NCBI GenBank assembly: GCA_016934335.1
Contig: JAFGTC010000035.1
Span: 208-64,207, forward strand
Length of the DNA stretch: 64,000 nucleotides
Direction of reading: 5' to 3'
From: Candidatus Omnitrophota bacterium
GTDB lineage: Bacteria; Hinthialibacterota; Hinthialibacteria; Hinthialibacterales; Hinthialibacteraceae
A model generated the notes under the pieces. It worked only from the letters and a program-made list of their open reading frames with translations. It did not search any database and was not told where the DNA came from. Position 1 is the first letter of the stretch; each line of letters begins with the position of its first letter. Of the stretch, positions 1 through 64,000 are shown piece after piece. Made by a program: the position numbers and the translations under genes.

Positions 1-516
1 GCCGCGCGCGTCAGCGTCCGCATGGGCGCCGAGCAAGTCAGCATCGTCTATCGCCGCACTCTCCAGGAAGCGCCCGCCCGCGACGAGGAAATTGAACACG
101 CCAAAGAAGAGGGAGTCGAATTCAAATTTCTGACCGCCCCGGTCGAACTGATCGGGACCGACGACGGATGGGTGAAAGAGATGAAATGCATCCAGATGGA
201 ACTAGGCGAACCGGACGACTCCGGACGCCGCCGCCCGGTTCCCATCAAAGGCTCCGAGTATATCATCCCCACCGAAACGGTCATCACCGCTCTGGGCTTT
301 GGCGTCAATCCTCTGGTTCCGCGCACTACCAAGGGCTTGGAACTCAATAAGTGGGGCGTCATCCTTGCCGAGCCTGAAACCGGCAAGACCAGCCGCAAAG
401 GGGTTTTCGCCGGCGGCGACTCCATCACCGGCGGCTCCACCGTCATCCTCGCCATGGGCCAGGGCCGCGTCGCCGCCAAAGCCATGCACGAGTACCTCAC
501 CACCGGAGAATGGTAA
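1..516 (+). CDS. C-terminal part of a GltD/SudA-family NAD(P)H-dependent FAD oxidoreductase (glutamate synthase small-subunit-like); 5' end lies outside the window
   Basis: The frame is open from base 1 to the stop at 514-516. The tail ...RKGVFAGGDSITGGSTVILAMGQGRVAAKAMHEYL is the typical C-terminal FAD-binding region of this family. A hairpin plus T-run follows. Confidence 0.7.
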   Translation, partial: AARVSVRMGAEQVSIVYRRTLQEAPARDEEIEHAKEEGVEFKFLTAPVELIGTDDGWVKEMKCIQMELGEPDDSGRRRPVPIKGSEYIIPTETVITALGFGVNPLVPRTTKGLELNKWGVILAEPETGKTSRKGVFAGGDSITGGSTVILAMGQGRVAAKAMHEYLTTGEW

Positions 517-550
517 AGTAACGCAACAATCCAACCAGGAATCCCCCCCA

Positions 551-578
551 AAGCGAGGCCAAAGCGCCTCGCTTTTTT
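551..578 (+). terminator. Rho-independent terminator after the gltD-like gene
   Basis: 9-bp stem AAGCGAGGC (551-559) / GCCTCGCTT (566-574), 6-nt loop, T-run 573-578. Confidence 0.6.
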
Positions 579-743
579 GCATAACGTTTCGTTACATTTT
601 CACCTCATTTCATAAAATTTTCCAAAATTCCACTATAAATTCGATTGTTTTTTTGTTTTTTTGTGACATAATATAAATTAATTCTTGGATTGTTGTGGAA
701 TTTTACTACTTTAATTACATCTAGAATAAAAATTGGAGGCACA

Positions 744-2660
744 ATGATGGAAAGCGCCGTAATTAAAAAAATGGGTTGCAGTAGCGCAGTATTAAGTATC
801 TTTATTTTATGCATTTCATCAGGGATTTTCGTTTTTGATGCGCAGGGACAAAACATTCGGGTAATTGGACCTACGGAGGATTCGCAAGACTACGCTCCTG
901 ATTCGATTCTGGTTCGTTTCAAGTCAAATACGCCTGAAAACGCCAAAGCATCCGCCCGAGCAAATGTCATGGGGCAATTGAACAAGAAATACCACATCGT
1001 TGAAGGTCTTGAGCATATCAAACTCAACGGAATTAGCGTCGAAAAAGCCATCAATATCTTAAACAAACTTCCGTTTGTTGAATATGCTGAACCTGATTAT
1101 GTTTTAATGGCAATAGAAACGCCTAACGATCCAGGATATACAAATGGTTATATGTGGGGAATGGATAATATAAAAGCGGATTTAGCTTGGGATATAGAAA
1201 CTGGTGCAGATAATCCACCTATTGTTGCAATCATAGACTCAGGCATAGATTATATTCACAAAGACTTAAGTGTTAACATGTGGATTAATGAAAGTGAGTA
1301 TATGGGAGAAAGTGGAAAAGATGATGATGATAATGGTTATATCGATGATATAAATGGATGGAATTTTGTAAGTGATAACAATAACCCTATAGACGATAAT
1401 GGACATGGAACGCATACAGCCGGCACCGTTGCCGCTGTCGGAAATAACAGTATTGGTGTTGTTGGTGTTGTCTGGAAAGCCCAACTTATGGCACTGAAAT
1501 TTCTGGATGCATCCGGCAGTGGCTATACAAGTGGTGCCGTGTCGGCTCTTCAATACGCTAAAGAAAATGGTGCAATAATATCAAATAATAGTTGGGGAGG
1601 CGGCAGCTATTCCCAAGCATTGTATGATGCAATTGACAACTCTAGTGATGGTTTAGACCATTTGTTTGTAGCCGCAGCTGGAAATAGCGGTCGAGATACT
1701 GATAGAAGACCTTTTACCCACTACCCTTCTTGCTATGATTTGGATAATATTATATCTGTAGCGGCGATTGATAGCAATGATAACTTAGCCAGATTTTCGA
1801 ACTATGGAAGTTCAACTGTAGATCTTGCTGCACCTGGAGTTTATATAATAAGTACATATCCAGAAGACAGATATGCTTACATGGACGGCACCTCCATGGC
1901 GGCTCCTCATGTATCAGGAGTTGCTGCTCTGATTTTGGCAGAAAATCCTTCATTATCCTGGTCTGATGTGAAATCTAGAATTCTTAATAACACTCGTTAT
2001 TTAGCATCGCTTGATGGTAAAACATTAACTGGCGGTACGCTGAATGCGTATGATGCTCTTAACAACAAACCAACAAGCGGAGAAAACAATCCCCCAACCG
2101 CTGATTTCACATATACCACCACAGACTTAATTGCAAATTTCACCGATAAATCCACAGATAACGACGGTTCTGTCGTCGGTTGGAGTTGGGATTTTGGTGA
2201 TGAATCAGGTACAAGTGAAGAACAAAATCCAATCTACACTTATGCAGCAGCAGGAACTTACACCGTTACGCTGACTGTCACTGATGATGATGGTGCGACG
2301 GGTGAAACAAGTCAAAATGTTATAGTGAGTGATCAATCGACAGGAGATCTCACAGTAGACATTACATCAGATTTTCAAAAAGCCGGCAGAAATTGGAAAG
2401 CTATAGTCTATGTAAATGTCTATATACTAGGTAGTAATCCTAAAATTCCTGTTTCAGGCGCTTTTGTAGATGGTAAATGGTCTTATGATATAAGTGGAAA
2501 TGATGTATTTGGAACGACATCTGGTACAACAGATTCTAATGGAAATGTAACATTTGTATCAGATCCCATTAAAACAACAAATACTGTTTATTTCACAATA
2601 AAAACGATTAATGATGATACTTCTTTTAGCGGAGAGACAGAAGAAATTAAATATCCTTAA
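744..2660 (+). CDS. Secreted subtilisin-like serine protease (peptidase S8) with PKD-like module and extra C-terminal beta-rich domain
   Basis: Catalytic triad motifs DSGIDYIHKDL, HGTHTAGTVAA and GTSMAAPHVSGVAAL. PKD-like segment WSWDFGDE...GTYTVTLTVTDDDG. Hydrophobic signal peptide. Start moved to ATG 744, behind GGAGG at 735-739. Confidence 0.9.
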   Translation: MMESAVIKKMGCSSAVLSIFILCISSGIFVFDAQGQNIRVIGPTEDSQDYAPDSILVRFKSNTPENAKASARANVMGQLNKKYHIVEGLEHIKLNGISVEKAINILNKLPFVEYAEPDYVLMAIETPNDPGYTNGYMWGMDNIKADLAWDIETGADNPPIVAIIDSGIDYIHKDLSVNMWINESEYMGESGKDDDDNGYIDDINGWNFVSDNNNPIDDNGHGTHTAGTVAAVGNNSIGVVGVVWKAQLMALKFLDASGSGYTSGAVSALQYAKENGAIISNNSWGGGSYSQALYDAIDNSSDGLDHLFVAAAGNSGRDTDRRPFTHYPSCYDLDNIISVAAIDSNDNLARFSNYGSSTVDLAAPGVYIISTYPEDRYAYMDGTSMAAPHVSGVAALILAENPSLSWSDVKSRILNNTRYLASLDGKTLTGGTLNAYDALNNKPTSGENNPPTADFTYTTTDLIANFTDKSTDNDGSVVGWSWDFGDESGTSEEQNPIYTYAAAGTYTVTLTVTDDDGATGETSQNVIVSDQSTGDLTVDITSDFQKAGRNWKAIVYVNVYILGSNPKIPVSGAFVDGKWSYDISGNDVFGTTSGTTDSNGNVTFVSDPIKTTNTVYFTIKTINDDTSFSGETEEIKYP

Positions 2661-2688
2661 TAACAACAATGAATTGATTCAATATATG

Positions 2689-2722
2689 GGGGATAGGTGT
2701 ATTTTTACACCTATCCCCTTTT
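2689..2722 (+). terminator. Rho-independent terminator between convergent genes
   Basis: Perfect 12-bp stem GGGGATAGGTGT (2689-2700) / ACACCTATCCCC (2707-2718), loop ATTTTT, then TTTT. Confidence 0.7.
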
Positions 2723-2744
2723 GTTATTTTACTCCCCTCCCCTA

Positions 2745-4544
2745 TCAATAATTCGGCCAGGTCTCTACACCCGAACTTTCTCCCAGGTCGAAGGTTAATC
2801 CTACTACGCGGGTTCCTTCATAGCGGCGGTAGTTGGTGGATGTGGTTAAATTGGGGTATGTCGCCTTTCCAGCAGGCAGGCGGGTCGGGAGAATCCGGCA
2901 TATGTTCATAATAAAAGGCGCATTTCCAACCGCATCCAATAATTTAACCAGCAAGGGAAATCGGCCCTTCTTTAAATGAATGGTTTGCGAGGAGTGATCC
3001 GGCAGGGCCGCCTCTTGATAGCGGACGTTTTTGCGATAAACCTGCTCGCCGCCGATCCAGACGGCGCAATTCTCGTCATGCGAGATCCACAATTCCGCAT
3101 CCTGCTCTTCGGGAACCTCGATCCAACTGAACGCGTAATATGAGACGTCGGCGGAACTTTCGTAATACGCTTCAAAATCGATGATGTCATCGGAAAAGAA
3201 TATCGGTTCGGTCCATCCATTTTGTCCGGGCTTTCCCACGATCTCTTCATCGGGCGCGCCCAAATGATCCGCATCGAGATCGGCGCCGGGGGAAGAATTG
3301 AGCAGCCATAACCGGTTGTTCATGCCAAAATGCCCCCGGTTGCCCTGCGATCCCTGAGGAGTGCGCTCAAAGTAATACATGGAATCTTCAATGGAATGCT
3401 CGCCGATAATCTCGATCTGATCGGGATTCATCGTCCCCAACCCTTCCCGAGAAGCTTCGCATAGATGCGGGACGTCATCTGGATTCAATCCCATCAATCG
3501 AGTGCAGACAGAGTCGACCGCCGCCATATCCGCGCCCGCAATCAACATGTTCCTGCGAACAGCCGGAGAACTGGCCGTCTTGGCTCTCTCTTTGCAGACG
3601 ATGGCGTCCACGAGACAATAATCCGACGGAGCGATGGAAGCCAGTTCGATAATTTCACGCTCGATCGAATTGCGCCCCGGCCAATCTTGATGCAATCCGA
3701 ACGGATCGCCCGGATTCGGCCCTCCCTGCCCTTTGTAAGTTCCATATTTGGCCCCGGCGGCGACGCCTATGTAGTTTTTCAAACATACGGTGATTTGAGG
3801 CGTATGGATTTTCATGACCGGAACATTGATCAGCACATCCATATCCAGGAAGGCTTCATGAATCCAATACTCTCCATACTCGATAAAATCGATGAAATCG
3901 GGCGTCTGAACAAGGCGTATTCCTTGTAAGGGATCCTCCATGGTTCCAAAATCAGCGTCGACGAGATCCACTTGAATCCCATCCTCCGCCAGCCGCATTT
4001 GAGCGTCTTTATATCCCGCCCGGTCGAAGCCGTCTCCGACCGGTGCGCCGCCGGAATTATATTTCGTACCAGCCCAATCGGAAGAAAGCCACCCGCCGCC
4101 GCCTTCCGCAATGGTATAATGCAAATCGCCCGGCCCGCGCTCCTCCATCCATCGGATCAGCCCTTCCACAACGCGGGGATCCGTATTGACGCCGTTTCCG
4201 ACATCCGCCAATTCCACGATATTCGGCTTGATGGTCACCTTGGCGCCCGCAAACAAGAGAGGCTCCAAATCGCCGGAGAGATCCAAAACCTGGCGCGTCA
4301 TCTCGATAATTTCATCATTCGACAAGACGGCGCTGAGAGATTGGGGCGAATTCATAAACGATTCATCCGACCGAACCAGAGCCACATTGGTTTGATAATC
4401 GGAAGGTACGCCGTCCATTTTCAACTGCGATGCAGGAATAGCGATAATCGGAGAGGAATTTTGCAAAGTTAAAGCGATGTCGATTCCGACCAAAATAAGC
4501 AGCGCGATGAATCCCAACATGTAAACAACTTTTCGTGAAATCAT
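2745..4544 (-). CDS. DUF362-like protein with N-terminal membrane anchor and extra C-terminal beta-rich domain
   Basis: KVTIKPNIVE...TDPRVVEGLIRWMEERG and AGADMAAVDSVCTRLMG resemble the DUF362 core. There is an N-terminal hydrophobic helix. The family call is from memory and was not searched. Confidence 0.55.
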   Translation of the reverse strand: MISRKVVYMLGFIALLILVGIDIALTLQNSSPIIAIPASQLKMDGVPSDYQTNVALVRSDESFMNSPQSLSAVLSNDEIIEMTRQVLDLSGDLEPLLFAGAKVTIKPNIVELADVGNGVNTDPRVVEGLIRWMEERGPGDLHYTIAEGGGGWLSSDWAGTKYNSGGAPVGDGFDRAGYKDAQMRLAEDGIQVDLVDADFGTMEDPLQGIRLVQTPDFIDFIEYGEYWIHEAFLDMDVLINVPVMKIHTPQITVCLKNYIGVAAGAKYGTYKGQGGPNPGDPFGLHQDWPGRNSIEREIIELASIAPSDYCLVDAIVCKERAKTASSPAVRRNMLIAGADMAAVDSVCTRLMGLNPDDVPHLCEASREGLGTMNPDQIEIIGEHSIEDSMYYFERTPQGSQGNRGHFGMNNRLWLLNSSPGADLDADHLGAPDEEIVGKPGQNGWTEPIFFSDDIIDFEAYYESSADVSYYAFSWIEVPEEQDAELWISHDENCAVWIGGEQVYRKNVRYQEAALPDHSSQTIHLKKGRFPLLVKLLDAVGNAPFIMNICRILPTRLPAGKATYPNLTTSTNYRRYEGTRVVGLTFDLGESSGVETWPNY

Positions 4545-4795
4545 CGTATCCCCTTTTTGTTTACTGATTTTTAGAACGAAGCCGTCATAAAAGCGGCGCG
4601 ATTCACCTGTTTAACTTATTCTTGCATAATCAATCTTCTCATGTCAATGAAATTTATTTCTTTTTCTTCAATAGGAAAAGATAGAGATATACTCATGAGA
4701 GAATTGAGATACAATCTCATCATATTCAAAAGAAGGATGAAAGAATCATTTTTAAGAGAAAAACCCTGTTTGGCTGGGCGGCCGTCTTTGTCAGT

Positions 4796-6226
4796 TTGCT
4801 GCCATTGGTCTTGATTGAAATCGCATTGAGGATAAGCGTAAGCGCTCCAGCGGATTCTTGGAGCGATCCGTATATTACATTCGAAGGCCTTCAGCCGCTC
4901 TTCGCGCTCGATTCATCGGGAAAGCATTATGAGACGGCAGAGAACCGTTTGGAATTTTTCCGTAAACAATCCTTCCCCGCTCAAAAAGAAAAAGAATCCT
5001 TCCGGATATTCTGTTTGGGAGGATCAACCGTGCAAGGGCGCCCGTACTCGGTCGAAACCGCTTTTCCAGCCTGGCTGCAACTCAATCTGCAAGCGGCTCA
5101 ACCGCAGAGGCGCTTCGAAGTAATCAACTGCGGAGGCGTTTCCTACGCCAGTTATCGCCTCATTCCCATTCTGGAAGAGCTGCTTCATTACTCTCCCGAT
5201 CTCTTCATCCTCTATACGGGGCATAATGAATTTCTGGAGGATCGAACGTATAGCGCTATTAAGCAAACGCCTCGCTTTTTAACTCGCATTCATCATCGAA
5301 TGATGGATTTGCGCACTTATTCATGGCTGCACCGATCCATTTCAAGTTTGCGCGCAGCGAATGTTGAATCGGCTTCGAAGACTATGCTGCCCACAGAAGT
5401 CCATGCCAAACTCGATTTGCACGATGGATTGGACGCCTACCACAGAGATGATGCATGGAGTCAAGACATCATGAATCACTTTCAACAGAATTTGGAAGTC
5501 ATGATTTCAATAGCCGAGGAAGCCGGCGTCCCGGTTATTCTCATGAATCCTGCATTCAATCTAAAAGACTGCCCTCCCATCAAATCGGAATTAGACCCGA
5601 ACCTTTCCGATGAAAAAAAGAAGCGTTTTCAAACATATTGGGATCAAGCCGTACAGATTGAATGGAGCGCTTCGGAAGAAAAGTTGCGATGGTTGAAGAA
5701 GGCGCAGGAAATCGATCCGCAGCACGCCGGCGTTTTGTATCTCATGGGAAAATGCTTTGAAACGATGGGCCGTCTGGCTGAAGCCAAAAAATGGCTTTCC
5801 CGAGCCAAAGAAGCGGATGTCTGCCCATTGAGAATTCTGGCGCCCATGCTTGAATCCATCCAGCGCATCGCCGCCCTACATCAAATCAAGTTGGTTGATA
5901 TCAAGAAACTGATTGAGGATAACACCGACGGCGGCATTCCGGGAAACGAATGGCTGATGGATCATGTCCACCCGACGATCAAAGGCCATCAATTGATCGC
6001 CGATGCTCTTTATGGCGCTATTCAAGAGATGGGATTGATTTCCACGCCCAGCGAATGGCGGCAAAACCGTTTTCAATTCTGGCGCAATCACTTATCCTCT
6101 CTGAGCGAAGCTTATTATGAAAAAGGCGCCATGCGGCTGAATCGTCTTCAAAAATGGAGCCGCGGGCGGATACCCGATTTAGCCGATGCGGTTCATTCTG
6201 AAAATTCATCGTCGCATTTGCAATAA
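4796..6226 (+). CDS. SGNH/GDSL-family hydrolase with TPR-like helical insert
   Basis: Block I-like [13 protein letters not shown] and block V-like [20 protein letters not shown]-like stretch [29 protein letters not shown]. The TTG start is from the ORF track and the N-terminus is uncertain (see finding). Confidence 0.6.
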
Positions 6227-6239
6227 GGAAAGAAAAATC

Positions 6240-6554
6240 ATGATGCGAAAATCTTTTGTGATGCAAGTCAATCCCGATCAACATGCGGAATATGAAAAGC
6301 GCCATAATCCAATATGGCCGGAATTAAAAGAAGCGCTGAAGGCGCACGGCGCGCATAATTACTCGATATTCCTCGATCCCGAAGCCCATCTATTATTCGC
6401 GTATGTCGAAGTGGAAGACGAAGCCCGCTGGGATGCGATTGCGCAGACGGACGTATGCAAAAAATGGTGGGCGTATATGCGGGAAGTGATGCCGAGCAAT
6501 CCAGACAACAGCCCCGTCTCCAAACCGTTGAAGGAATTGTTCCATTTGGACTAG
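6240..6554 (+). CDS. rhaM: L-rhamnose mutarotase
   Basis: The 104-aa product [45 protein letters not shown]...WWAYM fits the RhaM/YiiL family in length and motifs. Start set to ATG 6240. Confidence 0.85.
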
Positions 6555-6592
6555 ATGGATTTTGGCGGGCTGCGCTTCCCTCCTCTATTCAG

Positions 6593-8461
6593 CTAATTAG
6601 AAGCCGTACTTGGAAATTGAATGGCGGGTCGAGAGGGGAGATTCATTCCCTCTCCCATGTAGAAGCCGGGGTGCGCAGGTTGGTTGTATCCGACGTTTTG
6701 GCATGCTGCGCTCAGCCGGTAAGCGGGATCGTGCATGAGCGTATAAAGCCGATGGTTCGTAAGAACGGTGCTCATGAAGATGCGCAATTCTTGATTGTCG
6801 CTTGTTCGCCAAATCACTTCTTCCCGCCAATCGCCTACGATGTCGGCGCAAAGACAGGGATTCGCTTTGCTGCCATTGTTGCTGGCGCAGTCATAATCTC
6901 TCCCCGATAATAAGCGCGAGGAAGAAGCATCCTGATAATTCCATTTGTCGATGACAACCCCATCGAGAATTTCTCGCAGCCAATCGCCGTCCCACCAGAT
7001 TCCCATGTTGCAGGAGCGGGGCTTCGATTCCGATATTTTTTCGCCCTTGCAACTGTACAAGCCGTTCAATCCCTTTCCGGACGCCCAGCATTCATATCCT
7101 CGATATCTTGGATCGATGTCCATGGCGATTCCTCTTCCAACATCGGGAGATTCAACGCCCCAGATCACTGAACCGTCGCCTGCATCGCGGAGATTGGCGC
7201 CGTAAGGATGATTCGGTCGTTCATGGATGGCGAAGACTTCCAATCCCGGTCGATCAGGATCCATATCGGACAAGTGCATGGCGTCGCCATGCCCCAAGCC
7301 CGTCGCATAAAGCCCTTTTCCGTCATCATCGATGGCGCAGGCTCCATAGATGATTTCATCCTTCCCATCGCCGTCGACGTCGCCGATGCTGAGGTTGTGA
7401 TTGCCCTGCCCCCGATAATCAATATTTCCCGGAGTTCCGTCGTCGCTGTCGAACGTCCATCGATGGCTTAAACGCCCCTCTCTCCAATCCCAGGCCGCGA
7501 GAACCGTTCTTGTATAATAGCCGCGACACATGACCAGGCTCGGCCTGCGTCCGTCCAGATAAGCGACGCCCGCTAAAAAACGATCAACTCGATTTCCATA
7601 GTCGTCGCCCCAACTCGAAACCTTTCCTCGCGGAGGAATGTAATCGGCGACAGCCAGAGCGGCGCCGGTTTCTCCATCGAAAACAGTGAGAAATTCCGGG
7701 CCGTCTAATATATATCCGCTCGAATTACGATAATCCGCCTCGGGATCGCCGATGACGGCGCCGACTCCATCGACGGCTCCATCCGCTGTTTTACACGCTA
7801 TCTCCGCTTTTCCGTCTCCATCAAGATCGTATACAATAAATTGCGTATAATGAGCGCCTTCCCGGATATTCTTTCCCAGATCGATCCGCCATAAAAAAGA
7901 ACCATCGAGTTTGTAAGCTTCAAGGATCGGTCGGCCCGTTATTCCCCGCTGCGAATTATCACGCCCTCTGGAAGTTTGATGCAATACGATTTCATATTCG
8001 CCGTCTCCGTCCAGATCCCCAACCGATGCATCGTTGGGACTGTAGTCTTCCGGAGTTTTTAGCGGAATGGAGAGATAAGGAAGAATCGCCGCATTAGCGG
8101 GGATGGCAAATAGCTTTCCCGCCCGGCATTCCTTCCCATCCAGAACCTCTACAACGTGCCAACTGTTTTTTTGGGATAAATCGACTGCTGCGTCTATAAA
8201 ATTGGTCGATTCGGTTATCGGCCGCACATTCAGTTTTATTGGAATGCCATCGTTCGTAGATCGATACAGATTAAATGCGATATTATCTGGATCCGATCCC
8301 AGCAGACGCCATCCCAAATAAACCTGTTTGCTCTCCAGAGGAATCGCCGCCATTCCCCGACCTAGATTTTCCATCTGGCGCTGCGCCAAACCGGGAGATG
8401 CAAACATTAAATTCAAGACACAATAAATTGCAAAAAATCCCCATATTGAACTTTGCCCCAT
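6593..8461 (-). CDS. Rhamnogalacturonan lyase, PL11-like (YesW/YesX type)
   Basis: Signal peptide. FG-GAP/Ca-loop repeats DLDGDGEYEIV, DLDGDGKAEI and DVDGDGKDEIIYG. C-terminal LYTLMHDPAYRLSAACQNVGYNQP. Length about 620 aa. Convergent with rhaM. Confidence 0.75.
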   Translation of the reverse strand: MGQSSIWGFFAIYCVLNLMFASPGLAQRQMENLGRGMAAIPLESKQVYLGWRLLGSDPDNIAFNLYRSTNDGIPIKLNVRPITESTNFIDAAVDLSQKNSWHVVEVLDGKECRAGKLFAIPANAAILPYLSIPLKTPEDYSPNDASVGDLDGDGEYEIVLHQTSRGRDNSQRGITGRPILEAYKLDGSFLWRIDLGKNIREGAHYTQFIVYDLDGDGKAEIACKTADGAVDGVGAVIGDPEADYRNSSGYILDGPEFLTVFDGETGAALAVADYIPPRGKVSSWGDDYGNRVDRFLAGVAYLDGRRPSLVMCRGYYTRTVLAAWDWREGRLSHRWTFDSDDGTPGNIDYRGQGNHNLSIGDVDGDGKDEIIYGACAIDDDGKGLYATGLGHGDAMHLSDMDPDRPGLEVFAIHERPNHPYGANLRDAGDGSVIWGVESPDVGRGIAMDIDPRYRGYECWASGKGLNGLYSCKGEKISESKPRSCNMGIWWDGDWLREILDGVVIDKWNYQDASSSRLLSGRDYDCASNNGSKANPCLCADIVGDWREEVIWRTSDNQELRIFMSTVLTNHRLYTLMHDPAYRLSAACQNVGYNQPAHPGFYMGEGMNLPSRPAIQFPSTASN

Positions 8462-8499
8462 TATGCTCCCCTTTAGTCGCCCTAAAGAATTTCTGAATT

Positions 8500-9768
8500 T
8501 TATTCATGGCGCAGAGCGACGATCGGATCGAGATTGGATGCGCGAAAGGCCGGATAAATGCCAAAGAGAATCCCCACGCCCATACTGATTCCCAGAGACA
8601 GCACCAGACTGTATGCGCTGACGACGGTCGGCATTCCCGCCAGAAGAGTAATCATCCAAGGAATTAACAATCCAATCCCCATGCCGATAAGTCCGCCGGT
8701 TGTAGAGAGGACTACTGTTTCTATCAGAAATTGAAGCACGATCTGCTTCTTTTTTGCGCCGATGGCGCGGCGTATGCCGATTTCCCGCGTTCGCTCGGTC
8801 ACGGACGCCAGCATGATATTCATAATGCCGATGCCGCCGACGAGAAGACTGATGCCGGCGATGGAACCCAGCACAACGTTGAATGTTCTTTTTGTCGCTT
8901 CGGCTTGGCGCAATAGAGTCAGCGGTACGCTGATTTTGTAATCCGTCTTTTTATGGAAACGCTTTAACATCGCCTCGATGCCCTTGGCGGTCATCTCTAC
9001 ATTTTGGGTAGAGTCGACTTGGACGATGATTTGATGGAGTTCGACTTTCTCGCGAGTTTCCGAGCCGGCGACGCGCTTCATAAAGATATCGCCGTAGCGC
9101 TCTCGGGCGACGGTAACAGGGATGTAAGCGTCGATCTCCTGATCGGGCGTTTGAATGTCTCCGCCGATCACGCTGGCGCTTTGAACGATGCCGATTACTT
9201 CAAAATATTCGCTCCCCAGACGCAGGGTTTGACCGATGGTGTTTTTGGTCGCCAAGAGTTTTCGAACGCCGTGTTCAGTCAAAACCACTACATTTCCGCG
9301 TTCATCCAAGTCGCGCTGCATCAATACGCGACCGCTGATAATCGGACGCTGGATAAGTTCAAACCAGTTGGGAGTCGTTCCCACAACGCGCAATTCCATG
9401 GATCGCTCTCCCAAACGGGCCTGTTTGCGTATTTCTTTCACAGGGACAGTCCTATTCACGCTTGGAAAACTCTCCGCGATCCTCCGCTCGTCTTCATACA
9501 AAAGCCCGTAAATGCTCATTAAGATTCGCGTGTTGGTCTGGGTCTCTTCTTCGATGGATTTGGCGGAGGATATCAGGATGTTCTGGCTTCCTAATTTCCG
9601 GATCCGATCCAACGCTTCTTTGCTCGCTCCTTCACCAACGGCCAACATGGCGATCACGCTCCCGACGCCGAACACAACGCCAAGCATGGTGAGAAACGAA
9701 CGTAATTTGTGCAGCAAGAGATTCTTCACGCCTAGATTGATTTCACGCGCATATTTCTGAATTAACAT
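8500..9768 (-). CDS. ABC transporter permease, MacB/FtsX type
   Basis: N-terminal TM helix, large periplasmic domain, and C-terminal FtsX-like 3-TM bundle (GIMNIMLASVTERTREIGIRRAIGAKK). Last gene of the four-gene efflux operon. Confidence 0.85.
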   Translation of the reverse strand: MLIQKYAREINLGVKNLLLHKLRSFLTMLGVVFGVGSVIAMLAVGEGASKEALDRIRKLGSQNILISSAKSIEEETQTNTRILMSIYGLLYEDERRIAESFPSVNRTVPVKEIRKQARLGERSMELRVVGTTPNWFELIQRPIISGRVLMQRDLDERGNVVVLTEHGVRKLLATKNTIGQTLRLGSEYFEVIGIVQSASVIGGDIQTPDQEIDAYIPVTVARERYGDIFMKRVAGSETREKVELHQIIVQVDSTQNVEMTAKGIEAMLKRFHKKTDYKISVPLTLLRQAEATKRTFNVVLGSIAGISLLVGGIGIMNIMLASVTERTREIGIRRAIGAKKKQIVLQFLIETVVLSTTGGLIGMGIGLLIPWMITLLAGMPTVVSAYSLVLSLGISMGVGILFGIYPAFRASNLDPIVALRHE

Positions 9769-9773
9769 AATTT

Positions 9774-10475
9774 TTAACTTTCGATAGTTTCAATAAGACC
9801 GTCTCGCATGTAAAGTCGATGTTTGGCGTATTCAGCGATGTCCCGTTCATGAGTGACCATGATGATTGTTTTTCCTTGTTGATTGAGAGCGCGGAGCAGG
9901 TTCATAATCTCGATGGTCGTATGGGAATCCAGGTTGCCGGTTGGTTCGTCCGCCAATAAGATCGCCGGATCATTGGCGAGAGCGCGGGCGATGGCGACGC
10001 GCTGCTGCTGGCCCCCGGAGAGTTCCATGGGCCGATGGCTGAGCCTGTCTTCCAGACCAACCATGCGCGCCAGAACGCGGGCGCGCTCCGCGCTTTCTTC
10101 CGGATCCCATCCTTGATAATACAATGGCAGCTGTATATTTTCTTCCACCGTCGACTGAGGGATCAAGTTGAAACTCTGGAAAATAAAGCCTAAATGGCGA
10201 AGACGCATATCGCTTAAATCATCGTCGTCCAAGGTGCTGACATCATGGCCGTTCAATACATAGGTTCCTTTCGTCGGACGATCCAGACAGCCGAGAAGAT
10301 TGAGCAGAGTGCTTTTCCCTGAACCGCTGGGTCCAAGAATCGCCCAGAAACTTCCCGTCTCAAATGAGATGCTGACGCCGGCCAACGCTTTGACTTCCTG
10401 CATCCCCATTTGATAGATTTTATGAACGTCATTCAAATAGGCGGCTACGCCGTTGCTGGATGGTGATTGCATCAT
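9774..10475 (-). CDS. ABC transporter ATP-binding protein (MacB/LolD type)
   Basis: Walker [10 protein letters not shown], signature [15 protein letters not shown], Walker [13 protein letters not shown]. Confidence 0.9.
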
Positions 10476-10477
10476 TT

Positions 10478-12355
10478 TTATTGTCCGCCGTCTTGCTGAG
10501 ATTGATTTCGGTCTTGTTGGAAGCGACGCCGCATGGAGTCTCGTTCTTCCTGAGACATGTTTTGGAAGCGCTGCTGCATTTGCTGCCGCTGTTCGGGCGT
10601 CATATTTTGAAAATCAGGCCGATTGCCTCCCGGGCGTCCTCCTCCCGGACCGCCTTGCCCCATCGAACCTTGCTGATCCATATTCGGTCGGTTTGACCGG
10701 CCTTCGCCAGTGCGGCCGCCTCGGCGGGCGCCATCCATATTTTGAGGCGCAGTCTCGCTTCTTCTCGGAGTCTGAACCGGAAGATTCAAATTCTGATTGT
10801 TATTCGCATCCTCAATGATTTTGGTAATATCGTTGCTCTCTCGGAAGCGCTCATCATCGGATATTTCCGCAGCGGCCAGAGGCGGCGTAAGCCACACGAC
10901 CTCTCCTTCCTTCAAGCCGCTTTTGATTTGCGCCAAACGATTGTTATCCGGACCTAAATCGACTTCTCGCTGCTCCCATTCATCGCCTTTGGCCACAAAC
11001 ACGGTCGGCTTGCCGCCGATGCGCAAAACGGCTTGAACGGGAACATACATTGTATCTTCGAAATAATCGACGATGATTTCCGCCTGGCAGCCCATGCCGC
11101 TGCGCAAATCGTCGCCATTGCCGTCAATGAGAATCTGGGTGTCATACACTTTCAAATCGGGATTCATAAAGATGCTTTGCGCATTGGGCAAAGGAGCTAT
11201 CGTAGACACTTTGCCGGTGAACACTTTTCCGGGAACCGCATCGACCGTGATTCGAACGGGCAGCCCAAGGCGAATCTTCTCCAAACTCGATTCAGGCACT
11301 TTGGCGTCCACGACAAAAGACGAAGTCGTCGGCAGGTGGATTAACTCCTGCCGTTCGCGCACCTGCTGCCCTTCATCCAAGGGCTCCTCGTTTCCACGAA
11401 AACTCATGCGCACGCTGGTGGCGTAAACGACCAGACCGTCCATGGGAGCGTAAATTTTGGCTTTGGAAATTTGGTCGTCCAGTTTGGATAATTTACTCTG
11501 CTGCTGTTCATACTCCGCCAGTTTGGCCTGCAAATCGGCCGAAGCCTGTACAATGTTGGCGTTGGCCTGTCGCTTCGTGCGATCCAAAGCCATTTCCGCT
11601 TGAGAGATATCGCTTTCCAACTGCGCAATTTGACGCTTGTAATCGTACGTTTTCAGCAGTTCCAGTTTGGCTTTCGCCACTTCCAGACTTTGCTCGCTTT
11701 TATAAACTTTCAATTGGTCGCTCTGATATTCACTCAGCGACAAATATTTTTCTTCATACAGAGTTTTCGACCATCCTAAATCCTGCCTCGCTAATTCCAA
11801 TTCCTCTTGAATAGTCGATACATTGGATTGCATATCCTTCAGATCCGTGGGATAGGTGCCTTCTTCATATTTGACTAAATCCTGAACGGCGAAATCGTAG
11901 GTCAGTTGCGCCAATTCGATATCGCTTTGCGCTTGATTGGTTTCGATGGCCAGATTTTCCCTCGCTTGAATGTAGGCCGCTTCGGCGTTTTGCACTTTGA
12001 TATTCTGTTCGACTCGATCATCGATGAGTTGACTGGCGTCCAACTCAATCAGCAGTTCGCCCTCTTTCACCCGGGTTCCCTCGGGAATGAGATAGATGAT
12101 TGTGCTCGATCCTTCTAATTCGTTTTTAATGATTTCCTTGTTGCGCGCTTGGATCGTGCCGGAAACCGGGATGCTGACCGTGAGAGATCCTTTCTGCACT
12201 TCGAAGATCGGTTGATCTTGGGAAGATTCAGTTTGAAGTCGCGTATTGATCGTTGCGTAACTGATGCCGACGATCACGACGATCGCCGCGGCAGCCAACC
12301 ATATCGATCTTCGATTCAATAGACTTACTTGGGCTTTATTCGGACTGGCGTTCAT
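10478..12355 (-). CDS. HlyD/MacA-family periplasmic adaptor with long coiled coil and low-complexity C-terminal tail
   Basis: N-terminal anchor, biotinyl-lipoyl-like VKEGELLIELD, about 200-aa coiled coil, and beta-barrel segments (IYAPMDGLVV). Lies between the TolC-like and ABC genes and overlaps the TolC-like gene by 20 nt. Confidence 0.8.
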   Translation of the reverse strand: MNASPNKAQVSLLNRRSIWLAAAAIVVIVGISYATINTRLQTESSQDQPIFEVQKGSLTVSIPVSGTIQARNKEIIKNELEGSSTIIYLIPEGTRVKEGELLIELDASQLIDDRVEQNIKVQNAEAAYIQARENLAIETNQAQSDIELAQLTYDFAVQDLVKYEEGTYPTDLKDMQSNVSTIQEELELARQDLGWSKTLYEEKYLSLSEYQSDQLKVYKSEQSLEVAKAKLELLKTYDYKRQIAQLESDISQAEMALDRTKRQANANIVQASADLQAKLAEYEQQQSKLSKLDDQISKAKIYAPMDGLVVYATSVRMSFRGNEEPLDEGQQVRERQELIHLPTTSSFVVDAKVPESSLEKIRLGLPVRITVDAVPGKVFTGKVSTIAPLPNAQSIFMNPDLKVYDTQILIDGNGDDLRSGMGCQAEIIVDYFEDTMYVPVQAVLRIGGKPTVFVAKGDEWEQREVDLGPDNNRLAQIKSGLKEGEVVWLTPPLAAAEISDDERFRESNDITKIIEDANNNQNLNLPVQTPRRSETAPQNMDGARRGGRTGEGRSNRPNMDQQGSMGQGGPGGGRPGGNRPDFQNMTPEQRQQMQQRFQNMSQEERDSMRRRFQQDRNQSQQDGGQ

Positions 12356-14210
12356 TTTTCAACTCCTCGGGGGATATTTCTTTCCATAAACCATCGGGAT
12401 CTATTTGCAATAAATCCAACTCTTGCTGCAAACGCAATTCGGAAAGGCGATAACTGACAAGAGCGTCCGTCAAACTGTTCTGAGCCGAGACTAAAGAGTC
12501 TTGTGAATCTACCACATCTCGAATAGTAACTCGCCCAGCCTGCAGAGCCAGGATTTGATTTTTTTCGCGACGTTCATTAAACGCAACAGACTGCGCCTCA
12601 ATGATCAATTGTTCTCGATTTTGATGCAAATTACGAAGCCGAGATCGTATATCCATTTTGATGGAATCTTCTAATTCCTGATAATCGCGAACCGCTCTTT
12701 CCAGATTAATTATGCTTTGCCTGTAACTGATTATCTCTCTTGTACGTTCAAGAGGCAGATCCAAATTTAAGAGAGCATTGTAGCGCCCTTTTTCGAAATT
12801 AGGATCGATCGTACTCGGGTTGTCTGCAGAGCCAAGGCTGCGCGTTTCACCGAACGAAGCGTTGCCCAGCAGCGTGAACTCCGCACGCAATGCGTCCGCC
12901 GCTATGACGACTCGTCGCCGGGCGTCGTAGAGATTCCCGAGCGCTATTCGCAAATCCAGTCGATTATCCAGAGCGAGTTGAATGGCGATATCTTCCTCCA
13001 GTTCCATGGGACCGGCGTTTTCCCGACTGATCGGCTTCAAGTTCGCAGGCGCATCCGCCGGCGGGACTTCCTCTTCGATGACGCTGGTCGTAGCGCTTTC
13101 AATGATGCTCTGCGCAGAGGCCGTCAACCTCATCAATTCGTCTCGATCCAACTCGATCTGGACGTCGGGAGGAAGCCCCAATTGGATCTTCAGGGAATCC
13201 AATCGATCTTGATACTGAAATTGCGATCGGATCCACGAGGTTCGCGAAGAGAACTCCCGCTGGATGGCCAAATCTACATCCGAGACTTTCTCAAGCCCGG
13301 CATCCGCTTTTCGGCGGGAAAGACGAGTCGACGTCACTGAACTTTCATAACTCGCTTTATCATTTTCAATTCGGTCAATGGCCTGCAAAGTAACAAGATA
13401 TTCTTCGGTAATATTTACAGCGAATTGCCGTTTATATTGTTCGAAATCATAAATGGCGTAAAGAGCGTCTCGCTCCGCTTGGATCAATGGCTCCGCCACG
13501 ATGTGCTTGCCCGATCCCCGCATTAAAGGAATCGAGATGGAAGCGTCGCCGAACAGACTATACGACGAAGAACTGAAAGGATTCAGCAGTTTGACAAGAT
13601 CCATGCCTATTTGAGTGGTTAACGAGATTCCATTCAGAAACCGCCGCGAGAGACCGACTGCTCCGGAATTTTGGATGCCGCTTGTCGTTTCATCTCCGCC
13701 TAGATTGGCGCTGATGTCGCTGCTGAACGCTCCGGCGAAGGTATTTCGAAATTCGTCTCGCTCAAGATCCAATCCCAGCGCCGCCACAAACACATTTTCT
13801 TTCATGGACTGGTACTGGCGGTTGTTCTTCGCGGCAATCTGTAGAGCATCGATAAGCGACAATTGAATAGGGCCGGTTCCTGAGAAAACCTCTTCGGTTA
13901 AAGCGGTTTTGTCTCGATCTAAATAATCGTCTTTCGGCCAATGATCGATCGGTTCAAGATCTTTCGTATTCAACGACGCCGGATTGGAGTAAGGAAGATT
14001 CTGCTCCAGCATCAACCGCCGTCGCAAAGTATCCTGCGGCGATTCTATCGAAAAAGGCTCGGTCTTTCCAATCGCCTCCATCTGCTTCTGCTCGATAATC
14101 TTATAAGCGGTTTGATCGATTTTTTCCCGATGTTGACCCGCCGTCGAGCAACCCAATAAAAAAATGAACCCGGTTGCAATAACAATCAAACAATTATAAT
14201 TTCTAGACAC
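12336..14210 (-). CDS. TolC-family outer-membrane efflux protein (lipoprotein-type signal)
   Basis: Two long alpha-helical/coiled repeats typical of outer-membrane factors. Lipobox-like FIFLLGCS. Start moved to GTG 14210, which lies 10 nt after GGAGGAG. The ORF track gives 14303. Confidence 0.7.
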   Translation of the reverse strand: MSRNYNCLIVIATGFIFLLGCSTAGQHREKIDQTAYKIIEQKQMEAIGKTEPFSIESPQDTLRRRLMLEQNLPYSNPASLNTKDLEPIDHWPKDDYLDRDKTALTEEVFSGTGPIQLSLIDALQIAAKNNRQYQSMKENVFVAALGLDLERDEFRNTFAGAFSSDISANLGGDETTSGIQNSGAVGLSRRFLNGISLTTQIGMDLVKLLNPFSSSSYSLFGDASISIPLMRGSGKHIVAEPLIQAERDALYAIYDFEQYKRQFAVNITEEYLVTLQAIDRIENDKASYESSVTSTRLSRRKADAGLEKVSDVDLAIQREFSSRTSWIRSQFQYQDRLDSLKIQLGLPPDVQIELDRDELMRLTASAQSIIESATTSVIEEEVPPADAPANLKPISRENAGPMELEEDIAIQLALDNRLDLRIALGNLYDARRRVVIAADALRAEFTLLGNASFGETRSLGSADNPSTIDPNFEKGRYNALLNLDLPLERTREIISYRQSIINLERAVRDYQELEDSIKMDIRSRLRNLHQNREQLIIEAQSVAFNERREKNQILALQAGRVTIRDVVDSQDSLVSAQNSLTDALVSYRLSELRLQQELDLLQIDPDGLWKEISPEELKNERQSE

Positions 14211-14660
14211 TAAACTATTTCTCCTCCGAGACGCTCCAGGCTTATAAATTCGTAACTCTATACTTTTGAGACTCAATATTGCGCAATGACATGTTCTATG
14301 CATGAGTCAACAATTCTATATGTTTGTCTGCTTTATGAATGGAAATGTTCATCTTTTCACGAACATTCTTAGAATTTTAACTATCAAACTGGAACACTAT
14401 GGATTTTGATCAGATGAAGACAATCAGGAACAGGAAGAAGATGCCATTATAAACATTTCATAACAAAAGAATCATGAAGATATCTCCACGAGACTTAGAT
14501 TATGCAACATATTGATTATAATATATTTATATCTATATTTTTATCAATAAATCTTAACTACGCTGCCACGCATAAAAAATGCGTTTCCGATTGGACATTC
14601 ATCTTCGCGGATTCTCTCTCATCGCTATATTTATTATGCAAGCAATAACTGATCCAATTA

Positions 14661-15947
14661 TTATACGCTTTCCGGCAGCACATAGGGCTCCCGGTAGATC
14701 CGCGTCAACATAGCATCGGCGTCTCTGTCTTCGATGAAATTCATTCGAACCGGATCGAATCTCATTTCCCGCTTCAAACGATAGGAAATGTTGGCTAAAA
14801 GAGGTAGGCAGGAAGACAAAAAGATTTCTTCGATTTCCGCGTTGAGCGCTTCCCTCTTTTGACTCCGCACTCCATCGACGAAATTCCGGAAATGCATGGC
14901 GTCATTCCCTTTTCCCTCTACGATTTCCGGTTCATCGTTCGAGCCGCGATAAATGCGCGCATTCCTGTTGTCTATTACCATATAGCCTTTCGATCCATAA
15001 AAAATGGCGCCGGAAGTTTGAATATCTCCTTCGGTATTGGTCGGAAGCCCTCGCGTTTCGGCTTTCAGAATAGTTCCATCTTCGTACTCGAACGTCGCCT
15101 GCTGCACATTGGGTGTTTCGCCCTGATCTATGTAGCCGAACCGGCCGCCGCTCGAATGAATGCGAATCGGCAGTTTTTTGTTCAATCCCCAGCGGCATAC
15201 GTCAATAAGATGGATGCCGTTGTTGGCCATCTCACCGTTGCCAAAATCCCAGAACCAATGCCAATTATAATGCACCAGGTTTTCGTGGTATCCAACATCC
15301 GGCCCCGGCCCTTTCCATAAATCCCAATGCAGCCAGGAAGGGGGTTCTTTGACCGGCTTGAATCCCAGCGATTCGCGCTCTTTGAGAACCAGCGCTTTGG
15401 CCATGTACAAGTCGCCGATTGCGCCGTCTCGCAGGCGATCAATCGCTTTGCGAAACAGATCGCTGGAGCGGCGCTGCGGGCCGCCCTGCGAAATTCGATT
15501 GTATTTACGCACGGCTTCCACCATCATCCGGCCTTCATGGATCGCATAACAGACCGGCTTTTCAACATAAGTATGCTTCCCCTGTTGAGACGCCCAGATC
15601 GCCGTCAATGCATGCCAATGATTGGGCGAAGATATTACAACCGCATCAATGGAGTCGTCGTGAACAACATCGCGTAAATCAGGCGTAAGTCTGGCTTCCT
15701 TGCCCGTGAGATTTTTCAGTTTGCCGTTCCATTCGTTCATTCTGCGCTCATCAGGATCGCATAACGTAGAGATCTCAACGTTGGGCGTTTTGGCGGCTAC
15801 TGGCAATAACTGCCCTCCTCGCCACCCTGTCCCGATGATGGCAATCCGCAGTCGCTCATTTGCCTGCGCCCAACTCGCTGAGTTTCCAATCAAGGATGAT
15901 CCTGCGGCCATAACCGACGTATTGAAAAGAAAATGTCGCCGCTTCAT
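14661..15947 (-). CDS. Gfo/Idh/MocA-family oxidoreductase with Tat-type signal
   Basis: MKRRHFLFNTSVMAAGS twin-arginine leader. Rossmann motif LRIAIIGTGWRGGQ. EKP motif YVEKPV. Confidence 0.8.
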   Translation of the reverse strand: MKRRHFLFNTSVMAAGSSLIGNSASWAQANERLRIAIIGTGWRGGQLLPVAAKTPNVEISTLCDPDERRMNEWNGKLKNLTGKEARLTPDLRDVVHDDSIDAVVISSPNHWHALTAIWASQQGKHTYVEKPVCYAIHEGRMMVEAVRKYNRISQGGPQRRSSDLFRKAIDRLRDGAIGDLYMAKALVLKERESLGFKPVKEPPSWLHWDLWKGPGPDVGYHENLVHYNWHWFWDFGNGEMANNGIHLIDVCRWGLNKKLPIRIHSSGGRFGYIDQGETPNVQQATFEYEDGTILKAETRGLPTNTEGDIQTSGAIFYGSKGYMVIDNRNARIYRGSNDEPEIVEGKGNDAMHFRNFVDGVRSQKREALNAEIEEIFLSSCLPLLANISYRLKREMRFDPVRMNFIEDRDADAMLTRIYREPYVLPESV

Positions 15948-16038
15948 GAGAGGCCTCCTTACCGCTAGACTCGTTTTATCTTTCGATCTTCCATTGCCGC
16001 ATTGCGTCTTTCAAGCTAAGCCTATTTCAGATTCAATG

Positions 16039-18096
16039 CTATTTCGCCGGCTTTGTTCGCAAACCTATTTGATCAAAAGGAATCTTCTGGAAGCCGATTT
16101 TGAATGCCGGCGAATCGGATTTCAGGTTGAAATTCTGATTCTCGGCATCCTCGAAAAGCGGATCCACATCGATCAGGTTCTTTTCAAACGCAAGAAAAGG
16201 GCGCGCTTTTTCTTCAACATCATCCCACTCGCCTCCCCAGCAGATATTACGCGCTATCGTATTGCCGACGGGCGCCTTGGGATTTTCCTCGAGAATATTG
16301 ACTAACTTCGGATATCGTTCGCTGTAGGGCGGCTTGTTATACGCGATGCCCTGCAAGGTTCCTTTTTCCTTGGCTTCCTTGATCCATTCGTCGGAATGGT
16401 AGCCCGCCCACCCCAAAGCTCTCGCGTCTACATGCAGCGCTGGATCGCAATCGACAAAAATATTATTTTCCACCGAGCAGTCTCTGCCGCCGCCGATGAA
16501 AGCCGCCCGCGTCACCTTATAAAATACATTGCCGAAGATGGAGGCGGAAGCGAACATATCGTCGAGATAGACGCCCACGCAGCCGCGGTTTTCGAATCCG
16601 GTGATGTCATGAAGATAATTGTATTGGATCTTATGGCCGCGCATGGTCCAATTGCGGCCCGCATACATGGCGCCGGCGTCGTTGGATTCCATACAAACAT
16701 GATGAATCTCATTGAATTCGAACAGATGGTCGTTGCCGCTGAACATGATCCCTATATGAGGCGCAGTATGGATCAAGTTATGAGATGCGCGGTTTCCCAC
16801 ACCGGAAATCGATATGCCGGGAGTGTACATGCGGTTAATCCGCCCATAATGGTGAATCTGGTTATTCTCTGCGTAAAGACCGCCCGGCGTCAAGGATGGG
16901 CGATCCCCCCCGGACAGGGAAACGCCGCCTCCTCCAGTGCGGTAAATATCACATCCGACTACGCTGTGTTCGGCGCCCGATAATGAAGCGCCCCACCCGC
17001 CGGTATTTCGAATGGCGCACTGAGAAAGACAATCCCCTTTTCCGCCCGACGCAACCAAGGCCGCGCCGCGTGACGCCTCCAATGTAAAATCGCGAAACAC
17101 AACATAGGAGGCATCGTTCAACGTAATGATATTGGGCAAAATTGAAATAACGGCATTCCCGCGATCCATAGAATCCGGCGGCCAGAAATAAAGAATCCCT
17201 CGTTCACGATCTATGTACCATTCTCCGGGCGAATCCAATTCACTAATCATGTTAAAGGCGTAATACCATTGACCTTCGCGATACCCGTAGTGATGATAAG
17301 GAGTCGCCAGAGAGATGATGGAATCCGCCGTGTTGATGGATTCGATTGGCTGGCGTTGATCGGACCAATCCCAAAACCAATAGCCATGCAGCCAGGGATC
17401 TTGTTCGCCAATCCAGCGCGCCGGGCGGCTTCCGCTGTATTTGAATTTCCCGATTTTGCTGCCCTTATGACCGTGAATCTCATGACCGTCCTTAACGACG
17501 ATGTCTTCGATGCGGACGAAGCCTTCATTCGGCCAGCGCGACAAGGTCATGGGTATGTCATTGAAAAACAGTTCCGCTCCGCCCTGATCCGCTCGCCCCA
17601 AATCGGTTATGCCTTGCGATTTCAAATCCGCCTGGACGATATGCTCGCGCGCTTTTTCATCCAGCCGCTTCAATATCGCCTCTTCCTCAACCGGTTTGAA
17701 GCCGGAAATCGGCGCTCCGCCGACCAGGCGCACATCCTCCCCCGAAAATGATGTATACACAATCGGCCCCGTTTCCGTTCCAGAATCGACCTTTTTCAAC
17801 TCAAACGGCTTGTCTAGATAATAAATGCCTTCGCGAACGATTACTTGGACGCCGTTTCCAGGAAACGAATCTTCTTCTTTCATCGTACGTATTTCATCAC
17901 GAGCACGCTCCAATGTGCGGAATGGCCCGTCCGTTTTAGAGGCGTTCGGCTCTAGCAAACGCCCTCCCCACGAATCGCTCCCTGATTTGGATACATAGAG
18001 ATTGATTTGATCGGGATTCGACTGCACCGGCGCCCCCAGCAGCGCAACCATCAATCCGATCAGTGAAATTCGTGCGATTAATTGGATTTGAATCAT
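16039..18096 (-). CDS. Secreted right-handed parallel beta-helix repeat protein (pectate-lyase-fold, function unknown)
   Basis: Signal peptide. Serial PbH1-like turns NNQIHHYG, SHNLIHTAPH, FEFNEIHHV, IQYNYLHDI, FGNVFYKV, VENNIFVDC and IARNICWGG. Confidence 0.6.
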   Translation of the reverse strand: MIQIQLIARISLIGLMVALLGAPVQSNPDQINLYVSKSGSDSWGGRLLEPNASKTDGPFRTLERARDEIRTMKEEDSFPGNGVQVIVREGIYYLDKPFELKKVDSGTETGPIVYTSFSGEDVRLVGGAPISGFKPVEEEAILKRLDEKAREHIVQADLKSQGITDLGRADQGGAELFFNDIPMTLSRWPNEGFVRIEDIVVKDGHEIHGHKGSKIGKFKYSGSRPARWIGEQDPWLHGYWFWDWSDQRQPIESINTADSIISLATPYHHYGYREGQWYYAFNMISELDSPGEWYIDRERGILYFWPPDSMDRGNAVISILPNIITLNDASYVVFRDFTLEASRGAALVASGGKGDCLSQCAIRNTGGWGASLSGAEHSVVGCDIYRTGGGGVSLSGGDRPSLTPGGLYAENNQIHHYGRINRMYTPGISISGVGNRASHNLIHTAPHIGIMFSGNDHLFEFNEIHHVCMESNDAGAMYAGRNWTMRGHKIQYNYLHDITGFENRGCVGVYLDDMFASASIFGNVFYKVTRAAFIGGGRDCSVENNIFVDCDPALHVDARALGWAGYHSDEWIKEAKEKGTLQGIAYNKPPYSERYPKLVNILEENPKAPVGNTIARNICWGGEWDDVEEKARPFLAFEKNLIDVDPLFEDAENQNFNLKSDSPAFKIGFQKIPFDQIGLRTKPAK

Positions 18097-18211
18097 CTTA
18101 ACACCTCGACGCTATATACAGCAGTTTCTGAATAACCAACCTTCATCTTTAGCATTATCAGAAGGTTATCTCTTGATACTCAGCAAATGTACGCGGCGAA
18201 ATCATGGATTA

Positions 18212-19663
18212 CTACGTCCATCCATCCCGATATTCTCGATGTAGAAATTGGTTGGCGTTATCATCATTGGTAAATTTCATGTTGGGGCCGTCCCAATACA
18301 GTTTGCGTCCGGCTTGCAAGGCGGCGTTTCCCAGCATGCAGGTCTCAGTCAGAAATCCTGCGTGATCGACAAAATTGGAGCCCGGCGCATCGCCTCCCCG
18401 GCATGCATTTACCCACTCGTCAAAATGTCCCGGCGAACGAGGAAGCGTCTTCGGCGCCTGGCCGTAGGTTTTCATTTTGGATTCGGGAATCAACTGATGT
18501 CCCATCACAGTTCCCTTCTCGCCGATGTAAAGATTGTTGGAAATCCCGCGATTGGCTTCTAAATCTTTGGGATGAGGAGGCTTCAAGCCTCCGTCGTACC
18601 AATTCAATATCACCGGAGGCATATCGCCGCGAGCGGGAAATTCAAATCGCGCAATCACGCCCAGCGGGTAAACGTCAGGAAAACGTTTTGTCGAACTGGC
18701 CTCGACGCTGATTGGGTGCTTCAAATGCAACGCCTTAAAAACAGTCGAAAGCCGGTGGCAGCCTAAATCGCCGAGTTGCCCTGTCCCAAAATCCCACCAA
18801 TTTCGCCAAGTCCAAGGATGATATTCAGGATGATAAGGACGAAAAGGCGCCGGCCCCAGCCATAAATCCCAATCGAGACCTTCAGGAACAGTGGGAGTCT
18901 CTTCGGGCCGGCCAAGCATAGCCGGCCAATGCCAGAAGCGCGGGGAAATCGCAACATGCACCTCATGCACATGCCCGATGACGCCGCTGGCGATGATTTC
19001 TCTCGTGAGACGATCTTCTTCCGTCGCCTGCCCCTGATTGCCCAACTGCGTAGCGACGCCTGCGCGCTTCGCTTCTTCTGCGATCAAACGCGCTTCTTTC
19101 ACAGACCATGTCAGCGGCTTCTCACAATAGACATGTTTTCGCTTCTTCAACGCCGCCATCGTAATCACGGCGTGAGCATGATCCGGCGCGGCTACCATAA
19201 CCGCATCGACGTCTTCTTTTTCCAAAAGTTCGCGATAGTCGCTGTAAGCGCTGCAGGCTTTGTATTGTCCGAGATTATTCTGTTCGGCATAGAATTCATC
19301 GACGGTGCGCCGGGAGGGCTCGCGTCCTGAGATTTTTGTCTCTCTCCCCTGCTCCCAATCCCATGATATATAACCGTCGCTCTCACGATTCACATCGCAT
19401 ACCGATACAATTTGAATTTCATCAAAACGCAGGAAAGTACGCAAATTCTGATAACCGCGCCCCCCTACGCCGATGCAGGCCAAAGTGGTTTTATCGTTGG
19501 GCGCCGTCCGCCCAAATCCACTGAGAACATGAGAAGGCATAATGGTGAGTGTTGATGCGGCTATCGTCTTTTTAAGAAACCGGCGTCGCGTCGTTTCGGC
19601 TGTTGTTTTCTTACGGATGCTTCTCCCGCGATCGTTTATATGCGTCATGGTTCGCCCTTTCAA
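18212..19663 (-). CDS. Gfo/Idh/MocA-family oxidoreductase with Tat-type signal
   Basis: TTRRRFLKKTIAASTL leader. Rossmann motif LACIGVGGRGYQN. YCEKPL. Confidence 0.8.
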   Translation of the reverse strand: MKGRTMTHINDRGRSIRKKTTAETTRRRFLKKTIAASTLTIMPSHVLSGFGRTAPNDKTTLACIGVGGRGYQNLRTFLRFDEIQIVSVCDVNRESDGYISWDWEQGRETKISGREPSRRTVDEFYAEQNNLGQYKACSAYSDYRELLEKEDVDAVMVAAPDHAHAVITMAALKKRKHVYCEKPLTWSVKEARLIAEEAKRAGVATQLGNQGQATEEDRLTREIIASGVIGHVHEVHVAISPRFWHWPAMLGRPEETPTVPEGLDWDLWLGPAPFRPYHPEYHPWTWRNWWDFGTGQLGDLGCHRLSTVFKALHLKHPISVEASSTKRFPDVYPLGVIARFEFPARGDMPPVILNWYDGGLKPPHPKDLEANRGISNNLYIGEKGTVMGHQLIPESKMKTYGQAPKTLPRSPGHFDEWVNACRGGDAPGSNFVDHAGFLTETCMLGNAALQAGRKLYWDGPNMKFTNDDNANQFLHREYRDGWT

Positions 19664-19912
19664 ATATGTTCATTATTTCTGCATCTGTTCAATCATAATA
19701 GGCGGAGGCGTTAATTTTAATGGGGCGGAGCTATTTCAAAATCTCTTTTCAGAGTCGCCCGAATCCTTATGAATAAAATGGATAACAGAGCGAATGCTTG
19801 ACAGAACGAAGACGGTTATGAAAAAATTAGATATTCGTCTGGAATTATGCCATTACCTGAGAAAACTCAATCAGCAATGCTTACACTATTTTGGATATAG
19901 GAGCCTTCCACC

Positions 19913-21259
19913 ATGAAAAAGTCAAACATGCCCCGCCGCGATTTCAATAAACTGCTTGCAGGCGCATCCTCCATCCTTTTTCTTTCTCCGCAAGTTCTGG
20001 GAAAAGAAGGCGCAGCCCCGCCCAGCGACCGCTTGTCGATCGCCGTCATCGGATGCGGGGGGCGCGGCGATCATAATTTAAAGAAATGCGAGAACGAAGC
20101 CGTCATTGCGCTCGCCGACGTCGACGATGAGCGCGCAGCGAAAGCCTTCAATCGATACGAATCCATCCCCAAGTACAAAGATTTTCGCATAATGCTCGAC
20201 AAGCATTCCCAGGTTGACGCCGTCCTGATCAGTACGCCCGATCATACTCACACAGTCGCTGCCATGAATGCGATTCAACGCGGAAAGCATGTTTACGTCG
20301 AGAAGCCGCTCGCCCATACGATCTACGAAGTCCGCCAATTAATGAAAGCGGCTGAACAGAATAACGTAATTACTCAACTCGGCAATCAAGGCCATTCCCA
20401 CAATGACATCCGAAAAATTTGCGAATGGATCTGGGGAGACGCGATCGGGCCGGTTAAACAAGTCCATGCCTGGTACGAGCGGCCTTACGGCGACGGGAAG
20501 CCGCGTCCGGACGATCAGCCGCCTGTACCCGAAACCATGGAATGGGATCTTTGGCTCGGCCCCGCGGCGCATCGGCCTTATCATCCTGTGTATGCGCCGG
20601 GCAAATGGCGCAGCTGGGCCGATTTTGGAACGGGCGTTTTAGGCGATTGGGTTTGCCATATTCTCGATCCGGCGTTCTGGGCGTTAAAATTGCACGCGCC
20701 GGAACGGATTATCGCCCATAACGGCGATTTGGACTATTCGCCGGAACGCTTCCCGCTTCAATCGGACATCGATTTTTATTTCCCGAAGCGATCGGATATG
20801 CCGCCCGTCAAAGTTACATGGACCTACGGTAAAAAAATTGAGATTCCTCAATTACAGGACGTGGAATTAAACGATTGGAACCGCCAGGCAGGCGCGATTT
20901 TCATTGGAGAGAAAGGCTGCATCGTTCATGGCTCGCACGGCGGAGGCGGCGCCCGCCTGCTCCCGAAAAGCCTCGCGGAAGAAGTAGGAAATCTGCAGGA
21001 AATCATTCCCCGCGTCGAAGGAAGCCAGGAAGGTCATCATCAAGAGTGGATTCGAGCCTGCAAGGAAGGGCGTCCCGCCGTAAGCGATTTTTCCTACGGC
21101 GGCCCCCTCTCTGAAATTGCTCTTTTAGGGGTGATTGCAACACAGCATAACGAACATGAACTTCAATGGGATGCAAAAGCCATGCAATTCAAAGAAAATG
21201 CATCAGCCAATGAGAAATTAATACCGACTTACAGAAAGGGCTGGTCGCTTGAAGGATAA
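19913..21259 (+). CDS. Gfo/Idh/MocA-family oxidoreductase with Tat-type signal
   Basis: MPRRDFNKLLAGASS leader. LSIAVIGCGGRGDHN. YVEKPL. Paralogous to 18212-19663, sharing WDLWLGPA and DFGTG..GD..CH blocks. Confidence 0.8.
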   Translation: MKKSNMPRRDFNKLLAGASSILFLSPQVLGKEGAAPPSDRLSIAVIGCGGRGDHNLKKCENEAVIALADVDDERAAKAFNRYESIPKYKDFRIMLDKHSQVDAVLISTPDHTHTVAAMNAIQRGKHVYVEKPLAHTIYEVRQLMKAAEQNNVITQLGNQGHSHNDIRKICEWIWGDAIGPVKQVHAWYERPYGDGKPRPDDQPPVPETMEWDLWLGPAAHRPYHPVYAPGKWRSWADFGTGVLGDWVCHILDPAFWALKLHAPERIIAHNGDLDYSPERFPLQSDIDFYFPKRSDMPPVKVTWTYGKKIEIPQLQDVELNDWNRQAGAIFIGEKGCIVHGSHGGGGARLLPKSLAEEVGNLQEIIPRVEGSQEGHHQEWIRACKEGRPAVSDFSYGGPLSEIALLGVIATQHNEHELQWDAKAMQFKENASANEKLIPTYRKGWSLEG

Positions 21260-21272
21260 ACGCGCTTCAACG

Positions 21273-22619
21273 ATGGAAGCGGGGAAGATGGATCGCCGAA
21301 AATGCTTGCAGGCGCTTTCCATTTTCGGATCGTCTTCGTTTTTATCGCAATATGGCTGGGGTAAAACAAATTCGCCGCAAAAACGCCGCCCCAACATTAT
21401 TATCATCCTTGCTGATGATATGGGATATGGCGACCTTTCCTGTTACGGCGGCGAAACCATTCAAACGCCTCACTTAGATGCATTAGCCGCGGGCGGGGCG
21501 AGATTTTCCGATTTCCATTCCAGTGGCCCTGTTTGCAGCCCGACGCGCGCTGGATTGTTAACCGGACGCTATCAGCAGCGCTGCGGGATTCCTGAGGTGC
21601 TTACCGTTGCAGGACGCCGGGACCAAGGGCTGTCGCCCGAGGAAGTCACATTCTCGAAATTGTTCCAAGAAGCCGGATACAAAACGGCTTGTTTTGGTAA
21701 ATGGCATTTAGGCTATCGGCCTGAATTCAATCCAATCCATCATGGATTCGGCCAATTCCGCGGCTATCTCAGCGGCAATGTCGATTATATTTCGCATATC
21801 GATCAAGCCGGCGTATACGATTGGTGGGACGGCGCGGCACAGATTCACGAAGAAGGATATGTCACCCGACTGATTACGAAACACGCGCTGCGCTTCATCG
21901 AAGAAAATCAAGACAATCCTTTTCTGCTTTACCTGCCCCACGAAGCGCCTCATTATCCCTATCAAGGACCGAATGATAATGCGGATCGGACCGTAGGCGG
22001 TAAATTTGATAATCACGGCAGCCGCCAGGACGTCAAAGGCGCCTACAAAATCATGATCGAAGAACTGGATGACAGCGTCGGCGAGGTGATGGAAAAAATT
22101 CGGCGGCTGCATCTCGAACGCGATACCTTCGTTTTCTTCTTCTCAGATAATGGAGCGACGCAAGCCGGTTCGAACGGCCCTTTGCGCGGATTCAAAGGCA
22201 GCTTGTGGGAAGGCGGCCACCGCGTCCCTGCGTTTGCCTATTGGCCGGGAATCGTGCCGCCAGCGCGAATCATTCGCGATCCCGCCATCAGTTTGGACAT
22301 TTTTCCAACATTGCTCTCCGCGGCTGAGATCAAAAGACCGGCTGGATTCAATCCGGATGGAATCGATTTGCTGCCTTTCCTATGCTTCACTGAAAAAATT
22401 CCGAATCGAACTTTGTATTGGTGGTACAAACGCCAAAAAGCGGTTCGCCAGGGAGATTGGAAACTGCTTGTCCAAGAGAACGGCAATGCCGAAACAGTTA
22501 GGTTATTCAATCTTCAACATGACTTAGCCGAGAAGAATGATGTTTCTTCCCAACATCCGGATTTGATGAAGACTCTATTAAATTCACTCAACCGATGGCT
22601 GGAAGATGTGAAGCAATGA
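21273..22619 (+). CDS. Cys-type sulfatase (arylsulfatase family)
   Basis: PNIIIILADDMGYGDL and the formylglycine motif CSPTRAGLLTGRY. Start set to ATG 21273, 14 nt after the upstream stop. Confidence 0.85.
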   Translation: MEAGKMDRRKCLQALSIFGSSSFLSQYGWGKTNSPQKRRPNIIIILADDMGYGDLSCYGGETIQTPHLDALAAGGARFSDFHSSGPVCSPTRAGLLTGRYQQRCGIPEVLTVAGRRDQGLSPEEVTFSKLFQEAGYKTACFGKWHLGYRPEFNPIHHGFGQFRGYLSGNVDYISHIDQAGVYDWWDGAAQIHEEGYVTRLITKHALRFIEENQDNPFLLYLPHEAPHYPYQGPNDNADRTVGGKFDNHGSRQDVKGAYKIMIEELDDSVGEVMEKIRRLHLERDTFVFFFSDNGATQAGSNGPLRGFKGSLWEGGHRVPAFAYWPGIVPPARIIRDPAISLDIFPTLLSAAEIKRPAGFNPDGIDLLPFLCFTEKIPNRTLYWWYKRQKAVRQGDWKLLVQENGNAETVRLFNLQHDLAEKNDVSSQHPDLMKTLLNSLNRWLEDVKQ

Positions 22620-22758
22620 GACGCTGTGTATAAACATTCGACAAATCGCCTGTAAAAGAATCTTATGCGGCGTCCCTCCGTTTTGCGCCCCCCGCGCATT
22701 ATAATTCCCTCCGGTTCGCTTGAGCGCGCCGATCCATTCATGATTCACGCCGTCGGCT

Positions 22759-24045
22759 TTGCATGCCGGCGTTTCTTTGTTTATGTTCGATCCAACAAAT
22801 CATCAAATTTCCGCCCAATATCACCGCCGTAATTTCTTGATGCACATGGTGGACGGCATTCTTTTTATGGGCGGTTTGGCGTTCACATCCACAGAAATCG
22901 TTTTATCGGTGTTGATTTACCGTCTGGGCGGGAGCGAAGCGGCCATTGGCTGCGTATTCGCTCTAACCGAATTAGGCGTTGCGCTCCCCCAGCTGCTCAC
23001 GGCCCCGTTCATCGACGGACTGCCGCGCAAGAAAATTCTAGTTTTATTCAGCGGTCTGGCGCAGCGAATTCCCTGGCTGATCCTGGCGTTTCTTTTGTTT
23101 TTCACTCCATTCAATCAAGACGGGCGCGACGTCCCGCTCGTATTGGGATTCATTACGACCACATTTCTGATCACAGGATTCATGGGGCCGGCCTGGAATG
23201 AATTCGTCGCATCGACCGTCCCCCGAACCTTTCGCGGCCGCCTTTTTGCATTGCGACAGGCTATTTCGGGGATTATAGGAATCGGAGCGGGATTCGCCGT
23301 CACATATATTTTGGAAACAGCAGATTTCCCCCGCAATTTTTCCTATTTGTTCCTGACGACCTTCCTGTTCTGGATCGCATCCCTCACCTGCTTAGCGTTT
23401 GTACGCGAAACCGCGCAGCCGGTTCGAAATCATGAAAGTCTGCGGCATTACCTGTTCAAACACGTCCCCGACATACTCAAAAACGACGGCGATTATCGTT
23501 GGTTTCTGGTCGTAAAGGCCGGCATGCTGCTATCGCTGATTTCGTTTGGCTTCTATTCCGTCTATGCGATTAAACGCTTTGATCTTCCCGCCAGCGAAGC
23601 GGGCGCTTTCGTCCGATATTACATGCTGGGGATGATCGGATGGTCTTTTTTGTTCGGATACCTAGCCGACCGCTTCGGGCATCGAATCAATATCATCCTG
23701 TTCTGCGTTATGGTGATATTCCAAAGCATGGCGGCGCTTTTGACGCCGTCCGCCGCCTTGTTCAAAGTCATCTTCTTATTCCTGGGAGCGAACCGCAGCA
23801 TTCAGATTATCACCTTTGTTGCGATGCCCATGGAATACGCCGATTCGCGCGATCGCCCCACCTATTATGCGCTGAGCAATACGCTGCTCGCTCCGTTTTA
23901 TCTATCGGCCCTGTTGGGGGGATTCCTGATTCCCTTCATCGGATATCGAGGGCTCTTTATAATGGCGGCGAGTTTTGCCTCTTTTACGCTGCTTTGCGCA
24001 ATCTTCTTCGTTCGCGACCCCCGGCGCATACGGTGCGAATCCTAA
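22759..24045 (+). CDS. MFS-type transporter (substrate unknown)
   Basis: About 12 predicted hydrophobic helices. The TTG start is from the track; an in-frame ATG at 22783 is an alternative. Confidence 0.6.
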   Translation: MHAGVSLFMFDPTNHQISAQYHRRNFLMHMVDGILFMGGLAFTSTEIVLSVLIYRLGGSEAAIGCVFALTELGVALPQLLTAPFIDGLPRKKILVLFSGLAQRIPWLILAFLLFFTPFNQDGRDVPLVLGFITTTFLITGFMGPAWNEFVASTVPRTFRGRLFALRQAISGIIGIGAGFAVTYILETADFPRNFSYLFLTTFLFWIASLTCLAFVRETAQPVRNHESLRHYLFKHVPDILKNDGDYRWFLVVKAGMLLSLISFGFYSVYAIKRFDLPASEAGAFVRYYMLGMIGWSFLFGYLADRFGHRINIILFCVMVIFQSMAALLTPSAALFKVIFLFLGANRSIQIITFVAMPMEYADSRDRPTYYALSNTLLAPFYLSALLGGFLIPFIGYRGLFIMAASFASFTLLCAIFFVRDPRRIRCES

Positions 24046-24208
24046 AAAACCGTTTCACATGATTTGCATGCTGTTGTTCTTGCACCAATTCCCTTTTATC
24101 ACCATCATTGCCATTCAATCGGATCTTATGTTACGATAATCATCGATTGCATGAAAAACGCGAACCTGCGAACCGCCGCCTTTTCAATCCCTGAAGAGAG
24201 GAAAAACC

Positions 24209-24880
24209 ATGCGCCGGAAAGCATTCACCCTGATCGAACTGCTTATTGTGGTCGCCATCATTGGAATCTTAGCCGCCATTGCCGTCCCCAATTTTCTCAA
24301 TGCGCAAACCCGCGCCAAAATCGCCCGTAATTTGTCTGACATGAAAAGCCTGTCCACAGCGGTCATGTCGCTTCAGGTTGATAAAGGGGCTTACCCGGTC
24401 GACTGGTGGGATGACGACACTCAATTGGGCTGCGAACGCTTGGAAAAATTATTCAACAATGTCGGCGCAGGAACCGGCTGCCCCCAACCGAATGGGCGCA
24501 ATATGTTCGCCGTGCTGGGGCCTCTGACCAGCCCGGTCGCTTATATGTCGTCGATTCCGCTGGATCCTTTCTTTGAAGGTCCGGGAGGCGAACAATCCTC
24601 CTATCGCTACGGCGATTACGAAGCCGCCTACAAAGGGCAGTCCGGAACCAATGATTACAACCACAACTTCAACGCCCTGAAGCCCGGCATCGCCGAAACA
24701 GTGAGTCTGCGGCCTTTGGGGCTCGGTGAATTCGCCCTGATCGGAAGCGGCCCCGATCGAGAATTCGGCATCGGTGCGGGAGCGAGCGATCCTCAGCGCG
24801 GCATTCCCTACAACGCTTCCAACGGTTTGACGACCATAGGCGACATCGTCTTTCGCTCCGGCGGAGGAAATCAATATTGA
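24209..24880 (+). CDS. GspG-like pseudopilin / prepilin-type N-terminal cleavage-methylation protein (paralog 1)
   Basis: MRRKA|FTLIELLIVVAIIGILAAIAVPNFLNAQTRAKIA class-III signal. Internal LTSPVAYMSSIPLDPF. C-terminal YNASNGLTTIGDIVFRSG. Confidence 0.8.
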   Translation: MRRKAFTLIELLIVVAIIGILAAIAVPNFLNAQTRAKIARNLSDMKSLSTAVMSLQVDKGAYPVDWWDDDTQLGCERLEKLFNNVGAGTGCPQPNGRNMFAVLGPLTSPVAYMSSIPLDPFFEGPGGEQSSYRYGDYEAAYKGQSGTNDYNHNFNALKPGIAETVSLRPLGLGEFALIGSGPDREFGIGAGASDPQRGIPYNASNGLTTIGDIVFRSGGGNQY

Positions 24881-24997
24881 CGAATGAAATGATGCTATTC
24901 ATTGCGATCCTGCTTAGATTATCTCGCCGGATTTAAATCAGCGGGGGGACGGCCTCTATGCCGCCCCCCATTGTCTGCACTATTCAAGTTGATTGGT

Positions 24998-26377
24998 TTA
25001 TTGCCCCTTTGATCCTTCCAGCGATCTCCTGCGCAGTTGATCTACATAAACCGCCGCAATGATGATCAGGCCGATAACGATTCGTTGAACGAAGGAGGAA
25101 ATGCCAAGAATATTGCATCCGTTGCGCAGAAATTTGATAATAAACGCGCCGATGACGGAGCCGAAAATGGTTCCCTCGCCGCCCATGAAACTTCCGCCTC
25201 CGATGACCACCGCCGCGATGACCTCCAATTCCATGCCAATCGCTTCCGCCGGCTGCCCGGTGTTCAATCGCGATGCGTGGAGAATGCCCGCCAGCCCCGC
25301 CGTGAATCCTCCAATCATATAAACAAATACTTTTACACGCTCCACATTCACGCCGCACAAGCGAGCCGTGCGTTCATTGGAGCCGACGGCGTACACCTGC
25401 ACTCCAAAAACGGTATAGCGTAAGATAAAAGCGGAAACCAGGGCCAAGGGAATCAGGATGAACAAAGAATACGGTAGCAAAAGAATTTTATCGCCTTTGG
25501 CAATGAAATTGGGATAAGCCTCTTCCAACAACAACCGATTCAGATGGATTAAATCGCTTCCCTGTAAATTTTGTACAACGCTGTCCTGGACGCCGCTCGA
25601 TAAAACAATTCCCTCAAACCGCTCCGGCGTATACAGTAAATCCTGACGAATGATCTTGTTGAAGTCGTCCGTCAAGCCAGTTTGAATCTTCTCCGGAACC
25701 TCGGCGGTGGAATTCCACGCTTCGATTTGTTGAAGAGTTTCCGGCGATAGAGAATTTCGCAAGTGAACGGCCAGAGGATCATGTCCGGATTTAATGCGGT
25801 TGCTCAACGCCTTCATATTTAATTCCTCTTCAGAAAATTCAACGCTCACTTTCAGAGGAATCTCCATCACGGAATTGGCGATGTTGCCGAATTGCGAAGG
25901 AATGTTGGTGACAGGAAGTCCGCCGACGGAATGAAGAGCCAATCCGCGCACGATTTCCATCATTCCCAGCGTTACGATAAACGGCGCCAGTTTTCCTTTC
26001 GTGATGACGACGCCATTGATCCAGCCGCAAACGGCGCCGGTTAAAAGACCCGCCAGAAGACCGTACCACAATCCCCATCCAAGATAATCGGCGGACATGA
26101 CCATAGTGGCGTACACGCCGGCTAAGGCGACGACCGATCCAACCGAAAGATCTATGCCCGCGCTGACTATGACAAAAGTCATGCCGATGGCCGCAATGGC
26201 GATGACTGTCGTTTGCCCGATTACATTGCTTACATTCTGAAAACTAAAGAACAATTCCGGCTTTTCCCATCCAAAAATCACTATCACTAAAACAAGGGCG
26301 AAAACCGGACCGAGCTTCCCGAAAAGCTGCCATAACTTCCTACTTGTGCTTTGCCACATAACCTTCCTCATAACCAA
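24998..26377 (-). CDS. Sugar ABC transporter permease (RbsC/BPD_transp_2 type) with large internal insert
   Basis: Conserved blocks TVIAIAAIGMTFVIVSAGIDLSVGS, FGVQVYAVGSNERTARLCGVNV and IAAVVIGGGSFMGGEGT. Length is 459 aa versus about 320-340 typical. Confidence 0.8.
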   Translation of the reverse strand: MVMRKVMWQSTSRKLWQLFGKLGPVFALVLVIVIFGWEKPELFFSFQNVSNVIGQTTVIAIAAIGMTFVIVSAGIDLSVGSVVALAGVYATMVMSADYLGWGLWYGLLAGLLTGAVCGWINGVVITKGKLAPFIVTLGMMEIVRGLALHSVGGLPVTNIPSQFGNIANSVMEIPLKVSVEFSEEELNMKALSNRIKSGHDPLAVHLRNSLSPETLQQIEAWNSTAEVPEKIQTGLTDDFNKIIRQDLLYTPERFEGIVLSSGVQDSVVQNLQGSDLIHLNRLLLEEAYPNFIAKGDKILLLPYSLFILIPLALVSAFILRYTVFGVQVYAVGSNERTARLCGVNVERVKVFVYMIGGFTAGLAGILHASRLNTGQPAEAIGMELEVIAAVVIGGGSFMGGEGTIFGSVIGAFIIKFLRNGCNILGISSFVQRIVIGLIIIAAVYVDQLRRRSLEGSKGQ

Positions 26378-26435
26378 ATTTCAAAGACAATCATAAAACA
26401 ATATAATGCCGCAGGCATCCTTGCTCTTCTTCAGG

Positions 26436-27974
26436 CTAAGCGCTCGCCGCTATCTCATCCGACAAGCCGGTAGCCAGCGTCATGACGCCGTCTTCGTTGA
26501 TTTCATCGATGGCGTATTTCCGACTGATGCCGCCATGGTGCATGACATAAAGCGAATCGCACATGCCAAACAGTTCGGGCAAGTAACTGGAAACCATAAC
26601 AATCCCGCATCCTTCTACGGCGAGTTGATCCATTAATTTATAAATCTCCACTTTCGAACCGACGTCGATGCCTCTTGTAGGTTCATCGAGAAGCAGCACT
26701 TTCGTGTCTGCGCCTAAGAGCCGGGCCAGCGCGACTTTCTGCTGATTCCCTCCTGACAGCTGATTGACCTTTTGATCGGGCGATTCAGTTTTTACTCCGA
26801 CTTGATGGATCAAATCCCAAGATAGATCTTTAAGTCTTTTATAGGAAACAACGCCCCTTCGACTAATTTTATCGGGAATGGTCAGAGTCATGTTTATGGC
26901 GACGGAGAGATTTTGCGCCAATCCTTCTCCCGCACGATCCTCGCTAAGAAGCCCTACTTTCTTTCGAGTTAATTTGCGGGGGGTCGGAGAAAGAATCGTG
27001 ACTCCCTGCATCGAGAGTTCTTCCACTTGCCCCGGCTCGAGGCCAAAAAGCGCGCGCAGCATCTCCGTGCGGCCCGTACCCACCAAACCGGCGATTCCTG
27101 TTATTTCTCCCTTATTTACTTCGAAGCAGACGTCATGCGTCCCGTTAGGGCTGGAAAGATTCTTCACAGTAAACAAAATCTCGCCGATCGCATGATCCGT
27201 TTTTGGATACAGATCTTCGATCGTCCGCCCGACCATCATCTGTATCAAATTCTCGGGAGAGACGGAATTCATCTCGCCGTGACTGACGCCCTCGCCGTCG
27301 CGAAGAACAGTATATACATCCCCAATTTCCCCGAATTCCTCCAGATTATGGGAGATATAAATAATACCCACTCCTTTTTCACGGAGTTTCCGTATCAATT
27401 CGAACAGTTTGAGAGTCTCTTTCTCCGATAGAGCGGCGGTCGGCTCATCCATAATAATGAGGCGCGCATCAACGCTGAGCGCTCGCGCAATTTCCACCAA
27501 CTGGCGCTGAGCGACGCCCAATTGGCTGACGGGAATATTGGGATTGATATCCGCATCTAACTGCTGAAAAATTTGACGGGTGCGTTCGCGCTGTTCTCTC
27601 TTCTGCACCAATCCACGGCGAAGGATTTCATGACCGAGAAAAATGTTAGAATAAACCGGCAAGTGCGTCGCCAAGTTCAATTCCTGATAGATCATGGCAA
27701 TGCCGGCCATTAACGCTTCTTTAGGATGGGAAGCGGCGAAACGCTTTCCTCGATAGTAAATCTCTCCTTGATCGGCGGGATGAACACCAGTAAGAATTTT
27801 CATCAACGTGCTTTTGCCGGCCCCATTTTCCCCTACTAAAATATGCACTTGTCCGGGCTCAACCGTCAAATTCACGCCGGACAAGGCCTTCGTAGCGCCG
27901 AAGGCCTTGTGGATATTGCTCATTTTAAGCAGCGGTTCAGACAATTTCTCTCCCTCTTTCCATTTACTCTTCAT
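26436..27974 (-). CDS. Sugar ABC transporter ATP-binding protein, tandem-ATPase RbsA type
   Basis: Two ABC cassettes: GENGAGKST plus LGVAQRQLVEIARAL, and a second with LSGGNQQKVALARLL and LLLDEPTRGIDVG. Confidence 0.9.
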   Translation of the reverse strand: MKSKWKEGEKLSEPLLKMSNIHKAFGATKALSGVNLTVEPGQVHILVGENGAGKSTLMKILTGVHPADQGEIYYRGKRFAASHPKEALMAGIAMIYQELNLATHLPVYSNIFLGHEILRRGLVQKREQRERTRQIFQQLDADINPNIPVSQLGVAQRQLVEIARALSVDARLIIMDEPTAALSEKETLKLFELIRKLREKGVGIIYISHNLEEFGEIGDVYTVLRDGEGVSHGEMNSVSPENLIQMMVGRTIEDLYPKTDHAIGEILFTVKNLSSPNGTHDVCFEVNKGEITGIAGLVGTGRTEMLRALFGLEPGQVEELSMQGVTILSPTPRKLTRKKVGLLSEDRAGEGLAQNLSVAINMTLTIPDKISRRGVVSYKRLKDLSWDLIHQVGVKTESPDQKVNQLSGGNQQKVALARLLGADTKVLLLDEPTRGIDVGSKVEIYKLMDQLAVEGCGIVMVSSYLPELFGMCDSLYVMHHGGISRKYAIDEINEDGVMTLATGLSDEIAASA

Positions 27975-28971
27975 TCAATATAGAAAGATCAGGATTCAAC
28001 ACTTTCTGCATCTCCGGATCATTTATATTTCCCGGAGTGATCAGATAGACGCCTGTATCAATTCGGCGCTCCACATCCAGACCGTCGAGATAACTCACAA
28101 TCGATTTCACACTCTGGTATCCCATATTGAAAGGATTTTGGATCACCAGCGCATGAATTTCTTTGTTATTCAATCCCTCCAGCAAATCGACGGAGGAATC
28201 AAATCCGACGAAAATCTTCTTGCCGGCGAGATTTAATCCGCGCAACGCCATTAAGGCGCCGTGAGCGCTGCTCTCATTGGAAGCGAAGATGGCATCTACG
28301 TTGGGATGAGCCGTCAACATATCTTCCGTAACCGATCGAGATTTATCCTTATCGCTGTATCCGTACTGCGAATCGATAATTTGAATATCGGGAAATTCCT
28401 TGGCAAGAGTATCTTCAAAGCCTTTTTCCCGTTGATTGGTCGAATCGCTGCCGGGATCGCATCGCGTGATAATGCACGTGCCTTTTCCATTCAACAGCCG
28501 CCCCAATTCTTTGCTCGCTTTCACGCCGCCTTGATTATTGTCAGTGGCGACAAAACTCACATATTTATCGCTGTTGATGCCGGAATCAAAAATCACGCAG
28601 GGGATGCGCGCATCTGCGATCTGCTCTACCACTTTCACGAGAGCGTTTTGGTCTTGGGGCGCGAGTACGATCCCATCCACTTTGCGAACAACAAAATCCT
28701 GGGTGATGGCGATCTGCTGATCTTTCATGGTCTCGGTTTGAGGACCGTTCCATGCGATTTCAACGCCGAGTTCTTTTCCCGCCGTCAGTGCGCCTGCATG
28801 AACAGATTGCCAAAAAACATGCGCTGTTCCTTTGGGGATCACGGCGATTACTCGTTTGTCTGTTTTTGCCGATTCATCAGCATCATGCTTTGCGCAGCCA
28901 ATAACAAATATCGTTAAAGCCATGCCGGCAACAGCCGCACATAAGAGTGAAAACGTCTTCATGCGCTTCAT
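27964..28971 (-). CDS. Sugar ABC transporter substrate-binding lipoprotein (RbsB-like, periplasmic-binding-protein type I)
   Basis: Lipobox FVIGCA. Type I PBP blocks VIAVIPKGTAHVFWQ, VDGIVLAP and FVGFDSS. Start set to M15 (28971). Overlaps the ATPase gene by 11 nt. Confidence 0.85.
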   Translation of the reverse strand: MKRMKTFSLLCAAVAGMALTIFVIGCAKHDADESAKTDKRVIAVIPKGTAHVFWQSVHAGALTAGKELGVEIAWNGPQTETMKDQQIAITQDFVVRKVDGIVLAPQDQNALVKVVEQIADARIPCVIFDSGINSDKYVSFVATDNNQGGVKASKELGRLLNGKGTCIITRCDPGSDSTNQREKGFEDTLAKEFPDIQIIDSQYGYSDKDKSRSVTEDMLTAHPNVDAIFASNESSAHGALMALRGLNLAGKKIFVGFDSSVDLLEGLNNKEIHALVIQNPFNMGYQSVKSIVSYLDGLDVERRIDTGVYLITPGNINDPEMQKVLNPDLSILNEE

Positions 28972-29197
28972 TAACCCATCTCCTTCTATTTTTAAATAGT
29001 AAATAAGCATCAAATATTTTTGTTTTAAAGAATTTACAAGACAAGATTCCGACTCAAAACAATTTTTTCATTGTATGCCAACAATGGTATGAATCAAAGG
29101 CGCCGATTCGAGAGAAATGGAGAGAAAAAGAGGTCAATTCGAAGAGAAATCGCTAGATAAATGAACACAAACTTTCAAGTTGTATCATGGATCCCAA

Positions 29198-29848
29198 TCA
29201 ACGGCGGATCACCTCAATAGTCACCGTAAACGATCCGGCGTTATCGGAGGATGCGCCGGGATAATCGAGCATCGCCAGATAGAGTTTACGCGCTCCGCGA
29301 GGAACCACAATCTGCTTATGCCGCCCAATGATAAAGGGGATTCTTTGATTGTCGAACAAACCGACCAGGGATCCAATCGGTCCTTCAAACGGCTTAATTT
29401 CAAGAACAGCGTCTGTTTTCACTATGATGCCGGAATCAATCCACCCCCTTGGGCCGTAACTGAGCGAAGTAATGGGAATATGCCGAGCTTTCCCCGTTGC
29501 ATAAATATCGAGCGTCTCGCCGCCGACAATCACGCCGTCTAAAACCGAAACAGGGGAATTATCCGGCGCCCAATCGCTTAAACCGCCTTCCGGATATTCA
29601 AGCACTACGTCCGATTTTGCCTCGGCTAAAAAAATATCCGACGTCGCCGGAACGACAACTGTATCGGTCTTCAAATGACCGTATTCTTTAGCGGGATCGA
29701 TAATGCTGGGTGTTTTAAGAAAATCCTTGGGGCCCAAAAAGCCGCCGATATTTTCCTGACATCCGGAAAAAAAAACGCCCAGGAGAGATAAAACAGCGCC
29801 TATCCCCCAGAACGGGACTTTCCTAAAAAATTTCAAGATGCAAAACAT
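29198..29848 (-). CDS. Lipoprotein with C-terminal PA-IL/LecA-like lectin domain (tentative)
   Basis: Lipobox VFFSGCQ. The C-terminal about 115 aa (GETLDIYATG...SYGPRGW...IGSLVGLF...IPFIIG...LYLAMLDYPGASSDNAGSFTVTIE) lines up by eye with P. aeruginosa LecA (GDVITIVAAG...SYGP..W...CGALVMKIG..IPV..G...[24 protein letters not shown]). Confidence 0.5.
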   Translation of the reverse strand: MFCILKFFRKVPFWGIGAVLSLLGVFFSGCQENIGGFLGPKDFLKTPSIIDPAKEYGHLKTDTVVVPATSDIFLAEAKSDVVLEYPEGGLSDWAPDNSPVSVLDGVIVGGETLDIYATGKARHIPITSLSYGPRGWIDSGIIVKTDAVLEIKPFEGPIGSLVGLFDNQRIPFIIGRHKQIVVPRGARKLYLAMLDYPGASSDNAGSFTVTIEVIRR

Positions 29849-30293
29849 TCTTTTCTTTCCCTCAATCATACAGAACCACATTATCAACTCCATCTTATCC
29901 CGCCAACAAGTGAAAAAGATAAAGATTTAGAAATCCAAGAAGAGTTGACGCGTGATGCATTCCTCATCTATTCCGATGAGATTAAAACAAAAATAGATGA
30001 TTTATTACTACTATCAATCCTGTTTATCATTAAGTATATTGCTATGCTCTATCAAATAAAAGTAATACTATACAACAAAAAAACTCCCAATATCGACTAC
30101 TGTATCAAAATTCCGAAAAATATTTAAGTACTTTCTCATGACTCAAAAATAGATTCCCACAAAGTAGGGAAAAATCCAAATTTTCCTTTCATTTAGATTA
30201 CCTAGTACTCTCTTTCACGGACATTTATCCCATGAGTGGGAAAGAGGAATAATAAATAGACGCCCCTTTCCCACTCATGATTATAGATTTAAG

Positions 30294-31574
30294 TTAAGCC
30301 GCCTGCACTTTTTGCTCAAGTTCTTCCTCTTTTTGCTCCGGTTCCTTAAAGAAAAGCAAAAAGGCGAGCATACAAACCATCAACAGAGCGAAAGGAACTC
30401 CGAATACACCGGTATAATTTACGACTCCATCAGCCGAAGTAAACAAGCCGGTAATCCATGTAGCCCAATGAGTGCTTAAAAACATCCCCAAACCGATGGT
30501 TACAACGGTGATTAGACTCTGAGCCGAAGCGCGAATCTGCACTGGCGCGACCGTATCAACGTACATCTGCCCGACGACAAAGAAGAATACATACGCGAAT
30601 CCATGAAACGGCTGGGTTATAACGACCAGCCACCAAACGCTTCCAAAAGCGGCCGCGGCATACAACAAGCCCCATGCCAGAGAGGCCAACGCCATGCACA
30701 TACGAATGCCGAGTTTTGGAAGCCACCATTTCAAGAAGAAATAGAGAGTCAGTATTTCCGTGATTTGGGCTGTCACTTGCGCCGTGGGAATGTTTTCACG
30801 ATTCATCCCCAAGGATTCCATCAAAACTGGAATAGAAATAAAGAAAAACATCAATTGCGTGGAAACGACAAGAGAAATGACCATGAACATCGAGAAATTC
30901 TTATCTTTCATTAACTTGAAGGCTTCCAGAAAAGCCCACGGATTCGAACTCTCTTTGGACGGCGGCGTATGAGGCAGCAGAAAGCAGTAAAACCCAAAAA
31001 TAATGGAAGCAATGCCGGGCATTATAAACAACCAGCTTTCCACATTCAAATAGGCGGCTCGCTGAGCGGATTGCATGGGCTCCGCCAACTGAGCGATCTC
31101 ACTCCACTGCATGGGATAAGTATGGACATATTTCCACCAGAAAGTCATGGCAAGACCGGCGACGACCCAACCAATGGACCCCCAAACTCGGATTGCGCCG
31201 AATTCCGTGCTTTTATCTTTAAGATGGTGGAAGCAGATCGAATTCGACAATCCTAACGTGGGCGCATAGATCATCGAATAGATAAACAATATCCACCATA
31301 CCAGCATGAAACTGCTGACCTTCGCCAGAACAATCAAAAGTATCCCTCCCACAATATGAGAAATGGCCATATAGATTTGGGTGGGAATGTATCGGTCTGC
31401 GATTTGTCCGCCAATAAACGGCGAGATGAGCGACGCGAGGAAAAAGGCGCTCACGAGAGAACTGCTGAATCCCATATGCTGCATATACGGACCCAGGTTG
31501 ATAAACCATGCCGCCCATACCAGGAATTCAAAAAACATCATGATTCCGAAACGCCAGCGTAGACTTTTAGACAT
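30294..31574 (-). CDS. MFS transporter of the nucleoside:H+ symporter (NupG/XapB-like) family
   Basis: The N-terminus MSKSLRWRFGIMMFFEFLVWAAWFINLGPYM mirrors the NHS-family opening (..LSFLQF.IWGSW...LG.YM). 12 hydrophobic helices. Confidence 0.65.
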   Translation of the reverse strand: MSKSLRWRFGIMMFFEFLVWAAWFINLGPYMQHMGFSSSLVSAFFLASLISPFIGGQIADRYIPTQIYMAISHIVGGILLIVLAKVSSFMLVWWILFIYSMIYAPTLGLSNSICFHHLKDKSTEFGAIRVWGSIGWVVAGLAMTFWWKYVHTYPMQWSEIAQLAEPMQSAQRAAYLNVESWLFIMPGIASIIFGFYCFLLPHTPPSKESSNPWAFLEAFKLMKDKNFSMFMVISLVVSTQLMFFFISIPVLMESLGMNRENIPTAQVTAQITEILTLYFFLKWWLPKLGIRMCMALASLAWGLLYAAAAFGSVWWLVVITQPFHGFAYVFFFVVGQMYVDTVAPVQIRASAQSLITVVTIGLGMFLSTHWATWITGLFTSADGVVNYTGVFGVPFALLMVCMLAFLLFFKEPEQKEEELEQKVQAA

Positions 31575-31701
31575 GAAGAGAACCTCCAACTTTGTTTTGA
31601 AATGCTGCTTTTATCAAAGATTATCGAGTCCAAATCAATTGAACCATAATACGATGACCACAATTATAAAATCAAGAATGCGCTTTCATGCAATCCCGCG
31701 A

Positions 31702-31854
31702 CTAAAAGATCGTATATATAAATGGGGCAATGACGGGATTGGACGTCATCAAGATCAATGCGCTCAATAGAAGAATCACTAGAATGATCGGAAGCAGCCA
31801 ATATTTTTTCCGCTCGCGTAAAAACCACCAGAATTCTTTCACCAAATCCCACAT
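31702..31854 (-). CDS. Small membrane protein, DUF5989 (SxtK-like) family; below the ORF-track size cut-off
   Basis: My own translation gives MWDLVKEFWWFLRERKKYWLLPIILVILLLSALILMTSNPVIAPFIYTIF* (50 aa). It follows the family pattern ..LKEFW.FL..RKK.WLLPII.VLLL......APFIY.LF. GAGGA lies 11 nt upstream of the ATG. Confidence 0.6.
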   Translation of the reverse strand: MWDLVKEFWWFLRERKKYWLLPIILVILLLSALILMTSNPVIAPFIYTIF

Positions 31855-31948
31855 AACGGCATTTTCCTCAATCTTTTTGTAAACTTGAAAAAGTTATTAT
31901 ATAACGATTTCCCGGAATCCCGCTAGCCGCACTTAACCAATAGATCCA

Positions 31949-33025
31949 TCAGCCTCTCATGGATTCTCGCAATTGAAGAAACAAGTCCATCATGAGAATC
32001 GATGGATTGACGAATCGCTCTCGATCTTCCAAAGCGGCCAGAATGCTTTTTGTGCTGCCGATTAATTTCTCCATCGAAGCGTCTTTCCAAAGAATGGAAA
32101 GATCTTCTTTTCGATCCTGATTTTCATAATGCGAAGGATCCCCCTGCGAAGCGACTACAACTCCATCCCGAACAATTCGAAGAAGAATCGGAAGGCTCTC
32201 CTCAAGATCGTTCGCATGTTTAGCGATGGATTCCGCCGACTCAATGACAGCTGATTCTCTCTTTTTGATTTCCAGCAGCAAATCGAATACCTGATCCCGC
32301 CGATCCAAATAATCCTTTTCCATCAATTGGCTTGCCTGATCGGGCAAGCCTCCGGCGGCCCGGGCGATAGTAGCCGCTTTTTCCTCAGACAAGCCTGGCT
32401 GAAGCGAACGGGCAAGATTGGAAATTTCAAGTGGAAGGAGTCGGATTCCCCAACAGCGAGATCGAATCGTGGGCAATATGCCGGCCGCTTGATCCGTCAA
32501 AAGAATAAATCGAGTGTGTGGATGCGGCTCCTCGAGAATTTTGAGAAGACTGTTGGACGAATGAACATTCATACTATGTGCGTCATGAATGATATAAAAT
32601 TTCAGATCGCCTTCATACGGAAGATGCAAGGCATGCTCCATCACGGCGCGCATATGATCGACGCTGTATTGTTTTTTCTTGCGCGGCTGCCGCTTGCCCG
32701 GAGCCTCTTTATCTTTCTCATTACTCTTCCCCTTGCTCCAATCCTCCCAGGGATGCATTTCAATAACGTCGGGATAAACGCCATCCTGAATCCGTTTGCA
32801 TTCGGGACATGTCCCGCAAAAATCGTTTTCGGCCTTTTTACATACAAACGTCATTGTTATAGCGAGCGCTACGCCGCCCTGCCCGGCCCCCGGCGGTCCG
32901 AAAACAAGCGAGGTTCGGCCGAAATGACCGCGCTGAATCGCTCGAGTTATAATCTTGCTGACATGTGGATGGCAGGGAACATTATCCCAGGGCATGATTT
33001 CCTGTCTGGTGCAATGATCGGCCAA
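31949..33025 (-). CDS. holB: DNA polymerase III subunit delta' (clamp-loader)
   Basis: LVFGPPGAGQGGVA degenerate P-loop, zinc module CGTCPECKRI, box FYIIHDAHSMN, sensor SRC motif TIRSRC. Confidence 0.75.
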   Translation of the reverse strand: MADHCTRQEIMPWDNVPCHPHVSKIITRAIQRGHFGRTSLVFGPPGAGQGGVALAITMTFVCKKAENDFCGTCPECKRIQDGVYPDVIEMHPWEDWSKGKSNEKDKEAPGKRQPRKKKQYSVDHMRAVMEHALHLPYEGDLKFYIIHDAHSMNVHSSNSLLKILEEPHPHTRFILLTDQAAGILPTIRSRCWGIRLLPLEISNLARSLQPGLSEEKAATIARAAGGLPDQASQLMEKDYLDRRDQVFDLLLEIKKRESAVIESAESIAKHANDLEESLPILLRIVRDGVVVASQGDPSHYENQDRKEDLSILWKDASMEKLIGSTKSILAALEDRERFVNPSILMMDLFLQLRESMRG

Positions 33026-33143
33026 AAAGGCTTCTTCATTCTAATACTTATGGCTATTCTCTAAAAATGAAGAGAAAATAAAAGAATACTATCAGTGAAT
33101 AGAAAGTCAAGAAATAACGATTGATTGTACAAGGAGGTCAAAA

Positions 33144-34379
33144 TTGAATATCGCACATAATGCCCTGAAAACATTACTTTTATATATCATCATCCTCACT
33201 CCGATCCTGAAAGTCGCTGTCGCACAAAACGTAACTTCCTATGAAGCGAAAAGCGCAATCCGATGCTCTGACAGCCCTTTCCAATCCGATGTCTTGTTTG
33301 TAACCGATCTCAAATCGACCTATTTGCTGCAATGCATTACCGAACTCCTCCCCGCCCCCCCGAAAGGATATCTTCCAGCCCCGACTTCGTACCGTTGGAG
33401 CGCCAGTTCGGGAAAAATCGAAGCGAATCAGGACGAATGCCGCTGGAGTCAGCCGGAATCCGGTTTGCAGGAAATTCAGGTGTCTGGAATCATGAAATAC
33501 CTGGCGCCGAATCCCACTGGTTTTTTCAGCCGCAAACTCCCCGATATTGAAGTTCCTTTCCGATCTTCTCTTAAGTGCTTGATTCCCTTACAAGTCGATG
33601 TCATAAAAAACGGGAAGGTCAATGGATTCGTCGTGGGCGATTATCCTGATCCAAACGATTGGGACGACCTGAAAAACGCTTCCAACTCCGCCATGGTTAA
33701 AGCGAACGCCGATATTTATCAACCGCCCAAATTGTTTTACTGCGTAATCCCAGAAACCTACAATTTAAAAATCTTCAAAGAATATACATTGGGAGATTTT
33801 GATCTTGATCCTCGTTTTTTGCCCTTAAAATACCCACGCTACGTTGTTATCCATCCCAGAATATTGCGAAAACTGGATCTCTTGGAAACTCAGGTGCGCA
33901 ACGCTGGCATAACCTTATCCAAATTCAAGATTTTTTATGGCTATCGATCCCCCGCCTATAACTTGGGTTCGCGCGAAGAAGACGGCGGCATTACTTTGAA
34001 AAGTGGATTTTCCACCCACATGTACGGCCTGGCTGTAGATATTCTTATTGACGAAGACGACGACCTTGTTATGGATGACTTGGATGGAGACGGAAGAACA
34101 ACGGAAGAAGACGCCAAAATCCTTCTGAATCATGTCAACAAATTAGATCGCCTTCTGCTCCAACAAGACAGCGAGTTGGTTGGAGGCGCCGGCTGGTATC
34201 CTCATCACGATTTCTGGGAGCGGGGCGAGTACGTGCAATCTCCGTATGTTCATATCGATGCACGAGGTTATACGAATGGCCAGCGATTAGTGCGCTGGAT
34301 TGGAAAAGATACGATTGGGATTCGAAAACGCAGCAATCCTTACAAGCAAAATGCGCCTATTCCGCCTTGGCCCTGGTAA
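33144..34379 (+). CDS. Secreted peptidase M15-family (DUF882/YcbK-like zinc D,D-peptidase fold) protein with long N-terminal domain
   Basis: H-x6-D zinc motif STHMYGLAVD and distal VHIDARG. TTG start 6 nt after AGGAGG. Signal peptide. Confidence 0.55.
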   Translation: MNIAHNALKTLLLYIIILTPILKVAVAQNVTSYEAKSAIRCSDSPFQSDVLFVTDLKSTYLLQCITELLPAPPKGYLPAPTSYRWSASSGKIEANQDECRWSQPESGLQEIQVSGIMKYLAPNPTGFFSRKLPDIEVPFRSSLKCLIPLQVDVIKNGKVNGFVVGDYPDPNDWDDLKNASNSAMVKANADIYQPPKLFYCVIPETYNLKIFKEYTLGDFDLDPRFLPLKYPRYVVIHPRILRKLDLLETQVRNAGITLSKFKIFYGYRSPAYNLGSREEDGGITLKSGFSTHMYGLAVDILIDEDDDLVMDDLDGDGRTTEEDAKILLNHVNKLDRLLLQQDSELVGGAGWYPHHDFWERGEYVQSPYVHIDARGYTNGQRLVRWIGKDTIGIRKRSNPYKQNAPIPPWPW

Positions 34380-34552
34380 ATTAATACGATTGTTTAAGGC
34401 CTCATCGTACATAACTTCAAAAAAAATATAAAAATTATTGATCAGACATAAAAGAGGCTTGACTGAAAAAAAGAAAGGGATAATCTTAATCACGCTGAGA
34501 GACAATTAACGTTTAATCTCCTAGCAAATAGCCATAGTCAAGAAAAGAACAT

Positions 34553-34625
34553 TCCCCTGTAGCTCAATCGGTAGAGCATTCGGCTGTTAACCGAAGTGTT
34601 GTAGGTTCGAGTCCTACCGGGGGAG
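34553..34625 (+). tRNA. tRNA-Asn (anticodon GUU)
   Basis: Cloverleaf read by hand. Acceptor TCCCCTG/CGGGGGA with one G-U pair. D arm GCTCAATCGGTAGAGC. Anticodon stem-loop TTCGG-CTGTTAA-CCGAA. T arm GTAGG-TTCGAGT-CCTAC. No encoded CCA. A T-run follows. Confidence 0.9.
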
Positions 34626-34749
34626 TTTTTTTATACTTCCCTCCCCTTCTTTCATCTGAAGTTTTCAGTTCTCAATAAAATCCCCTATAAAAATAAAAAC
34701 GCCCCTCCCTATTGGCCGGAAGAGGCGTTTGGATCTGGTTTTTATTCGA

Positions 34750-34974
34750 TTAGGAGAGAGGAATAATTTCAAAACCTCTCTTATTCACAATCGAGTCCTC
34801 AAAATTGACGGTAACAACAATTCGATCCGGTAAACCGCAGAAATTTTCTACTAATTTCCCATCTGAAATAACACGAATCGCTTCAATGGAGCCTTCCCGG
34901 CGTCTTTGCTGCTCAATACTGACTCGATCCCCCACATGCATCTTCACTTCTTTGTTGATATCAATCACTGTCAA
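34750..34974 (-). CDS. Small hypothetical protein
   Basis: ORF only; no recognisable motif. A shorter start at MHVGDRV is possible. Confidence 0.3.
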   Translation of the reverse strand: MTVIDINKEVKMHVGDRVSIEQQRRREGSIEAIRVISDGKLVENFCGLPDRIVVTVNFEDSIVNKRGFEIIPLS

Positions 34975-35252
34975 CTCCTTTTTTAATGATGTAAATTTCG
35001 TTTTGACATGCCCGCTCTCTACCGCAAATCAACATTGACAATACATGACATCTATGTAAAATAATACACAATCAAGGAAAACAATCAAGAGCGTAATTCT
35101 CTAATTTGCATCCAAGAAAAAGAAAAACGCGCGCTAGAAAGAAAGGCGGGCGCGTTTTGTCATTAGAACCTTTGATTTTTATCCGGATCGGTCGCGCGAT
35201 TGATCCGGTCAACTTATAAAACGTGGTTATGATTGGATTAGAAAGGGAATTC

Positions 35253-35939
35253 ATGTTAGAGCGATTTCTGACCATCAAAGATGTGAGCGAACTTTTGCAG
35301 GTGAACGAAAGAACGATTCACCGATTGATCCAAGCCAAAAAAATTCACGCCACAAAAATAGGAAGTCAATGGCGCTTCCATCCCGCTCTATTGGAGGAAT
35401 GGTTTCTGAATGGGGGAGAGCAAGAACTATCGGATGGCGGCGGCGACGCTCCTTGGCGGCAGGATGATGAATTTCGCATTGTCTCCCCTGATCGAACTCT
35501 CCTAGCTCTGGAAGCCTCAAACCGCCGACAAGTCTTTGAACTTATGATAGACACGCTTGTCGCCACAGGTCATTTGCTGCAGAAGACTATTTTCTTGCAG
35601 GAAGTGATCAAACGAGAGGATCATCTATCGACCGGAATAGGAAATGGCGTGGCTCTGCCGCATGCCTGGCATCCTGTCAACGACCTGTTTCACGTGCCCC
35701 TTGTGGTTTGCGCCCGTTTAAAAGATGCGCTTGATTTTCAATCCGTCGACGGAGAACCGGTCGATTTAGTGTTTCTTCTTTGCGCCCCTCGAAACCGCCT
35801 GCATCTGAAATTATTGTCTACGATGGCCGCCGCCGCCAAAGATCCTCTTATCATATCCAAACTTCGCGCCGCCGACGAAGCCGTCGAATTTTGTTCGATC
35901 TTAGAGGATGTATTATCACCGCTCGCGGGAGTCCTATAA
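35253..35939 (+). CDS. Fusion of excisionase/MerR-type HTH domain and PTS EIIA(Ntr/fructose, type 2) domain
   Basis: N-terminus LTIKDVSELLQVNERTIHRLIQAKKIHATKIGSQWRF. C-terminal EIIA-2 with phospho-His motif LSTGIGNGVALPHA. Start set to M11. Confidence 0.7.
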   Translation: MLERFLTIKDVSELLQVNERTIHRLIQAKKIHATKIGSQWRFHPALLEEWFLNGGEQELSDGGGDAPWRQDDEFRIVSPDRTLLALEASNRRQVFELMIDTLVATGHLLQKTIFLQEVIKREDHLSTGIGNGVALPHAWHPVNDLFHVPLVVCARLKDALDFQSVDGEPVDLVFLLCAPRNRLHLKLLSTMAAAAKDPLIISKLRAADEAVEFCSILEDVLSPLAGVL

Positions 35940-36161
35940 AGCACTTTTACAAATAAAGCCTTTTTGTAAGATTAGCATCTTCTTTACTCACATTTGCAGA
36001 AGACCAGTTGTATTGATCTCATTCGGAAGGATCGAAACCGGTGATTTATATTGTGGATGCTTGCATCGCCCTCCAGTGGTCAGCGCACTAAACGGCGAGG
36101 ATATTTTTTCGTAACATAAGGGAGCACGATAGACAGAAAACGAGGAAAGGGATTTATAATC

Positions 36162-37358
36162 ATGAATTTTACGCTCCGTCTTTTCTGGATGATTCCCTTG
36201 TTCATTCTTCTCTCTTTGACGACTTCCTGCACGACCTCCTCCAAAATCTCCCCAAATATCCCGGATGCGGCATGGCTCAACAATCAGCGATTATTCCATC
36301 AACAAACCATTTTCGCTTCGGGAACTAACGGCTATCACACGTTCCGCATTCCCGCTTTGACAGTGACTCAACGAGGTACGATTTTGGCGTTCTGCGAAGG
36401 TCGCAAAGGCGGACGGGGAGACTCCGGCGACATCGACTTGGTGCTGCGGCGCAGCACGGACGGCGGAGAATCTTGGGGGAAATTGCAGGTTGTATGGGAT
36501 CAAGGAGAAAACACCTGCGGAAATCCCGCGCCGGTCGTCGACGGCGACACAGGCGTGATCTGGCTGCTCATGACTTATAATGACGGTAAAATCAGTGAAT
36601 CGCAAATCAACAAAGGCGGCGGCTCTCGCGACGTCTGGGCGACCCACAGCGACGACGACGGTTTAACCTGGGCGCCTCCAGTCAAAATCAACGCAACCGC
36701 CAAGAAATCGAATTGGCGCTGGTACGCCACCGGCCCCTGTCATGGCATCCAACTGCAAAGCGGCCGCTTAGTGATCCCCTGCGATCATTCCACCGGCCCT
36801 GAATTTAATCAATGGCGTTCCCACGTCATTTACAGCGACGACCATGGAAAGACCTGGCGCATGGGAGGCGAAGAGCCGGGCGCATTCACCAATGAAAGCT
36901 CCGTCGTCCAGTTGGCGGACGGCTCTCTCTATTTAAATATGCGCAGTTATAAGGGAGATCACCGGCGGCCGTTTTCAATCAGCCATGATGAGGGAATGAC
37001 TTGGACGAAGGCGGAATCGGATCCAACGCTGATCGAACCGCGTTGTCAGGGTTCGGCGATTCGCTATACGTTTGCGCCTGCATTCAAGAAAAACCGCATT
37101 CTATTCTCGAATCCCGCCAGCGAAAAACGCGAAAGAATGACCATCCGCATCAGTTACGATGAAGCAAAAACCTGGGATGTCGCACGACGCATCTATGAGG
37201 GGCCGTCTGCATATTCCGATTTAGCGGTCTTACCCGATTATCAGGTCGCCCTGCTCTACGAACGAGGCGAAAAGAATCCATACGAAACCATCACGTTTGC
37301 ACGAATGACATTGAGCTGGCTGACGGACGGCCAGGATCATTTAACGCCGCTCCACTGA
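36162..37358 (+). CDS. Exo-alpha-sialidase (GH33-like, BNR/Asp-box beta-propeller)
   Basis: FRIP motif (YHTFRIPAL) plus Asp boxes STDGGESW, SDDDGLTW, SDDHGKTW, SHDEGMTW and SYDEAKTW. Signal or lipoprotein-like leader. Confidence 0.85.
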   Translation: MNFTLRLFWMIPLFILLSLTTSCTTSSKISPNIPDAAWLNNQRLFHQQTIFASGTNGYHTFRIPALTVTQRGTILAFCEGRKGGRGDSGDIDLVLRRSTDGGESWGKLQVVWDQGENTCGNPAPVVDGDTGVIWLLMTYNDGKISESQINKGGGSRDVWATHSDDDGLTWAPPVKINATAKKSNWRWYATGPCHGIQLQSGRLVIPCDHSTGPEFNQWRSHVIYSDDHGKTWRMGGEEPGAFTNESSVVQLADGSLYLNMRSYKGDHRRPFSISHDEGMTWTKAESDPTLIEPRCQGSAIRYTFAPAFKKNRILFSNPASEKRERMTIRISYDEAKTWDVARRIYEGPSAYSDLAVLPDYQVALLYERGEKNPYETITFARMTLSWLTDGQDHLTPLH

Positions 37359-37387
37359 ATGAAAACGGCGGCCGGCCTCCGCCTGCG

Positions 37388-37435
37388 ACGCAAGTAATTC
37401 ATGTAAATTTCTGCATGTATTACTTGCGTATTTCT
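37388..37435 (+). terminator. Hairpin terminator between convergent genes
   Basis: 11-bp stem ACGCAAGTAAT (37388-37398) / ATTACTTGCGT (37419-37429) with an inner CATG/CATG extension, then ATTTCT. The 3' arm overlaps the stop of the minus-strand ORF. Confidence 0.55.
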
Positions 37436-38118
37436 GCCAGCTGAATGCCGAGGATTAAATAGCGCAGAACGCCGCTTGACGAACCGGCTTGCGCCTGCGT
37501 AATCGGACGACTCGACAGGGAATTCGAACGGACGCCTCCCTGCGCATTGACTCGAATCGGGATTCCCCCGAACGCATCCCATTGCCGGGGATGCAGAATC
37601 ATGGCGGAGCTGATAATCGGGAAGACTGGGGAATGGCGACCCTCCTGGATTTTTTCCTGAAATTGGACGCCTAAAGACGGTTCGCCCGCCCACGCGCGCG
37701 TTCGAAGGTCATGGATTTCTGGAACATGATAAAGTTCCGCTTTAACTCGCAGGCGGTTGTCTTTCGTTGCCCCTTTCGAAAGGATGCGCAAAAAATGTTC
37801 GGGAAACACAAGGGCGGTAGCTTCTTCATCTCCGAAAAAACTAAAACGAATCGTATTAGAAAGTTCATAGGAAGGATATTTGAAATTTCTGGTTAAAATC
37901 TCAGTCATATCAGCCAGATCGGATGGCGCGCTGCCGTAAATTCCCGTTGTTCCTGCATAGATGACGCGCACTTTCAAATAAAACGTCGCATCCGCCTTCG
38001 ACAATGACGGCGTAGCTGAAGAAACGCTTTCATCCGCTTCCGCTATACAATCGGATGCAATCACAAGCAGCGCAAAACATGCGATTAATAGATCAAATCG
38101 ATATTTCATCTCTTTCAT
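37420..38118 (-). CDS. Secreted hypothetical protein
   Basis: Signal-peptide-like N-terminus (LLIACFALLVIASDC). No recognisable domain. Confidence 0.4.
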   Translation of the reverse strand: MKEMKYRFDLLIACFALLVIASDCIAEADESVSSATPSLSKADATFYLKVRVIYAGTTGIYGSAPSDLADMTEILTRNFKYPSYELSNTIRFSFFGDEEATALVFPEHFLRILSKGATKDNRLRVKAELYHVPEIHDLRTRAWAGEPSLGVQFQEKIQEGRHSPVFPIISSAMILHPRQWDAFGGIPIRVNAQGGVRSNSLSSRPITQAQAGSSSGVLRYLILGIQLAEIRK

Positions 38119-38316
38119 TCAAATAGTCCCCGTACTTTTTTTCGTTCTACTGACATGATTTCAAGAAAAACCGGATGCAGCAATTTATTTTATCGAGAAA
38201 AGTGATAATATTTCATCCGAAAAATAAAACTATCAATCTTTTTTCACTTTTTATCAATTTTTTGAAAAAAATTCAACTAGCGATTTCGTAACTTCTTGCT
38301 TGAAAGGAATGTAGTA

Positions 38317-38907
38317 ATGGAAAAAAAGGCGTTCACTTTGATTGAATTGTTAATTGTTGTTGCAATTATAGGCATCCTCGCAGCAATAGCTGTTCCTAAT
38401 TTTCTTAATGCTCAAATTCGAGCCAAAATTGCCCGTGTTCAATCCGATCAAAATGCATATTCCACGGCAATGGATATGTATCAACTGGATCAAGGTGGAC
38501 ATTTTCCTCTTCAAGATCAAATATGGCGCATCACGACTCCCGTCTCGTACATTGCCAGTTTAAACCCCGATCCCTTTGCGCCGGCCGTTCCCGGACGTTT
38601 TAATTTTGTCCATGCATACGATCCCTTTTATTTTATCACCACCCAACCGGATCCAACGAGCATAAATGAAAGTCTATTAGCCGATTTTAATATTTGGACC
38701 GGATACCCCAATCAATGGACAGGCGGCGCCAACGATCGATCCATGGCGGGAGTCGTACGCTACCAAATCCGCAGCGTCGGCCCCAATCGCTATAATGAAT
38801 ATGGCATGCGCTATGATTCATCCAATGGTTTGGTCAGCAATGGAGACGTTAACCGCTTTGGACCGGGGAATCTTGATCGAGCCTACGGCGGCTGGCCCGG
38901 CGCATAA
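38317..38907 (+). CDS. GspG-like pseudopilin (paralog 2)
   Basis: MEKKA|FTLIELLIVVAIIGILAAIAVPNFLNAQIRAKIA. ITTPVSYIASLNPDPF. YDSSNGLVSNGDVNRFG. Start set to ATG 38317. Confidence 0.8.
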   Translation: MEKKAFTLIELLIVVAIIGILAAIAVPNFLNAQIRAKIARVQSDQNAYSTAMDMYQLDQGGHFPLQDQIWRITTPVSYIASLNPDPFAPAVPGRFNFVHAYDPFYFITTQPDPTSINESLLADFNIWTGYPNQWTGGANDRSMAGVVRYQIRSVGPNRYNEYGMRYDSSNGLVSNGDVNRFGPGNLDRAYGGWPGA

Positions 38908-39012
38908 TTCAACAATGGGATTGATCGAATACCGAATCAGATTCTAAAAAGAGCGATAGACGTTCCTGCATCATTATGCTCTCTTTGATTTGGTTTTTTC
39001 AGAAAATGCCGG

Positions 39013-39040
39013 CCCCGCCTTAATAAGGCGGGGTTTATTT
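39013..39040 (+). terminator. Rho-independent terminator after pseudopilin paralog 2
   Basis: Stem CCCCGCCTT / AAGGCGGGG (39013-39033), followed by TTTATTTATT. Confidence 0.6.
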
Positions 39041-39060
39041 ATTCAAAAGGAATTTCCATT

Positions 39061-40554
39061 ATGACAGACAACAAAAAAACGGTTCGCGACGAACGAATTG
39101 ATATGATCCGGAATTTGAGAGAAAACGGCGTCAATCCGTTTCCGGACCGCTGCGAATGCACCCACCGCCTTCACGAAGCGCTGGAACTGCCTGAAAACGC
39201 GGATAATATCCGCCTGGCGGGGCGCATTATCGCCATTCGAAAAATGGGGAAACTCAGCTTCTCTCATATTCAAGACGCCGATGGCAAAATCCAATTGTGT
39301 CTTACCCAAGACGATTTGGGAAAAGAAAATTACACCTTCTTCAAAAAATCCATCGACATCGGTGATTTTATTGGAGTCAAAGGATCGATTTTTGTTACAA
39401 AGACCGGCGAGAAAACCCTACGCGTAACCGAATTTCAACTCTTATCCAAAGCCATTTTGACCTTGCCGGAGAAATGGCACGGCCTCAGTGATCTGGAAGC
39501 CTGCTACCGGCAACGCTATCTCGATTTAATCGTAAATGAAGAATCGCGGCGCCGTTTTCAAATCCGGCGCGATTTAATTCGCAAAATCCGCCATTACCTG
39601 GAAGACCATGATTTCATGGAAGTCGAAACGCCTATTTTGCAATCCAAACCTTCCGGCGCTCTGGCGAAGCCCTTCATCACGCACCACAATTCCCTGGATT
39701 TAGACGTCTACATGCGCATTGCGCCCGAGACCTATCTGAAGCGCCTCATCGTAGGCGGGTACACTCGTGTGTTCGAATTTGCCCATTGCTTCCGCAACGA
39801 AGGAATCTCCACCGCCCATTTGCAGGAATTCCTTATGCTGGAATACTATGCCGCGTTTTGGAATTATGAAGACAATATGGATTTCACCGAACGCATGCTG
39901 ACCGCCGTCCTTCAAAAGGTTCTCGGAAATCTCACGATCGAATACAAAGGAAATTCAATTGATTTTTCCACGCCCTGGCCGCGCAAAAGCCTGCGCGACG
40001 TCGTTCTGGAAGGAACGGGAATCGACATCAATCAAGTCAAGGAGCGAGACGCTCTCTTGAAGCAAGCCGAGGATAAATCGATCGATCTTTCGGATGTAAA
40101 TGTAGATGCTTTGGGCTGGGGCTCTCTGGTCGATGCCATTTACAAAAAAGCCTGCCGCCCCAACATTCTTTCGCCTCTATTCTTAACATCCCACCCCAAA
40201 GAACTCTCGCCTCTGGCGAGAGCCAACGACGAGGATCCTTCCATCACCGACCGCTTCCAAGTCGTGGTCATGGGGATGGAGATCGTCAACGCCTATTCCG
40301 AATTGGTCGATCCCATCGATCAGCGCGAACGCCTGCAGAAACAACAACAACTGCGCGACGCCGGCGACGACGAAGCCATGGAATTCGATGAAGATTACAT
40401 CCACTGCATGGAATACGGCATGCCGCCCATCTCCGGCTGGGGAATGGGGATCGACCGGCTGACGGCGCTGCTGACCAATGAGGAAAACATCAAAAACACG
40501 GTTTACTTCCCCCTTATGCGCCCGCTTGAATCCCGAAAGAAATTCGAGGAATAA
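39061..40554 (+). CDS. lysS: Lysine--tRNA ligase, class II
   Basis: OB-fold N-terminal domain. Class II motifs ...RQRYLDLIVNEESRRRFQIR..., FMEVETPILQ, FEFAHCFRNEG and GWGMGIDRL. Confidence 0.95.
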   Translation: MTDNKKTVRDERIDMIRNLRENGVNPFPDRCECTHRLHEALELPENADNIRLAGRIIAIRKMGKLSFSHIQDADGKIQLCLTQDDLGKENYTFFKKSIDIGDFIGVKGSIFVTKTGEKTLRVTEFQLLSKAILTLPEKWHGLSDLEACYRQRYLDLIVNEESRRRFQIRRDLIRKIRHYLEDHDFMEVETPILQSKPSGALAKPFITHHNSLDLDVYMRIAPETYLKRLIVGGYTRVFEFAHCFRNEGISTAHLQEFLMLEYYAAFWNYEDNMDFTERMLTAVLQKVLGNLTIEYKGNSIDFSTPWPRKSLRDVVLEGTGIDINQVKERDALLKQAEDKSIDLSDVNVDALGWGSLVDAIYKKACRPNILSPLFLTSHPKELSPLARANDEDPSITDRFQVVVMGMEIVNAYSELVDPIDQRERLQKQQQLRDAGDDEAMEFDEDYIHCMEYGMPPISGWGMGIDRLTALLTNEENIKNTVYFPLMRPLESRKKFEE

Positions 40555-40707
40555 GCGCGGAATCGATAAAAACGCTTGCTGATCGATCAACGCTCTGTAC
40601 AATAAAAAGCGGCGCCAGGACTGGCAGCACATCTTTTGACGCTTTGTACCGCCATCACGAATGCGCGCCGGCATGCAAAAACGCTGCAGGTTTTTATCGA
40701 AAAAACC

Positions 40708-41850
40708 ATGAAGAGCATTATTCCTCTATTTTTTGTGCTCCTGTCGGTCGGCGGCTATTGGCTGTTCTGGATCAACCAACAGAATCAAGCCCAATATTCC
40801 GGCTTTATCGAAGCGGAGGATGCGTCGGTCGGTTCGAAAATTAGCGGTCGGGTAGTGCATGTAGCCGTGCAGGAAGGAGACCGCGTCAAACAAGGCGATC
40901 TCCTGGTCACATTAGACAGCGACTCCCTCTCGGCCCGGCTGAAGGAAGCCGAAGCAGGATTAAAAATCGCCGAGAAGCGTCTGGAAGAATTACGAAACGG
41001 ATCCCGCCCCCAGGAAATCGAACAGATGCAGGCGCTTCATGAACAGGCGCGCCAGGAATGGATCCTCCTGCAAAACGGCCCCCGAGTTGAAGACATCCGC
41101 GCCGCGGAGGCCAATGTGGCGTCTGCATCCGCCGATTTAGCGCTGGCTTCGATCACCGAAAAAAGGCGGCGTGAACTTTTTGCCAAAAAAGATACAACCG
41201 CCGAAAATCTCGACCGCGCCGTGCAGGAACTTTCCGTCGCCCAAAACCGGCTCAACGCCTCCCTGGCCGAACTCGATAAATTGCGAGCCGGCTTCCGCAT
41301 CGAAGAAATTCAAGCCGCTGAAGCCAAAACAGCCGCCGCTTCGGCTTCTCTCTCACTCACCCTCGAAGGCCCTCGACAAGAAGAAATCGACCGGGCGCGC
41401 GCCGAAGTCGAACGGGCCAAGGCGCTCCTGAAGCAGGCCCAAATCGACTTGGATGAAACCACAATCGCCGCTCCCTCCGACGCCGTCGTGGAAGTGAGCC
41501 GCCTCCAGCCGGGCGACCTGCTTCCCGCCCGCCAAACCGCCGTCAACCTGATCCTCCTCCACCCCCTCTGGGTGCGCATCTACATCCCCGAGAGCCGCCT
41601 GGGAAGCGTCTCCATCGGAACAGAACTTCCTGCGACTGTCGCGGCCTACCCCGGCAAGACCTTCTCGGGACGCATCGTTCAAATCAATCGCCAGGCGGAA
41701 TTCACCCCTCGCAACGTGCAAACGCCGGAAACGCGCGACGACCTCGTCTTTGGCGTCAAAATCGAACTGGACGACCCCGAACAACTCCTGCGCCCCGGCA
41801 TGGTCGCCGATGTCGACATCCCCCTTCCAGCGCCCGACAGCGAGGATTGA
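40708..41850 (+). CDS. HlyD-family membrane-fusion protein (YbhG-like)
   Basis: N-terminal anchor, lipoyl-like VKQGDLLVTLD, coiled coil, and FSGRIVQINRQAEFTPRNVQT C-terminal block. Start set to ATG 40708. Confidence 0.8.
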   Translation: MKSIIPLFFVLLSVGGYWLFWINQQNQAQYSGFIEAEDASVGSKISGRVVHVAVQEGDRVKQGDLLVTLDSDSLSARLKEAEAGLKIAEKRLEELRNGSRPQEIEQMQALHEQARQEWILLQNGPRVEDIRAAEANVASASADLALASITEKRRRELFAKKDTTAENLDRAVQELSVAQNRLNASLAELDKLRAGFRIEEIQAAEAKTAAASASLSLTLEGPRQEEIDRARAEVERAKALLKQAQIDLDETTIAAPSDAVVEVSRLQPGDLLPARQTAVNLILLHPLWVRIYIPESRLGSVSIGTELPATVAAYPGKTFSGRIVQINRQAEFTPRNVQTPETRDDLVFGVKIELDDPEQLLRPGMVADVDIPLPAPDSED

Positions 41851-41853
41851 TCC

Positions 41854-42804
41854 ATGGAGCCAACCATTCGCGCCGAAGGATTGACGAAACGGTTCGGACG
41901 CTTTACGGCGGTGGATAATGTCAACTTTTCCATCTCGAAAGGCGAAATCTTCGGCTTCCTCGGCCCAAACGGATCCGGCAAATCAACCGTCATCCGAATG
42001 CTCTGCGGACTCTTGACTCCCACCGAAGGCGATGCATGGCTGCTGGGGATGAATATTTGCAGCGATGCGCCCGCCATCAAGCGGCGCATCGGCTACATGT
42101 CTCAACAATTCAGTCTGTATCGCGATCTGACTGTCCGAGAAAACATGTTTTTCTTTGGACAACTATACGGTCTTCCCCGATCACGCATCGAAGAACGAAC
42201 CCAAATACTCTCCGATTACCTTGGCCTCAATCCTTACAAAAACCGTCAAGCCGGATTGCTTTCCGGAGGATGGAGACAACGCCTGGCTCTCGCCTCCGCT
42301 CTGATGCATGAACCGGACATCGTCTTCCTGGACGAGCCGACCGCCGGCATTGATCCCGTCGCCCGGCGCGAACTCTGGAACCTCCTCTTCGATCTTTCCG
42401 CCCGTGGAATCACCCTGTTTGTGACGACGCACTACATGGATGAAGCGGAGCGCTGCACGCTGGTCGCTTACATCTACCTGTCCAAACTCATAGCCTTCGG
42501 CGATCCCTCCTCCTTAAAAAATCTGCCTGACGTCACGCCCAAAGGCTATCGGCGCCTCGAACTGTCCGCCCAGCCGCTTACACAACTGCTCGACCATTAC
42601 CGCCGCCACCCCTCCGTACGATCCGCGACGATCTTCGGAGAGGCGGCCCACTTGCTCGTCAAACAGGATTGGCCCAACGACGAAATACGCCGCTATGGAA
42701 CGGATCACGGATGGGAGGATCTTCTCCTCCGCGAAATCCCCCCGACCCTCGAAGATGTATTTGTCTCCCTGACTCTCGCGGAAGAAAAAAAACGACTTCC
42801 CTGA
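41854..42804 (+). CDS. ABC transporter ATP-binding protein (ABC-2/YbhF-like, single cassette)
   Basis: Walker A GPNGSGKST, signature LSGGWRQRLALASAL, Walker B VFLDEPTAGIDP. Confidence 0.9.
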   Translation: MEPTIRAEGLTKRFGRFTAVDNVNFSISKGEIFGFLGPNGSGKSTVIRMLCGLLTPTEGDAWLLGMNICSDAPAIKRRIGYMSQQFSLYRDLTVRENMFFFGQLYGLPRSRIEERTQILSDYLGLNPYKNRQAGLLSGGWRQRLALASALMHEPDIVFLDEPTAGIDPVARRELWNLLFDLSARGITLFVTTHYMDEAERCTLVAYIYLSKLIAFGDPSSLKNLPDVTPKGYRRLELSAQPLTQLLDHYRRHPSVRSATIFGEAAHLLVKQDWPNDEIRRYGTDHGWEDLLLREIPPTLEDVFVSLTLAEEKKRLP

Positions 42805-42833
42805 GACGGATCAGCACGATCGGCAAGCATTCA

Positions 42834-43277
42834 CTATACAAATAGTTTCATCGCCGAAATGAGCCGCTTATACCATGGCTTGTTATAGAGAATGACTTTC
42901 TCAACCGCATGCGATAATAGTTCAGGATCCAACGGTCGGCCGAGATAAAAACGAATCCGGTGTTTACGCAAATGGCTTCGCTCCTGCCAGGAATATTGAT
43001 CGGAAATAACGATGATCTGGGAAGGCTTGATAATTCCCTTTAAGAGCCATGCTGCATAATCCAAATCCTGATTTCCCTCGTTTTGACCAATGATGCAAAG
43101 ATCGTATTTCTCATGATCCGCATGATCCCACATGTCCATATCGGTGTTTGAAAAAATGAGTTCTCGGGAATTATCTGCATTCAGGTCTACCAAGATGTCT
43201 TTTTCGGATTGATTGAGCCCCAATGCCAGCATGCGAACCTTATCTTTCATTTTCGCCTTTTTGAACATTACGCTCAC
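42834..43277 (-). CDS. Stand-alone degenerate receiver-like (CheY-fold) protein
   Basis: A beta-alpha pattern VRMLALG / YDLCIIG / IIVISD / FYLGRPLDPELL aligns by eye to CheY, but the acidic pocket and the phospho-Asp are replaced. Weak call. Confidence 0.4.
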   Translation of the reverse strand: MSVMFKKAKMKDKVRMLALGLNQSEKDILVDLNADNSRELIFSNTDMDMWDHADHEKYDLCIIGQNEGNQDLDYAAWLLKGIIKPSQIIVISDQYSWQERSHLRKHRIRFYLGRPLDPELLSHAVEKVILYNKPWYKRLISAMKLFV

Positions 43278-43436
43278 CTCTTTAATGAGATCCGGTTATT
43301 CGAATGATCCTGATCGGCGAGAAATTAAGATAATCGCTTGAAAGATCGTAGACTATTCTATCGCAATTTTAATTTTTGAGTCATTTATTTGCTGGAAAGT
43401 ACCAGGGAAGCAAGATATGAGAAGCAAGCAATGATT

Positions 43437-43479
43437 AAAAAAAAGAGCGAACATAAGTGGAATTCCGCTCTTGTTCGCT
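43437..43479 (-). terminator. Strong intrinsic terminator (unit 1 of tandem paralogous pair)
   Basis: On the minus strand: AGCGAACA-loop(18)-TGTTCGCT, followed by C and U8. Confidence 0.6.
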
Positions 43480-43576
43480 AATAAATTCTTGCACGCATTT
43501 GTATAAAAGACACCGCCTGCTCATCAAAAGCTTCAGCCAAAAAGAAAAAATCAGAAAAATTTTAAAAAATTAACAT

Positions 43577-43619
43577 AAAAAAAGCGAACAAAAGTCAGGG
43601 CATCCAACCATTGTTCGCT
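43577..43619 (-). terminator. Strong intrinsic terminator (unit 2 of tandem paralogous pair)
   Basis: On the minus strand: AGCGAACA-loop(21)-TGTTCGCT, followed by a U-run. The stem sequence is the same as in unit 1. Confidence 0.6.
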
Positions 43620-43870
43620 GCAAGCATTGAAAAGGTACGTGTATAAGACACTCTGCCAAAACAAAAACTTTAACCTGTTATTAATTTTACAATAGATAGA
43701 AGGTAGGATGGCCGCAAATAGAATCACAGCCCGCCAACTTGTTCCTCAATTAACCGCCTATTGAGTCAAGTCGCGATATACCTCATTCTATAGGCGGAAT
43801 GAAAGGGCAGTCAAACTTGAGATCAATTATAAGTCTATACCATATAAGATCATAAAATACAGATATTTAT

Positions 43871-45268
43871 TCATCCTATAATTCTATGCATCCTTGATTG
43901 GATATCCTGCGCTTTTCCGGCCATGTTATTATTTTCAAGCGGATCGTTCTTTAAATCAAAGAGGAGAGCGCCTTCTCCAAATCCTTCTACTAACTTATAT
44001 TGTCCGTCAAAAACCAATTTCCAGTCATTTAATCCGGAGAGAACATACTCGCGATGATCGTTCTTCTCCCCTCTCATTAGAGGCATCAAAGAAAGGCTGT
44101 CCATATCGCCGGGAATAGGTAAATCGGCATAGTCTAGAAATGTGGCGGCTAAATCCATGAGACTCACCAGCGCATCGCTGACAACCCTGTGCTTCACTCC
44201 CGGCCCCGCCGCGACTAGAGGAATCCCAACCGACGGCTGATAAGGAACCGACTTCCCCCAGCGGTCATGATCGCCCAGCATCTCGCCGTGATCGCTGCTG
44301 TACACAATCAATGTATTTTCAAGTTCACCGCGCTTTTTTAATTCCTCGATATAAAGCGACGTCCAGCGATCAATGTTTTCCACCATTTCGGAATAGTTGC
44401 GGCGTATTTTCGTATGAGTCTCCGCATCGAATTGGGTATTGCTGTTTGGCGGAGGAAAATCAACGCCGTCATACAGGGCGTGCATGCGTCGAGTTACGTC
44501 CCAAGGATCGTGCGGGCCGGTAAAGTTGACTTGAAGAAACCAAGGCTCGCCTCGGGGAACGCCCCGAATCAAATCCAATCCGTTCTGACCGATCCAATTG
44601 TCGCAGTACGCTTCATCGGGAAGCAGCGTTGGGAATGTTGCGCTTTTTCCAGTTTTACGCCGCTGCATAAAATCCTGAATATGCGTCTCGCGCAGTTTTC
44701 TTTGCTCCAGATAAAACATGTAGGGATCTTTGGGAACATCCTTCCCGCTGTTAATGGCGTCCCATTTCCCCGCGTTATCGATGCCGTCTGAAAATCCCCA
44801 TTCGGGAAGAAGATGCTTTCCTTCCAAGCCCCAGGTTTTCGAGGCTTTATGCAGATCGAATTTGCCGCATCCCAACACTCGATAGCCCGCATTTCGGAGC
44901 AAGGTATAAAAAGTAGTCTGATCGAGCGGATAATCGACGCCGTTGTTCTTGACGCGGCAGCGTGAATATTCCTTCCCCGAAGCCAGCGAAGCCCGCGAAG
45001 GAGCGCACAAGGGAGACGGGCAAAACGCTCGCGTAAAACGCACGCCTCGTTTCGACAGCGATTCGAGAGCCGGCGTGCGAACGGGTATCTCCCTCGTAGT
45101 GGATATCCAATCGAATCGGTGTTGATCGGGCAGCAATAAAAGGATATTCGGCTGACTGACAGGCCGGATCGATGCGGCTTCCGCTTGGATAGACGACTTG
45201 GATGACAAAAGACTGGAAGCGGCGCCGGCGCCGATGGTCTTTAAGAAATCCCGTCTGGTCTTATTCAT
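43871..45268 (-). CDS. Cys-type sulfatase with Tat-type signal
   Basis: MNKTRRDFLKTIGAGAASS leader. PNILLLLPDQHR. Formylglycine motif CAPSRASLASGK. Start set to M10. Confidence 0.85.
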   Translation of the reverse strand: MNKTRRDFLKTIGAGAASSLLSSKSSIQAEAASIRPVSQPNILLLLPDQHRFDWISTTREIPVRTPALESLSKRGVRFTRAFCPSPLCAPSRASLASGKEYSRCRVKNNGVDYPLDQTTFYTLLRNAGYRVLGCGKFDLHKASKTWGLEGKHLLPEWGFSDGIDNAGKWDAINSGKDVPKDPYMFYLEQRKLRETHIQDFMQRRKTGKSATFPTLLPDEAYCDNWIGQNGLDLIRGVPRGEPWFLQVNFTGPHDPWDVTRRMHALYDGVDFPPPNSNTQFDAETHTKIRRNYSEMVENIDRWTSLYIEELKKRGELENTLIVYSSDHGEMLGDHDRWGKSVPYQPSVGIPLVAAGPGVKHRVVSDALVSLMDLAATFLDYADLPIPGDMDSLSLMPLMRGEKNDHREYVLSGLNDWKLVFDGQYKLVEGFGEGALLFDLKNDPLENNNMAGKAQDIQSRMHRIIG

Positions 45269-45373
45269 CTTCCCTCCCCTTCTCGCCTGAAGCATTGGTT
45301 CTAAATCGTCAAAATCATACCATGAATCCGCGTTGCTTTATATGAATCAATTCCGGCTCAAGAAACGACCATT

Positions 45374-47284
45374 TTATTGAATTTGGACATGCGCCCGCCA
45401 TTCGGCATTGTTTCCATGGACGCGCAGCATGAGAAAACTCATCGTCTCATCCGCCGGATTATCCGAGCACACGCCGGTAAATACCTCAAAATCGTTGGAA
45501 GATTGACATTGCATAACGATCTTGCCCGGCGAATCGCGCAGTTTCCATGAAATATTCAATGCTCCTTCACATTTTCCCGATCGAATGTCTCGAAGAAAAT
45601 CATACCCGTTCGAATCGTTAAAATGTTCGGCGTCTTCGAGCGAGACATCGCACGATTCCAACTCTCCGCGAATATGATAGAAAAGATCGTATCGATGCGA
45701 TTGATCGGATTTGGCTTGGATGAAATCCTCAATGCCGTCGCCCGCCAAACCAACGCTTCGCTGAATATCCACCCCGTCATACGCATCCTTCACCCCCGCG
45801 ACGACTTTACCTTCTTTATAGGAAATTAAATATCCCCCGCAGCGTTTTTGCCGTTGGCCGTCGACGACTAAAAGATTATGCGCGGCGGACGACCGGTACC
45901 AGGCGTTCAAAGGAATGCCATAGCCGGACGTTCCCAAATCGGGAATCAAAACATTTCCTTTTCCGAAAAGAATGAGATTCAAACGATCGAGATGATCGTG
46001 CCCGCCGCCGTATGGGCTGAATTTCAGATACGCATTCACATTTTTGTTTCGCAGAATGGCGACGCCGGAATCCTTAAACAGGACGCTTGGAGAGGCCAAT
46101 GTTTCAGATTCAGGAAGATCGACCGGGCCATACAACAATGCGTTGATGGATGTTCGATTTTTATTTCGATAGAAAGAAGACAAAGCGCTGCGCAAGACAG
46201 GATCGTCCCACAATGACGCCGCCGCTTCGTACAAGGAATCATAACTGTTGAGCGACTGCCCCGGCCATCCGTCATTGGCGGCGGGGAATTCGTCATTCGG
46301 AAAAGCGAAACGGATGGGAGACGTATACATCAACCGGAACTTTTCCGCTCCCGTAAGATCGCATCCTTGCGCTCGGGCGGCGATATAAAGCGGCTGCAGC
46401 GACGAAATCGTATAGAAGTGGTAACTGATCGAACCTTCAAACCAGAAGCCGTCTCCTCTGACGCCCTTCTGAATCTGGCTTCGAAGCCCATATTCGCCGT
46501 CAATGGCCTCCTGGATCAGTTTTTTGTCGCCTAGAGCGAATCCGACCAAACCGACGGCGGCGTTATGCCAACTGGGAATATTGTGAATCGATCTGGTTTG
46601 TTTATGGATAAATTCCGCATCAGGCCGCAAAAATTGATCCGCGATAATCCGCGTCTCCGACTCGCTCAGTGAAGTGCATACATCCCAATACGCTTCCGCC
46701 AAACGCACCAATTGAGTGGCTTCGTCAAGCGATTGCTCGCGAATCATTCCCTTCCCGGCATGACTGCCATGCGGTTCGAATTGATCGAAATGATCGGCGT
46801 ACCAAAGCAGAACTTTTTTTGTATACTCCAACCATTCTCGATCGCCGGTTATGCGAAACAGCACAGCCGACTGAGCGGCGGCGGACGAGATCTCGGAATG
46901 AACGATGGATCGCCAGCAATCGTCATACGGCGGGCCGGAATAAACGCGCCCGCATCCCGTACAAACATGCTCATGAGGTTTTTGGGGATCGAATCGCAGG
47001 CGCCGGGCGTCGTCGTCGCAATAATATTCATGCAGCCAGCCGGTCACCCCCAACGGCGGATGTTCATAGCGCGACATAGTGCGGCGGACGCTGCTCTTCA
47101 TTTGTTTGACAATTTGCTTCGCCCATTCATGCGCGGCGATTTTTTCATTCACCTGCGCCCAATCGACGCCTCGCGAACCGGGATTGGACGCCGGCGCCGC
47201 CAGGCAGCACGGCCGCCATGCCAGAATAAAGAACATGCCAAACGTCAAAAAGTTAAAAGCGCATCTACAAAAACTCTTTTTCAT
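45374..47284 (-). CDS. Heparinase II/III-like / alginate-lyase-fold polysaccharide lyase family protein
   Basis: The C-terminal block GGGHDHLDRLNLILFGKGNVLIPDLGT..YG...WYRSSAAHNLLVVDG is typical of the heparinase II/III domain. The N-terminal half is an alpha/alpha toroid. ATG 47284 is preferred over TTG 47293. Confidence 0.7.
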   Translation of the reverse strand: MKKSFCRCAFNFLTFGMFFILAWRPCCLAAPASNPGSRGVDWAQVNEKIAAHEWAKQIVKQMKSSVRRTMSRYEHPPLGVTGWLHEYYCDDDARRLRFDPQKPHEHVCTGCGRVYSGPPYDDCWRSIVHSEISSAAAQSAVLFRITGDREWLEYTKKVLLWYADHFDQFEPHGSHAGKGMIREQSLDEATQLVRLAEAYWDVCTSLSESETRIIADQFLRPDAEFIHKQTRSIHNIPSWHNAAVGLVGFALGDKKLIQEAIDGEYGLRSQIQKGVRGDGFWFEGSISYHFYTISSLQPLYIAARAQGCDLTGAEKFRLMYTSPIRFAFPNDEFPAANDGWPGQSLNSYDSLYEAAASLWDDPVLRSALSSFYRNKNRTSINALLYGPVDLPESETLASPSVLFKDSGVAILRNKNVNAYLKFSPYGGGHDHLDRLNLILFGKGNVLIPDLGTSGYGIPLNAWYRSSAAHNLLVVDGQRQKRCGGYLISYKEGKVVAGVKDAYDGVDIQRSVGLAGDGIEDFIQAKSDQSHRYDLFYHIRGELESCDVSLEDAEHFNDSNGYDFLRDIRSGKCEGALNISWKLRDSPGKIVMQCQSSNDFEVFTGVCSDNPADETMSFLMLRVHGNNAEWRAHVQIQ

Positions 47285-47330
47285 TGCCTCCAAATCCTTT
47301 CCACAGAGCGTTTCCTAAGAACTGTAGCCG

Positions 47331-47365
47331 CCCACTACCCACTATCAACTATCCATTACCCACTG
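47331..47365 (-). repeat. Five tandem heptads (minus-strand RNA CAGUGGG UAAUGGA UAGUUGA UAGUGGG UAGUGGG) spanning the stop codon of the aminotransferase gene
   Basis: Plus-strand heptads CCCACTA CCCACTA TCAACTA TCCATTA CCCACTG, read directly. CTA at 47349-47351 is the annotated stop. Confidence 0.85.
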
Positions 47366-48503
47366 CCTTAAACGCCTTTTTCAGAGATTCGCAGACCAGT
47401 TTGACGTCATCCTCTGTCATTTGAGGATAAAAAGGCAGGGTCAATTCTCCGTCGGAAATTTTTTCCGTCAAAGGACAATCCGCTTGCTCGGCATAATCGC
47501 GATAGGCGGAAAAACGATGAATGGCGGGATAATGAATGGAAGTCTGGACGCCGCTTTCTTTCATGTTTTGAATCAGCGCTTCGCGTGCGGCGGGATCGCG
47601 CAGCAAAATCGGATAGATATGATATCCAACCTCGTCTTCCTTTCGATCGAGAAAAGGAATCATGATCTCATCGACATCGCCGAGCAATTCATTGTAACAT
47701 CGATAAATTTCCGCTCTTCTTTGGAGATTATCGGGCAGCCGCTTCAACTGGCTCAATCCAAGCGCGCTGCGAATTTCATCGATGCGGTAATTATACCCCG
47801 GTTCGACGACATCATACGAAATGGCGCGGCCTTTGTGCCGATCCAGCGTTAACGTAGTCATGCCATGCGAGCGCAATTTTCGAAGTCGATCGGCATAGGA
47901 ATCTTGCTCGACGGCAACCATGCCTCCCTCGCCCGTCGTCATGTTCTTATTGCTGAAAAAACTGAACGCGGCCGCATCGCCGAAAGTCCCGCATTTTTGT
48001 CCATTGCGCGAAGAGAAAATCGCATGCGCGCAGTCTTCGACAACCGCCAATCCATGCTCCCTGGCGACCGGCGAAATTTCCTCCATGCGGCAGGGGAAGC
48101 CGGCGTAATGAACCACCATGATCGCCCGCGTTTTCTCTGTGATTTTTTTCTTGAAATCCCGGGGCGAAAAAGTCCAATCGTTCTCGCCGGCGCAATCCAC
48201 AAAGACCGGTTTAGCGCCCAGGGAAACAATGGTGTTAGCGCAGGCGACGAAGGTCAACGAGGGAACCAGCACTTCATCGCCTGGGGCCACACCGGCGCAA
48301 GCCAAAGCCAAATGAATAGCGGCCGTCCCGCTGGAAACAGCGAATGCGTGTCGAACGCCAAGTTGCTCGGCGAATGTTTTTTCAAAATTCAGCGACCGTT
48401 CGCCCATTGTCAACCAGCCATCCCGTATGGGCGCCATGGCGCTTTGAACATCTTCTTCCGTAAAATCAGGCGTAAAAAGAGGAATTTTCCAAATAACCAT
48501 CAT
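47349..48503 (-). CDS. DegT/DnrJ/EryC1/StrS-family PLP-dependent sugar aminotransferase
   Basis: PLP-lysine block AAFSFFSNKNMTTGEGGMV. N-terminal FEKTFAEQLGVRHAFAVSSGTAAIHLAL. Confidence 0.85.
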   Translation of the reverse strand: MMVIWKIPLFTPDFTEEDVQSAMAPIRDGWLTMGERSLNFEKTFAEQLGVRHAFAVSSGTAAIHLALACAGVAPGDEVLVPSLTFVACANTIVSLGAKPVFVDCAGENDWTFSPRDFKKKITEKTRAIMVVHYAGFPCRMEEISPVAREHGLAVVEDCAHAIFSSRNGQKCGTFGDAAAFSFFSNKNMTTGEGGMVAVEQDSYADRLRKLRSHGMTTLTLDRHKGRAISYDVVEPGYNYRIDEIRSALGLSQLKRLPDNLQRRAEIYRCYNELLGDVDEIMIPFLDRKEDEVGYHIYPILLRDPAAREALIQNMKESGVQTSIHYPAIHRFSAYRDYAEQADCPLTEKISDGELTLPFYPQMTEDDVKLVCESLKKAFKAVGNG

Positions 48504-48545
48504 TTCTTTCCTATCAGTCTAAATAATCTTCAAAAACTACCATGA

Positions 48546-48580
48546 TCAACTAAACACTATTCACTACCCACTACTCACTG
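48546..48580 (-). repeat. Five tandem heptads (minus-strand RNA CAGUGAG UAGUGGG UAGUGAA UAGUGUU UAGUUGA) spanning the stop codon of the glycosyltransferase gene
   Basis: Plus-strand heptads TCAACTA AACACTA TTCACTA CCCACTA CTCACTG. CTA at 48564-48566 is the annotated stop. Confidence 0.85.
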
Positions 48581-49649
48581 TTTTAAAGTACCATGCCTCC
48601 AACTTCTGCATTTCTTTTTCGCGGTCGCCCCGCTCCTCCGCAATGCGGCGATTGATGCGCCCCCACTCGGCGATGCGCGCCGAGTCGCGAGCGATTTCTA
48701 TCATGGCCGCTGCTAGACGATCTTCATCGCCGGGCGCCGAAAACAACCCGTTTCGGCCTTCTTCGATCCATTCATGATTGGCGGGCAAATCGGAAACGAT
48801 GACGGCCAATCGCGCCGCAAACGCCTCCAATAAGGAAAGAGCGGTGCTGTCGCTGGATGGGACGGAAAGAAAGACGTCGGACGAAAGCAAAGCGTCTATC
48901 AACTTATCTTGAGACAGCCAGCCGGTAAACAAAACATGATCGCCTACATCGAGTTCGCCGGTAAGTTCCTCGAGTTTTTGTTTGTCGGCGTCATCGCCGA
49001 CCAGGATCAAGCGGCTGGAGGGCAGATGAGAAAGCGCTTTCTTGAACGCCCGGATGATGACATCGATGTTATAAACGGCGCGAAGTCGGCGCGTGCTGAT
49101 AAAAACAAGATCGCGGCCGCCGCGAATCCAACGGCGATATTCGTCGTCCGGCTCATGCTGAAATTGCGCAAAATCGATGCCCCACTGAAACAGCCGCACA
49201 TCGATTTTTTCGCCGGACAGTTCTCTCGCTTTACGGCAAAGCGCCTCGGCGTCGCCGGTGATGAAATCGGCTTTTCTCAGCGCATGCGATACGGCAAATC
49301 GCACGAGAGGATTTTGATCGGCCAGGATGTTCAAATCCGAACCCCAGGCGGTCAACACTAGCGGCGTGAATCCGCTCAAGGCGCCCCAGTAGCCGTAGCC
49401 GGTTACATTATGAGCATGCACCACATCCGGCGCCCATCGTTGAATCCAGCGCCGAACCTGGAGCGCCGCATAAAGATGACGCAGCGGCCCCCAGCCATGC
49501 CGCGGCGCAATGACTTGCATAACCTGCGTAAAAGGAAACGAGCCGGGATCATCGGTTAAAAAGAGGATCTCATGGCCTCTCCGCAGAAACCATTCCACCA
49601 TGAAATGGTTGTGCACCGATCCGCCGTCGCCGAGATAACATATTTTCAT
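48564..49649 (-). CDS. Glycosyltransferase family 4-like (GT-B fold)
   Basis: N-terminal MKICYLGDGGSVH. C-terminal donor-binding region ...PSSDSTALSLLEAFAARLAVIVSDL..NHEWIEEGRNG, an E-x7-E-like motif. Confidence 0.75.
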   Translation of the reverse strand: MKICYLGDGGSVHNHFMVEWFLRRGHEILFLTDDPGSFPFTQVMQVIAPRHGWGPLRHLYAALQVRRWIQRWAPDVVHAHNVTGYGYWGALSGFTPLVLTAWGSDLNILADQNPLVRFAVSHALRKADFITGDAEALCRKARELSGEKIDVRLFQWGIDFAQFQHEPDDEYRRWIRGGRDLVFISTRRLRAVYNIDVIIRAFKKALSHLPSSRLILVGDDADKQKLEELTGELDVGDHVLFTGWLSQDKLIDALLSSDVFLSVPSSDSTALSLLEAFAARLAVIVSDLPANHEWIEEGRNGLFSAPGDEDRLAAAMIEIARDSARIAEWGRINRRIAEERGDREKEMQKLEAWYFKTVSSG

Positions 49650-49759
49650 GATTCAGCACTCAATAAAACGATCCACCTCCATCAGGATAAAAAATGGAAA
49701 TGGCGGCTCTCGCAATGATCATTCTGCCGCGTTTTTCCGCATTCGCATGGGAGGATCGT

Positions 49760-52282
49760 CTAGTTTTTCCAAACAAATTCACCGGACTCGACGCTCCAAT
49801 CCAGCCCGAAAAAGCCGGCGGCGCGCACGCCTTCGCTTCCATGGGTCAAAGCGTCAGATCCCATCACGATGCAATCGGGATAGCCGACCCCCGAAACGAA
49901 ATAGGGTAGCCGATCGGTCAAGCGCATGCCCTTTAATCCGTTGCCGGATACAACGGCGACAGAAGCGAAATCGCTGCCGGGACGCGGACGGACAAACAAA
50001 CAGCACAGATCTTCGCCGTTCAAAACCCGGCCGCCCAACTGAATTGCGCCCTTTCGCACTTGGACGGGACTTTCCGCCAAAAGCGAACTCCAAGCGCCGT
50101 TCGCATCGGCGCCGCCATATAAAATGATGTTACGATCCGGATAGCGGTCGGCCTCAAATTCGGCATCGGGAATCACATCGATCGATCCATTGCCCCTATA
50201 CCAGAATTCTTCCGCATCCAGACGCGCTTTGGCCAGCGCCCAAGCATTTTCTTCCGGATCGCCCTGCGTCCCGTACACAAAGACCATCCGATGGCGGAAG
50301 GCTTGCTTGAACGGCCCGTAACGATGCGGGCCTTTCTGCCATGAATCGGGTCGGTCGGCGACAGTCCAACGATCTTCCTCCCGCTTCAGATGCAGCACAG
50401 GATCCTCGGCGGAACAAACAATGCCGCTGATCACATCGCCGTCCAATTCGACTTGCAGCGCGGCGTTCTTATCAACATGATTCAAATCCAGAGCCAGCCA
50501 GGCGACATTTTCTGTATTTCCGACAAAGCGTCGCATCCCCGGATCGAAGTGAACATGAACCGTACTGGTTTGCAAAGGATGAATTTGCGCCAGAATAGTC
50601 AGCCAATGACTGCGGCTCGATACGCCGGGATTGGCCGTAGAAAATTCGATCTCGCGAATTTCACAATCGCGTGGAATCCGATGGCGAGCGAAGAAATCGA
50701 ACATTGGCCTCCAATCGACGCAATCGGCGCCCGGTTCGTCGGAGCGATCCCACCAATGGCCCGCGCCGGGCTCTTCATGTCCATCGAGATCTCGATGAAA
50801 GGCTTGGAGATGCTCCCGCATGTCGCGCGCCTCCGATACAGGAACATTGTCGTCGGCGTCGCCGTGGAGAATATACACGCCATGGTGCAGATAGTTGCGC
50901 GACAGGCGGAGCGTATCGCTGGCCGCCGCCGCGCGCAGAAGAAAATCATCCATGATAGTGGGTTCTTCACTGCCGCGCCGGATTACATACGACCAGAAAC
51001 TGATCCATCCCGCGCTGGGACCGATAGCGGCGAAACGATCCGGAAACTGCGCGCCGATCTGCCAGGCGCCATGCCCGCCCATGGAATGGCCGGTCAAATA
51101 CGTGCGCTGCGGATCCGTGCGCAGCGCTTCCTGCGCGCGATTCAACACTTCCATGGCGTCCATGCGCCCCCAATCCTCCCAGTCGAAGCCATAAGGGCGG
51201 CGGTTTGTAGGCGCAACGATATGCCCCCATGATTTTCGCGAATAGGCGTCCGCTTGACCGATCGCTTCGACGCTGGCGCCATGCAGCGTTAAAAAAAGCG
51301 CGGGCGGACTTTGCGCATCATCCGGCAAGATGGCGGGCTGCAGCGCATAGTACTGAACGCTGCCGTCTATATCGCTGATAAACGTACGTTTTTGACTCTG
51401 ATCGGAGCGCCGTACTCGCAGTTCGATCGAAGCGCCGTCGATCGTCTCAAAACGATCGCTTGTCTCGCGAATCAACTTAACGTTGACGATAGTTTCACTC
51501 TCCTCTGCAGGCGCTTCCCCCCGCAAACGAAAAGCGGTTTTACGAATAGAATAAGGCAGAATATCGAAAACAGCCGTGACGGTGGGATCGATCTCATTTC
51601 CCGACGCCCGGATCGACAAACCTTTTAAGGTTTTGGAAGACGCATTCACGACAAGCATCGCTGCCCACGCATCCGTCGTTTCTCCAACAACCAAATCCGG
51701 CAGCGTATTGTCTCTTTGACTCAACAAAACAGGCGAATGCGGCGTAACCAGTTTCGCCTTCAACCGTCCTCGGCTGCATAAAAAAAGAAAATCGTTTCGC
51801 CCCGCGCGAAGCGGAACGGGCAGCAGCGTCATTCCCGAACCATAGCGGTCGCCGGTGCGTAAAACGCCGTTCACATAAACCTGATTGTGCCCCGATGCAT
51901 CCAGCAGCATCACTCGGTCGCAATCCGATTGATAGGACATATAGGCATATCCGCCTCTTCGCAAAGCGCGATCTTGGAACCAGCCGTCCTCGCCCGCCTG
52001 GAGAGATGTCCAGGCCGACTCGGCGCCGCCCAATCCCAAAATGGTTTGCCCTTCCCGGGGCGGCGTCCATTGCCCGGAAATGAGTTGCTCTTCGATTACG
52101 TCTTTATGCAGAGGCGTACGGCCCGATTCGACGACGCGGCCGACTACCAGACAATGATCGAACGACGCTTCATCGGGCGCATTTTGCGCATCCCCCCAAG
52201 ACGCCGGCGCACTAATCCCTATAAGCAAAAAAGCAGTAAAAAGAAAAACTCGACAATTGGAAAATTTTTTTACATCATCCAT
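49760..52282 (-). CDS. Large secreted alpha/beta-hydrolase (esterase/peptidase S9-like core) with N- and C-terminal accessory domains
   Basis: Nucleophile elbow TYLTGHSMGGHGAW. HGDADDNVPV acid/His region. Signal peptide when starting at M8 (52282); the ORF track gives 52303. Confidence 0.55.
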   Translation of the reverse strand: MDDVKKFSNCRVFLFTAFLLIGISAPASWGDAQNAPDEASFDHCLVVGRVVESGRTPLHKDVIEEQLISGQWTPPREGQTILGLGGAESAWTSLQAGEDGWFQDRALRRGGYAYMSYQSDCDRVMLLDASGHNQVYVNGVLRTGDRYGSGMTLLPVPLRAGRNDFLFLCSRGRLKAKLVTPHSPVLLSQRDNTLPDLVVGETTDAWAAMLVVNASSKTLKGLSIRASGNEIDPTVTAVFDILPYSIRKTAFRLRGEAPAEESETIVNVKLIRETSDRFETIDGASIELRVRRSDQSQKRTFISDIDGSVQYYALQPAILPDDAQSPPALFLTLHGASVEAIGQADAYSRKSWGHIVAPTNRRPYGFDWEDWGRMDAMEVLNRAQEALRTDPQRTYLTGHSMGGHGAWQIGAQFPDRFAAIGPSAGWISFWSYVIRRGSEEPTIMDDFLLRAAAASDTLRLSRNYLHHGVYILHGDADDNVPVSEARDMREHLQAFHRDLDGHEEPGAGHWWDRSDEPGADCVDWRPMFDFFARHRIPRDCEIREIEFSTANPGVSSRSHWLTILAQIHPLQTSTVHVHFDPGMRRFVGNTENVAWLALDLNHVDKNAALQVELDGDVISGIVCSAEDPVLHLKREEDRWTVADRPDSWQKGPHRYGPFKQAFRHRMVFVYGTQGDPEENAWALAKARLDAEEFWYRGNGSIDVIPDAEFEADRYPDRNIILYGGADANGAWSSLLAESPVQVRKGAIQLGGRVLNGEDLCCLFVRPRPGSDFASVAVVSGNGLKGMRLTDRLPYFVSGVGYPDCIVMGSDALTHGSEGVRAAGFFGLDWSVESGEFVWKN

Positions 52283-52496
52283 CCCACAAAAAAAAATTCG
52301 CATGCGGAAATCCTTTCGATTAATGTGATCCTTTTGTCTGTGGATTTTTCTATTATCATACCGATTATGTCACAAGATTCTGATTTGCTGAAACCGGATG
52401 AATCAAAATCTTTCTCTTTTCAACACATCTCAGGTCTTCTCTTGGGATTTGGAATAAAAAAAACACCATGGGAAATTAGGAGAGAAAAAAAACATC

Positions 52497-53093
52497 ATGA
52501 GAGCATCAAGGAATGAACGCCAAGGTTTCACACTGATTGAACTGCTGATCGTCGTCGCCATCATCGGAATACTCGCCGCCATCGCCGTGCCCAATTTTCT
52601 TAATGCGCAAGTCCGCGCTAAAATCGCTCGCACCGAAGCCGATATGCGCAGCATCAGCACCGCGCTGGAAAGCTACCGGATTGACAGCGGCATCTATCCC
52701 CAATGGGCGGACGCCAACGGCGCAGCCAAGAATCCCGTCAACCGGCGCCTGATTGGACTGACAACGCCGGTCGCCTATATGTCTTCCGTTCCCAAAGATC
52801 ATTTTCTCTGGGGCGCGGCCGGACAACGCATAAACGACACCCAGCATGAAGCCTACGTAACCTACGATTATGTCGACGCCAGGTCCACCGTAAAATACGT
52901 GGGAGCGACAACCCTGGACGTATCTTTCCGCTGCGCAGAATGGCGTCTTGCCAGCGCCGGACCGGACGCCACGATGACCTATGGAGCGGTTCACTCGTTT
53001 GACGCCACCAACGGCCTGAACAGCAGCGGCGACATCGTGCGGACAGGGCCGCGTTCTTCCTACCCTTGCGATGGTTCGTTAGTCGGTAAATAA
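52497..53093 (+). CDS. GspG-like pseudopilin (paralog 3)
   Basis: MRASRNERQG|FTLIELLIVVAIIGILAAIAVPNFLNAQVRAKIA. LTTPVAYMSSVPKDHF. FDATNGLNSSGDIVRTG. Confidence 0.8.
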   Translation: MRASRNERQGFTLIELLIVVAIIGILAAIAVPNFLNAQVRAKIARTEADMRSISTALESYRIDSGIYPQWADANGAAKNPVNRRLIGLTTPVAYMSSVPKDHFLWGAAGQRINDTQHEAYVTYDYVDARSTVKYVGATTLDVSFRCAEWRLASAGPDATMTYGAVHSFDATNGLNSSGDIVRTGPRSSYPCDGSLVGK

Positions 53094-53235
53094 ATCGCCG
53101 GGCTCATCTCACCCGAATCGGCCGGAATTGAATAGAAAATCATACACGGGGGAGAGGCTGCGCCTCTCTCCCGCCAGTTGCTAAAAACTATTGGCAGAAC
53201 AGCCTCATTCGACTTTTTCTATTCATCTCCCTCCC

Positions 53236-53273
53236 AAAGAAAAGAGGATGGAGAGCGTGAACACTCCATCCTC
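53236..53273 (-). terminator. Rho-independent terminator of the 960-aa gene
   Basis: 10-bp stem GAGGATGGAG (53244-53253) / CTCCATCCTC (53264-53273), followed on the minus strand by UUUUCUUU. Confidence 0.6.
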
Positions 53274-53308
53274 GCAAGTCTTCTTTTATTACTTATTCTA
53301 CACGATTA

Positions 53309-56191
53309 TTAGTACAAATACCAATCCAGAACCGGCACGGCGCCATCGGCATACAAACTAAAGTTGTCGATGGCCCAGAATCCTTCGCTTTCGCCCGGAT
53401 CGGCGCCGGCGGCGTTAAAGCGAATCTTCACATCGCCCTGACCGGCGGCTTGTGGAACTTCAAATAAATAATGATCGAATTGAGCGTCTTCTTCGGAATC
53501 GTTCAACGCCATGCGATATGAGAAGATCGGCGTAAAGGCGGCGCCGCCGTCAATGCTGACTTCGATTGAGTAGGCGGAGCTGCTGTTGCCCGGCAGGCAT
53601 TCAGAATCGACGCCCACGACCAAACGGCTGCATGCACTGCAATCAAAAGAAGGACTCGTCAAAGTCGCCGAAGCGCCTTCTTCCTCGCCTTCCGCCCAAA
53701 TGGCATATCCTTGACCGGCAAGGTTATTCAAAGTACGGCCGTCGAAATCGCTTGGACCGTTGCCCGAGATCACGCTGTCAACCATCCGACTTTCAGGAGG
53801 TCGAGTCGCCCACGCCTGGGTTCCGCTGGGAGTATTTTCCCAATCGGCTGGGATGCCGCCCTCAAAACCTTCTGTCAGAATCAACGACAAACCGGCTGTT
53901 GGAGAGATATCATCGACGACGATATCATCGATGGCGATCCACCAATCGTCATTCGGCTCGTAATGGCGGAAACGAACCTTCACATCCGGGCTGCCAGCGG
54001 CGTCGGGAAGCAGAATGTTGACGGGGCCGTACAAGCCGCCGGTCTGCTGCTGATCCGTAAATCCAGCCTGCGGCAAAGGTTCGACGCTTCGCAGAGGAGC
54101 GATGCAGCGATATTGATTGACGAATGTTGCGCCTCCATCGGTGGAGACGTCAATATCGAAGACCGCCTCGCCATTATTGTTCAGTACGGCGGAAACATTC
54201 ATGTGCAGCCAAACCTCGGATGCTCCTTCCGCACTGAAACTGGGCGTGATCGCATCGTGTGAGCCTCCGGCGCCCGGCGTGTTGCTTCCGCCGCCGGCAT
54301 CCGAATCTGAAATCAAGAATTCTCCCGTTGTAGGCGAGCCGTCTGCGGAAGGCGGATTCGCTCTATCCGTTGTAGTCGTCCAAAGCGTGCCTGTTTCTTC
54401 CGCCGTTGGCGTATCCTCAAAGACCCAGCCTTCAAAAACTAAATCGCCATCGCTTTTGCCGTCGAAATTCTCGCTGAAAGGCAGCGCCGGATTTCCCTCC
54501 GCCCCTTCAACCGCGAGATAAATGTTATCGATCGCCCACCACCAGTCGTTGCCGGCGTCGAACATCCCCCAGGTCAAAGTCAGCTCCGAAGCGCCGTCCG
54601 GAATGGGAATCGTAAACATAAGCGCTTCATTATGAGCATCGTCGTGGAAATTCGGATCTTCTACAGGGAGAGAAACCCAGTAAAGCAGTTCGATAGGATC
54701 CCCACCGTCAAAAGAAGCAGTAAGATTCACTTTTTGATTGTCTTCATCACGCCAGCTGGAATTAAACGCCAGTGTGACAGTATCCGTATCGTAGTCAGCT
54801 AATGAGATAGGAGGCGTGCTAAGGTAACTATTATAAGTTCCGACATCGTGACCTGTATCATCCCATTCATCCGGATCAACGATTGCGACAACGCCGATTC
54901 CGTTTATGAATAAAGATCGCTCCTGATCTCCCGCAGCGGCAATCCAGGCATCTTTATCCGCAAAAGCCCAGCCCTGCCATTCAGGCTGCCCATCAGCCGG
55001 CAGTTTCGAGTTATCGATGGTCCAACCTTCGGGAGGAATATTGGTCCAATCGGTCCCGTCGCCGCCGCTTTCAGAGGGGAATGGCTCCAAGGTCAAACCT
55101 TCGAAATCTTCCTTGAAAATGACTTGCAAACCGGCCAGCATGCCCGGAACGGTTTTGGAAGCCACTTCTGAAAATTCTGATCGGGCGCCGTCTGCATCGA
55201 CATACTGCACTCGCGCATACACCTTTACGCTCGATCCAATCGGCAGATTTTCTTTGGGAATGGTAATTTGAGTCAGATCGGTCTCTAATTCTCCGGGACT
55301 GAAAAATACTTTTGTAAAATCAGGATCCAAAGCCGCTTCCCATAGCGTTTTGGCATGAGCAGAATCCAAGGGACTATTAAAATCAGAAGCCTTCAACAAA
55401 AGATCGGAGTATCCAACCGGCTCAACCGTGGTAATTTCGAGCGTCGGCGTATCCGGAGGCGCGATGTCCGCCCCACGAACAACCAGATTATCGAAAGCCC
55501 AGTACCAATCATAATCATGAAAACCATCCTGGCTTTCATTTCCATAAAGACGAAAACGTAATCCTACTGTTGTTGCGCCTTCCGGTTTCATAACAGCGAA
55601 AATCTCATGTCCTATATAATTAGCGTCATCACTATGGTTTGAATTATCCCATATAAATACAGATTCATACGTGGCGCCCTCATCCCACGTTACTTCTAAA
55701 GAAGCAATTTGGTTGTCATTATGTTTGTAGTGACTGTCAAATTCGATAGTCACCGCCACCTGGTCACCGGCATCAACGATGGGACTATCCAACCAGGTTC
55801 GAGCGCCTCGGTCGCCGAACAAATCGGAATCGGCAATCATAATTCCATCAAAGAAGCCTTCGGGATTATTATCTCGATCGCCTCCTTGAATATCCCATTC
55901 AAAGTCAAACAATGCAATCCAACTGGGATAGGGGAAAAGATCGTTATACCCATCTTCTTCAGGTCGAAGTTGAGCGGTGATCGTCCAACCTTCGGGTACA
56001 ATAGTCATGAATTCTCCCGCGGATATAGGCTGCCCTGTTTCGTGATCGATTACATCAGTCAGGGCGCCCGCCGCAGCATCATCAAAATTCTCTTCCAATA
56101 GCACTTGAGCAGAGACGGCCATCGGCAAAAGAATGATCGCGGTTACACAATAAAAAAGTGTTGTTTTTCTCATAACATTCCTTTCCTTCAT
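53309..56191 (-). CDS. 960-aa secreted protein built of four MAM/'choice-of-anchor J'-like beta-sandwich modules plus one Ig-like spacer
   Basis: Signal peptide. Four modules each open with E-[NDG]-F-[DE]-[DG] (ENFDD, EDFEG, ENFDG, EGFEG) and close with W-x-A-[IF]-D-[ND] (WYWAFDN, WWWAIDN, WWIAIDD, FWAIDN). The start may be M7 at 56173. Confidence 0.6.
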   Translation of the reverse strand: MKERNVMRKTTLFYCVTAIILLPMAVSAQVLLEENFDDAAAGALTDVIDHETGQPISAGEFMTIVPEGWTITAQLRPEEDGYNDLFPYPSWIALFDFEWDIQGGDRDNNPEGFFDGIMIADSDLFGDRGARTWLDSPIVDAGDQVAVTIEFDSHYKHNDNQIASLEVTWDEGATYESVFIWDNSNHSDDANYIGHEIFAVMKPEGATTVGLRFRLYGNESQDGFHDYDWYWAFDNLVVRGADIAPPDTPTLEITTVEPVGYSDLLLKASDFNSPLDSAHAKTLWEAALDPDFTKVFFSPGELETDLTQITIPKENLPIGSSVKVYARVQYVDADGARSEFSEVASKTVPGMLAGLQVIFKEDFEGLTLEPFPSESGGDGTDWTNIPPEGWTIDNSKLPADGQPEWQGWAFADKDAWIAAAGDQERSLFINGIGVVAIVDPDEWDDTGHDVGTYNSYLSTPPISLADYDTDTVTLAFNSSWRDEDNQKVNLTASFDGGDPIELLYWVSLPVEDPNFHDDAHNEALMFTIPIPDGASELTLTWGMFDAGNDWWWAIDNIYLAVEGAEGNPALPFSENFDGKSDGDLVFEGWVFEDTPTAEETGTLWTTTTDRANPPSADGSPTTGEFLISDSDAGGGSNTPGAGGSHDAITPSFSAEGASEVWLHMNVSAVLNNNGEAVFDIDVSTDGGATFVNQYRCIAPLRSVEPLPQAGFTDQQQTGGLYGPVNILLPDAAGSPDVKVRFRHYEPNDDWWIAIDDIVVDDISPTAGLSLILTEGFEGGIPADWENTPSGTQAWATRPPESRMVDSVISGNGPSDFDGRTLNNLAGQGYAIWAEGEEEGASATLTSPSFDCSACSRLVVGVDSECLPGNSSSAYSIEVSIDGGAAFTPIFSYRMALNDSEEDAQFDHYLFEVPQAAGQGDVKIRFNAAGADPGESEGFWAIDNFSLYADGAVPVLDWYLY

Positions 56192-56316
56192 CGATTAATT
56201 AGATTTTTTACCAGAAACAATTTTTGGCACAACCATTCATTTTTTAAACTTTATATTCCGGGCGCACCTCCTTTTAAATTTAATTTTATGTCTGAAGTCA
56301 TTCTTTAAAAATTAAT

Positions 56317-56931
56317 TCACGGGCAAGCACTTCCCATTCGATCTCGCCCCCAATCCAAAATAATGCAGCCGGACATATAATCGCCGCCGAAGCGAAAGAT
56401 ATTCCCACTGGATTTCAAACCGTTGGTGATGTCAAAGCGATCCATATCCGTCCCAAAGGGGAAAGGATCGTGTGAGGAGTTATCGTCAATAAAATCAGGG
56501 CCGTAACTCATCAAACTATAGGCTTGCTTGCGATAGGCCCCTGTATTGTCCGCTCCGCTGCCCATTTCATAATCAGGCCGTCCCTGCGGAGCATAGGCAT
56601 TGCTGGATTGCGATAAATACATTCTCATTTTTCTTTCCACAAATGGATCGGACGGCAAGGACGCTATGTAAGAAATGGGCGTTGTGAGTTTAAACAGGCC
56701 ATTCTCGCCATTCATATAATTATCAAGATCGTGGTCGCCTGGATAACTGCCGTTATCCAGAAGATACATCTCCAACGACGACGACAACGCTTTCATATCG
56801 GATTCAACCTTGGCAATCTTGGCTCGCATCTGAGCATTTAAAAAGTTGGGAACGGCGATAGCCGCCAAAATCCCGATAATGGCTACCACGATTAATAACT
56901 CGATCAACGTAAAAGCAGAATTCCGTTTCAT
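56317..56931 (-). CDS. GspG-like pseudopilin (paralog 4)
   Basis: MKRNSA|FTLIELLIVVAIIGILAAIAVPNFLNAQMRAKIA. LTTPISYIASLPSDPF. FDITNGLKSSGNIFRFG. Confidence 0.8.
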   Translation of the reverse strand: MKRNSAFTLIELLIVVAIIGILAAIAVPNFLNAQMRAKIAKVESDMKALSSSLEMYLLDNGSYPGDHDLDNYMNGENGLFKLTTPISYIASLPSDPFVERKMRMYLSQSSNAYAPQGRPDYEMGSGADNTGAYRKQAYSLMSYGPDFIDDNSSHDPFPFGTDMDRFDITNGLKSSGNIFRFGGDYMSGCIILDWGRDRMGSACP

Positions 56932-57157
56932 AAATCTCCTTTTTGGCTCGCAATCGCTTGATTGCTTTATTTCTAAAGAAACTTTAGTACTCAGGAATTA
57001 CGATCATGTTAATAATCCATTCAAGTTCACTAACAATATTAAATTTGTACAATTATAATAAAATTCAACTAAAAAAATCGATCTATATGTTAAGCATAAA
57101 ATTTTACTTATAAAAGGTTCTTGAAAAAAAATACCGCTTTTTTATTGGCATGGGAAA

Positions 57158-57185
57158 GGGGGCGGCTAAAACATCAGCCGCCCCC
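57158..57185 (-). terminator. GC-rich hairpin downstream of the 581-aa gene (probable terminator)
   Basis: 10-bp stem GGGGGCGGCT / AGCCGCCCCC with an 8-nt loop. Only UUU follows on the minus strand. Confidence 0.4.
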
Positions 57186-57241
57186 CTTCACTGCATCATT
57201 ACCGCTTGGAGAACGCTCTTATCGCGGATCTGACGTAAAAA

Positions 57242-58987
57242 TCAAAACATAAGCCACCTTGGCACAGCCGTATCGACGTTTTCTCCCCCAACCTTCCGGC
57301 TTTCTATCAACTCTCCGTTCACAAATACATTCAAATCATAGGTTTGCAGCCAAAAATCCGCATCGGAAATAGCGGCCACTATTTTCCTGAATGACGTGAT
57401 CACTTGATCCTGAGGATCGCTTGGATTTTCTACATCGACATAAATATTGATCTGATTATCTATACTTTCGACAGTATTATTAGAAAAATCATAGCCCGGC
57501 GTTGGAAATTCGCCGACCAGATAGACATTCGCGCTCGAATCACCCGCCGAAGGAATATCGACCTGAACATCAATCCAATTCCATGGATAAGCCGCCGGAG
57601 CGTCGACCAACGCGCCTCCAAGGGGAAGAGTCTCCAACGCAATTCCGTTTACAACGGCTGTCGCGTAATAGGTTCGCTCCCAAAGATCGGGAATCTCTAC
57701 GCTTCCGATCCATTCACTATAAGGCGAAACCACAGCCGGCTGCGGATCGGCGGGCTCTTCAACCGTCACGGAAACCGTGATCTGATCATCCTTTTTCTCG
57801 ACCGTTTTTTCGGTGAAAACGTATCCCGGCGAGGGAAATTCGCCGACCAGCATAAATCCCGTCTCCATGGATCCGCCATATGGGATTTCGAAGCGCAATT
57901 CCGCCCGGAACGGTAGACCTTCGCTCGGAACTAAAACCTCGCCTCGCACATGAAATTTGCTTTCCAACACAATTTGATCGTCGATTTGAAACAGAACGAC
58001 ATAATTTCCCGGATCAAGATCGGAAAATTCGTAGATCTTTTCGATGGGAACAATAACATCCTCTCCTATTTCATTATCGATAACAGTCCATCGGATCGCG
58101 ATGATATCGCCTTCCTGAACAATTTCCTCCTTGACGATTTCATAGGCTGTGCTGGAAAAAGCGCCCGCTACGGAAGCCTTTACTGTTTCTCCCACATTGA
58201 TTTCAAATGGATCAATGAATAATCTGGCGTCATGGAAGGGCCCTGAATCCGGCTGAGGTTCGGGAATCGGTTGAATAATATCGACTTTTGAATCCAATAC
58301 TTGGATCGAGTAGTCTCTTCTCAAAGCGCTGTTGACTTCCAGCGCCACATCGTACATTCCATCGTCAAGATCTATTTTGCCTATGGTTTCTTCAAAAGGA
58401 ACAATCACCGTAAGTTCTGGATTCTCCGGCCATTCGAAAATGACGCTGACTAAAATCCGGTTGTTTTCCAAAACAATATTGGAATCCAAAATCGAGTAGC
58501 CTGTGCTCGGATATTCCCCTTTTATTTTCACCCCAAAGGCGCTTCCCGCTTCCTCAGGAATGAATTGAACATCGACGGGAAACTTTGGGAGGCTATTATC
58601 GACAAGCAAAAATAATTTGTGTATGTCTGCTCCATTTTCCTTGAATATTACGTAATATTCTCCTTCGGGAAGAGGATCCAGTTTGATTGAAAAAAATGTA
58701 TTTTGCTCTTCGGGCGGAACAAAATCTCCGGGGATAAAACGCAGATTCACTTCCAAAACATTTTCTTGGATCCACGAATAGTCAATAATTTCAACTTCTT
58801 GAATCGGTGGAGACGGCAAAAGGCGCCCTTCAATGACAATAACATCGCGGGATGTCGGTTGATCCGGCTGAACGCTCAATCGGATTGGAAAAAGGTTATC
58901 GTCCGCTCCGAAATCCTCTCCAAAACCGATAGAACTCGTGAAACATAAAACAATGAAAACAAACAAGCCGCCGCTGCAAATTCGCAT
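57242..58987 (-). CDS. 581-aa secreted protein made of about five copies of an unrecognised ~100-aa repeat
   Basis: Signal peptide. Repeat anchors GEYPSTGYSILDSN, GAFSSTAYEIVKEE, GEFPSPGYVFTEKT and GEFPTPGYDFSNNT, plus a degenerate N-terminal copy. Each is followed by a ...I.V.V...P..P... strand pattern. Confidence 0.5.
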   Translation of the reverse strand: MRICSGGLFVFIVLCFTSSIGFGEDFGADDNLFPIRLSVQPDQPTSRDVIVIEGRLLPSPPIQEVEIIDYSWIQENVLEVNLRFIPGDFVPPEEQNTFFSIKLDPLPEGEYYVIFKENGADIHKLFLLVDNSLPKFPVDVQFIPEEAGSAFGVKIKGEYPSTGYSILDSNIVLENNRILVSVIFEWPENPELTVIVPFEETIGKIDLDDGMYDVALEVNSALRRDYSIQVLDSKVDIIQPIPEPQPDSGPFHDARLFIDPFEINVGETVKASVAGAFSSTAYEIVKEEIVQEGDIIAIRWTVIDNEIGEDVIVPIEKIYEFSDLDPGNYVVLFQIDDQIVLESKFHVRGEVLVPSEGLPFRAELRFEIPYGGSMETGFMLVGEFPSPGYVFTEKTVEKKDDQITVSVTVEEPADPQPAVVSPYSEWIGSVEIPDLWERTYYATAVVNGIALETLPLGGALVDAPAAYPWNWIDVQVDIPSAGDSSANVYLVGEFPTPGYDFSNNTVESIDNQINIYVDVENPSDPQDQVITSFRKIVAAISDADFWLQTYDLNVFVNGELIESRKVGGENVDTAVPRWLMF

Positions 58988-59474
58988 TACGATAATCCTC
59001 CTCGATCTATATATCTCAAAAAACCCGCTTCCACAAAAAAAACCACTTCCAATTTGCTTTATCTAATATCGGGAAAAATCTTTCAAATTTTTTAGATAGT
59101 TCCATTGATAGACATAAGTGGATCATAACGGACTTTCCCTGTCACACTACAGGGCATACCGGTTCGCACCATGGCGGTTCAGGAGAGTTAAGCGTTAGCA
59201 GATGCCTGAATCCGTGAATGAAGAAGTTAAAAAATGTATAGACGGCTTACATAGTAAAAAAATGAAGGCTGCGATGTTGCTTTAGTATGCGACGGATAAT
59301 TTGGATCAGTTTTTATCCCGCTTGCCAACCTTTTTGACTGGCCTATTTTCTCATAATCGCTCTCTAGTCCGTAGTTTTGAACAGACTGACAGCGCCGAAC
59401 CAGTTAACGCCTTCCTGGCATCAATGTAAATCGATGATCCTAATTGAGTAGGCCGGGGAAATTCCCCAATTAAT

Positions 59475-61193
59475 TCATTCCTGGATTTTCTTGTTATTGA
59501 TTCCGTCAGGAAAAGCGATCAGTTCGATGCCGTCTCCTCGGTTGAGATTTCTGGAATATTGCTTGTCCGTTGAATTGTTCCAATGTTCATGGACGCCGAG
59601 GCTGGCCAGTTTTACGCCGTCCTTCTCCGGATCGTAAATCGCGCCGGAGGGCGGATTGTCGGCCAGAGCGCATTCATGCAGAAAACTATCCACGCTCCCG
59701 TTGAAGCAGCGATTATTCTTAACAAGGTTGGGTTCGCTGCAGACGAAGTCGTATCCCACGGAATCGAGAGCGATGGGATCCTGGGACATCAAAAGGCTGG
59801 AGAACCAGTTATTGTTCATCGTCGACCAGCGAACGATGTCGCCGGTTTGAGTGTGCGACGTGTAAAGTCCGTCGAGCAGATACAAAAAGGTTTTGTCGTT
59901 TATCACTTTATGGCCGAGCAGAGAAGGATGGCAGTGCGAATCGCCATGCTTGTTGGGGCTTGCGTTATTCACTACGGCGAAATCGTGCAGGGCGACAGGC
60001 GTGTAAGCCTTTCCATCGAAAACAGAGCCAAAATGATTTTTTCCAATCATCGTGACGCCGAAGATGCTGTGCGGGCGAAACAGAGCGGCGTTGATCATGT
60101 AAGACGCCCGGGTGAACACTTTGGGAAAGTAGAGGGTTTGTTTTGAGCCGCCGGGCATATCGAAGTAGATCGGGCAGTTCATATCCGGCTCGGCGTAAAT
60201 ATACTGCGGCTTGTCCAGTTTGGATTTCCCGGCGAAAACGACTTGTTGGAAATCCTCTTGGGGATTGGAGCGGATTTTATCGTAGATCGGATCGCCGATA
60301 TGACGCGACGGATCGGTGAGAATAATATCCTCTCCCGGAACGCCGGCCTGCTCGATCAATTGCTTGACCAATGTATAAACCACTTGGGTGCTGGCGTGCC
60401 CTTTTTTCTCGCCGCGTTTTGAAGGATCGCCGTCCGTGTTGCAATTGAGTTTGACGGTGATGACTTCGCCTTTTTGATAGCCGCGGTCTTCCCCGCCCTG
60501 CGTTTTGTTGTGATGACGGAAGAGGGCTTCCCAGGCTTCCGCGTCCGTGTTTTCGCCGGTAAGCGATTGGAGGGATTGGGAGAACATGGCGTCGACGGTT
60601 TGTTGATCGGTGTTATCGTCATCCCACCAGAGACCGTCTTTTTCATTCCAGCGGGCGGCATCGAAGTCCTGCACCCATACCACGCGGCCGGGATGAATTC
60701 CCCGGGCTTCGCCCATAGGTTGATTGACGCCTTCGGGAGGGGTTAAAACCAAAGCCGCCGGCTCCGCCTGGAGCGAATCGGTGACGACAGCGGCAATTCC
60801 TCCAAATGCGACGCTTAGAAGAAGGAAGGCGACGACCATGGATTTGGAGTAATTTTTGCGGATGTTTCGGATCAAAGAGAAAGAGCCCAAAAAGACGATT
60901 GCATAAGCCAGAAAACTGCTCCCGATTCCAAGCGCAACCCGCTGGCAGGGATAGACGGCCCGGCTTGGTTTGGGGATTACGCGGATGAGAAACCAGAGTA
61001 CGGCCGCAAGGCTGATGACGGGAAAAAACAGCCGGCTTAGTTTGGAGTCGCATCGCAATCCGACAATTTTTCCCGTTCTGGGGCAGCGTTTGGTGAAACG
61101 ATCGATAATGAATGACAACTTCATGGGAGACGATTTGATTGTTGAACGCATGACGCCCGCTCCTTCATTGATTCGAAATGGTATTTGCTCCAT
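59475..61193 (-). CDS. Membrane-anchored DUF362-like protein
   Basis: Two N-terminal TM helices. GEVITVKLNCN...STQVVYTLVKQLIEQAGVPGEDIILTD and SQDPIALDSVGYDFV parallel the blocks in 2745-4544. Tentative. Confidence 0.45.
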   Translation of the reverse strand: MEQIPFRINEGAGVMRSTIKSSPMKLSFIIDRFTKRCPRTGKIVGLRCDSKLSRLFFPVISLAAVLWFLIRVIPKPSRAVYPCQRVALGIGSSFLAYAIVFLGSFSLIRNIRKNYSKSMVVAFLLLSVAFGGIAAVVTDSLQAEPAALVLTPPEGVNQPMGEARGIHPGRVVWVQDFDAARWNEKDGLWWDDDNTDQQTVDAMFSQSLQSLTGENTDAEAWEALFRHHNKTQGGEDRGYQKGEVITVKLNCNTDGDPSKRGEKKGHASTQVVYTLVKQLIEQAGVPGEDIILTDPSRHIGDPIYDKIRSNPQEDFQQVVFAGKSKLDKPQYIYAEPDMNCPIYFDMPGGSKQTLYFPKVFTRASYMINAALFRPHSIFGVTMIGKNHFGSVFDGKAYTPVALHDFAVVNNASPNKHGDSHCHPSLLGHKVINDKTFLYLLDGLYTSHTQTGDIVRWSTMNNNWFSSLLMSQDPIALDSVGYDFVCSEPNLVKNNRCFNGSVDSFLHECALADNPPSGAIYDPEKDGVKLASLGVHEHWNNSTDKQYSRNLNRGDGIELIAFPDGINNKKIQE

Positions 61194-61383
61194 TTACCAT
61201 TATCAACAAAGGCTGCGCCTATGCAAGCGGGATCCGATTGAATCTTCTTCATGACCGCCCGCCTTGCTCCCGCAAAAATCGCTGAGAATTGTGAAATTGT
61301 GATAAAATTGTGAAATTGAAGCATATATTTTTTTCTTCCATGCAACGCTGCATCAATCGCCGAAAGAAAAACGAGAGAAGATC

Positions 61384-63057
61384 ATGAACAGAAAATGCAT
61401 CCTTTTATCCTTGGCCTTTACCTGGATCATTTCGATGGATCCGTCTTTTGCGCAAACCATCGATGCGGATAACGATTTTATGTTCATCCATCATTCATGC
61501 GGGCAGAATTTATTGGACGGCGGTCTGCGGGAGGCATTGATCGGGAAAGAATTCATCGATGAAGTCAACGATATTTATTACGGCGATATGCTTTCTCCCG
61601 ATCCGGGGCGTCCTGCTTCATTGGGTGATGTTCCCGGGGATAACACCAACATGAATCACTGGATCTTTTGGTTCAATGATTACTATGCAGGAATTCGGCG
61701 CTTTGACGGCGAGGACGGCGTTAATTCCATCATCATGTTTAAAAGCTGCTTTCCCATCAGCGATATCTATGAAGATGGATCGCCGCCCGGGGATCCGTTT
61801 GACGAGAATCAAACGCTTGCCAATTATCAAAGCGTCTACCGAAAGTACGGCGATCCGAATGGGCATTATACGTACGACGGGAGCACGTACCGACCGTTAG
61901 AGCAGATATTCAGGGCTCATCCGGAGACGCTGTTTGTGGCGTGCACGTCGCCGCCTCTTCATTATTCTCCTTATGACGCCACAAGCGACGAAAATGCGGC
62001 CCGGGCGAGACGCTTCGCCGACTGGTTGAAAAATGAATGGCTGCCTGCTTATAACGCCGGCAATCCGGGGATGAACAACGTCGCCGTCTTCGATTGGTTC
62101 GACATACTGGCCTATCCCGACGATCATCCTCTCCATCCCAATCGGCTGCGGCAGGAATACGGCGGCGACGGCGGCGATTCGCATCCCAATGACGCCGCGA
62201 ATCGAGAAACGGCGCAGATTTACTCCGCGTTCATTACGGAAGCCTATCAACTGTGGCAATCGGGAGACGTCGCCCTGCCGACGCATACTCCAACGCATCC
62301 CTCGACGCCGATTTCTACTCCGACGCCGACGCCTGCGTCGACTCCCACAGCCACGCCGGCCCCGACGCCGACCCCGACTCCATTCGACATCGAACCGGGC
62401 ATGTTGATATTGCAAAAAGGCGTCCATCCAAGCGAAGTCTTCGAGGGGGCGTGGGATGCCGTCATAACCGATTTATGGGCGAGCAATGCGCAGTTAGGCG
62501 GGTGGGATGAATTGTCGACTTATCGCGACGATCAGGAGCGCCACCGTATCTTGATTCGATTCGACCTGGGATCGATCCCGCCGGATCAAGTCATTGAAAG
62601 CGCTTATTTATCGCTCTATCATCTGGGCAGCGAAGGCGATAATGATGCGCAGCAGATCGCCATCCATCGGATGACATCGGCATGGGCGGAAGGGAGCGGC
62701 GACAATCCATGGCCCTTGGAAGGATATGCTCCCGATGGAGCGACCTGGAGTCATGCGGCGCCCGGCATTCCCTGGACGACGCCGGGCGGCGATTTTGAAC
62801 TGGAGCCGATTGGCGAAACGCTCATTCCACCCTTCGAAAACGCCGATTGGCTGTCGATCGAGATTACGGATTATGTGAAGGAATGCGTCGAAAACAATGC
62901 GCCTAACTATGGCGTCATGATTCGCGCTACAGAGGGCGAATGGTACGGCCATCGTTTCGCCAGCAGCGATTACGAGACGGCTGAGTTGCGACCTCGTTTG
63001 ACGATCGCCATTGCACAGGAGTCGCCAGTCGACATACGGGACTGGATCCTATATTAG
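61384..63057 (+). CDS. Secreted two-domain protein: SGNH-like N-terminal domain, Pro/Thr linker, C-terminal DNRLRE-type domain
   Basis: Signal peptide. FIHHSCGQN / GDSHPNDAANRE, SGNH-like and tentative. Linker PTHTPTHPSTPISTPTPTPASTPTATPAPTPTPTP. C-terminus HRILIRFDLGSIPPDQVIESAYLSLY...IHRMTSAWAEG is typical of DNRLRE domains. Confidence 0.5.
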   Translation: MNRKCILLSLAFTWIISMDPSFAQTIDADNDFMFIHHSCGQNLLDGGLREALIGKEFIDEVNDIYYGDMLSPDPGRPASLGDVPGDNTNMNHWIFWFNDYYAGIRRFDGEDGVNSIIMFKSCFPISDIYEDGSPPGDPFDENQTLANYQSVYRKYGDPNGHYTYDGSTYRPLEQIFRAHPETLFVACTSPPLHYSPYDATSDENAARARRFADWLKNEWLPAYNAGNPGMNNVAVFDWFDILAYPDDHPLHPNRLRQEYGGDGGDSHPNDAANRETAQIYSAFITEAYQLWQSGDVALPTHTPTHPSTPISTPTPTPASTPTATPAPTPTPTPFDIEPGMLILQKGVHPSEVFEGAWDAVITDLWASNAQLGGWDELSTYRDDQERHRILIRFDLGSIPPDQVIESAYLSLYHLGSEGDNDAQQIAIHRMTSAWAEGSGDNPWPLEGYAPDGATWSHAAPGIPWTTPGGDFELEPIGETLIPPFENADWLSIEITDYVKECVENNAPNYGVMIRATEGEWYGHRFASSDYETAELRPRLTIAIAQESPVDIRDWILY

Positions 63058-63102
63058 AGACGCTTGGATTCTTGCTCAGAACGATTGAAAGGATGATTGA
63101 AA

Positions 63103-64000
63103 TTGAGGGAATTTCTTTTTATCAAAAAAACGGCTTGGATGATCGGCGCTCTGGCATGGTTTGCCGCTTCTGCTGCCCCGGCGCCGAACAGCGCGGATGC
63201 GATTCTTCGAAACAGACTCAATACGCCGCTTTTACGCGTGGATGGAACGATGACGGGAGAAGGCCTTTGTTGGCACGCCGCTTACGATATGGGCCGCTTT
63301 ATGGAGGGGTATAAGAAAACGCGGGACGCCGATTTTCTCGACGCTGCGGTTCAATATTACGATGCGCTCATCGAAAAAATGCATCGATCCCCCGACGGTT
63401 ATGAAGGCTGGGTGGGTCCGTATATTTACGATGAAGATTACATCTGCGACGTCCACATCGGCGATGCGATTCTGATCACTCCCATGCTGGAGTTTTGTGA
63501 AATCGTTCTGAAGCGCGAAGACGACGGCATCATTCATAAATATCAAAACAAAGCACAGCAGTATTTGAATTTGGCCAAGAAGCATTTAATCGAAAAATGG
63601 GATCAACGCGGAACCTGGCATGAAGACGGCCCCTACGGCGCCTATGCGTCCTGGGATCAATACATGACGCAGGATAATCTGGATCAATGGCGCAAACTGC
63701 CGGCGATCAAATCCAACCTGACGCTTCCGTTCAACAAACAAAATTCCATGGCGATCGCCTGTCTGAGAATTTTCCGCATAACCGGCGAAGAGGCGTATCG
63801 CGAAAAAGCCCTGAAGATATTCAATTTCATGAAAAGCCGCATGTGCCTTTTCCACGATCATTACGTCTGGAACTATTGGGAGCCGTTTGGCGCATGGGAC
63901 ATCGAAGACGCATCCAAAAACCGTCTGCGCCATTGGGTCAATGTTCATCCCTACAGAAATTATCAATCCGGTGAAATTTATGAAATAGCAGAGGCCTATC
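63103..64000 (+). CDS. 5' part of a secreted hypothetical protein (alpha-helical, possibly alpha/alpha-toroid glycan-active enzyme); 3' end lies outside the window
   Basis: I translated frame 1 from TTG 63103 (alternative ATG 63139) to base 64000 and found no stop. The product begins ...KKTAWMIGALAWFAASAAPAPNS (signal peptide) and continues ...EGLCWHAAYDMGRFMEGYKKTRDADFLDAAVQYYDALIEKM... It is absent from the ORF track because it has no stop codon in the window. Confidence 0.5.
   Translation, partial: MREFLFIKKTAWMIGALAWFAASAAPAPNSADAILRNRLNTPLLRVDGTMTGEGLCWHAAYDMGRFMEGYKKTRDADFLDAAVQYYDALIEKMHRSPDGYEGWVGPYIYDEDYICDVHIGDAILITPMLEFCEIVLKREDDGIIHKYQNKAQQYLNLAKKHLIEKWDQRGTWHEDGPYGAYASWDQYMTQDNLDQWRKLPAIKSNLTLPFNKQNSMAIACLRIFRITGEEAYREKALKIFNFMKSRMCLFHDHYVWNYWEPFGAWDIEDASKNRLRHWVNVHPYRNYQSGEIYEIAEAY

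Follow-up and report, generated by a model that had tools for sequence, protein, structure and literature searches.

Why should two consecutive genes in one sugar operon both end inside matching arrays of stop-containing heptads? The question is raised by a 64-kb stretch of DNA (the window, which in this text always means the whole stretch analyzed) from Candidatus Omnitrophota bacterium (GCA_016934335.1, contig JAFGTC010000035.1, forward-strand positions 208-64,207), a Candidatus Hinthialibacter-like bacterium from sediment. On the minus strand, the operon includes a gene for a 361-aa GT4-family glycosyltransferase (48564-49649; Pfam Glycos_transf_1 and Glyco_trans_4_2), which is followed by a gene for a 384-aa DegT/DnrJ/EryC1-family sugar aminotransferase, hereafter DegT (47349-48503; Pfam PF01041, E 5.6e-115). 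A heparinase II/III-like gene with an alginate-lyase fold according to Pfam (45374-47284) lies next, and a sulfatase gene comes after it. The two junctions that flank DegT carry the arrays.

Each array consists of five heptads of the TAGTGRR type, amounting to 35 nt, and is preceded by a 7-nt head of the form TTTAARR that is common to both. On the minus strand, array A with its head (48546-48587) reads TTTAAAA CAGTGAG TAGTGGG TAGTGAA TAGTGTT TAGTTGA, and array B with its head (47331-47372) reads TTTAAGG CAGTGGG TAATGGA TAGTTGA TAGTGGG TAGTGGG. The heptads proper occupy 48580-48546 and 47365-47331, respectively, with the letters that a first-pass annotation had given for them. Elements A and B can be aligned in register across 42 nt with 76% identity, and within the heptads positions 1-5 (TAGTG) are conserved and positions 6-7 are variable. 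Four UAG triplets recur at period 7 in array A, three UAG triplets and one UAA recur at the same period in array B, and in both a stretch of 21 nt suffices to place TAR stops in every frame. Period 7 is also reported by TRF for both arrays (4.9 and 3.6 copies), which are imperfect repeats with 77-83% matches.

The arrays start within the last codons of the genes upstream, as had been recognized on first reading. The GT4 open reading frame (ORF) ends in ...WYFKTVSSG-TAG with its stop codon at 48566-48564, inside array A, and the DegT ORF ends in ...LKKAFKAVGNG-TAG with its stop codon at 47351-47349, inside array B. In both cases, the array covers the last seven codons, and its second TAR serves as the in-frame stop. 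The distance from the end of the array to the next start codon is 43 nt for array A (DegT ATG at 48503; minus-strand spacer 48504-48545) and 47 nt for array B (ATG of the heparinase-like gene at 47284; minus-strand spacer 47285-47330), in agreement with the distances first annotated. The longest ORF of the heparinase-like gene begins at a TTG (47293), and its start is likely the ATG at 47284, which has GGAGG before it. Both downstream starts keep a purine-rich Shine-Dalgarno sequence of their own, GGAAAGA for DegT and GGAGG for the heparinase-like gene. Transcripts of DegT are represented in two metatranscriptomes by three short fragments, all of which lie inside DegT and none of which covers an array.

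Chance does not account for arrays A and B. The pattern TAGN4TAGN4TAG has three matches in the window, all of them within the two arrays, where 0.05 would be expected, and none of 100 shuffled versions reaches three. When four consecutive heptads are scored against TAGTGGG, the arrays reach 24/28 and 22/28 and the next best site on either strand reaches 16/28, so the earlier statement that the 64-kb window holds no further copy is borne out for both strands. The stop codon was scored for 44 ORFs of the window, and 42 of these have no such array. An assembly artefact is excluded because both arrays are found independently in a Logan contig (L001) from a public sediment run. In the source metagenome run, array A is unique, and B-like sequence occurs at least once more, in different flanks and at similar depth (run X1). 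In a strain with ~98% identity, array B differs by point substitutions only; among the fragmentary Logan contigs from eight runs, the single strain contig that spans array B has point changes and zero 7-nt indels.

The history of the arrays can be followed in a Candidatus Hinthialibacter MAG locus (L482), in which DegT is 86% identical, the gene order is the same, and arrays are present at both the GT4-DegT junction (J1) and the DegT-heparinase junction (J2). The J1 array has period 7 and 9.3 copies, including a 21-nt (three-unit) duplication that is 100% identical, and the J2 array is degenerate and split, with a fold no better than that of shuffled sequences (z -0.94). Copy number differs by whole units, with approximately 10 at L482 J1 versus approximately 6 in the window. 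Several UAG positions in the L482 array read TAA, CAT or GAG, and its GT4 gene stops at the TGA of a TAATTGA heptad, which indicates that any stop type is usable. Upstream of DegT, the spacer behind array A matches its L482 counterpart at 93% in the start-proximal part; the spacer that follows array B, before the heparinase-like gene, has 62% identity to its own L482 counterpart. The arrays match best across junctions: array B is identical to part of the L482 J1 array at 32 of 34 positions (94%), versus 60% at fourfold-degenerate sites of DegT, and this value exceeds both orthologous comparisons (A versus J1 and B versus J2), which are themselves poorly conserved. The non-heptad head TTYAARGCAGTGGG is common to all four junction copies in the window and L482, indicating that a defined element was copied, beyond the amplification of a heptamer in place.

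More distant relatives lack the arrays. Junctions around the same GT4-DegT pair in relatives with 73% identity have none, the closest representative genomes in a genome-collection scan with DegT (73% identical and lower) are without them, and they are absent from a 21-kb locus around a 58%-identical DegT of Ca. Hinthialibacter antarcticus. The first-pass annotation had regarded absence at orthologous junctions as an argument against its proposals; the arrays are present there at 86% identity and absent at 73%. Heptad arrays also occur at L018, L039, L062, L064 and L074, where they are unrelated in position. The tails of GT4 orthologues part right after a WY dipeptide, which is followed by FKTVSSG, FKALGN, KELIQQTKK or EESCRVRPGAPIVDT. 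This divergence exactly at the beginning of the element indicates that the tail is dispensable and that the site has been invaded repeatedly. In one relative (L483), a different hairpin element occupies the same GT4 end (fold z -5.65). The idea that DegT is an inserted cassette can be rejected, because its adjacency to GT4 is ancestral (present in L002, L482 and L483).

Arrays A and B thus are tandem 7-mers that are inherited, being present at both junctions of the congener with 86% identity, and that change by slippage. They have overwritten the C-terminal tails of GT4 and DegT, which are dispensable, and now supply the stop codons of these genes. The explanation that we favor, with moderate confidence, is that they are old, partly decayed, slippage-prone heptanucleotide repeats that are tolerated at gene ends by virtue of their three-frame stops. 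One element would have been copied to the adjacent junction before the two species split, perhaps by gene conversion, template switching or another form of local copying. Their persistence at gene ends might then be due to the stop that each heptad carries, with a period of 7 taking successive stops through the three frames. Expansion, contraction or encroachment on the ORF would thus alter a few terminal residues at most, without any read-through, and the G-rich, stop-bearing strand is expected to be tolerated immediately behind a gene in sense orientation and nowhere else. This property probably explains why the arrays overlap gene ends. Under passive tolerance, a dedicated trans-acting factor would be unnecessary, and any effect on downstream expression, whether through spacing or through a leader free of C and of structure, would be incidental and could be tuned by copy number.

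Among the three readings first offered for the arrays, a small dispersed repeat therefore fits best, given the abundance of the heptanucleotide type, the presence of arrays at the same junctions in the 86% relative, and the B-like copy in the metagenome. Certain observations nevertheless count against parts of this explanation. The imperfect arrays of the window are poor substrates for slippage today, and passive tolerance leaves unexplained why the two arrays found in 64 kb should share a single sugar operon, a non-random distribution. The head present in all four junction copies also speaks against mere amplification of a heptamer on the spot. Furthermore, the 94% identity between array B and L482 J1 is not predicted by pure neutral decay; it suggests that the sequence is constrained or that a conserved master copy has renewed it.

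Searches for an RNA function at these junctions covered several types of element. A Pfam scan of all 45 window ORFs of at least 70 aa gave no match to the HutP or TRAP families or to other RNA-binding regulators, and no transposase or RAYT-like gene was seen among these ORFs. A 147-aa ORF (43277-42834) was considered as a HutP candidate and rejected; it has no Pfam match and by eye is closer to a degenerate receiver domain. Folding of both junctions and of both arrays reveals no structure, the folds being no better than those of shuffled sequences (z about 0 to +1, with values of +0.86 and +1.06), and a scan of 43000-53500 found neither an intrinsic terminator (a GC-rich stem-loop with a U-tract) nor a promoter at either junction. 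With Rfam 15, the whole window yields one tRNA only at the gathering score, and positions 47200-48700 yield no match at E values up to 10. No complementary arm lies within 150 nt of either array (best 9/14) or elsewhere in the window. A programmed frameshift site at UUUAAA is dismissed by its wrong frame, CsrA sites by GGA counts of 0 and 1 in the two arrays, and RfaH ops, Chi and KOPS by the lack of a match to their consensus sequences.

Arrays of the same general type are common in phage and environmental contigs. TAGTGRR arrays of 2.7 units are found in at least 119 IMG/VR contigs, bona fide Mu-like phages included, compared with 51 contigs for a TACTGRR control heptad, an excess of TAG over TAC of at least 2.3-fold. 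Two regularities stand out. In 39 of 95 arrays (41%) among the IMG/VR matches listed, the first to third TAG terminates a frame that is free of stops for 100 codons or more, where approximately 16% would be expected from single TAGs over three frames. Also among the matches listed, a complementary C-rich arm lies downstream of 30 of 90 arrays and upstream of 0 of 93, an order that would follow if the stop-bearing arm had to lie on the side of the incoming ORF. Neither the TAGTGRR unit nor the frequent supply of stops or the leading position of the stop-bearing arm in inverted pairs was found described in the literature searched. CAGTGRR and TGGTGRR arrays are likewise abundant among the matches listed, and UAG is thus not the defining feature of these arrays. 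The G-rich strand is sense to some neighboring genes and antisense to others, and individual contigs (L138, L107, L085 and L155) carry repeated inverted pairs of G-arm and C-arm whose loops are conserved. The combination of head and array was found in the metagenome collection at only two unrelated loci (L201 and L202), both of them hairpins, which means that the head is not widespread. A lineage-specific 21-mer, TAATKGATAGTKGATAGTGGG, has 0 matches in IMG/VR.

Several other explanations must be weighed against tolerated repeats. The C-free, unstructured tract might be bound cooperatively by a protein that reads the 7-nt register, either as single-stranded RNA or as DNA. Such a protein could be a HutP-like XAG reader, a cold-shock-domain protein, S1 or another factor, and binding might affect termination-reinitiation, downstream translation or mRNA stability at the junctions flanking DegT. 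At least four XAG-type triplets at exact 7-nt spacing reproduce the geometry of the HutP contacts U498, U505 and U512 (PMC2425495), the lack of structure would leave the tract accessible, and a comparable proposal has been made for TAACTGA repeats (PMC4679880). The conserved TAGTG with its variable positions 6-7, the similar 43- and 47-nt distances to the next start, and the excess of cross-junction identity over fourfold sites would all be understandable as marks of a binding site. This explanation is nonetheless unlikely. No window ORF encodes a HutP or TRAP domain, an architecture of two sites plus a terminator is absent, and at orthologous junctions the arrays are poorly conserved, differ in copy number, and have UAG replaced by TAA, CAT or GAG. 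Arrays are also missing from the 73% relatives that have the same gene pair, the G-rich strand of the wider family can be sense or antisense depending on the neighbor, and CAG and TGG variants are common too among the matches listed. The specific suggestion of a HutP/TRAP-type RNA element in the first-pass annotation is unsupported on the same grounds, since no gene for such a protein is found in the window, the junctions have no terminator and no second, linker-separated site, and several UAG positions are not retained in the orthologous array. A broader version, in which (YRGTGRR)n is a widespread bacterial and phage cis-element that a conserved single-strand-binding protein (for example, one with a cold-shock domain) reads in 7-nt register at stop codons and between cistrons, thereby controlling termination, reinitiation or mRNA stability, is decidedly doubtful. 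If it were true, the G-arm-first order, the 41% stop placement and the 94% identity would reflect selection, beyond tolerance.

The arrays could also be the remnant G-rich arms of a mobile or dispersed hairpin element of REP/MITE type, whose full form would be G-arm, loop and C-arm, the arrangement found in phage and metagenome contigs. Spread to two junctions and the identity with L482 J1 would then result from copying of a conserved master element. The recurrent paired arms of the wider family, the hairpins that match the head pattern, the cross-junction identity above both orthologous comparisons, the hairpin at the GT4 end of L483, and the B-like copies with other flanks in the source metagenome are all consistent with this origin. 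It is quite improbable all the same, as the window contains no complementary arm and no visible transposase or RAYT-like gene, L482 J2 folds no better than shuffled sequences, the 21-mer is missing from IMG/VR, and the head pattern recurs at two unrelated metagenome loci only. A further candidate is a selected three-frame stop cassette, a translational insulator that would block read-through and frameshift products and uncouple neighboring cistrons. Both arrays do place stops in three frames within 21 nt and supply the real stop codon, and in IMG/VR the arrays listed often end long frames, with the stop-bearing arm always facing the incoming ORF. The cassette idea holds as a property of the arrays and is very unlikely as a selected trait: any 7-mer repeat that contains a stop will have three-frame stops automatically, 42 of 44 scored ORFs manage without an array, the same arrays include stopless CAGTGGG-type units, CAGTGRR is itself abundant in array form, and five or more units far exceed what a fail-safe would need.

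The cyanobacterial STRR heptamers are known heptanucleotide repeats. Heptanucleotides make up the most abundant class of prokaryotic long SSRs with units of 5-11 nt (Mrazek 2007, as summarized in PMC4679880). Members of the LSSR/STRR class resemble arrays A and B in their head-to-tail 7-nt units, mostly intergenic location, patchy phylogeny and slippage-consistent variation of copy number between relatives, whereas the arrays here are short and degenerate, share a non-repeat head, and sit on the 3' ends of ORFs, where they supply stops. A tandem 7-nt unit beyond chance and whole-unit copy change between relatives, which characterize the class, are both found here. TAACTGA direct repeats, for which an RNA-binding protein has been proposed, occur in marine Beggiatoaceae, Cyanobacteria and Bacteroidetes (MacGregor 2015, PMC4679880). 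They too are stop-containing heptamers in short direct arrays (2-6 copies), intergenic and sense to their neighbors, but they lie within a few nucleotides upstream of starts, replace the Shine-Dalgarno sequence, and number 169 sets per genome (PMC4679880), as against 2 in 64 kb here. The arrays of the window instead adjoin the upstream stop, end 43-47 nt before starts that have a Shine-Dalgarno sequence, and have TAGTGRR as their unit.

REP/BIME elements are dispersed short hairpin repeats at gene 3' ends, each an imperfect palindrome able to form a stem-loop. Arrays A and B are similarly lodged directly behind stops within an operon, inverted pairs are frequent in the wider (TAGTGRR)n family, and L483 has its hairpin; in contrast, arrays A and B repeat directly and contain no palindrome, and no RAYT-like gene was seen among window ORFs. 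A TRAP (MtrB) site comprises 9-11 (G/U)AG triplets 2-3 nt apart and is accompanied by an mtrB gene, whereas the arrays have 4-nt spacing, only four to five triplets, and no TRAP-family ORF in the window. The HutP sites of the Bacillus subtilis hut terminator/antiterminator have XAG triplets at 4-nt spacing in single-stranded RNA between a stop codon and the next gene (PMC2425495). At least three XAG triplets with 4-nt spacers are present here as well, in a single contiguous array at each junction. However, HutP needs two three-XAG sites, a 12-17-nt linker, a GC-rich terminator stem and a hutP gene (PMC2425495), none of which was found in the window, and UAG is not conserved in the orthologous L482 array. 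Care should thus be taken not to read UAG-N4 periodicity on two stop codons as a sign of a HutP/TRAP-like riboregulator, when it is also the appearance of a stop-containing 7-mer microsatellite growing into gene ends. The tails FKTVSSG and FKAVGNG are likewise repeat-derived and should not be taken for conserved protein motifs.

The genes hmw1A and hmw2A of Haemophilus influenzae have a 7-bp SSR upstream, and variation in the length of intergenic repeats is reported to affect transcription and post-transcriptional regulation (PMC8262952, PMC12721329). Those repeats are like arrays A and B in being 7-bp tandem repeats that are untranslated and upstream of a gene; theirs are perfect, highly mutable and located in the promoter or 5'-UTR of adhesin genes, whereas those described here are imperfect and intercistronic.

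The two heptad arrays that the first-pass annotation had placed on consecutive stop codons were found again with the same minus-strand sequences. Array A (48580-48546; CAGTGAG TAGTGGG TAGTGAA TAGTGTT TAGTTGA) lies between the ORFs for a GT4 glycosyltransferase (49649-48564) and a DegT/DnrJ/EryC1 aminotransferase (DegT; 48503-47349), and array B (47365-47331; CAGTGGG TAATGGA TAGTTGA TAGTGGG TAGTGGG) lies between DegT and a heparinase II/III-like protein (starting at 47284 or 47293 and ending at 45374), which is followed by a sulfatase (45295-43871), all on the minus strand. Each array begins inside the upstream ORF, encoding the tails FKTVSSG* (GT4) and FKAVGNG* (DegT), supplies the in-frame TAG stop as its second TAR, and ends 43 nt (A) or 47 nt (B) before the next ATG. 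In the window, TAGN4TAGN4TAG occurs three times against 0.05 expected, always inside array A or B; the four-heptad match score is 24 and 22 of 28 for the arrays and no higher than 16 anywhere else on the two strands, which upholds the earlier statement that the window holds no other copy; and both are tandem structures of period 7 (TRF). Motif count, heptad score and TRF period exclude a chance origin. Because the likeness reaches into a 7-nt head (TTTAAAA in A, TTTAAGG in B), the two elements can be aligned in register over 42 nt with 76% identity. A public sediment run, assembled independently, contains a 1.5-kb contig identical to the locus.

The nearest DegT homologue outside the source (86% identical) belongs to a MAG listed at NCBI as Candidatus Hinthialibacter sp., whose orthologous contig (L482) has the identical gene order, GT4 - DegT - heparinase-like - sulfatase. 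Its GT4-DegT junction (J1) carries TTCAAGG CATTGGG TAATTGA TAGTGGA TAGTGGG TAATTGA TAGTGGA TAGTGGG TAGTGGG GAGTGGG GAGTGAT, an array of about 10 units (9.3 copies by TRF) that includes a 21-nt, 100% identical duplication; the GT4 tail is WYFKALGN*, with the TGA of a TAATTGA unit as its stop. At the DegT-heparinase junction (J2), the 5' part is degenerate but retains the GGA-TAG-TT stop context (DegT tail GIQAVRG*); next comes a C-rich, unrelated stretch of about 60 nt, and then the 3' part, AATGGTTAGGGATAATGGGTAGTGGGG, about 30 nt ahead of the start. The arrays are thus inherited, their unit number changes, and they have replaced the protein tails. Conservation at orthologous junctions, raised as a check in the first-pass annotation, holds at both L482 junctions and fails in relatives at 73% identity, which also have GT4 and DegT adjacent but carry no arrays. 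Past a conserved WY, the GT4 protein of one relative (L002) ends in KELIQQTKK*, and those of L483 and L484 end in EESCRVRPGAPIVDT*, where the gene enters a highly stable hairpin of unrelated sequence (z -5.65). We conclude that the heptad element, at both junctions, predates the split of the two Hinthialibacter-like species, that it is younger than the 73% divergence or was lost in those relatives, and that the GT4 tail past WY is dispensable and a repeated target of different repeats. The L483/L484 hairpin (L483 9895-10000) is a near-perfect structure of about 90 nt (MFE -48 kcal/mol) that encodes EESCRVRPGAPIVDT*; it is a repeat of another kind, lodged at the very site past WY where the heptads sit.

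An exact scan of IMG/VR with TAGTGRRTAGTGRRTAGTG (TAGTGRR heptads) matched at least 119 contigs; among the matches listed, these range from 28 to 68% GC and carry 95 arrays, each 3-22 units long, and several are genuine Mu-like phages, assigned by Pfam matches to terminase, Portal_Mu and Gp36. Control heptads matched 51 (TACTGRR), at least 114 (CAGTGRR) and at least 120 (TGGTGRR) contigs, so the family is better named (YRGTGRR)n, UAG not being its defining feature. The Mu-like phage arrays occupy consecutive junctions, like those of the window; arrays at L117 8115-8170 and 8630-8734, and at L138 3268-4596, likewise surround a small gene. In sediment runs, (CCCACTA)n is matched by 31-36-nt unitigs whose depth is 340-600x, whereas this genome stands at 3-10x (about 3x in the marine sediment runs X2, X4 and X5, where the comparison used window 47331-47364), which indicates that such heptad repeats are very abundant in those communities. 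In another contig (L039 5343-5771), inverted heptad arrays bracket a gene for a 122-aa member of the 23S rRNA intervening-sequence protein family (PF05635, E 1e-11), with TAGCGAG/TAGAGAG units upstream on the plus strand that recur downstream on the minus strand. An Anaerolineales MAG (L074 3408-3436) has a C-rich array, CCATTTA CCATTCA CCAATTA CCCACTA, adjoining the start ATG of an ORF that has, by eye, a RecN-like N-terminus and no visible Shine-Dalgarno sequence.

Two regularities emerged among the IMG/VR matches listed, both based on heuristic ORF calls rather than curated annotation. The arrays supply stop codons: 39 of 95 end an open frame of 100 codons or more at their first, second or third TAG, where 5.5% per single TAG, or about 16% over three frames, is expected. 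By crude ORF calls, 51 arrays lie behind a same-strand ORF and 15 behind an opposite-strand one; 26 lie within an opposite-strand ORF, about half of these in its first 30 codons and so probably in upstream leaders. A complementary C-rich arm occurs within 150 nt downstream of 30 of 90 arrays and upstream of none of 93 (distant control regions, 2 of 94), the typical full element being stop-(TAGTGGA)n-loop-(ACCACTA)n-ATG. In L082-L161 the arrays often form inverted pairs that take up the entire spacer, always with the G-rich arm first and with loop sequences common to copies within one contig (e.g., L138 3268-3358 and 4548-4596, L155 3270-3318, L126 9327-9361). A metagenome contig (L201, ~60-150) carries a heptad-built hairpin, CAGTGAG TAGTGGT TAGTGAG TAGTGGA ... 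TATTCAC TAACCAC TAATCACTG, between two putative tRNA-like sequences (by eye). Stop overlap and arm order are what a tolerance filter would produce, since an incoming ORF would read on through a stop-free strand, whereas the stop-bearing strand is harmless there. We lean toward a tolerated simple-sequence repeat: an array of stop-bearing 7-mers does no harm at a stop codon, which would explain its position on two of them; it would persist at gene ends through tolerance, with no dedicated factor acting on it. That the arrays are instead three-frame stops, a reading listed in the first-pass annotation, kept by selection seems quite improbable.

Array B is identical to the second repeat unit of L482 J1 at 32 of 34 positions, whereas the orthologous comparisons (A with J1, B with J2) are far poorer; fourfold-degenerate sites of the two DegT genes are 60% identical (109 sites). 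Elsewhere, intergenic stretches compared between these genomes are 62% to 93% identical, so the array value is high yet not unique. In the source run, array A is unique and a B-like array with other flanks lies on at least one contig of 1.1 kb at similar depth. The pattern fits an element copied between junctions and then constrained or renewed from other copies, and local copying would account for the second array. It keeps alive a protein-binding RNA, but this is unlikely: HutP requires two XAG sites with a 12-17-nt linker around a terminator stem (PMC2425495) and shares only the 7-nt XAG spacing with the window arrays, no window ORF matches HutP or TRAP (Pfam), and neither junction has a terminator-like site or folds better than shuffled sequence. 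A hairpin or mobile remnant, to which the B/J1 identity and the B-like copy also lend some life, is rather improbable; no complementary arm was found in the window or in the 150 nt around the arrays, which have no Rfam match. Among the long simple-sequence repeats of prokaryotes, those with heptanucleotide units are described as most abundant, and a stop-containing TAACTGA repeat family of unknown function is also described (PMC4679880), as are heptanucleotide elements in Geobacter (PMC2700814). TAGTGRR units were not found in the literature searched. The window arrays are lineage-specific members of this known class, intergenic heptanucleotide repeats.

The locus occurs in marine, marsh and other sediment metagenomes, and DegT is transcribed, on metatranscriptome contigs that cover DegT but not the arrays. 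The window also encodes sulfatases, rhamnogalacturonan lyase, a sialidase-like BNR protein, GFO/IDH/MocA oxidoreductases, several prepilin-type N-methyl proteins and ABC/HlyD/OEP exporters. A 590-nt AT-rich gap 3' of the sulfatase gene (43300-43700, minus strand) contains two similar terminator-like hairpins about 130 nt apart, GCGAACAA...TTGTTCGC followed by a T-run; they are candidates for small transcripts or for terminators in tandem. A 147-aa minus-strand ORF (42834-43277) without a Pfam match resembles, by eye, a degenerate CheY-like receiver domain (pseudo-receiver) without the usual acidic pocket context. Within ORF 61384-63057 (Disaggr_repeat / CBM96 matches), a CCGACG-rich tandem repeat of period 6/24 (62317-62378) probably encodes an Asp/Ser/Ala/Pro-rich linker.

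Follow-up and report, generated by a model that had tools for sequence, protein, structure and literature searches.

New envelope machineries have been discovered time and again by way of C-terminal sorting signals, examples being the sortases, exosortases, rhombosortases, T9SS and myxosortases. To our knowledge, all described bacterial C-terminal sorting signals are either tripartite (a motif, a transmembrane helix and a basic cluster) or folded domains. The T9SS CTD (Por_Secre_tail, type A/B) is a folded beta-sandwich of 70–100 residues that is detectable with HMMs, and it marks Sec-exported proteins for passage through the outer membrane and attachment to the surface. Type I secretion substrates have no Sec signal peptide and carry their signal in the uncleaved C-terminal ~50 residues, often with RTX repeats. 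The tripartite signals (LPXTG/sortase, PEP-CTERM/exosortase, GlyGly-CTERM/rhombosortase, MYXO-CTERM/myxosortase and PGF-CTERM/archaeosortase) consist of a motif, a hydrophobic segment that can span the membrane as a helix and a basic cluster (bioRxiv 10.1101/2023.06.07.544157). In V. cholerae, the minor pilin TcpB binds the exoprotein TcpF at a disordered terminal export signal, and CofJ/CofB of ETEC is a similar type IV pilus-dependent system (PMC10120004).

The window, the whole stretch of 64,000 nucleotides analyzed here from Candidatus Omnitrophota bacterium, encodes three secreted proteins that share a C-terminal tail. Like the tripartite signals, this tail is a short, lineage-restricted C-terminal module, occurs within one genome on numerous unrelated proteins that have signal peptides, and exchanges with other anchors in homologous families ('choice of anchor' behavior). 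However, it corresponds only to the 'signature motif' part of such signals, with 9–12 residues against 20–40 and an aromatic last residue. A hydrophobic stretch after the motif is absent, the protein stopping 0–2 residues (once 4) later, as is an Arg/Lys cluster at the extreme C-terminus, where the last residue is Y, H or F. A membrane-embedded sorting enzyme cannot be invoked. In Pfam and NCBIfam searches, the three window proteins matched neither the curated sorting HMMs (PEP-CTERM PF07589, LPXTG, GlyGly-CTERM and others) nor the T9SS models (PF18962, TIGR04183, type B CTD). A tail that is unnamed, shorter than known signals and free of a transmembrane helix had been proposed from the sequence, in agreement with these results. 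No description of it was found in curated HMM libraries or the accessible literature, and literature searches for the tail peptide strings returned only noise.

The shared tail of three secreted proteins

The tail-bearing proteins of the window and their features were as follows:

53309..56191, minus strand: 960-aa secreted protein, from ORF and translation; tail present
53312..53347, minus strand: tail of the 960-aa protein, DGAVPVLDWYLY, then stop codon 53309-53311
57242..58987, minus strand: 581-aa secreted protein, from ORF and translation; tail present
57245..57277, minus strand: tail of the 581-aa protein, VDTAVPRWLMF, then stop codon 57242-57244
61384..63057, plus strand: 557-aa secreted protein, with Pfam/NCBIfam matches; tail present
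63019..63054, plus strand: tail of the 557-aa protein, ESPVDIRDWILY, then stop codon 63055-63057
2748..2774, minus strand: SGVETWPNY, possible degenerate tail terminating the DUF362 protein (2745-4544, minus strand), from register fit

The sequence-only reading had described three secreted proteins of unrelated architecture with a common W-x-[LM]-[YF] end. The ORFs and their endings (960-aa ..AVPVLDWYLY, 581-aa ..TAVPRWLMF, 557-aa ..PVDIRDWILY) are exactly as it gave them, each protein has an N-terminal signal peptide, and the three have no domain in common in Pfam or NCBIfam. Its statement that no other window protein ends this way also held, with 0 further cases among 45 non-overlapping ORFs.

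The 960-aa protein consists of four MAM/reelin-like jelly-roll modules, and its tail reads V-8, V-6, D-4, W-3, L-1 and Y0 in the register used below. It had been likened to 'choice-of-anchor J' proteins, which the searches did not support: no NCBIfam family matched at E <= 0.01, Reelin_subrepeat-B (E 1e-13) was the sole Pfam match, and the fold is MAM/reelin-like. The 581-aa protein is built of repeated Ig/macroglobulin-like beta-sandwich modules; its AF2 model is all-beta (mean pLDDT 76.6) with weak fold matches to the Ig-like arrays of TEP1/alpha-2-macroglobulin. In the 557-aa protein, a widely distributed N-terminal domain of ~300 aa is followed by a Pro/Thr linker, a DNRLRE/CBM96-like domain (Pfam CBM96 and Disaggr_repeat; NCBIfam DNRLRE_dom, E 2e-20) and the tail. 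A sequence search of this protein against the PDB gave no match, and an exact sequence look-up returned no record.

From 43 non-redundant examples, drawn from the window trio, their homologs and neighboring loci, the tail consensus was [TSV]-x-[VI]-x-[DNE]-W-x-[LMV]-[YHF]-COOH. The motif W-x-[LM]-[YF] proposed earlier is therefore real but too short. Typically, the tail has about nine residues, T-x-V-x-D-W-x-L-Y, and then the stop. Positions -8, -6, -3, -1 and 0 are conserved and positions -11 to -9 are not; hydrophobic residues occupy 0, -1, -3 and -6, position -4 is D, N or E, and a conserved small/polar stretch, [TS]-[SPA]-V, lies upstream of the aromatic core. Position -2 is variable, mostly S or E (S 13, E 11, L 4, others). 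The terminal residue is Y in 33 examples, H in six and F in four. Usually nothing follows the Tyr, although about five variants have one or two extra residues and one has four (tails with residues beyond Tyr: P0121, P0260, P0243, P0174, L022 and L023).

A shared ending could arise by chance, from an artefact of annotation or because the three genes simply descend from one ancestor; the motif is short and was defined post hoc, and many examples come from two families. C-terminal specificity was evaluated by regular expression on locally assembled ORF sets, with the chance rate taken from how often [VIL]..W.[LMIVA][YF] occurs inside proteins. At the C-terminus, this pattern was seen three times in the window against 0.002 expected (Poisson P 2e-9). 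The excess was also present in a metagenome sample picked independently of the tail (570 ORFs from 80 loci), with three exact matches, one of them, a WD40 protein, probably a false positive, against 0.03 expected (P 6e-6); one further protein there fits the pattern with a single residue beyond Tyr. When all C-terminal patterns of 2-3 residues were ranked agnostically over 763 ORFs, '.W.LY$' came first (15 vs. 0.044 expected, P 4e-33). Signal peptides, called with a crude predictor, were present in 20 of 22 tail proteins and in 249 of 707 others (Fisher P 1e-7). One apparent carrier, the WD40 protein of L027 ending ..IERWVVY, was rejected as a chance match because it has no signal peptide and the look of a cytoplasmic repeat protein.

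At the DNA level, the tails of the window trio are identical to one another at 11–16 of 33 nt, and the 80 nt downstream at 16–28 positions, so that similarity in the tail is no greater than the peptide demands. An origin from a DNA repeat or mobile cassette was rejected, since the likeness is confined to the peptide. The lack of common domains in the trio and the occurrence of the tail on at least eight unrelated architectures also speak against chance, artefact or ancestry as the source of the shared ending, a source effectively refuted by the excess over chance, the conserved tail positions and the retention of the tail in relatives of the 581-aa protein. Purifying selection acts on the tail at the peptide level.

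Carriers, homologs and anchoring modules

The architectures that carry the tail include MAM-like proteins (the 960-aa protein and a 595-aa family), Ig-like repeats (581 aa), the N-terminal domain plus DNRLRE (557 aa) and CBM9 (L093). Three further proteins (P0003, P0004 and P0016) are tail-bearing homologs of the N-terminal domain of the 557-aa protein, and in P0003 and P0004 this domain is followed only by a PT linker and then the tail. Carriers of 267, 359, 489, 512, 578, 684 and 722 aa had no Pfam match. All named carriers belong to OLB16/Hinthialibacterota MAGs, and in one MAG (GC154_ locus tags) the tail occurs on two families. A scan of genome contigs with the 595-aa family gave seven loci, labeled 'uncultured bacterium' or 'Candidatus Omnitrophota', and BLAST of the tail-bearing metagenome loci against OLB16 loci yielded no taxonomic placement.

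Whether orthologs would lack the tail had been raised as a point that could count against a shared signal. The tail is kept in an 86%-identical ortholog of the 960-aa protein (P0121, Ca. Hinthialibacter sp., ending ..VPVVDWFLYE) and in a 43%-identical ortholog (P0242), so the ortholog comparison does not refute the signal. For the 581-aa protein, about 20 of 25 distant relatives have the tail at only ~20% overall identity; a third homolog search with the gappy 25-sequence alignment returned two proteins only. Homologs without the tail either end directly after the last beta-strand (..WWWAIDNVEVxG) or bear a known anchor in its place, namely PEP-CTERM, dockerin, T9SS CTD, SLH, DUF11 or TM+Arg (TM+RRR). 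The same range of endings (T9SS CTD, PEP-CTERM, DUF11, dockerin, SLH or TM+Arg) was found among homologs of the 557-aa N-terminal domain. Homologs in Planctomycetota and Verrucomicrobiota have no tail, despite similar pseudopilin expansions. The tail thus sits where homologs from other phyla hold secretion or anchoring modules, and it is added to Sec-exported proteins that are otherwise unrelated, at a point beyond their final folded domain. Structure prediction leaves it disordered: in two unrelated carriers, AF2 modeled it as coil at pLDDT values under 50, and residues 568–581 of the 581-aa protein were likewise under 50, with no secondary structure.

Rather than a sorting signal, the tail might be a small appendage with a function or structural use of its own, such as an aromatic mini-motif that could bind glycans or the cell's own polysaccharide, support oligomerization or cap the last domain. 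Stacking on sugars is typical of Trp and Tyr, many carriers resemble carbohydrate-binding or adhesin proteins (MAM-like, CBM9, CBM96/DNRLRE), and the organism is a polysaccharide degrader (PMC9324843). Yet in the AF2 models of two unrelated carriers the tail is disordered and not packed against the last domain, and it follows very different terminal domains or, in P0003 and P0004, a bare Pro/Thr linker. A targeting role agrees better with a tail that is strictly terminal and exchanges with anchor modules, and we consider an appendage quite improbable.

The positions shared with PEP-CTERM, T9SS CTD and LPXTG-like modules would also suit a cleavage-and-attachment signal, in which a periplasmic or outer-membrane transpeptidase (PorU-like, as in T9SS) removes the tail and joins the protein covalently to LPS, peptidoglycan or lipid; the [TS]-[SPA]-V stretch before the aromatic core could serve as the cleavage site. 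Because it has neither a transmembrane helix nor a basic cluster, however, the tail cannot hold a precursor in the inner membrane, unlike all known substrates of sortase, exosortase, rhombosortase and myxosortase. Nor does it contain a folded CTD: although some homologs bear PF18962 in its place, the tail comprises about nine to ten disordered residues with no HMM match. No candidate transpeptidase was seen in any neighborhood, and no candidate cognate sorting enzyme in neighborhoods of about 20 kb. We regard such processing as very unlikely. The tail was also rejected as a T1SS signal, as 20 of 22 carriers have signal peptides and no RTX or HlyA-type domains were found.

Pseudopilin neighbors and candidate receptors

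Recognition of another kind would start from the terminal aromatic residue: BAM/TAM or periplasmic PDZ proteins (DegS/DegP/Prc/CtpA, GspC PDZ) would read it, with the tail acting like a beta-signal or a PDZ ligand in quality control, processing or insertion. A BAM-type beta-signal had been offered from the sequence as the alternative to an anchor. The tail shares its C-terminal position and aromatic last residue with the OMP beta-signal and the chaperone-usher motif, and its Tyr/Phe end and apolar C-terminus resemble both OMP C-termini and PDZ ligands. However, positions -2 (S/E) and -4 (D/N/E) are polar, the hydrophobic residues do not alternate, and the tail ends predominantly in Tyr, with His next, whereas the beta-signal is Phe-dominated. 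Moreover, the carriers are soluble multi-domain beta-sandwich proteins rather than barrels, and the tail-bearing L009 genome encodes a BBP2 porin that has a canonical beta-signal, ..LAVEVVYSF, at its end. The BAM alternative is therefore disfavored.

PDZ ligands present a free C-terminal carboxylate and are specified chiefly by positions 0 and -2, with -1 usually ignored. Measured against this, the tail is conserved at 0 but variable at -2; -3 and -6 are conserved, and -1, which PDZ domains usually disregard, is among the most conserved positions. Strict recognition of a free carboxylate is further argued against by the several tails that run past Tyr. There is a precedent for PDZ reading in the EpsC/GspC PDZ domain, on which the secretion of some T2SS substrates depends (PMC12369372). 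On balance, we assign a low probability to the tail being a beta-signal-like or PDZ-ligand motif.

The genes next to the tail genes were also considered. Two pseudopilin genes flank the 960-aa gene:

56317..56931, minus strand: GspG-like pseudopilin, 204 aa, its gene immediately upstream of that for the 960-aa protein (Pfam N_methyl and T2SSG)
52497..53093, plus strand: second GspG-like pseudopilin, 198 aa, its gene converging on the 960-aa gene at the 3' end of the latter (Pfam N_methyl and T2SSG)

The upstream pseudopilin scored 66 bits with the NCBIfam GspG model, under the cutoff. Its orthologs (58–81% identity) adjoin a MAM-like tail gene upstream in L005, L006 and L009 and downstream in L011, so that the orthologous pair is kept in five genomes, including that of the window, though gene order flips. 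In a sixth genome (L007), the MAM-like gene is flanked by a non-orthologous pseudopilin, and tail genes neighbor pseudopilins at L022, L023 and L093 as well. Overall, a pseudopilin was adjacent to 8 of 15 tail genes and to 10 of 131 other genes (Fisher P 4e-5), a comparison in which cases are non-independent, six of the eight positives being MAM-family orthologs, and pseudopilin genes make up ~7% of genes. Adjacent pseudopilins are absent from the 557-aa gene, the MAM-like loci L004 and L010 and the 581-family loci L093, L094 and L095. No assembly ATPase or secretin was seen near tail genes, and in pseudopilin-selected metagenome loci T2SS-E-like ATPases occurred only where tail proteins were absent. 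The neighborhood link between pseudopilins and the tail is suggestive.

Since the tail ends many unrelated secreted proteins and occupies the anchor position of their relatives, it is probably a C-terminal signal for sorting or docking that is specific to the Hinthialibacterota (OLB16) lineage. Of the sorting or anchoring role first suggested, the recurrent C-terminal add-on and its alternation with known anchors stand as observed, while sorting itself we infer. Carrier proteins would be exported by Sec and fold in the periplasm with the tail left exposed, and an envelope receptor would bind this tail as a linear peptide and move the protein across the outer membrane, keep it there, or both. 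As the tail has no membrane anchor, a soluble or outer-membrane receptor would need to read the free peptide. Binding would be non-covalent, nearer to a dockerin or a KDEL/PTS1-type tag than to a sortase substrate. KDEL/HDEL, PTS1 -SKL and dockerin-cohesin resemble the tail in concept, as very short codes or small modules that are read non-covalently, but KDEL/HDEL and PTS1 belong to another domain of life, with other compartments and sequences, and offer an analogy only. Several clearly secreted window proteins (S8 subtilase, PL11 lyase, beta-helix protein and S9-like hydrolase) have no tail, so it cannot act as the signal for outer-membrane export in general.

No candidate receptor, protease or transporter for the tail was identified individually. 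As a class, we tentatively favor a type IV filament or T2SS-like pseudopilin apparatus as the possible receptor, by analogy, and the adjacent conserved GspG-like pseudopilin would then be the carrier for the MAM-like proteins. As with the tail, the TcpF/CofJ signals are disordered terminal segments of mature Sec-exported proteins; the genes of those proteins lie beside pilin genes, as some of the tail genes do. They differ in being N-terminal, specific to one substrate per system and unrelated in sequence, whereas the tail is C-terminal and has many substrates. The tail may work in a TcpF-like manner, through putative binding to a pilin. Were the receptor a pseudopilin, the tail would bear on the long-open question of substrate choice in T2SS/T4F. 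A broader reading, in which the tail is a bacterial linear C-terminal 'address code' for an estimated dozens of substrates per genome, read non-covalently by pseudopilin/T2SS-like machinery, seems to us unlikely; if true, T2SS/T4F-type systems would gain their first generic linear signal for secretion or display, and the large pseudopilin paralog expansions in PVC-related phyla would gain a function.

A nine-residue linear tail with no membrane anchor implies a recognition logic unlike that of described bacterial signals. Its regular expression provides a simple predictor of the secreted/surface sub-proteome in an uncultured polysaccharide-degrading phylum, and the tail itself is a handle on its receptor, as peptide bait or co-folding query. 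Lastly, the weaker ending pointed out in the sequence-only reading, on the DUF362 protein, was confirmed as SGVETWPNY followed by the stop. Judging from its register, this may be a degenerate fourth copy of the tail in the window: S-8, V-6, W-3 and Y0 agree with the extended form, and position -1 is N, not L/M/V.

The tail in the window and among homologues

The tail is a C-terminal extension that is under selection and predicted to be disordered. It is specific to Sec-exported proteins in a single uncultured phylum, and it exchanges position with secretion or anchor modules. Three proteins in the window, named here by length, carried it, and their coordinates and C-termini were exactly as described in the sequence-only reading:

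53309-56191, minus strand: 960-aa protein, ending ..DGAVPVLDWYLY before the stop
57242-58987, minus strand: 581-aa protein, ending ..VDTAVPRWLMF before the stop
61384-63057, plus strand: 557-aa protein, ending ..ESPVDIRDWILY before the stop

That reading had also held that all three were secreted, unrelated in architecture and alone in the window in ending this way. Each does start with a Sec-type signal peptide, no domain was common to them in Pfam or NCBIfam, and none of the other ORFs ended alike (45 non-overlapping ORFs in the window). The 960-aa protein contained Reelin_subrepeat-B/MAM-like modules, the 581-aa protein only a sub-threshold PrcB_C-like repeat, and the 557-aa protein CBM96/DNRLRE; the tails themselves were covered by no Pfam or NCBIfam model. 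The DUF362 protein (2745-4544, minus strand) terminated in ..SGVETWPNY, as had been stated, which agrees with the extended register at S(-8), V(-6), W(-3) and Y(0) with a mismatch at -1. A second DUF362 protein (59475-61193) was without the tail. Codons differed among the three tails (11-16/33 nt identical within the tail) and the DNA downstream was unrelated (16-28/80 nt identical); the tail similarity therefore reflects selection on the peptide, and a DNA repeat as its origin was ruled out by this low nucleotide identity in and beyond the tails.

Homologues from database searches (P-numbers) carried either the tail or other C-terminal ends. The ~300-aa N-terminal domain of the 557-aa protein was widespread and was followed, in various organisms, by a T9SS CTD, PEP-CTERM, DUF11, dockerin, SLH, FlgD-Ig or TM+RRR. 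Three of its relatives ended in ..GPVPVTDWVMY, ..GPVPVTDWVVY (directly after a Pro/Thr linker) and ..GTGVTEWAVF. Planctomycetota/Verrucomicrobiota relatives of the 960-aa protein ended just past the final jelly-roll strand (..WWWAIDNVEVxGxxxx), or in PEP-CTERM or dockerin, and about a dozen relatives appended ..[ST]xVxxWxLY (P0189 ..GTPVQDWSLY; P0192 ..GTAVSNWSLY; P0155 ..TPIMDWTLY; P0240 ..TSVPDWSLF). The tail was kept in P0121, an 86% identical orthologue (..VPVVDWFLYE). For the 581-aa protein, only 25 relatives, ~20% identical overall, emerged when 1.84 billion representatives were searched exhaustively with phmmer, and the tail terminated ~20 of these 25 (e.g., ..VTAVEKWLLY, ..ATAVQDWAMY, ..PSAVAGWELY, ..ETSVNHWSLY). 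In many members of this superfamily (P0244-P0266; locus L010, 8092-9561) the tail was preceded, at a distance of 10-15 residues, by an amphipathic helix (xLLxxILxG/N); in some families the conserved C-terminal unit may thus be slightly larger. Further carriers of 267, 359, 489, 496, 512, 578, 684 and 722 aa, Pfam-less or with CBM9, came from tail-gene flanks and from metagenome loci selected by pseudopilin.

The W-x-[LM]-[YF] ending proposed earlier was real and recurrent but too short, as the motif extended further in 43 non-redundant tails. Positions -11 to -9 were variable. In a few tails the Tyr was followed by one or two extra residues (E, N, SH), and in one by four (NTKY).

Residue counts by position in 43 non-redundant tails (final residue = 0)
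-8: T 26, S 7, V 7
-7: S/P/A/G
-6: V 37, I 3
-4: D 13, N 7, E 5, G 5
-3: W 43/43 (imposed by the pattern that collected the tails)
-2: S 13, E 11
-1: L 29, M 4, V 3, A 3
0: Y 33, H 6, F 4

Enrichment was measured in an unbiased sample of 570 ORFs from 80 metagenome loci chosen solely by a pseudopilin gene. The pattern [VIL]..W.[LMIVA][YF] stood at the exact C-terminus three times vs. 0.03 expected from its internal frequency (P 6e-6), and one more ORF had it with one extra residue. One of the three exact matches, a cytoplasmic WD40 protein, was regarded as chance. In an agnostic scan of all 2- and 3-residue patterns over the last five positions of 763 ORFs, a set that takes in the homologous MAM-like genes that served as queries, '.W.LY$' ranked first (15 observed vs. 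0.044 expected, P 4e-33) and the next 15 patterns were all its sub-patterns. Signal peptides were found with a crude predictor in 20/22 tail proteins vs. 249/707 others (P 1e-7). Additional tail genes made up ~1-3% of genes in the flanks.

Predicted structure and known C-terminal signals

The AlphaFold2 model of the 581-aa protein (25-sequence alignment) was an all-beta string of sandwich domains with a mean pLDDT of 76.6, in which residues 568-581 were below 50 and had no secondary structure; a fold search gave weak matches only, to Ig/macroglobulin-like arrays. The model of P0192, of the 595-aa MAM-like family, had a pLDDT of 80 and a pTM of 0.71 and matched the reelin N-terminal region, RPTPmu MAM-Ig and meprin MAM. 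Its final strand (WFWGLDNVTILG) stopped at residue 584, and residues 585-595 were coil with a pLDDT below 50 in the last five. In both models the tail is thus a flexible extension outside any fold.

The tail lacks a transmembrane helix, as had been claimed, and a basic cluster, which excludes a tripartite sortase-type signal (as defined in bioRxiv 10.1101/2023.06.07.544157). With no folded domain and no HMM match it is not a T9SS CTD, and the Sec signal peptides of the carriers rule out a T1SS signal. The alternative offered by the sequence-only reading, an outer membrane protein beta-signal with its terminal aromatic residue, was not borne out: the tail is hydrophobic at 0, -1, -3 and -6 and polar at -2 and -4, ends mostly in Tyr and His over Phe, and sits on soluble beta-sandwich proteins. 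A BBP2 (OmpL-like) porin in a tail-bearing genome (L009, 19833-20933, plus strand) had a canonical beta-signal, ..LAVEVVYSF. A PDZ ligand is possible but unlikely: position -2 is variable and -1 conserved, and some tails have extra residues, all of which fit such a ligand poorly. A description of the tail was found in no curated model (Pfam, NCBIfam) and in no paper in the literature searched. Conceptually, it would be one of the C-terminal sorting signals, with an anatomy unlike every described bacterial class; less probably, a new recognition logic lies behind it.

Pseudopilins and a candidate receptor

Four GspG-like pseudopilin paralogues lay within the 64 kb:

24209-24880, plus strand: pseudopilin
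38296-38907, plus strand: pseudopilin
52497-53093, plus strand: pseudopilin, convergent with the 960-aa gene
56317-56931, minus strand: pseudopilin, between the 581-aa and 960-aa genes

Their first ~24 mature residues were identical (FTLIELLIVVAIIGILAAIAVPNF) and their C-terminal domains divergent; this N-terminus recurred in all related loci (L-numbers). No assembly ATPase or secretin was found near the four. The 581-aa gene, the 56317-56931 pseudopilin and the 960-aa gene form a minus-strand series, and a long GC-rich hairpin followed by a T-run (GAGGATGGAGTG..CTCTCCATCCTCTTTTCTTT, ~53230-53275, minus strand), just past the 960-aa stop, is likely an intrinsic terminator closing it.

The 56317 pseudopilin had orthologues (58-81% identity; C-terminal ..SGC[LI]I[LM]DWG..GSxC) that directly adjoined the MAM-like tail gene, on its upstream side in L005, L006 and L009 and on its downstream side in L011; in L007 a different pseudopilin was downstream. 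Other adjoining pairs were in L093 (a CBM9 carrier), L022 and L023. Across the window and tail-centred loci, 8/15 tail genes adjoined a pseudopilin vs. 10/131 other genes (Fisher P 4e-5), with six of the eight being MAM-family orthologues and pseudopilins making up ~7% of genes. No pseudopilin adjoined the 557-aa gene, two MAM-like loci (L004, L010) or three 581-family loci (L093, L094, L095). Adjacency thus links pseudopilins convincingly to the MAM-like family; for the tail itself it is no more than suggestive.

The cell is diderm, as the window encodes a TolC-like/HlyD/MacB operon:

8500-14303, minus strand: MacB-like permease, ABC ATPase, HlyD-like adaptor and TolC-like OEP, an apparent tripartite efflux operon
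40636-42804, plus strand: second HlyD and ABC pair

We think it rather probable that an envelope receptor recognizes the tail as a linear peptide; through this non-covalent interaction it would export tail proteins across the outer membrane, retain them on it, or both. The tail cannot be a general route out of the periplasm, because several obviously secreted window enzymes lack it. The favoured receptor would be a pseudopilin/type IV filament system, by analogy with TcpF, whose disordered terminal export signal is bound by the minor pilin TcpB (PMC10120004); this pilin-specific version is tentative and, taken by itself, unlikely. Speculatively, the regular 3-3 spacing between V(-6), W(-3) and Y(0), along with a [TS]-[SPA] N-cap, hints that the tail may adopt a short helix or strand once bound.

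Organism, gene content and other recurrent C-termini

P0121 was annotated 'Candidatus Hinthialibacter sp.'; the other tail-bearing relatives were labeled 'bacterium' or 'Candidatus Omnitrophota bacterium'. OLB16 (= Ca. Hinthialibacterota) was once lumped with Omnitrophota (PMC9324843), which has been termed a misclassification (PMC10066038). Besides the four pseudopilins, the window contained glycan-degradation genes, polysaccharide lyases and a sulfatase among them. These genes (6593-8461, minus; 36162-37358, plus; 43871-45295, minus; 45374-47293, minus; 14661-15947, minus; 18212-19663, minus) comprised a PL11 rhamnogalacturonan lyase, a BNR sialidase-like protein, a sulfatase, a heparinase II/III-like lyase and GFO/IDH/MocA oxidoreductases (two scanned with Pfam), the last with N-termini resembling Tat signals. 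This content agrees with the proposal that Ca. Hinthialibacter lives as a degrader of polysaccharides. In two distant genomes a GH116 glycosidase lay shortly downstream of the 595-aa MAM-like tail gene (L001/L004, 15784-19041; L003/L007, ~13064-16882), which may reflect a functional link of MAM-like proteins with glycan use.

Other endings recurred among homologues of the 557-aa N-terminal domain. P0023, P0031, P0037 and P0110, from other metagenomes, ended in ..RLRPPW[LF][LF]C[PH], which may be a further undescribed tail, and another subgroup (P0032, P0054, P0070, P0081, P0096) in ..GEFDF[AST]L[TIL]PG[ES]x. The ending ..[FY][FY]R[ALVI]xx (..QAYFRAR, ..KYYRLKK, ..RFFRVKQ) was very frequent in Verrucomicrobia/Planctomycetes Ig+MAM-like homologues of the 960-aa protein (P0134, P0147, P0159, P0160, P0164, P0219 and many others) and could represent either a final strand that is conserved or an independent terminal motif. 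DUF11-containing homologues (P0011, P0013, P0022, P0026, P0033, P0040 and others) had a conserved terminal stretch, ..ANG..[VI]YLPL[VI]LK[ED]...
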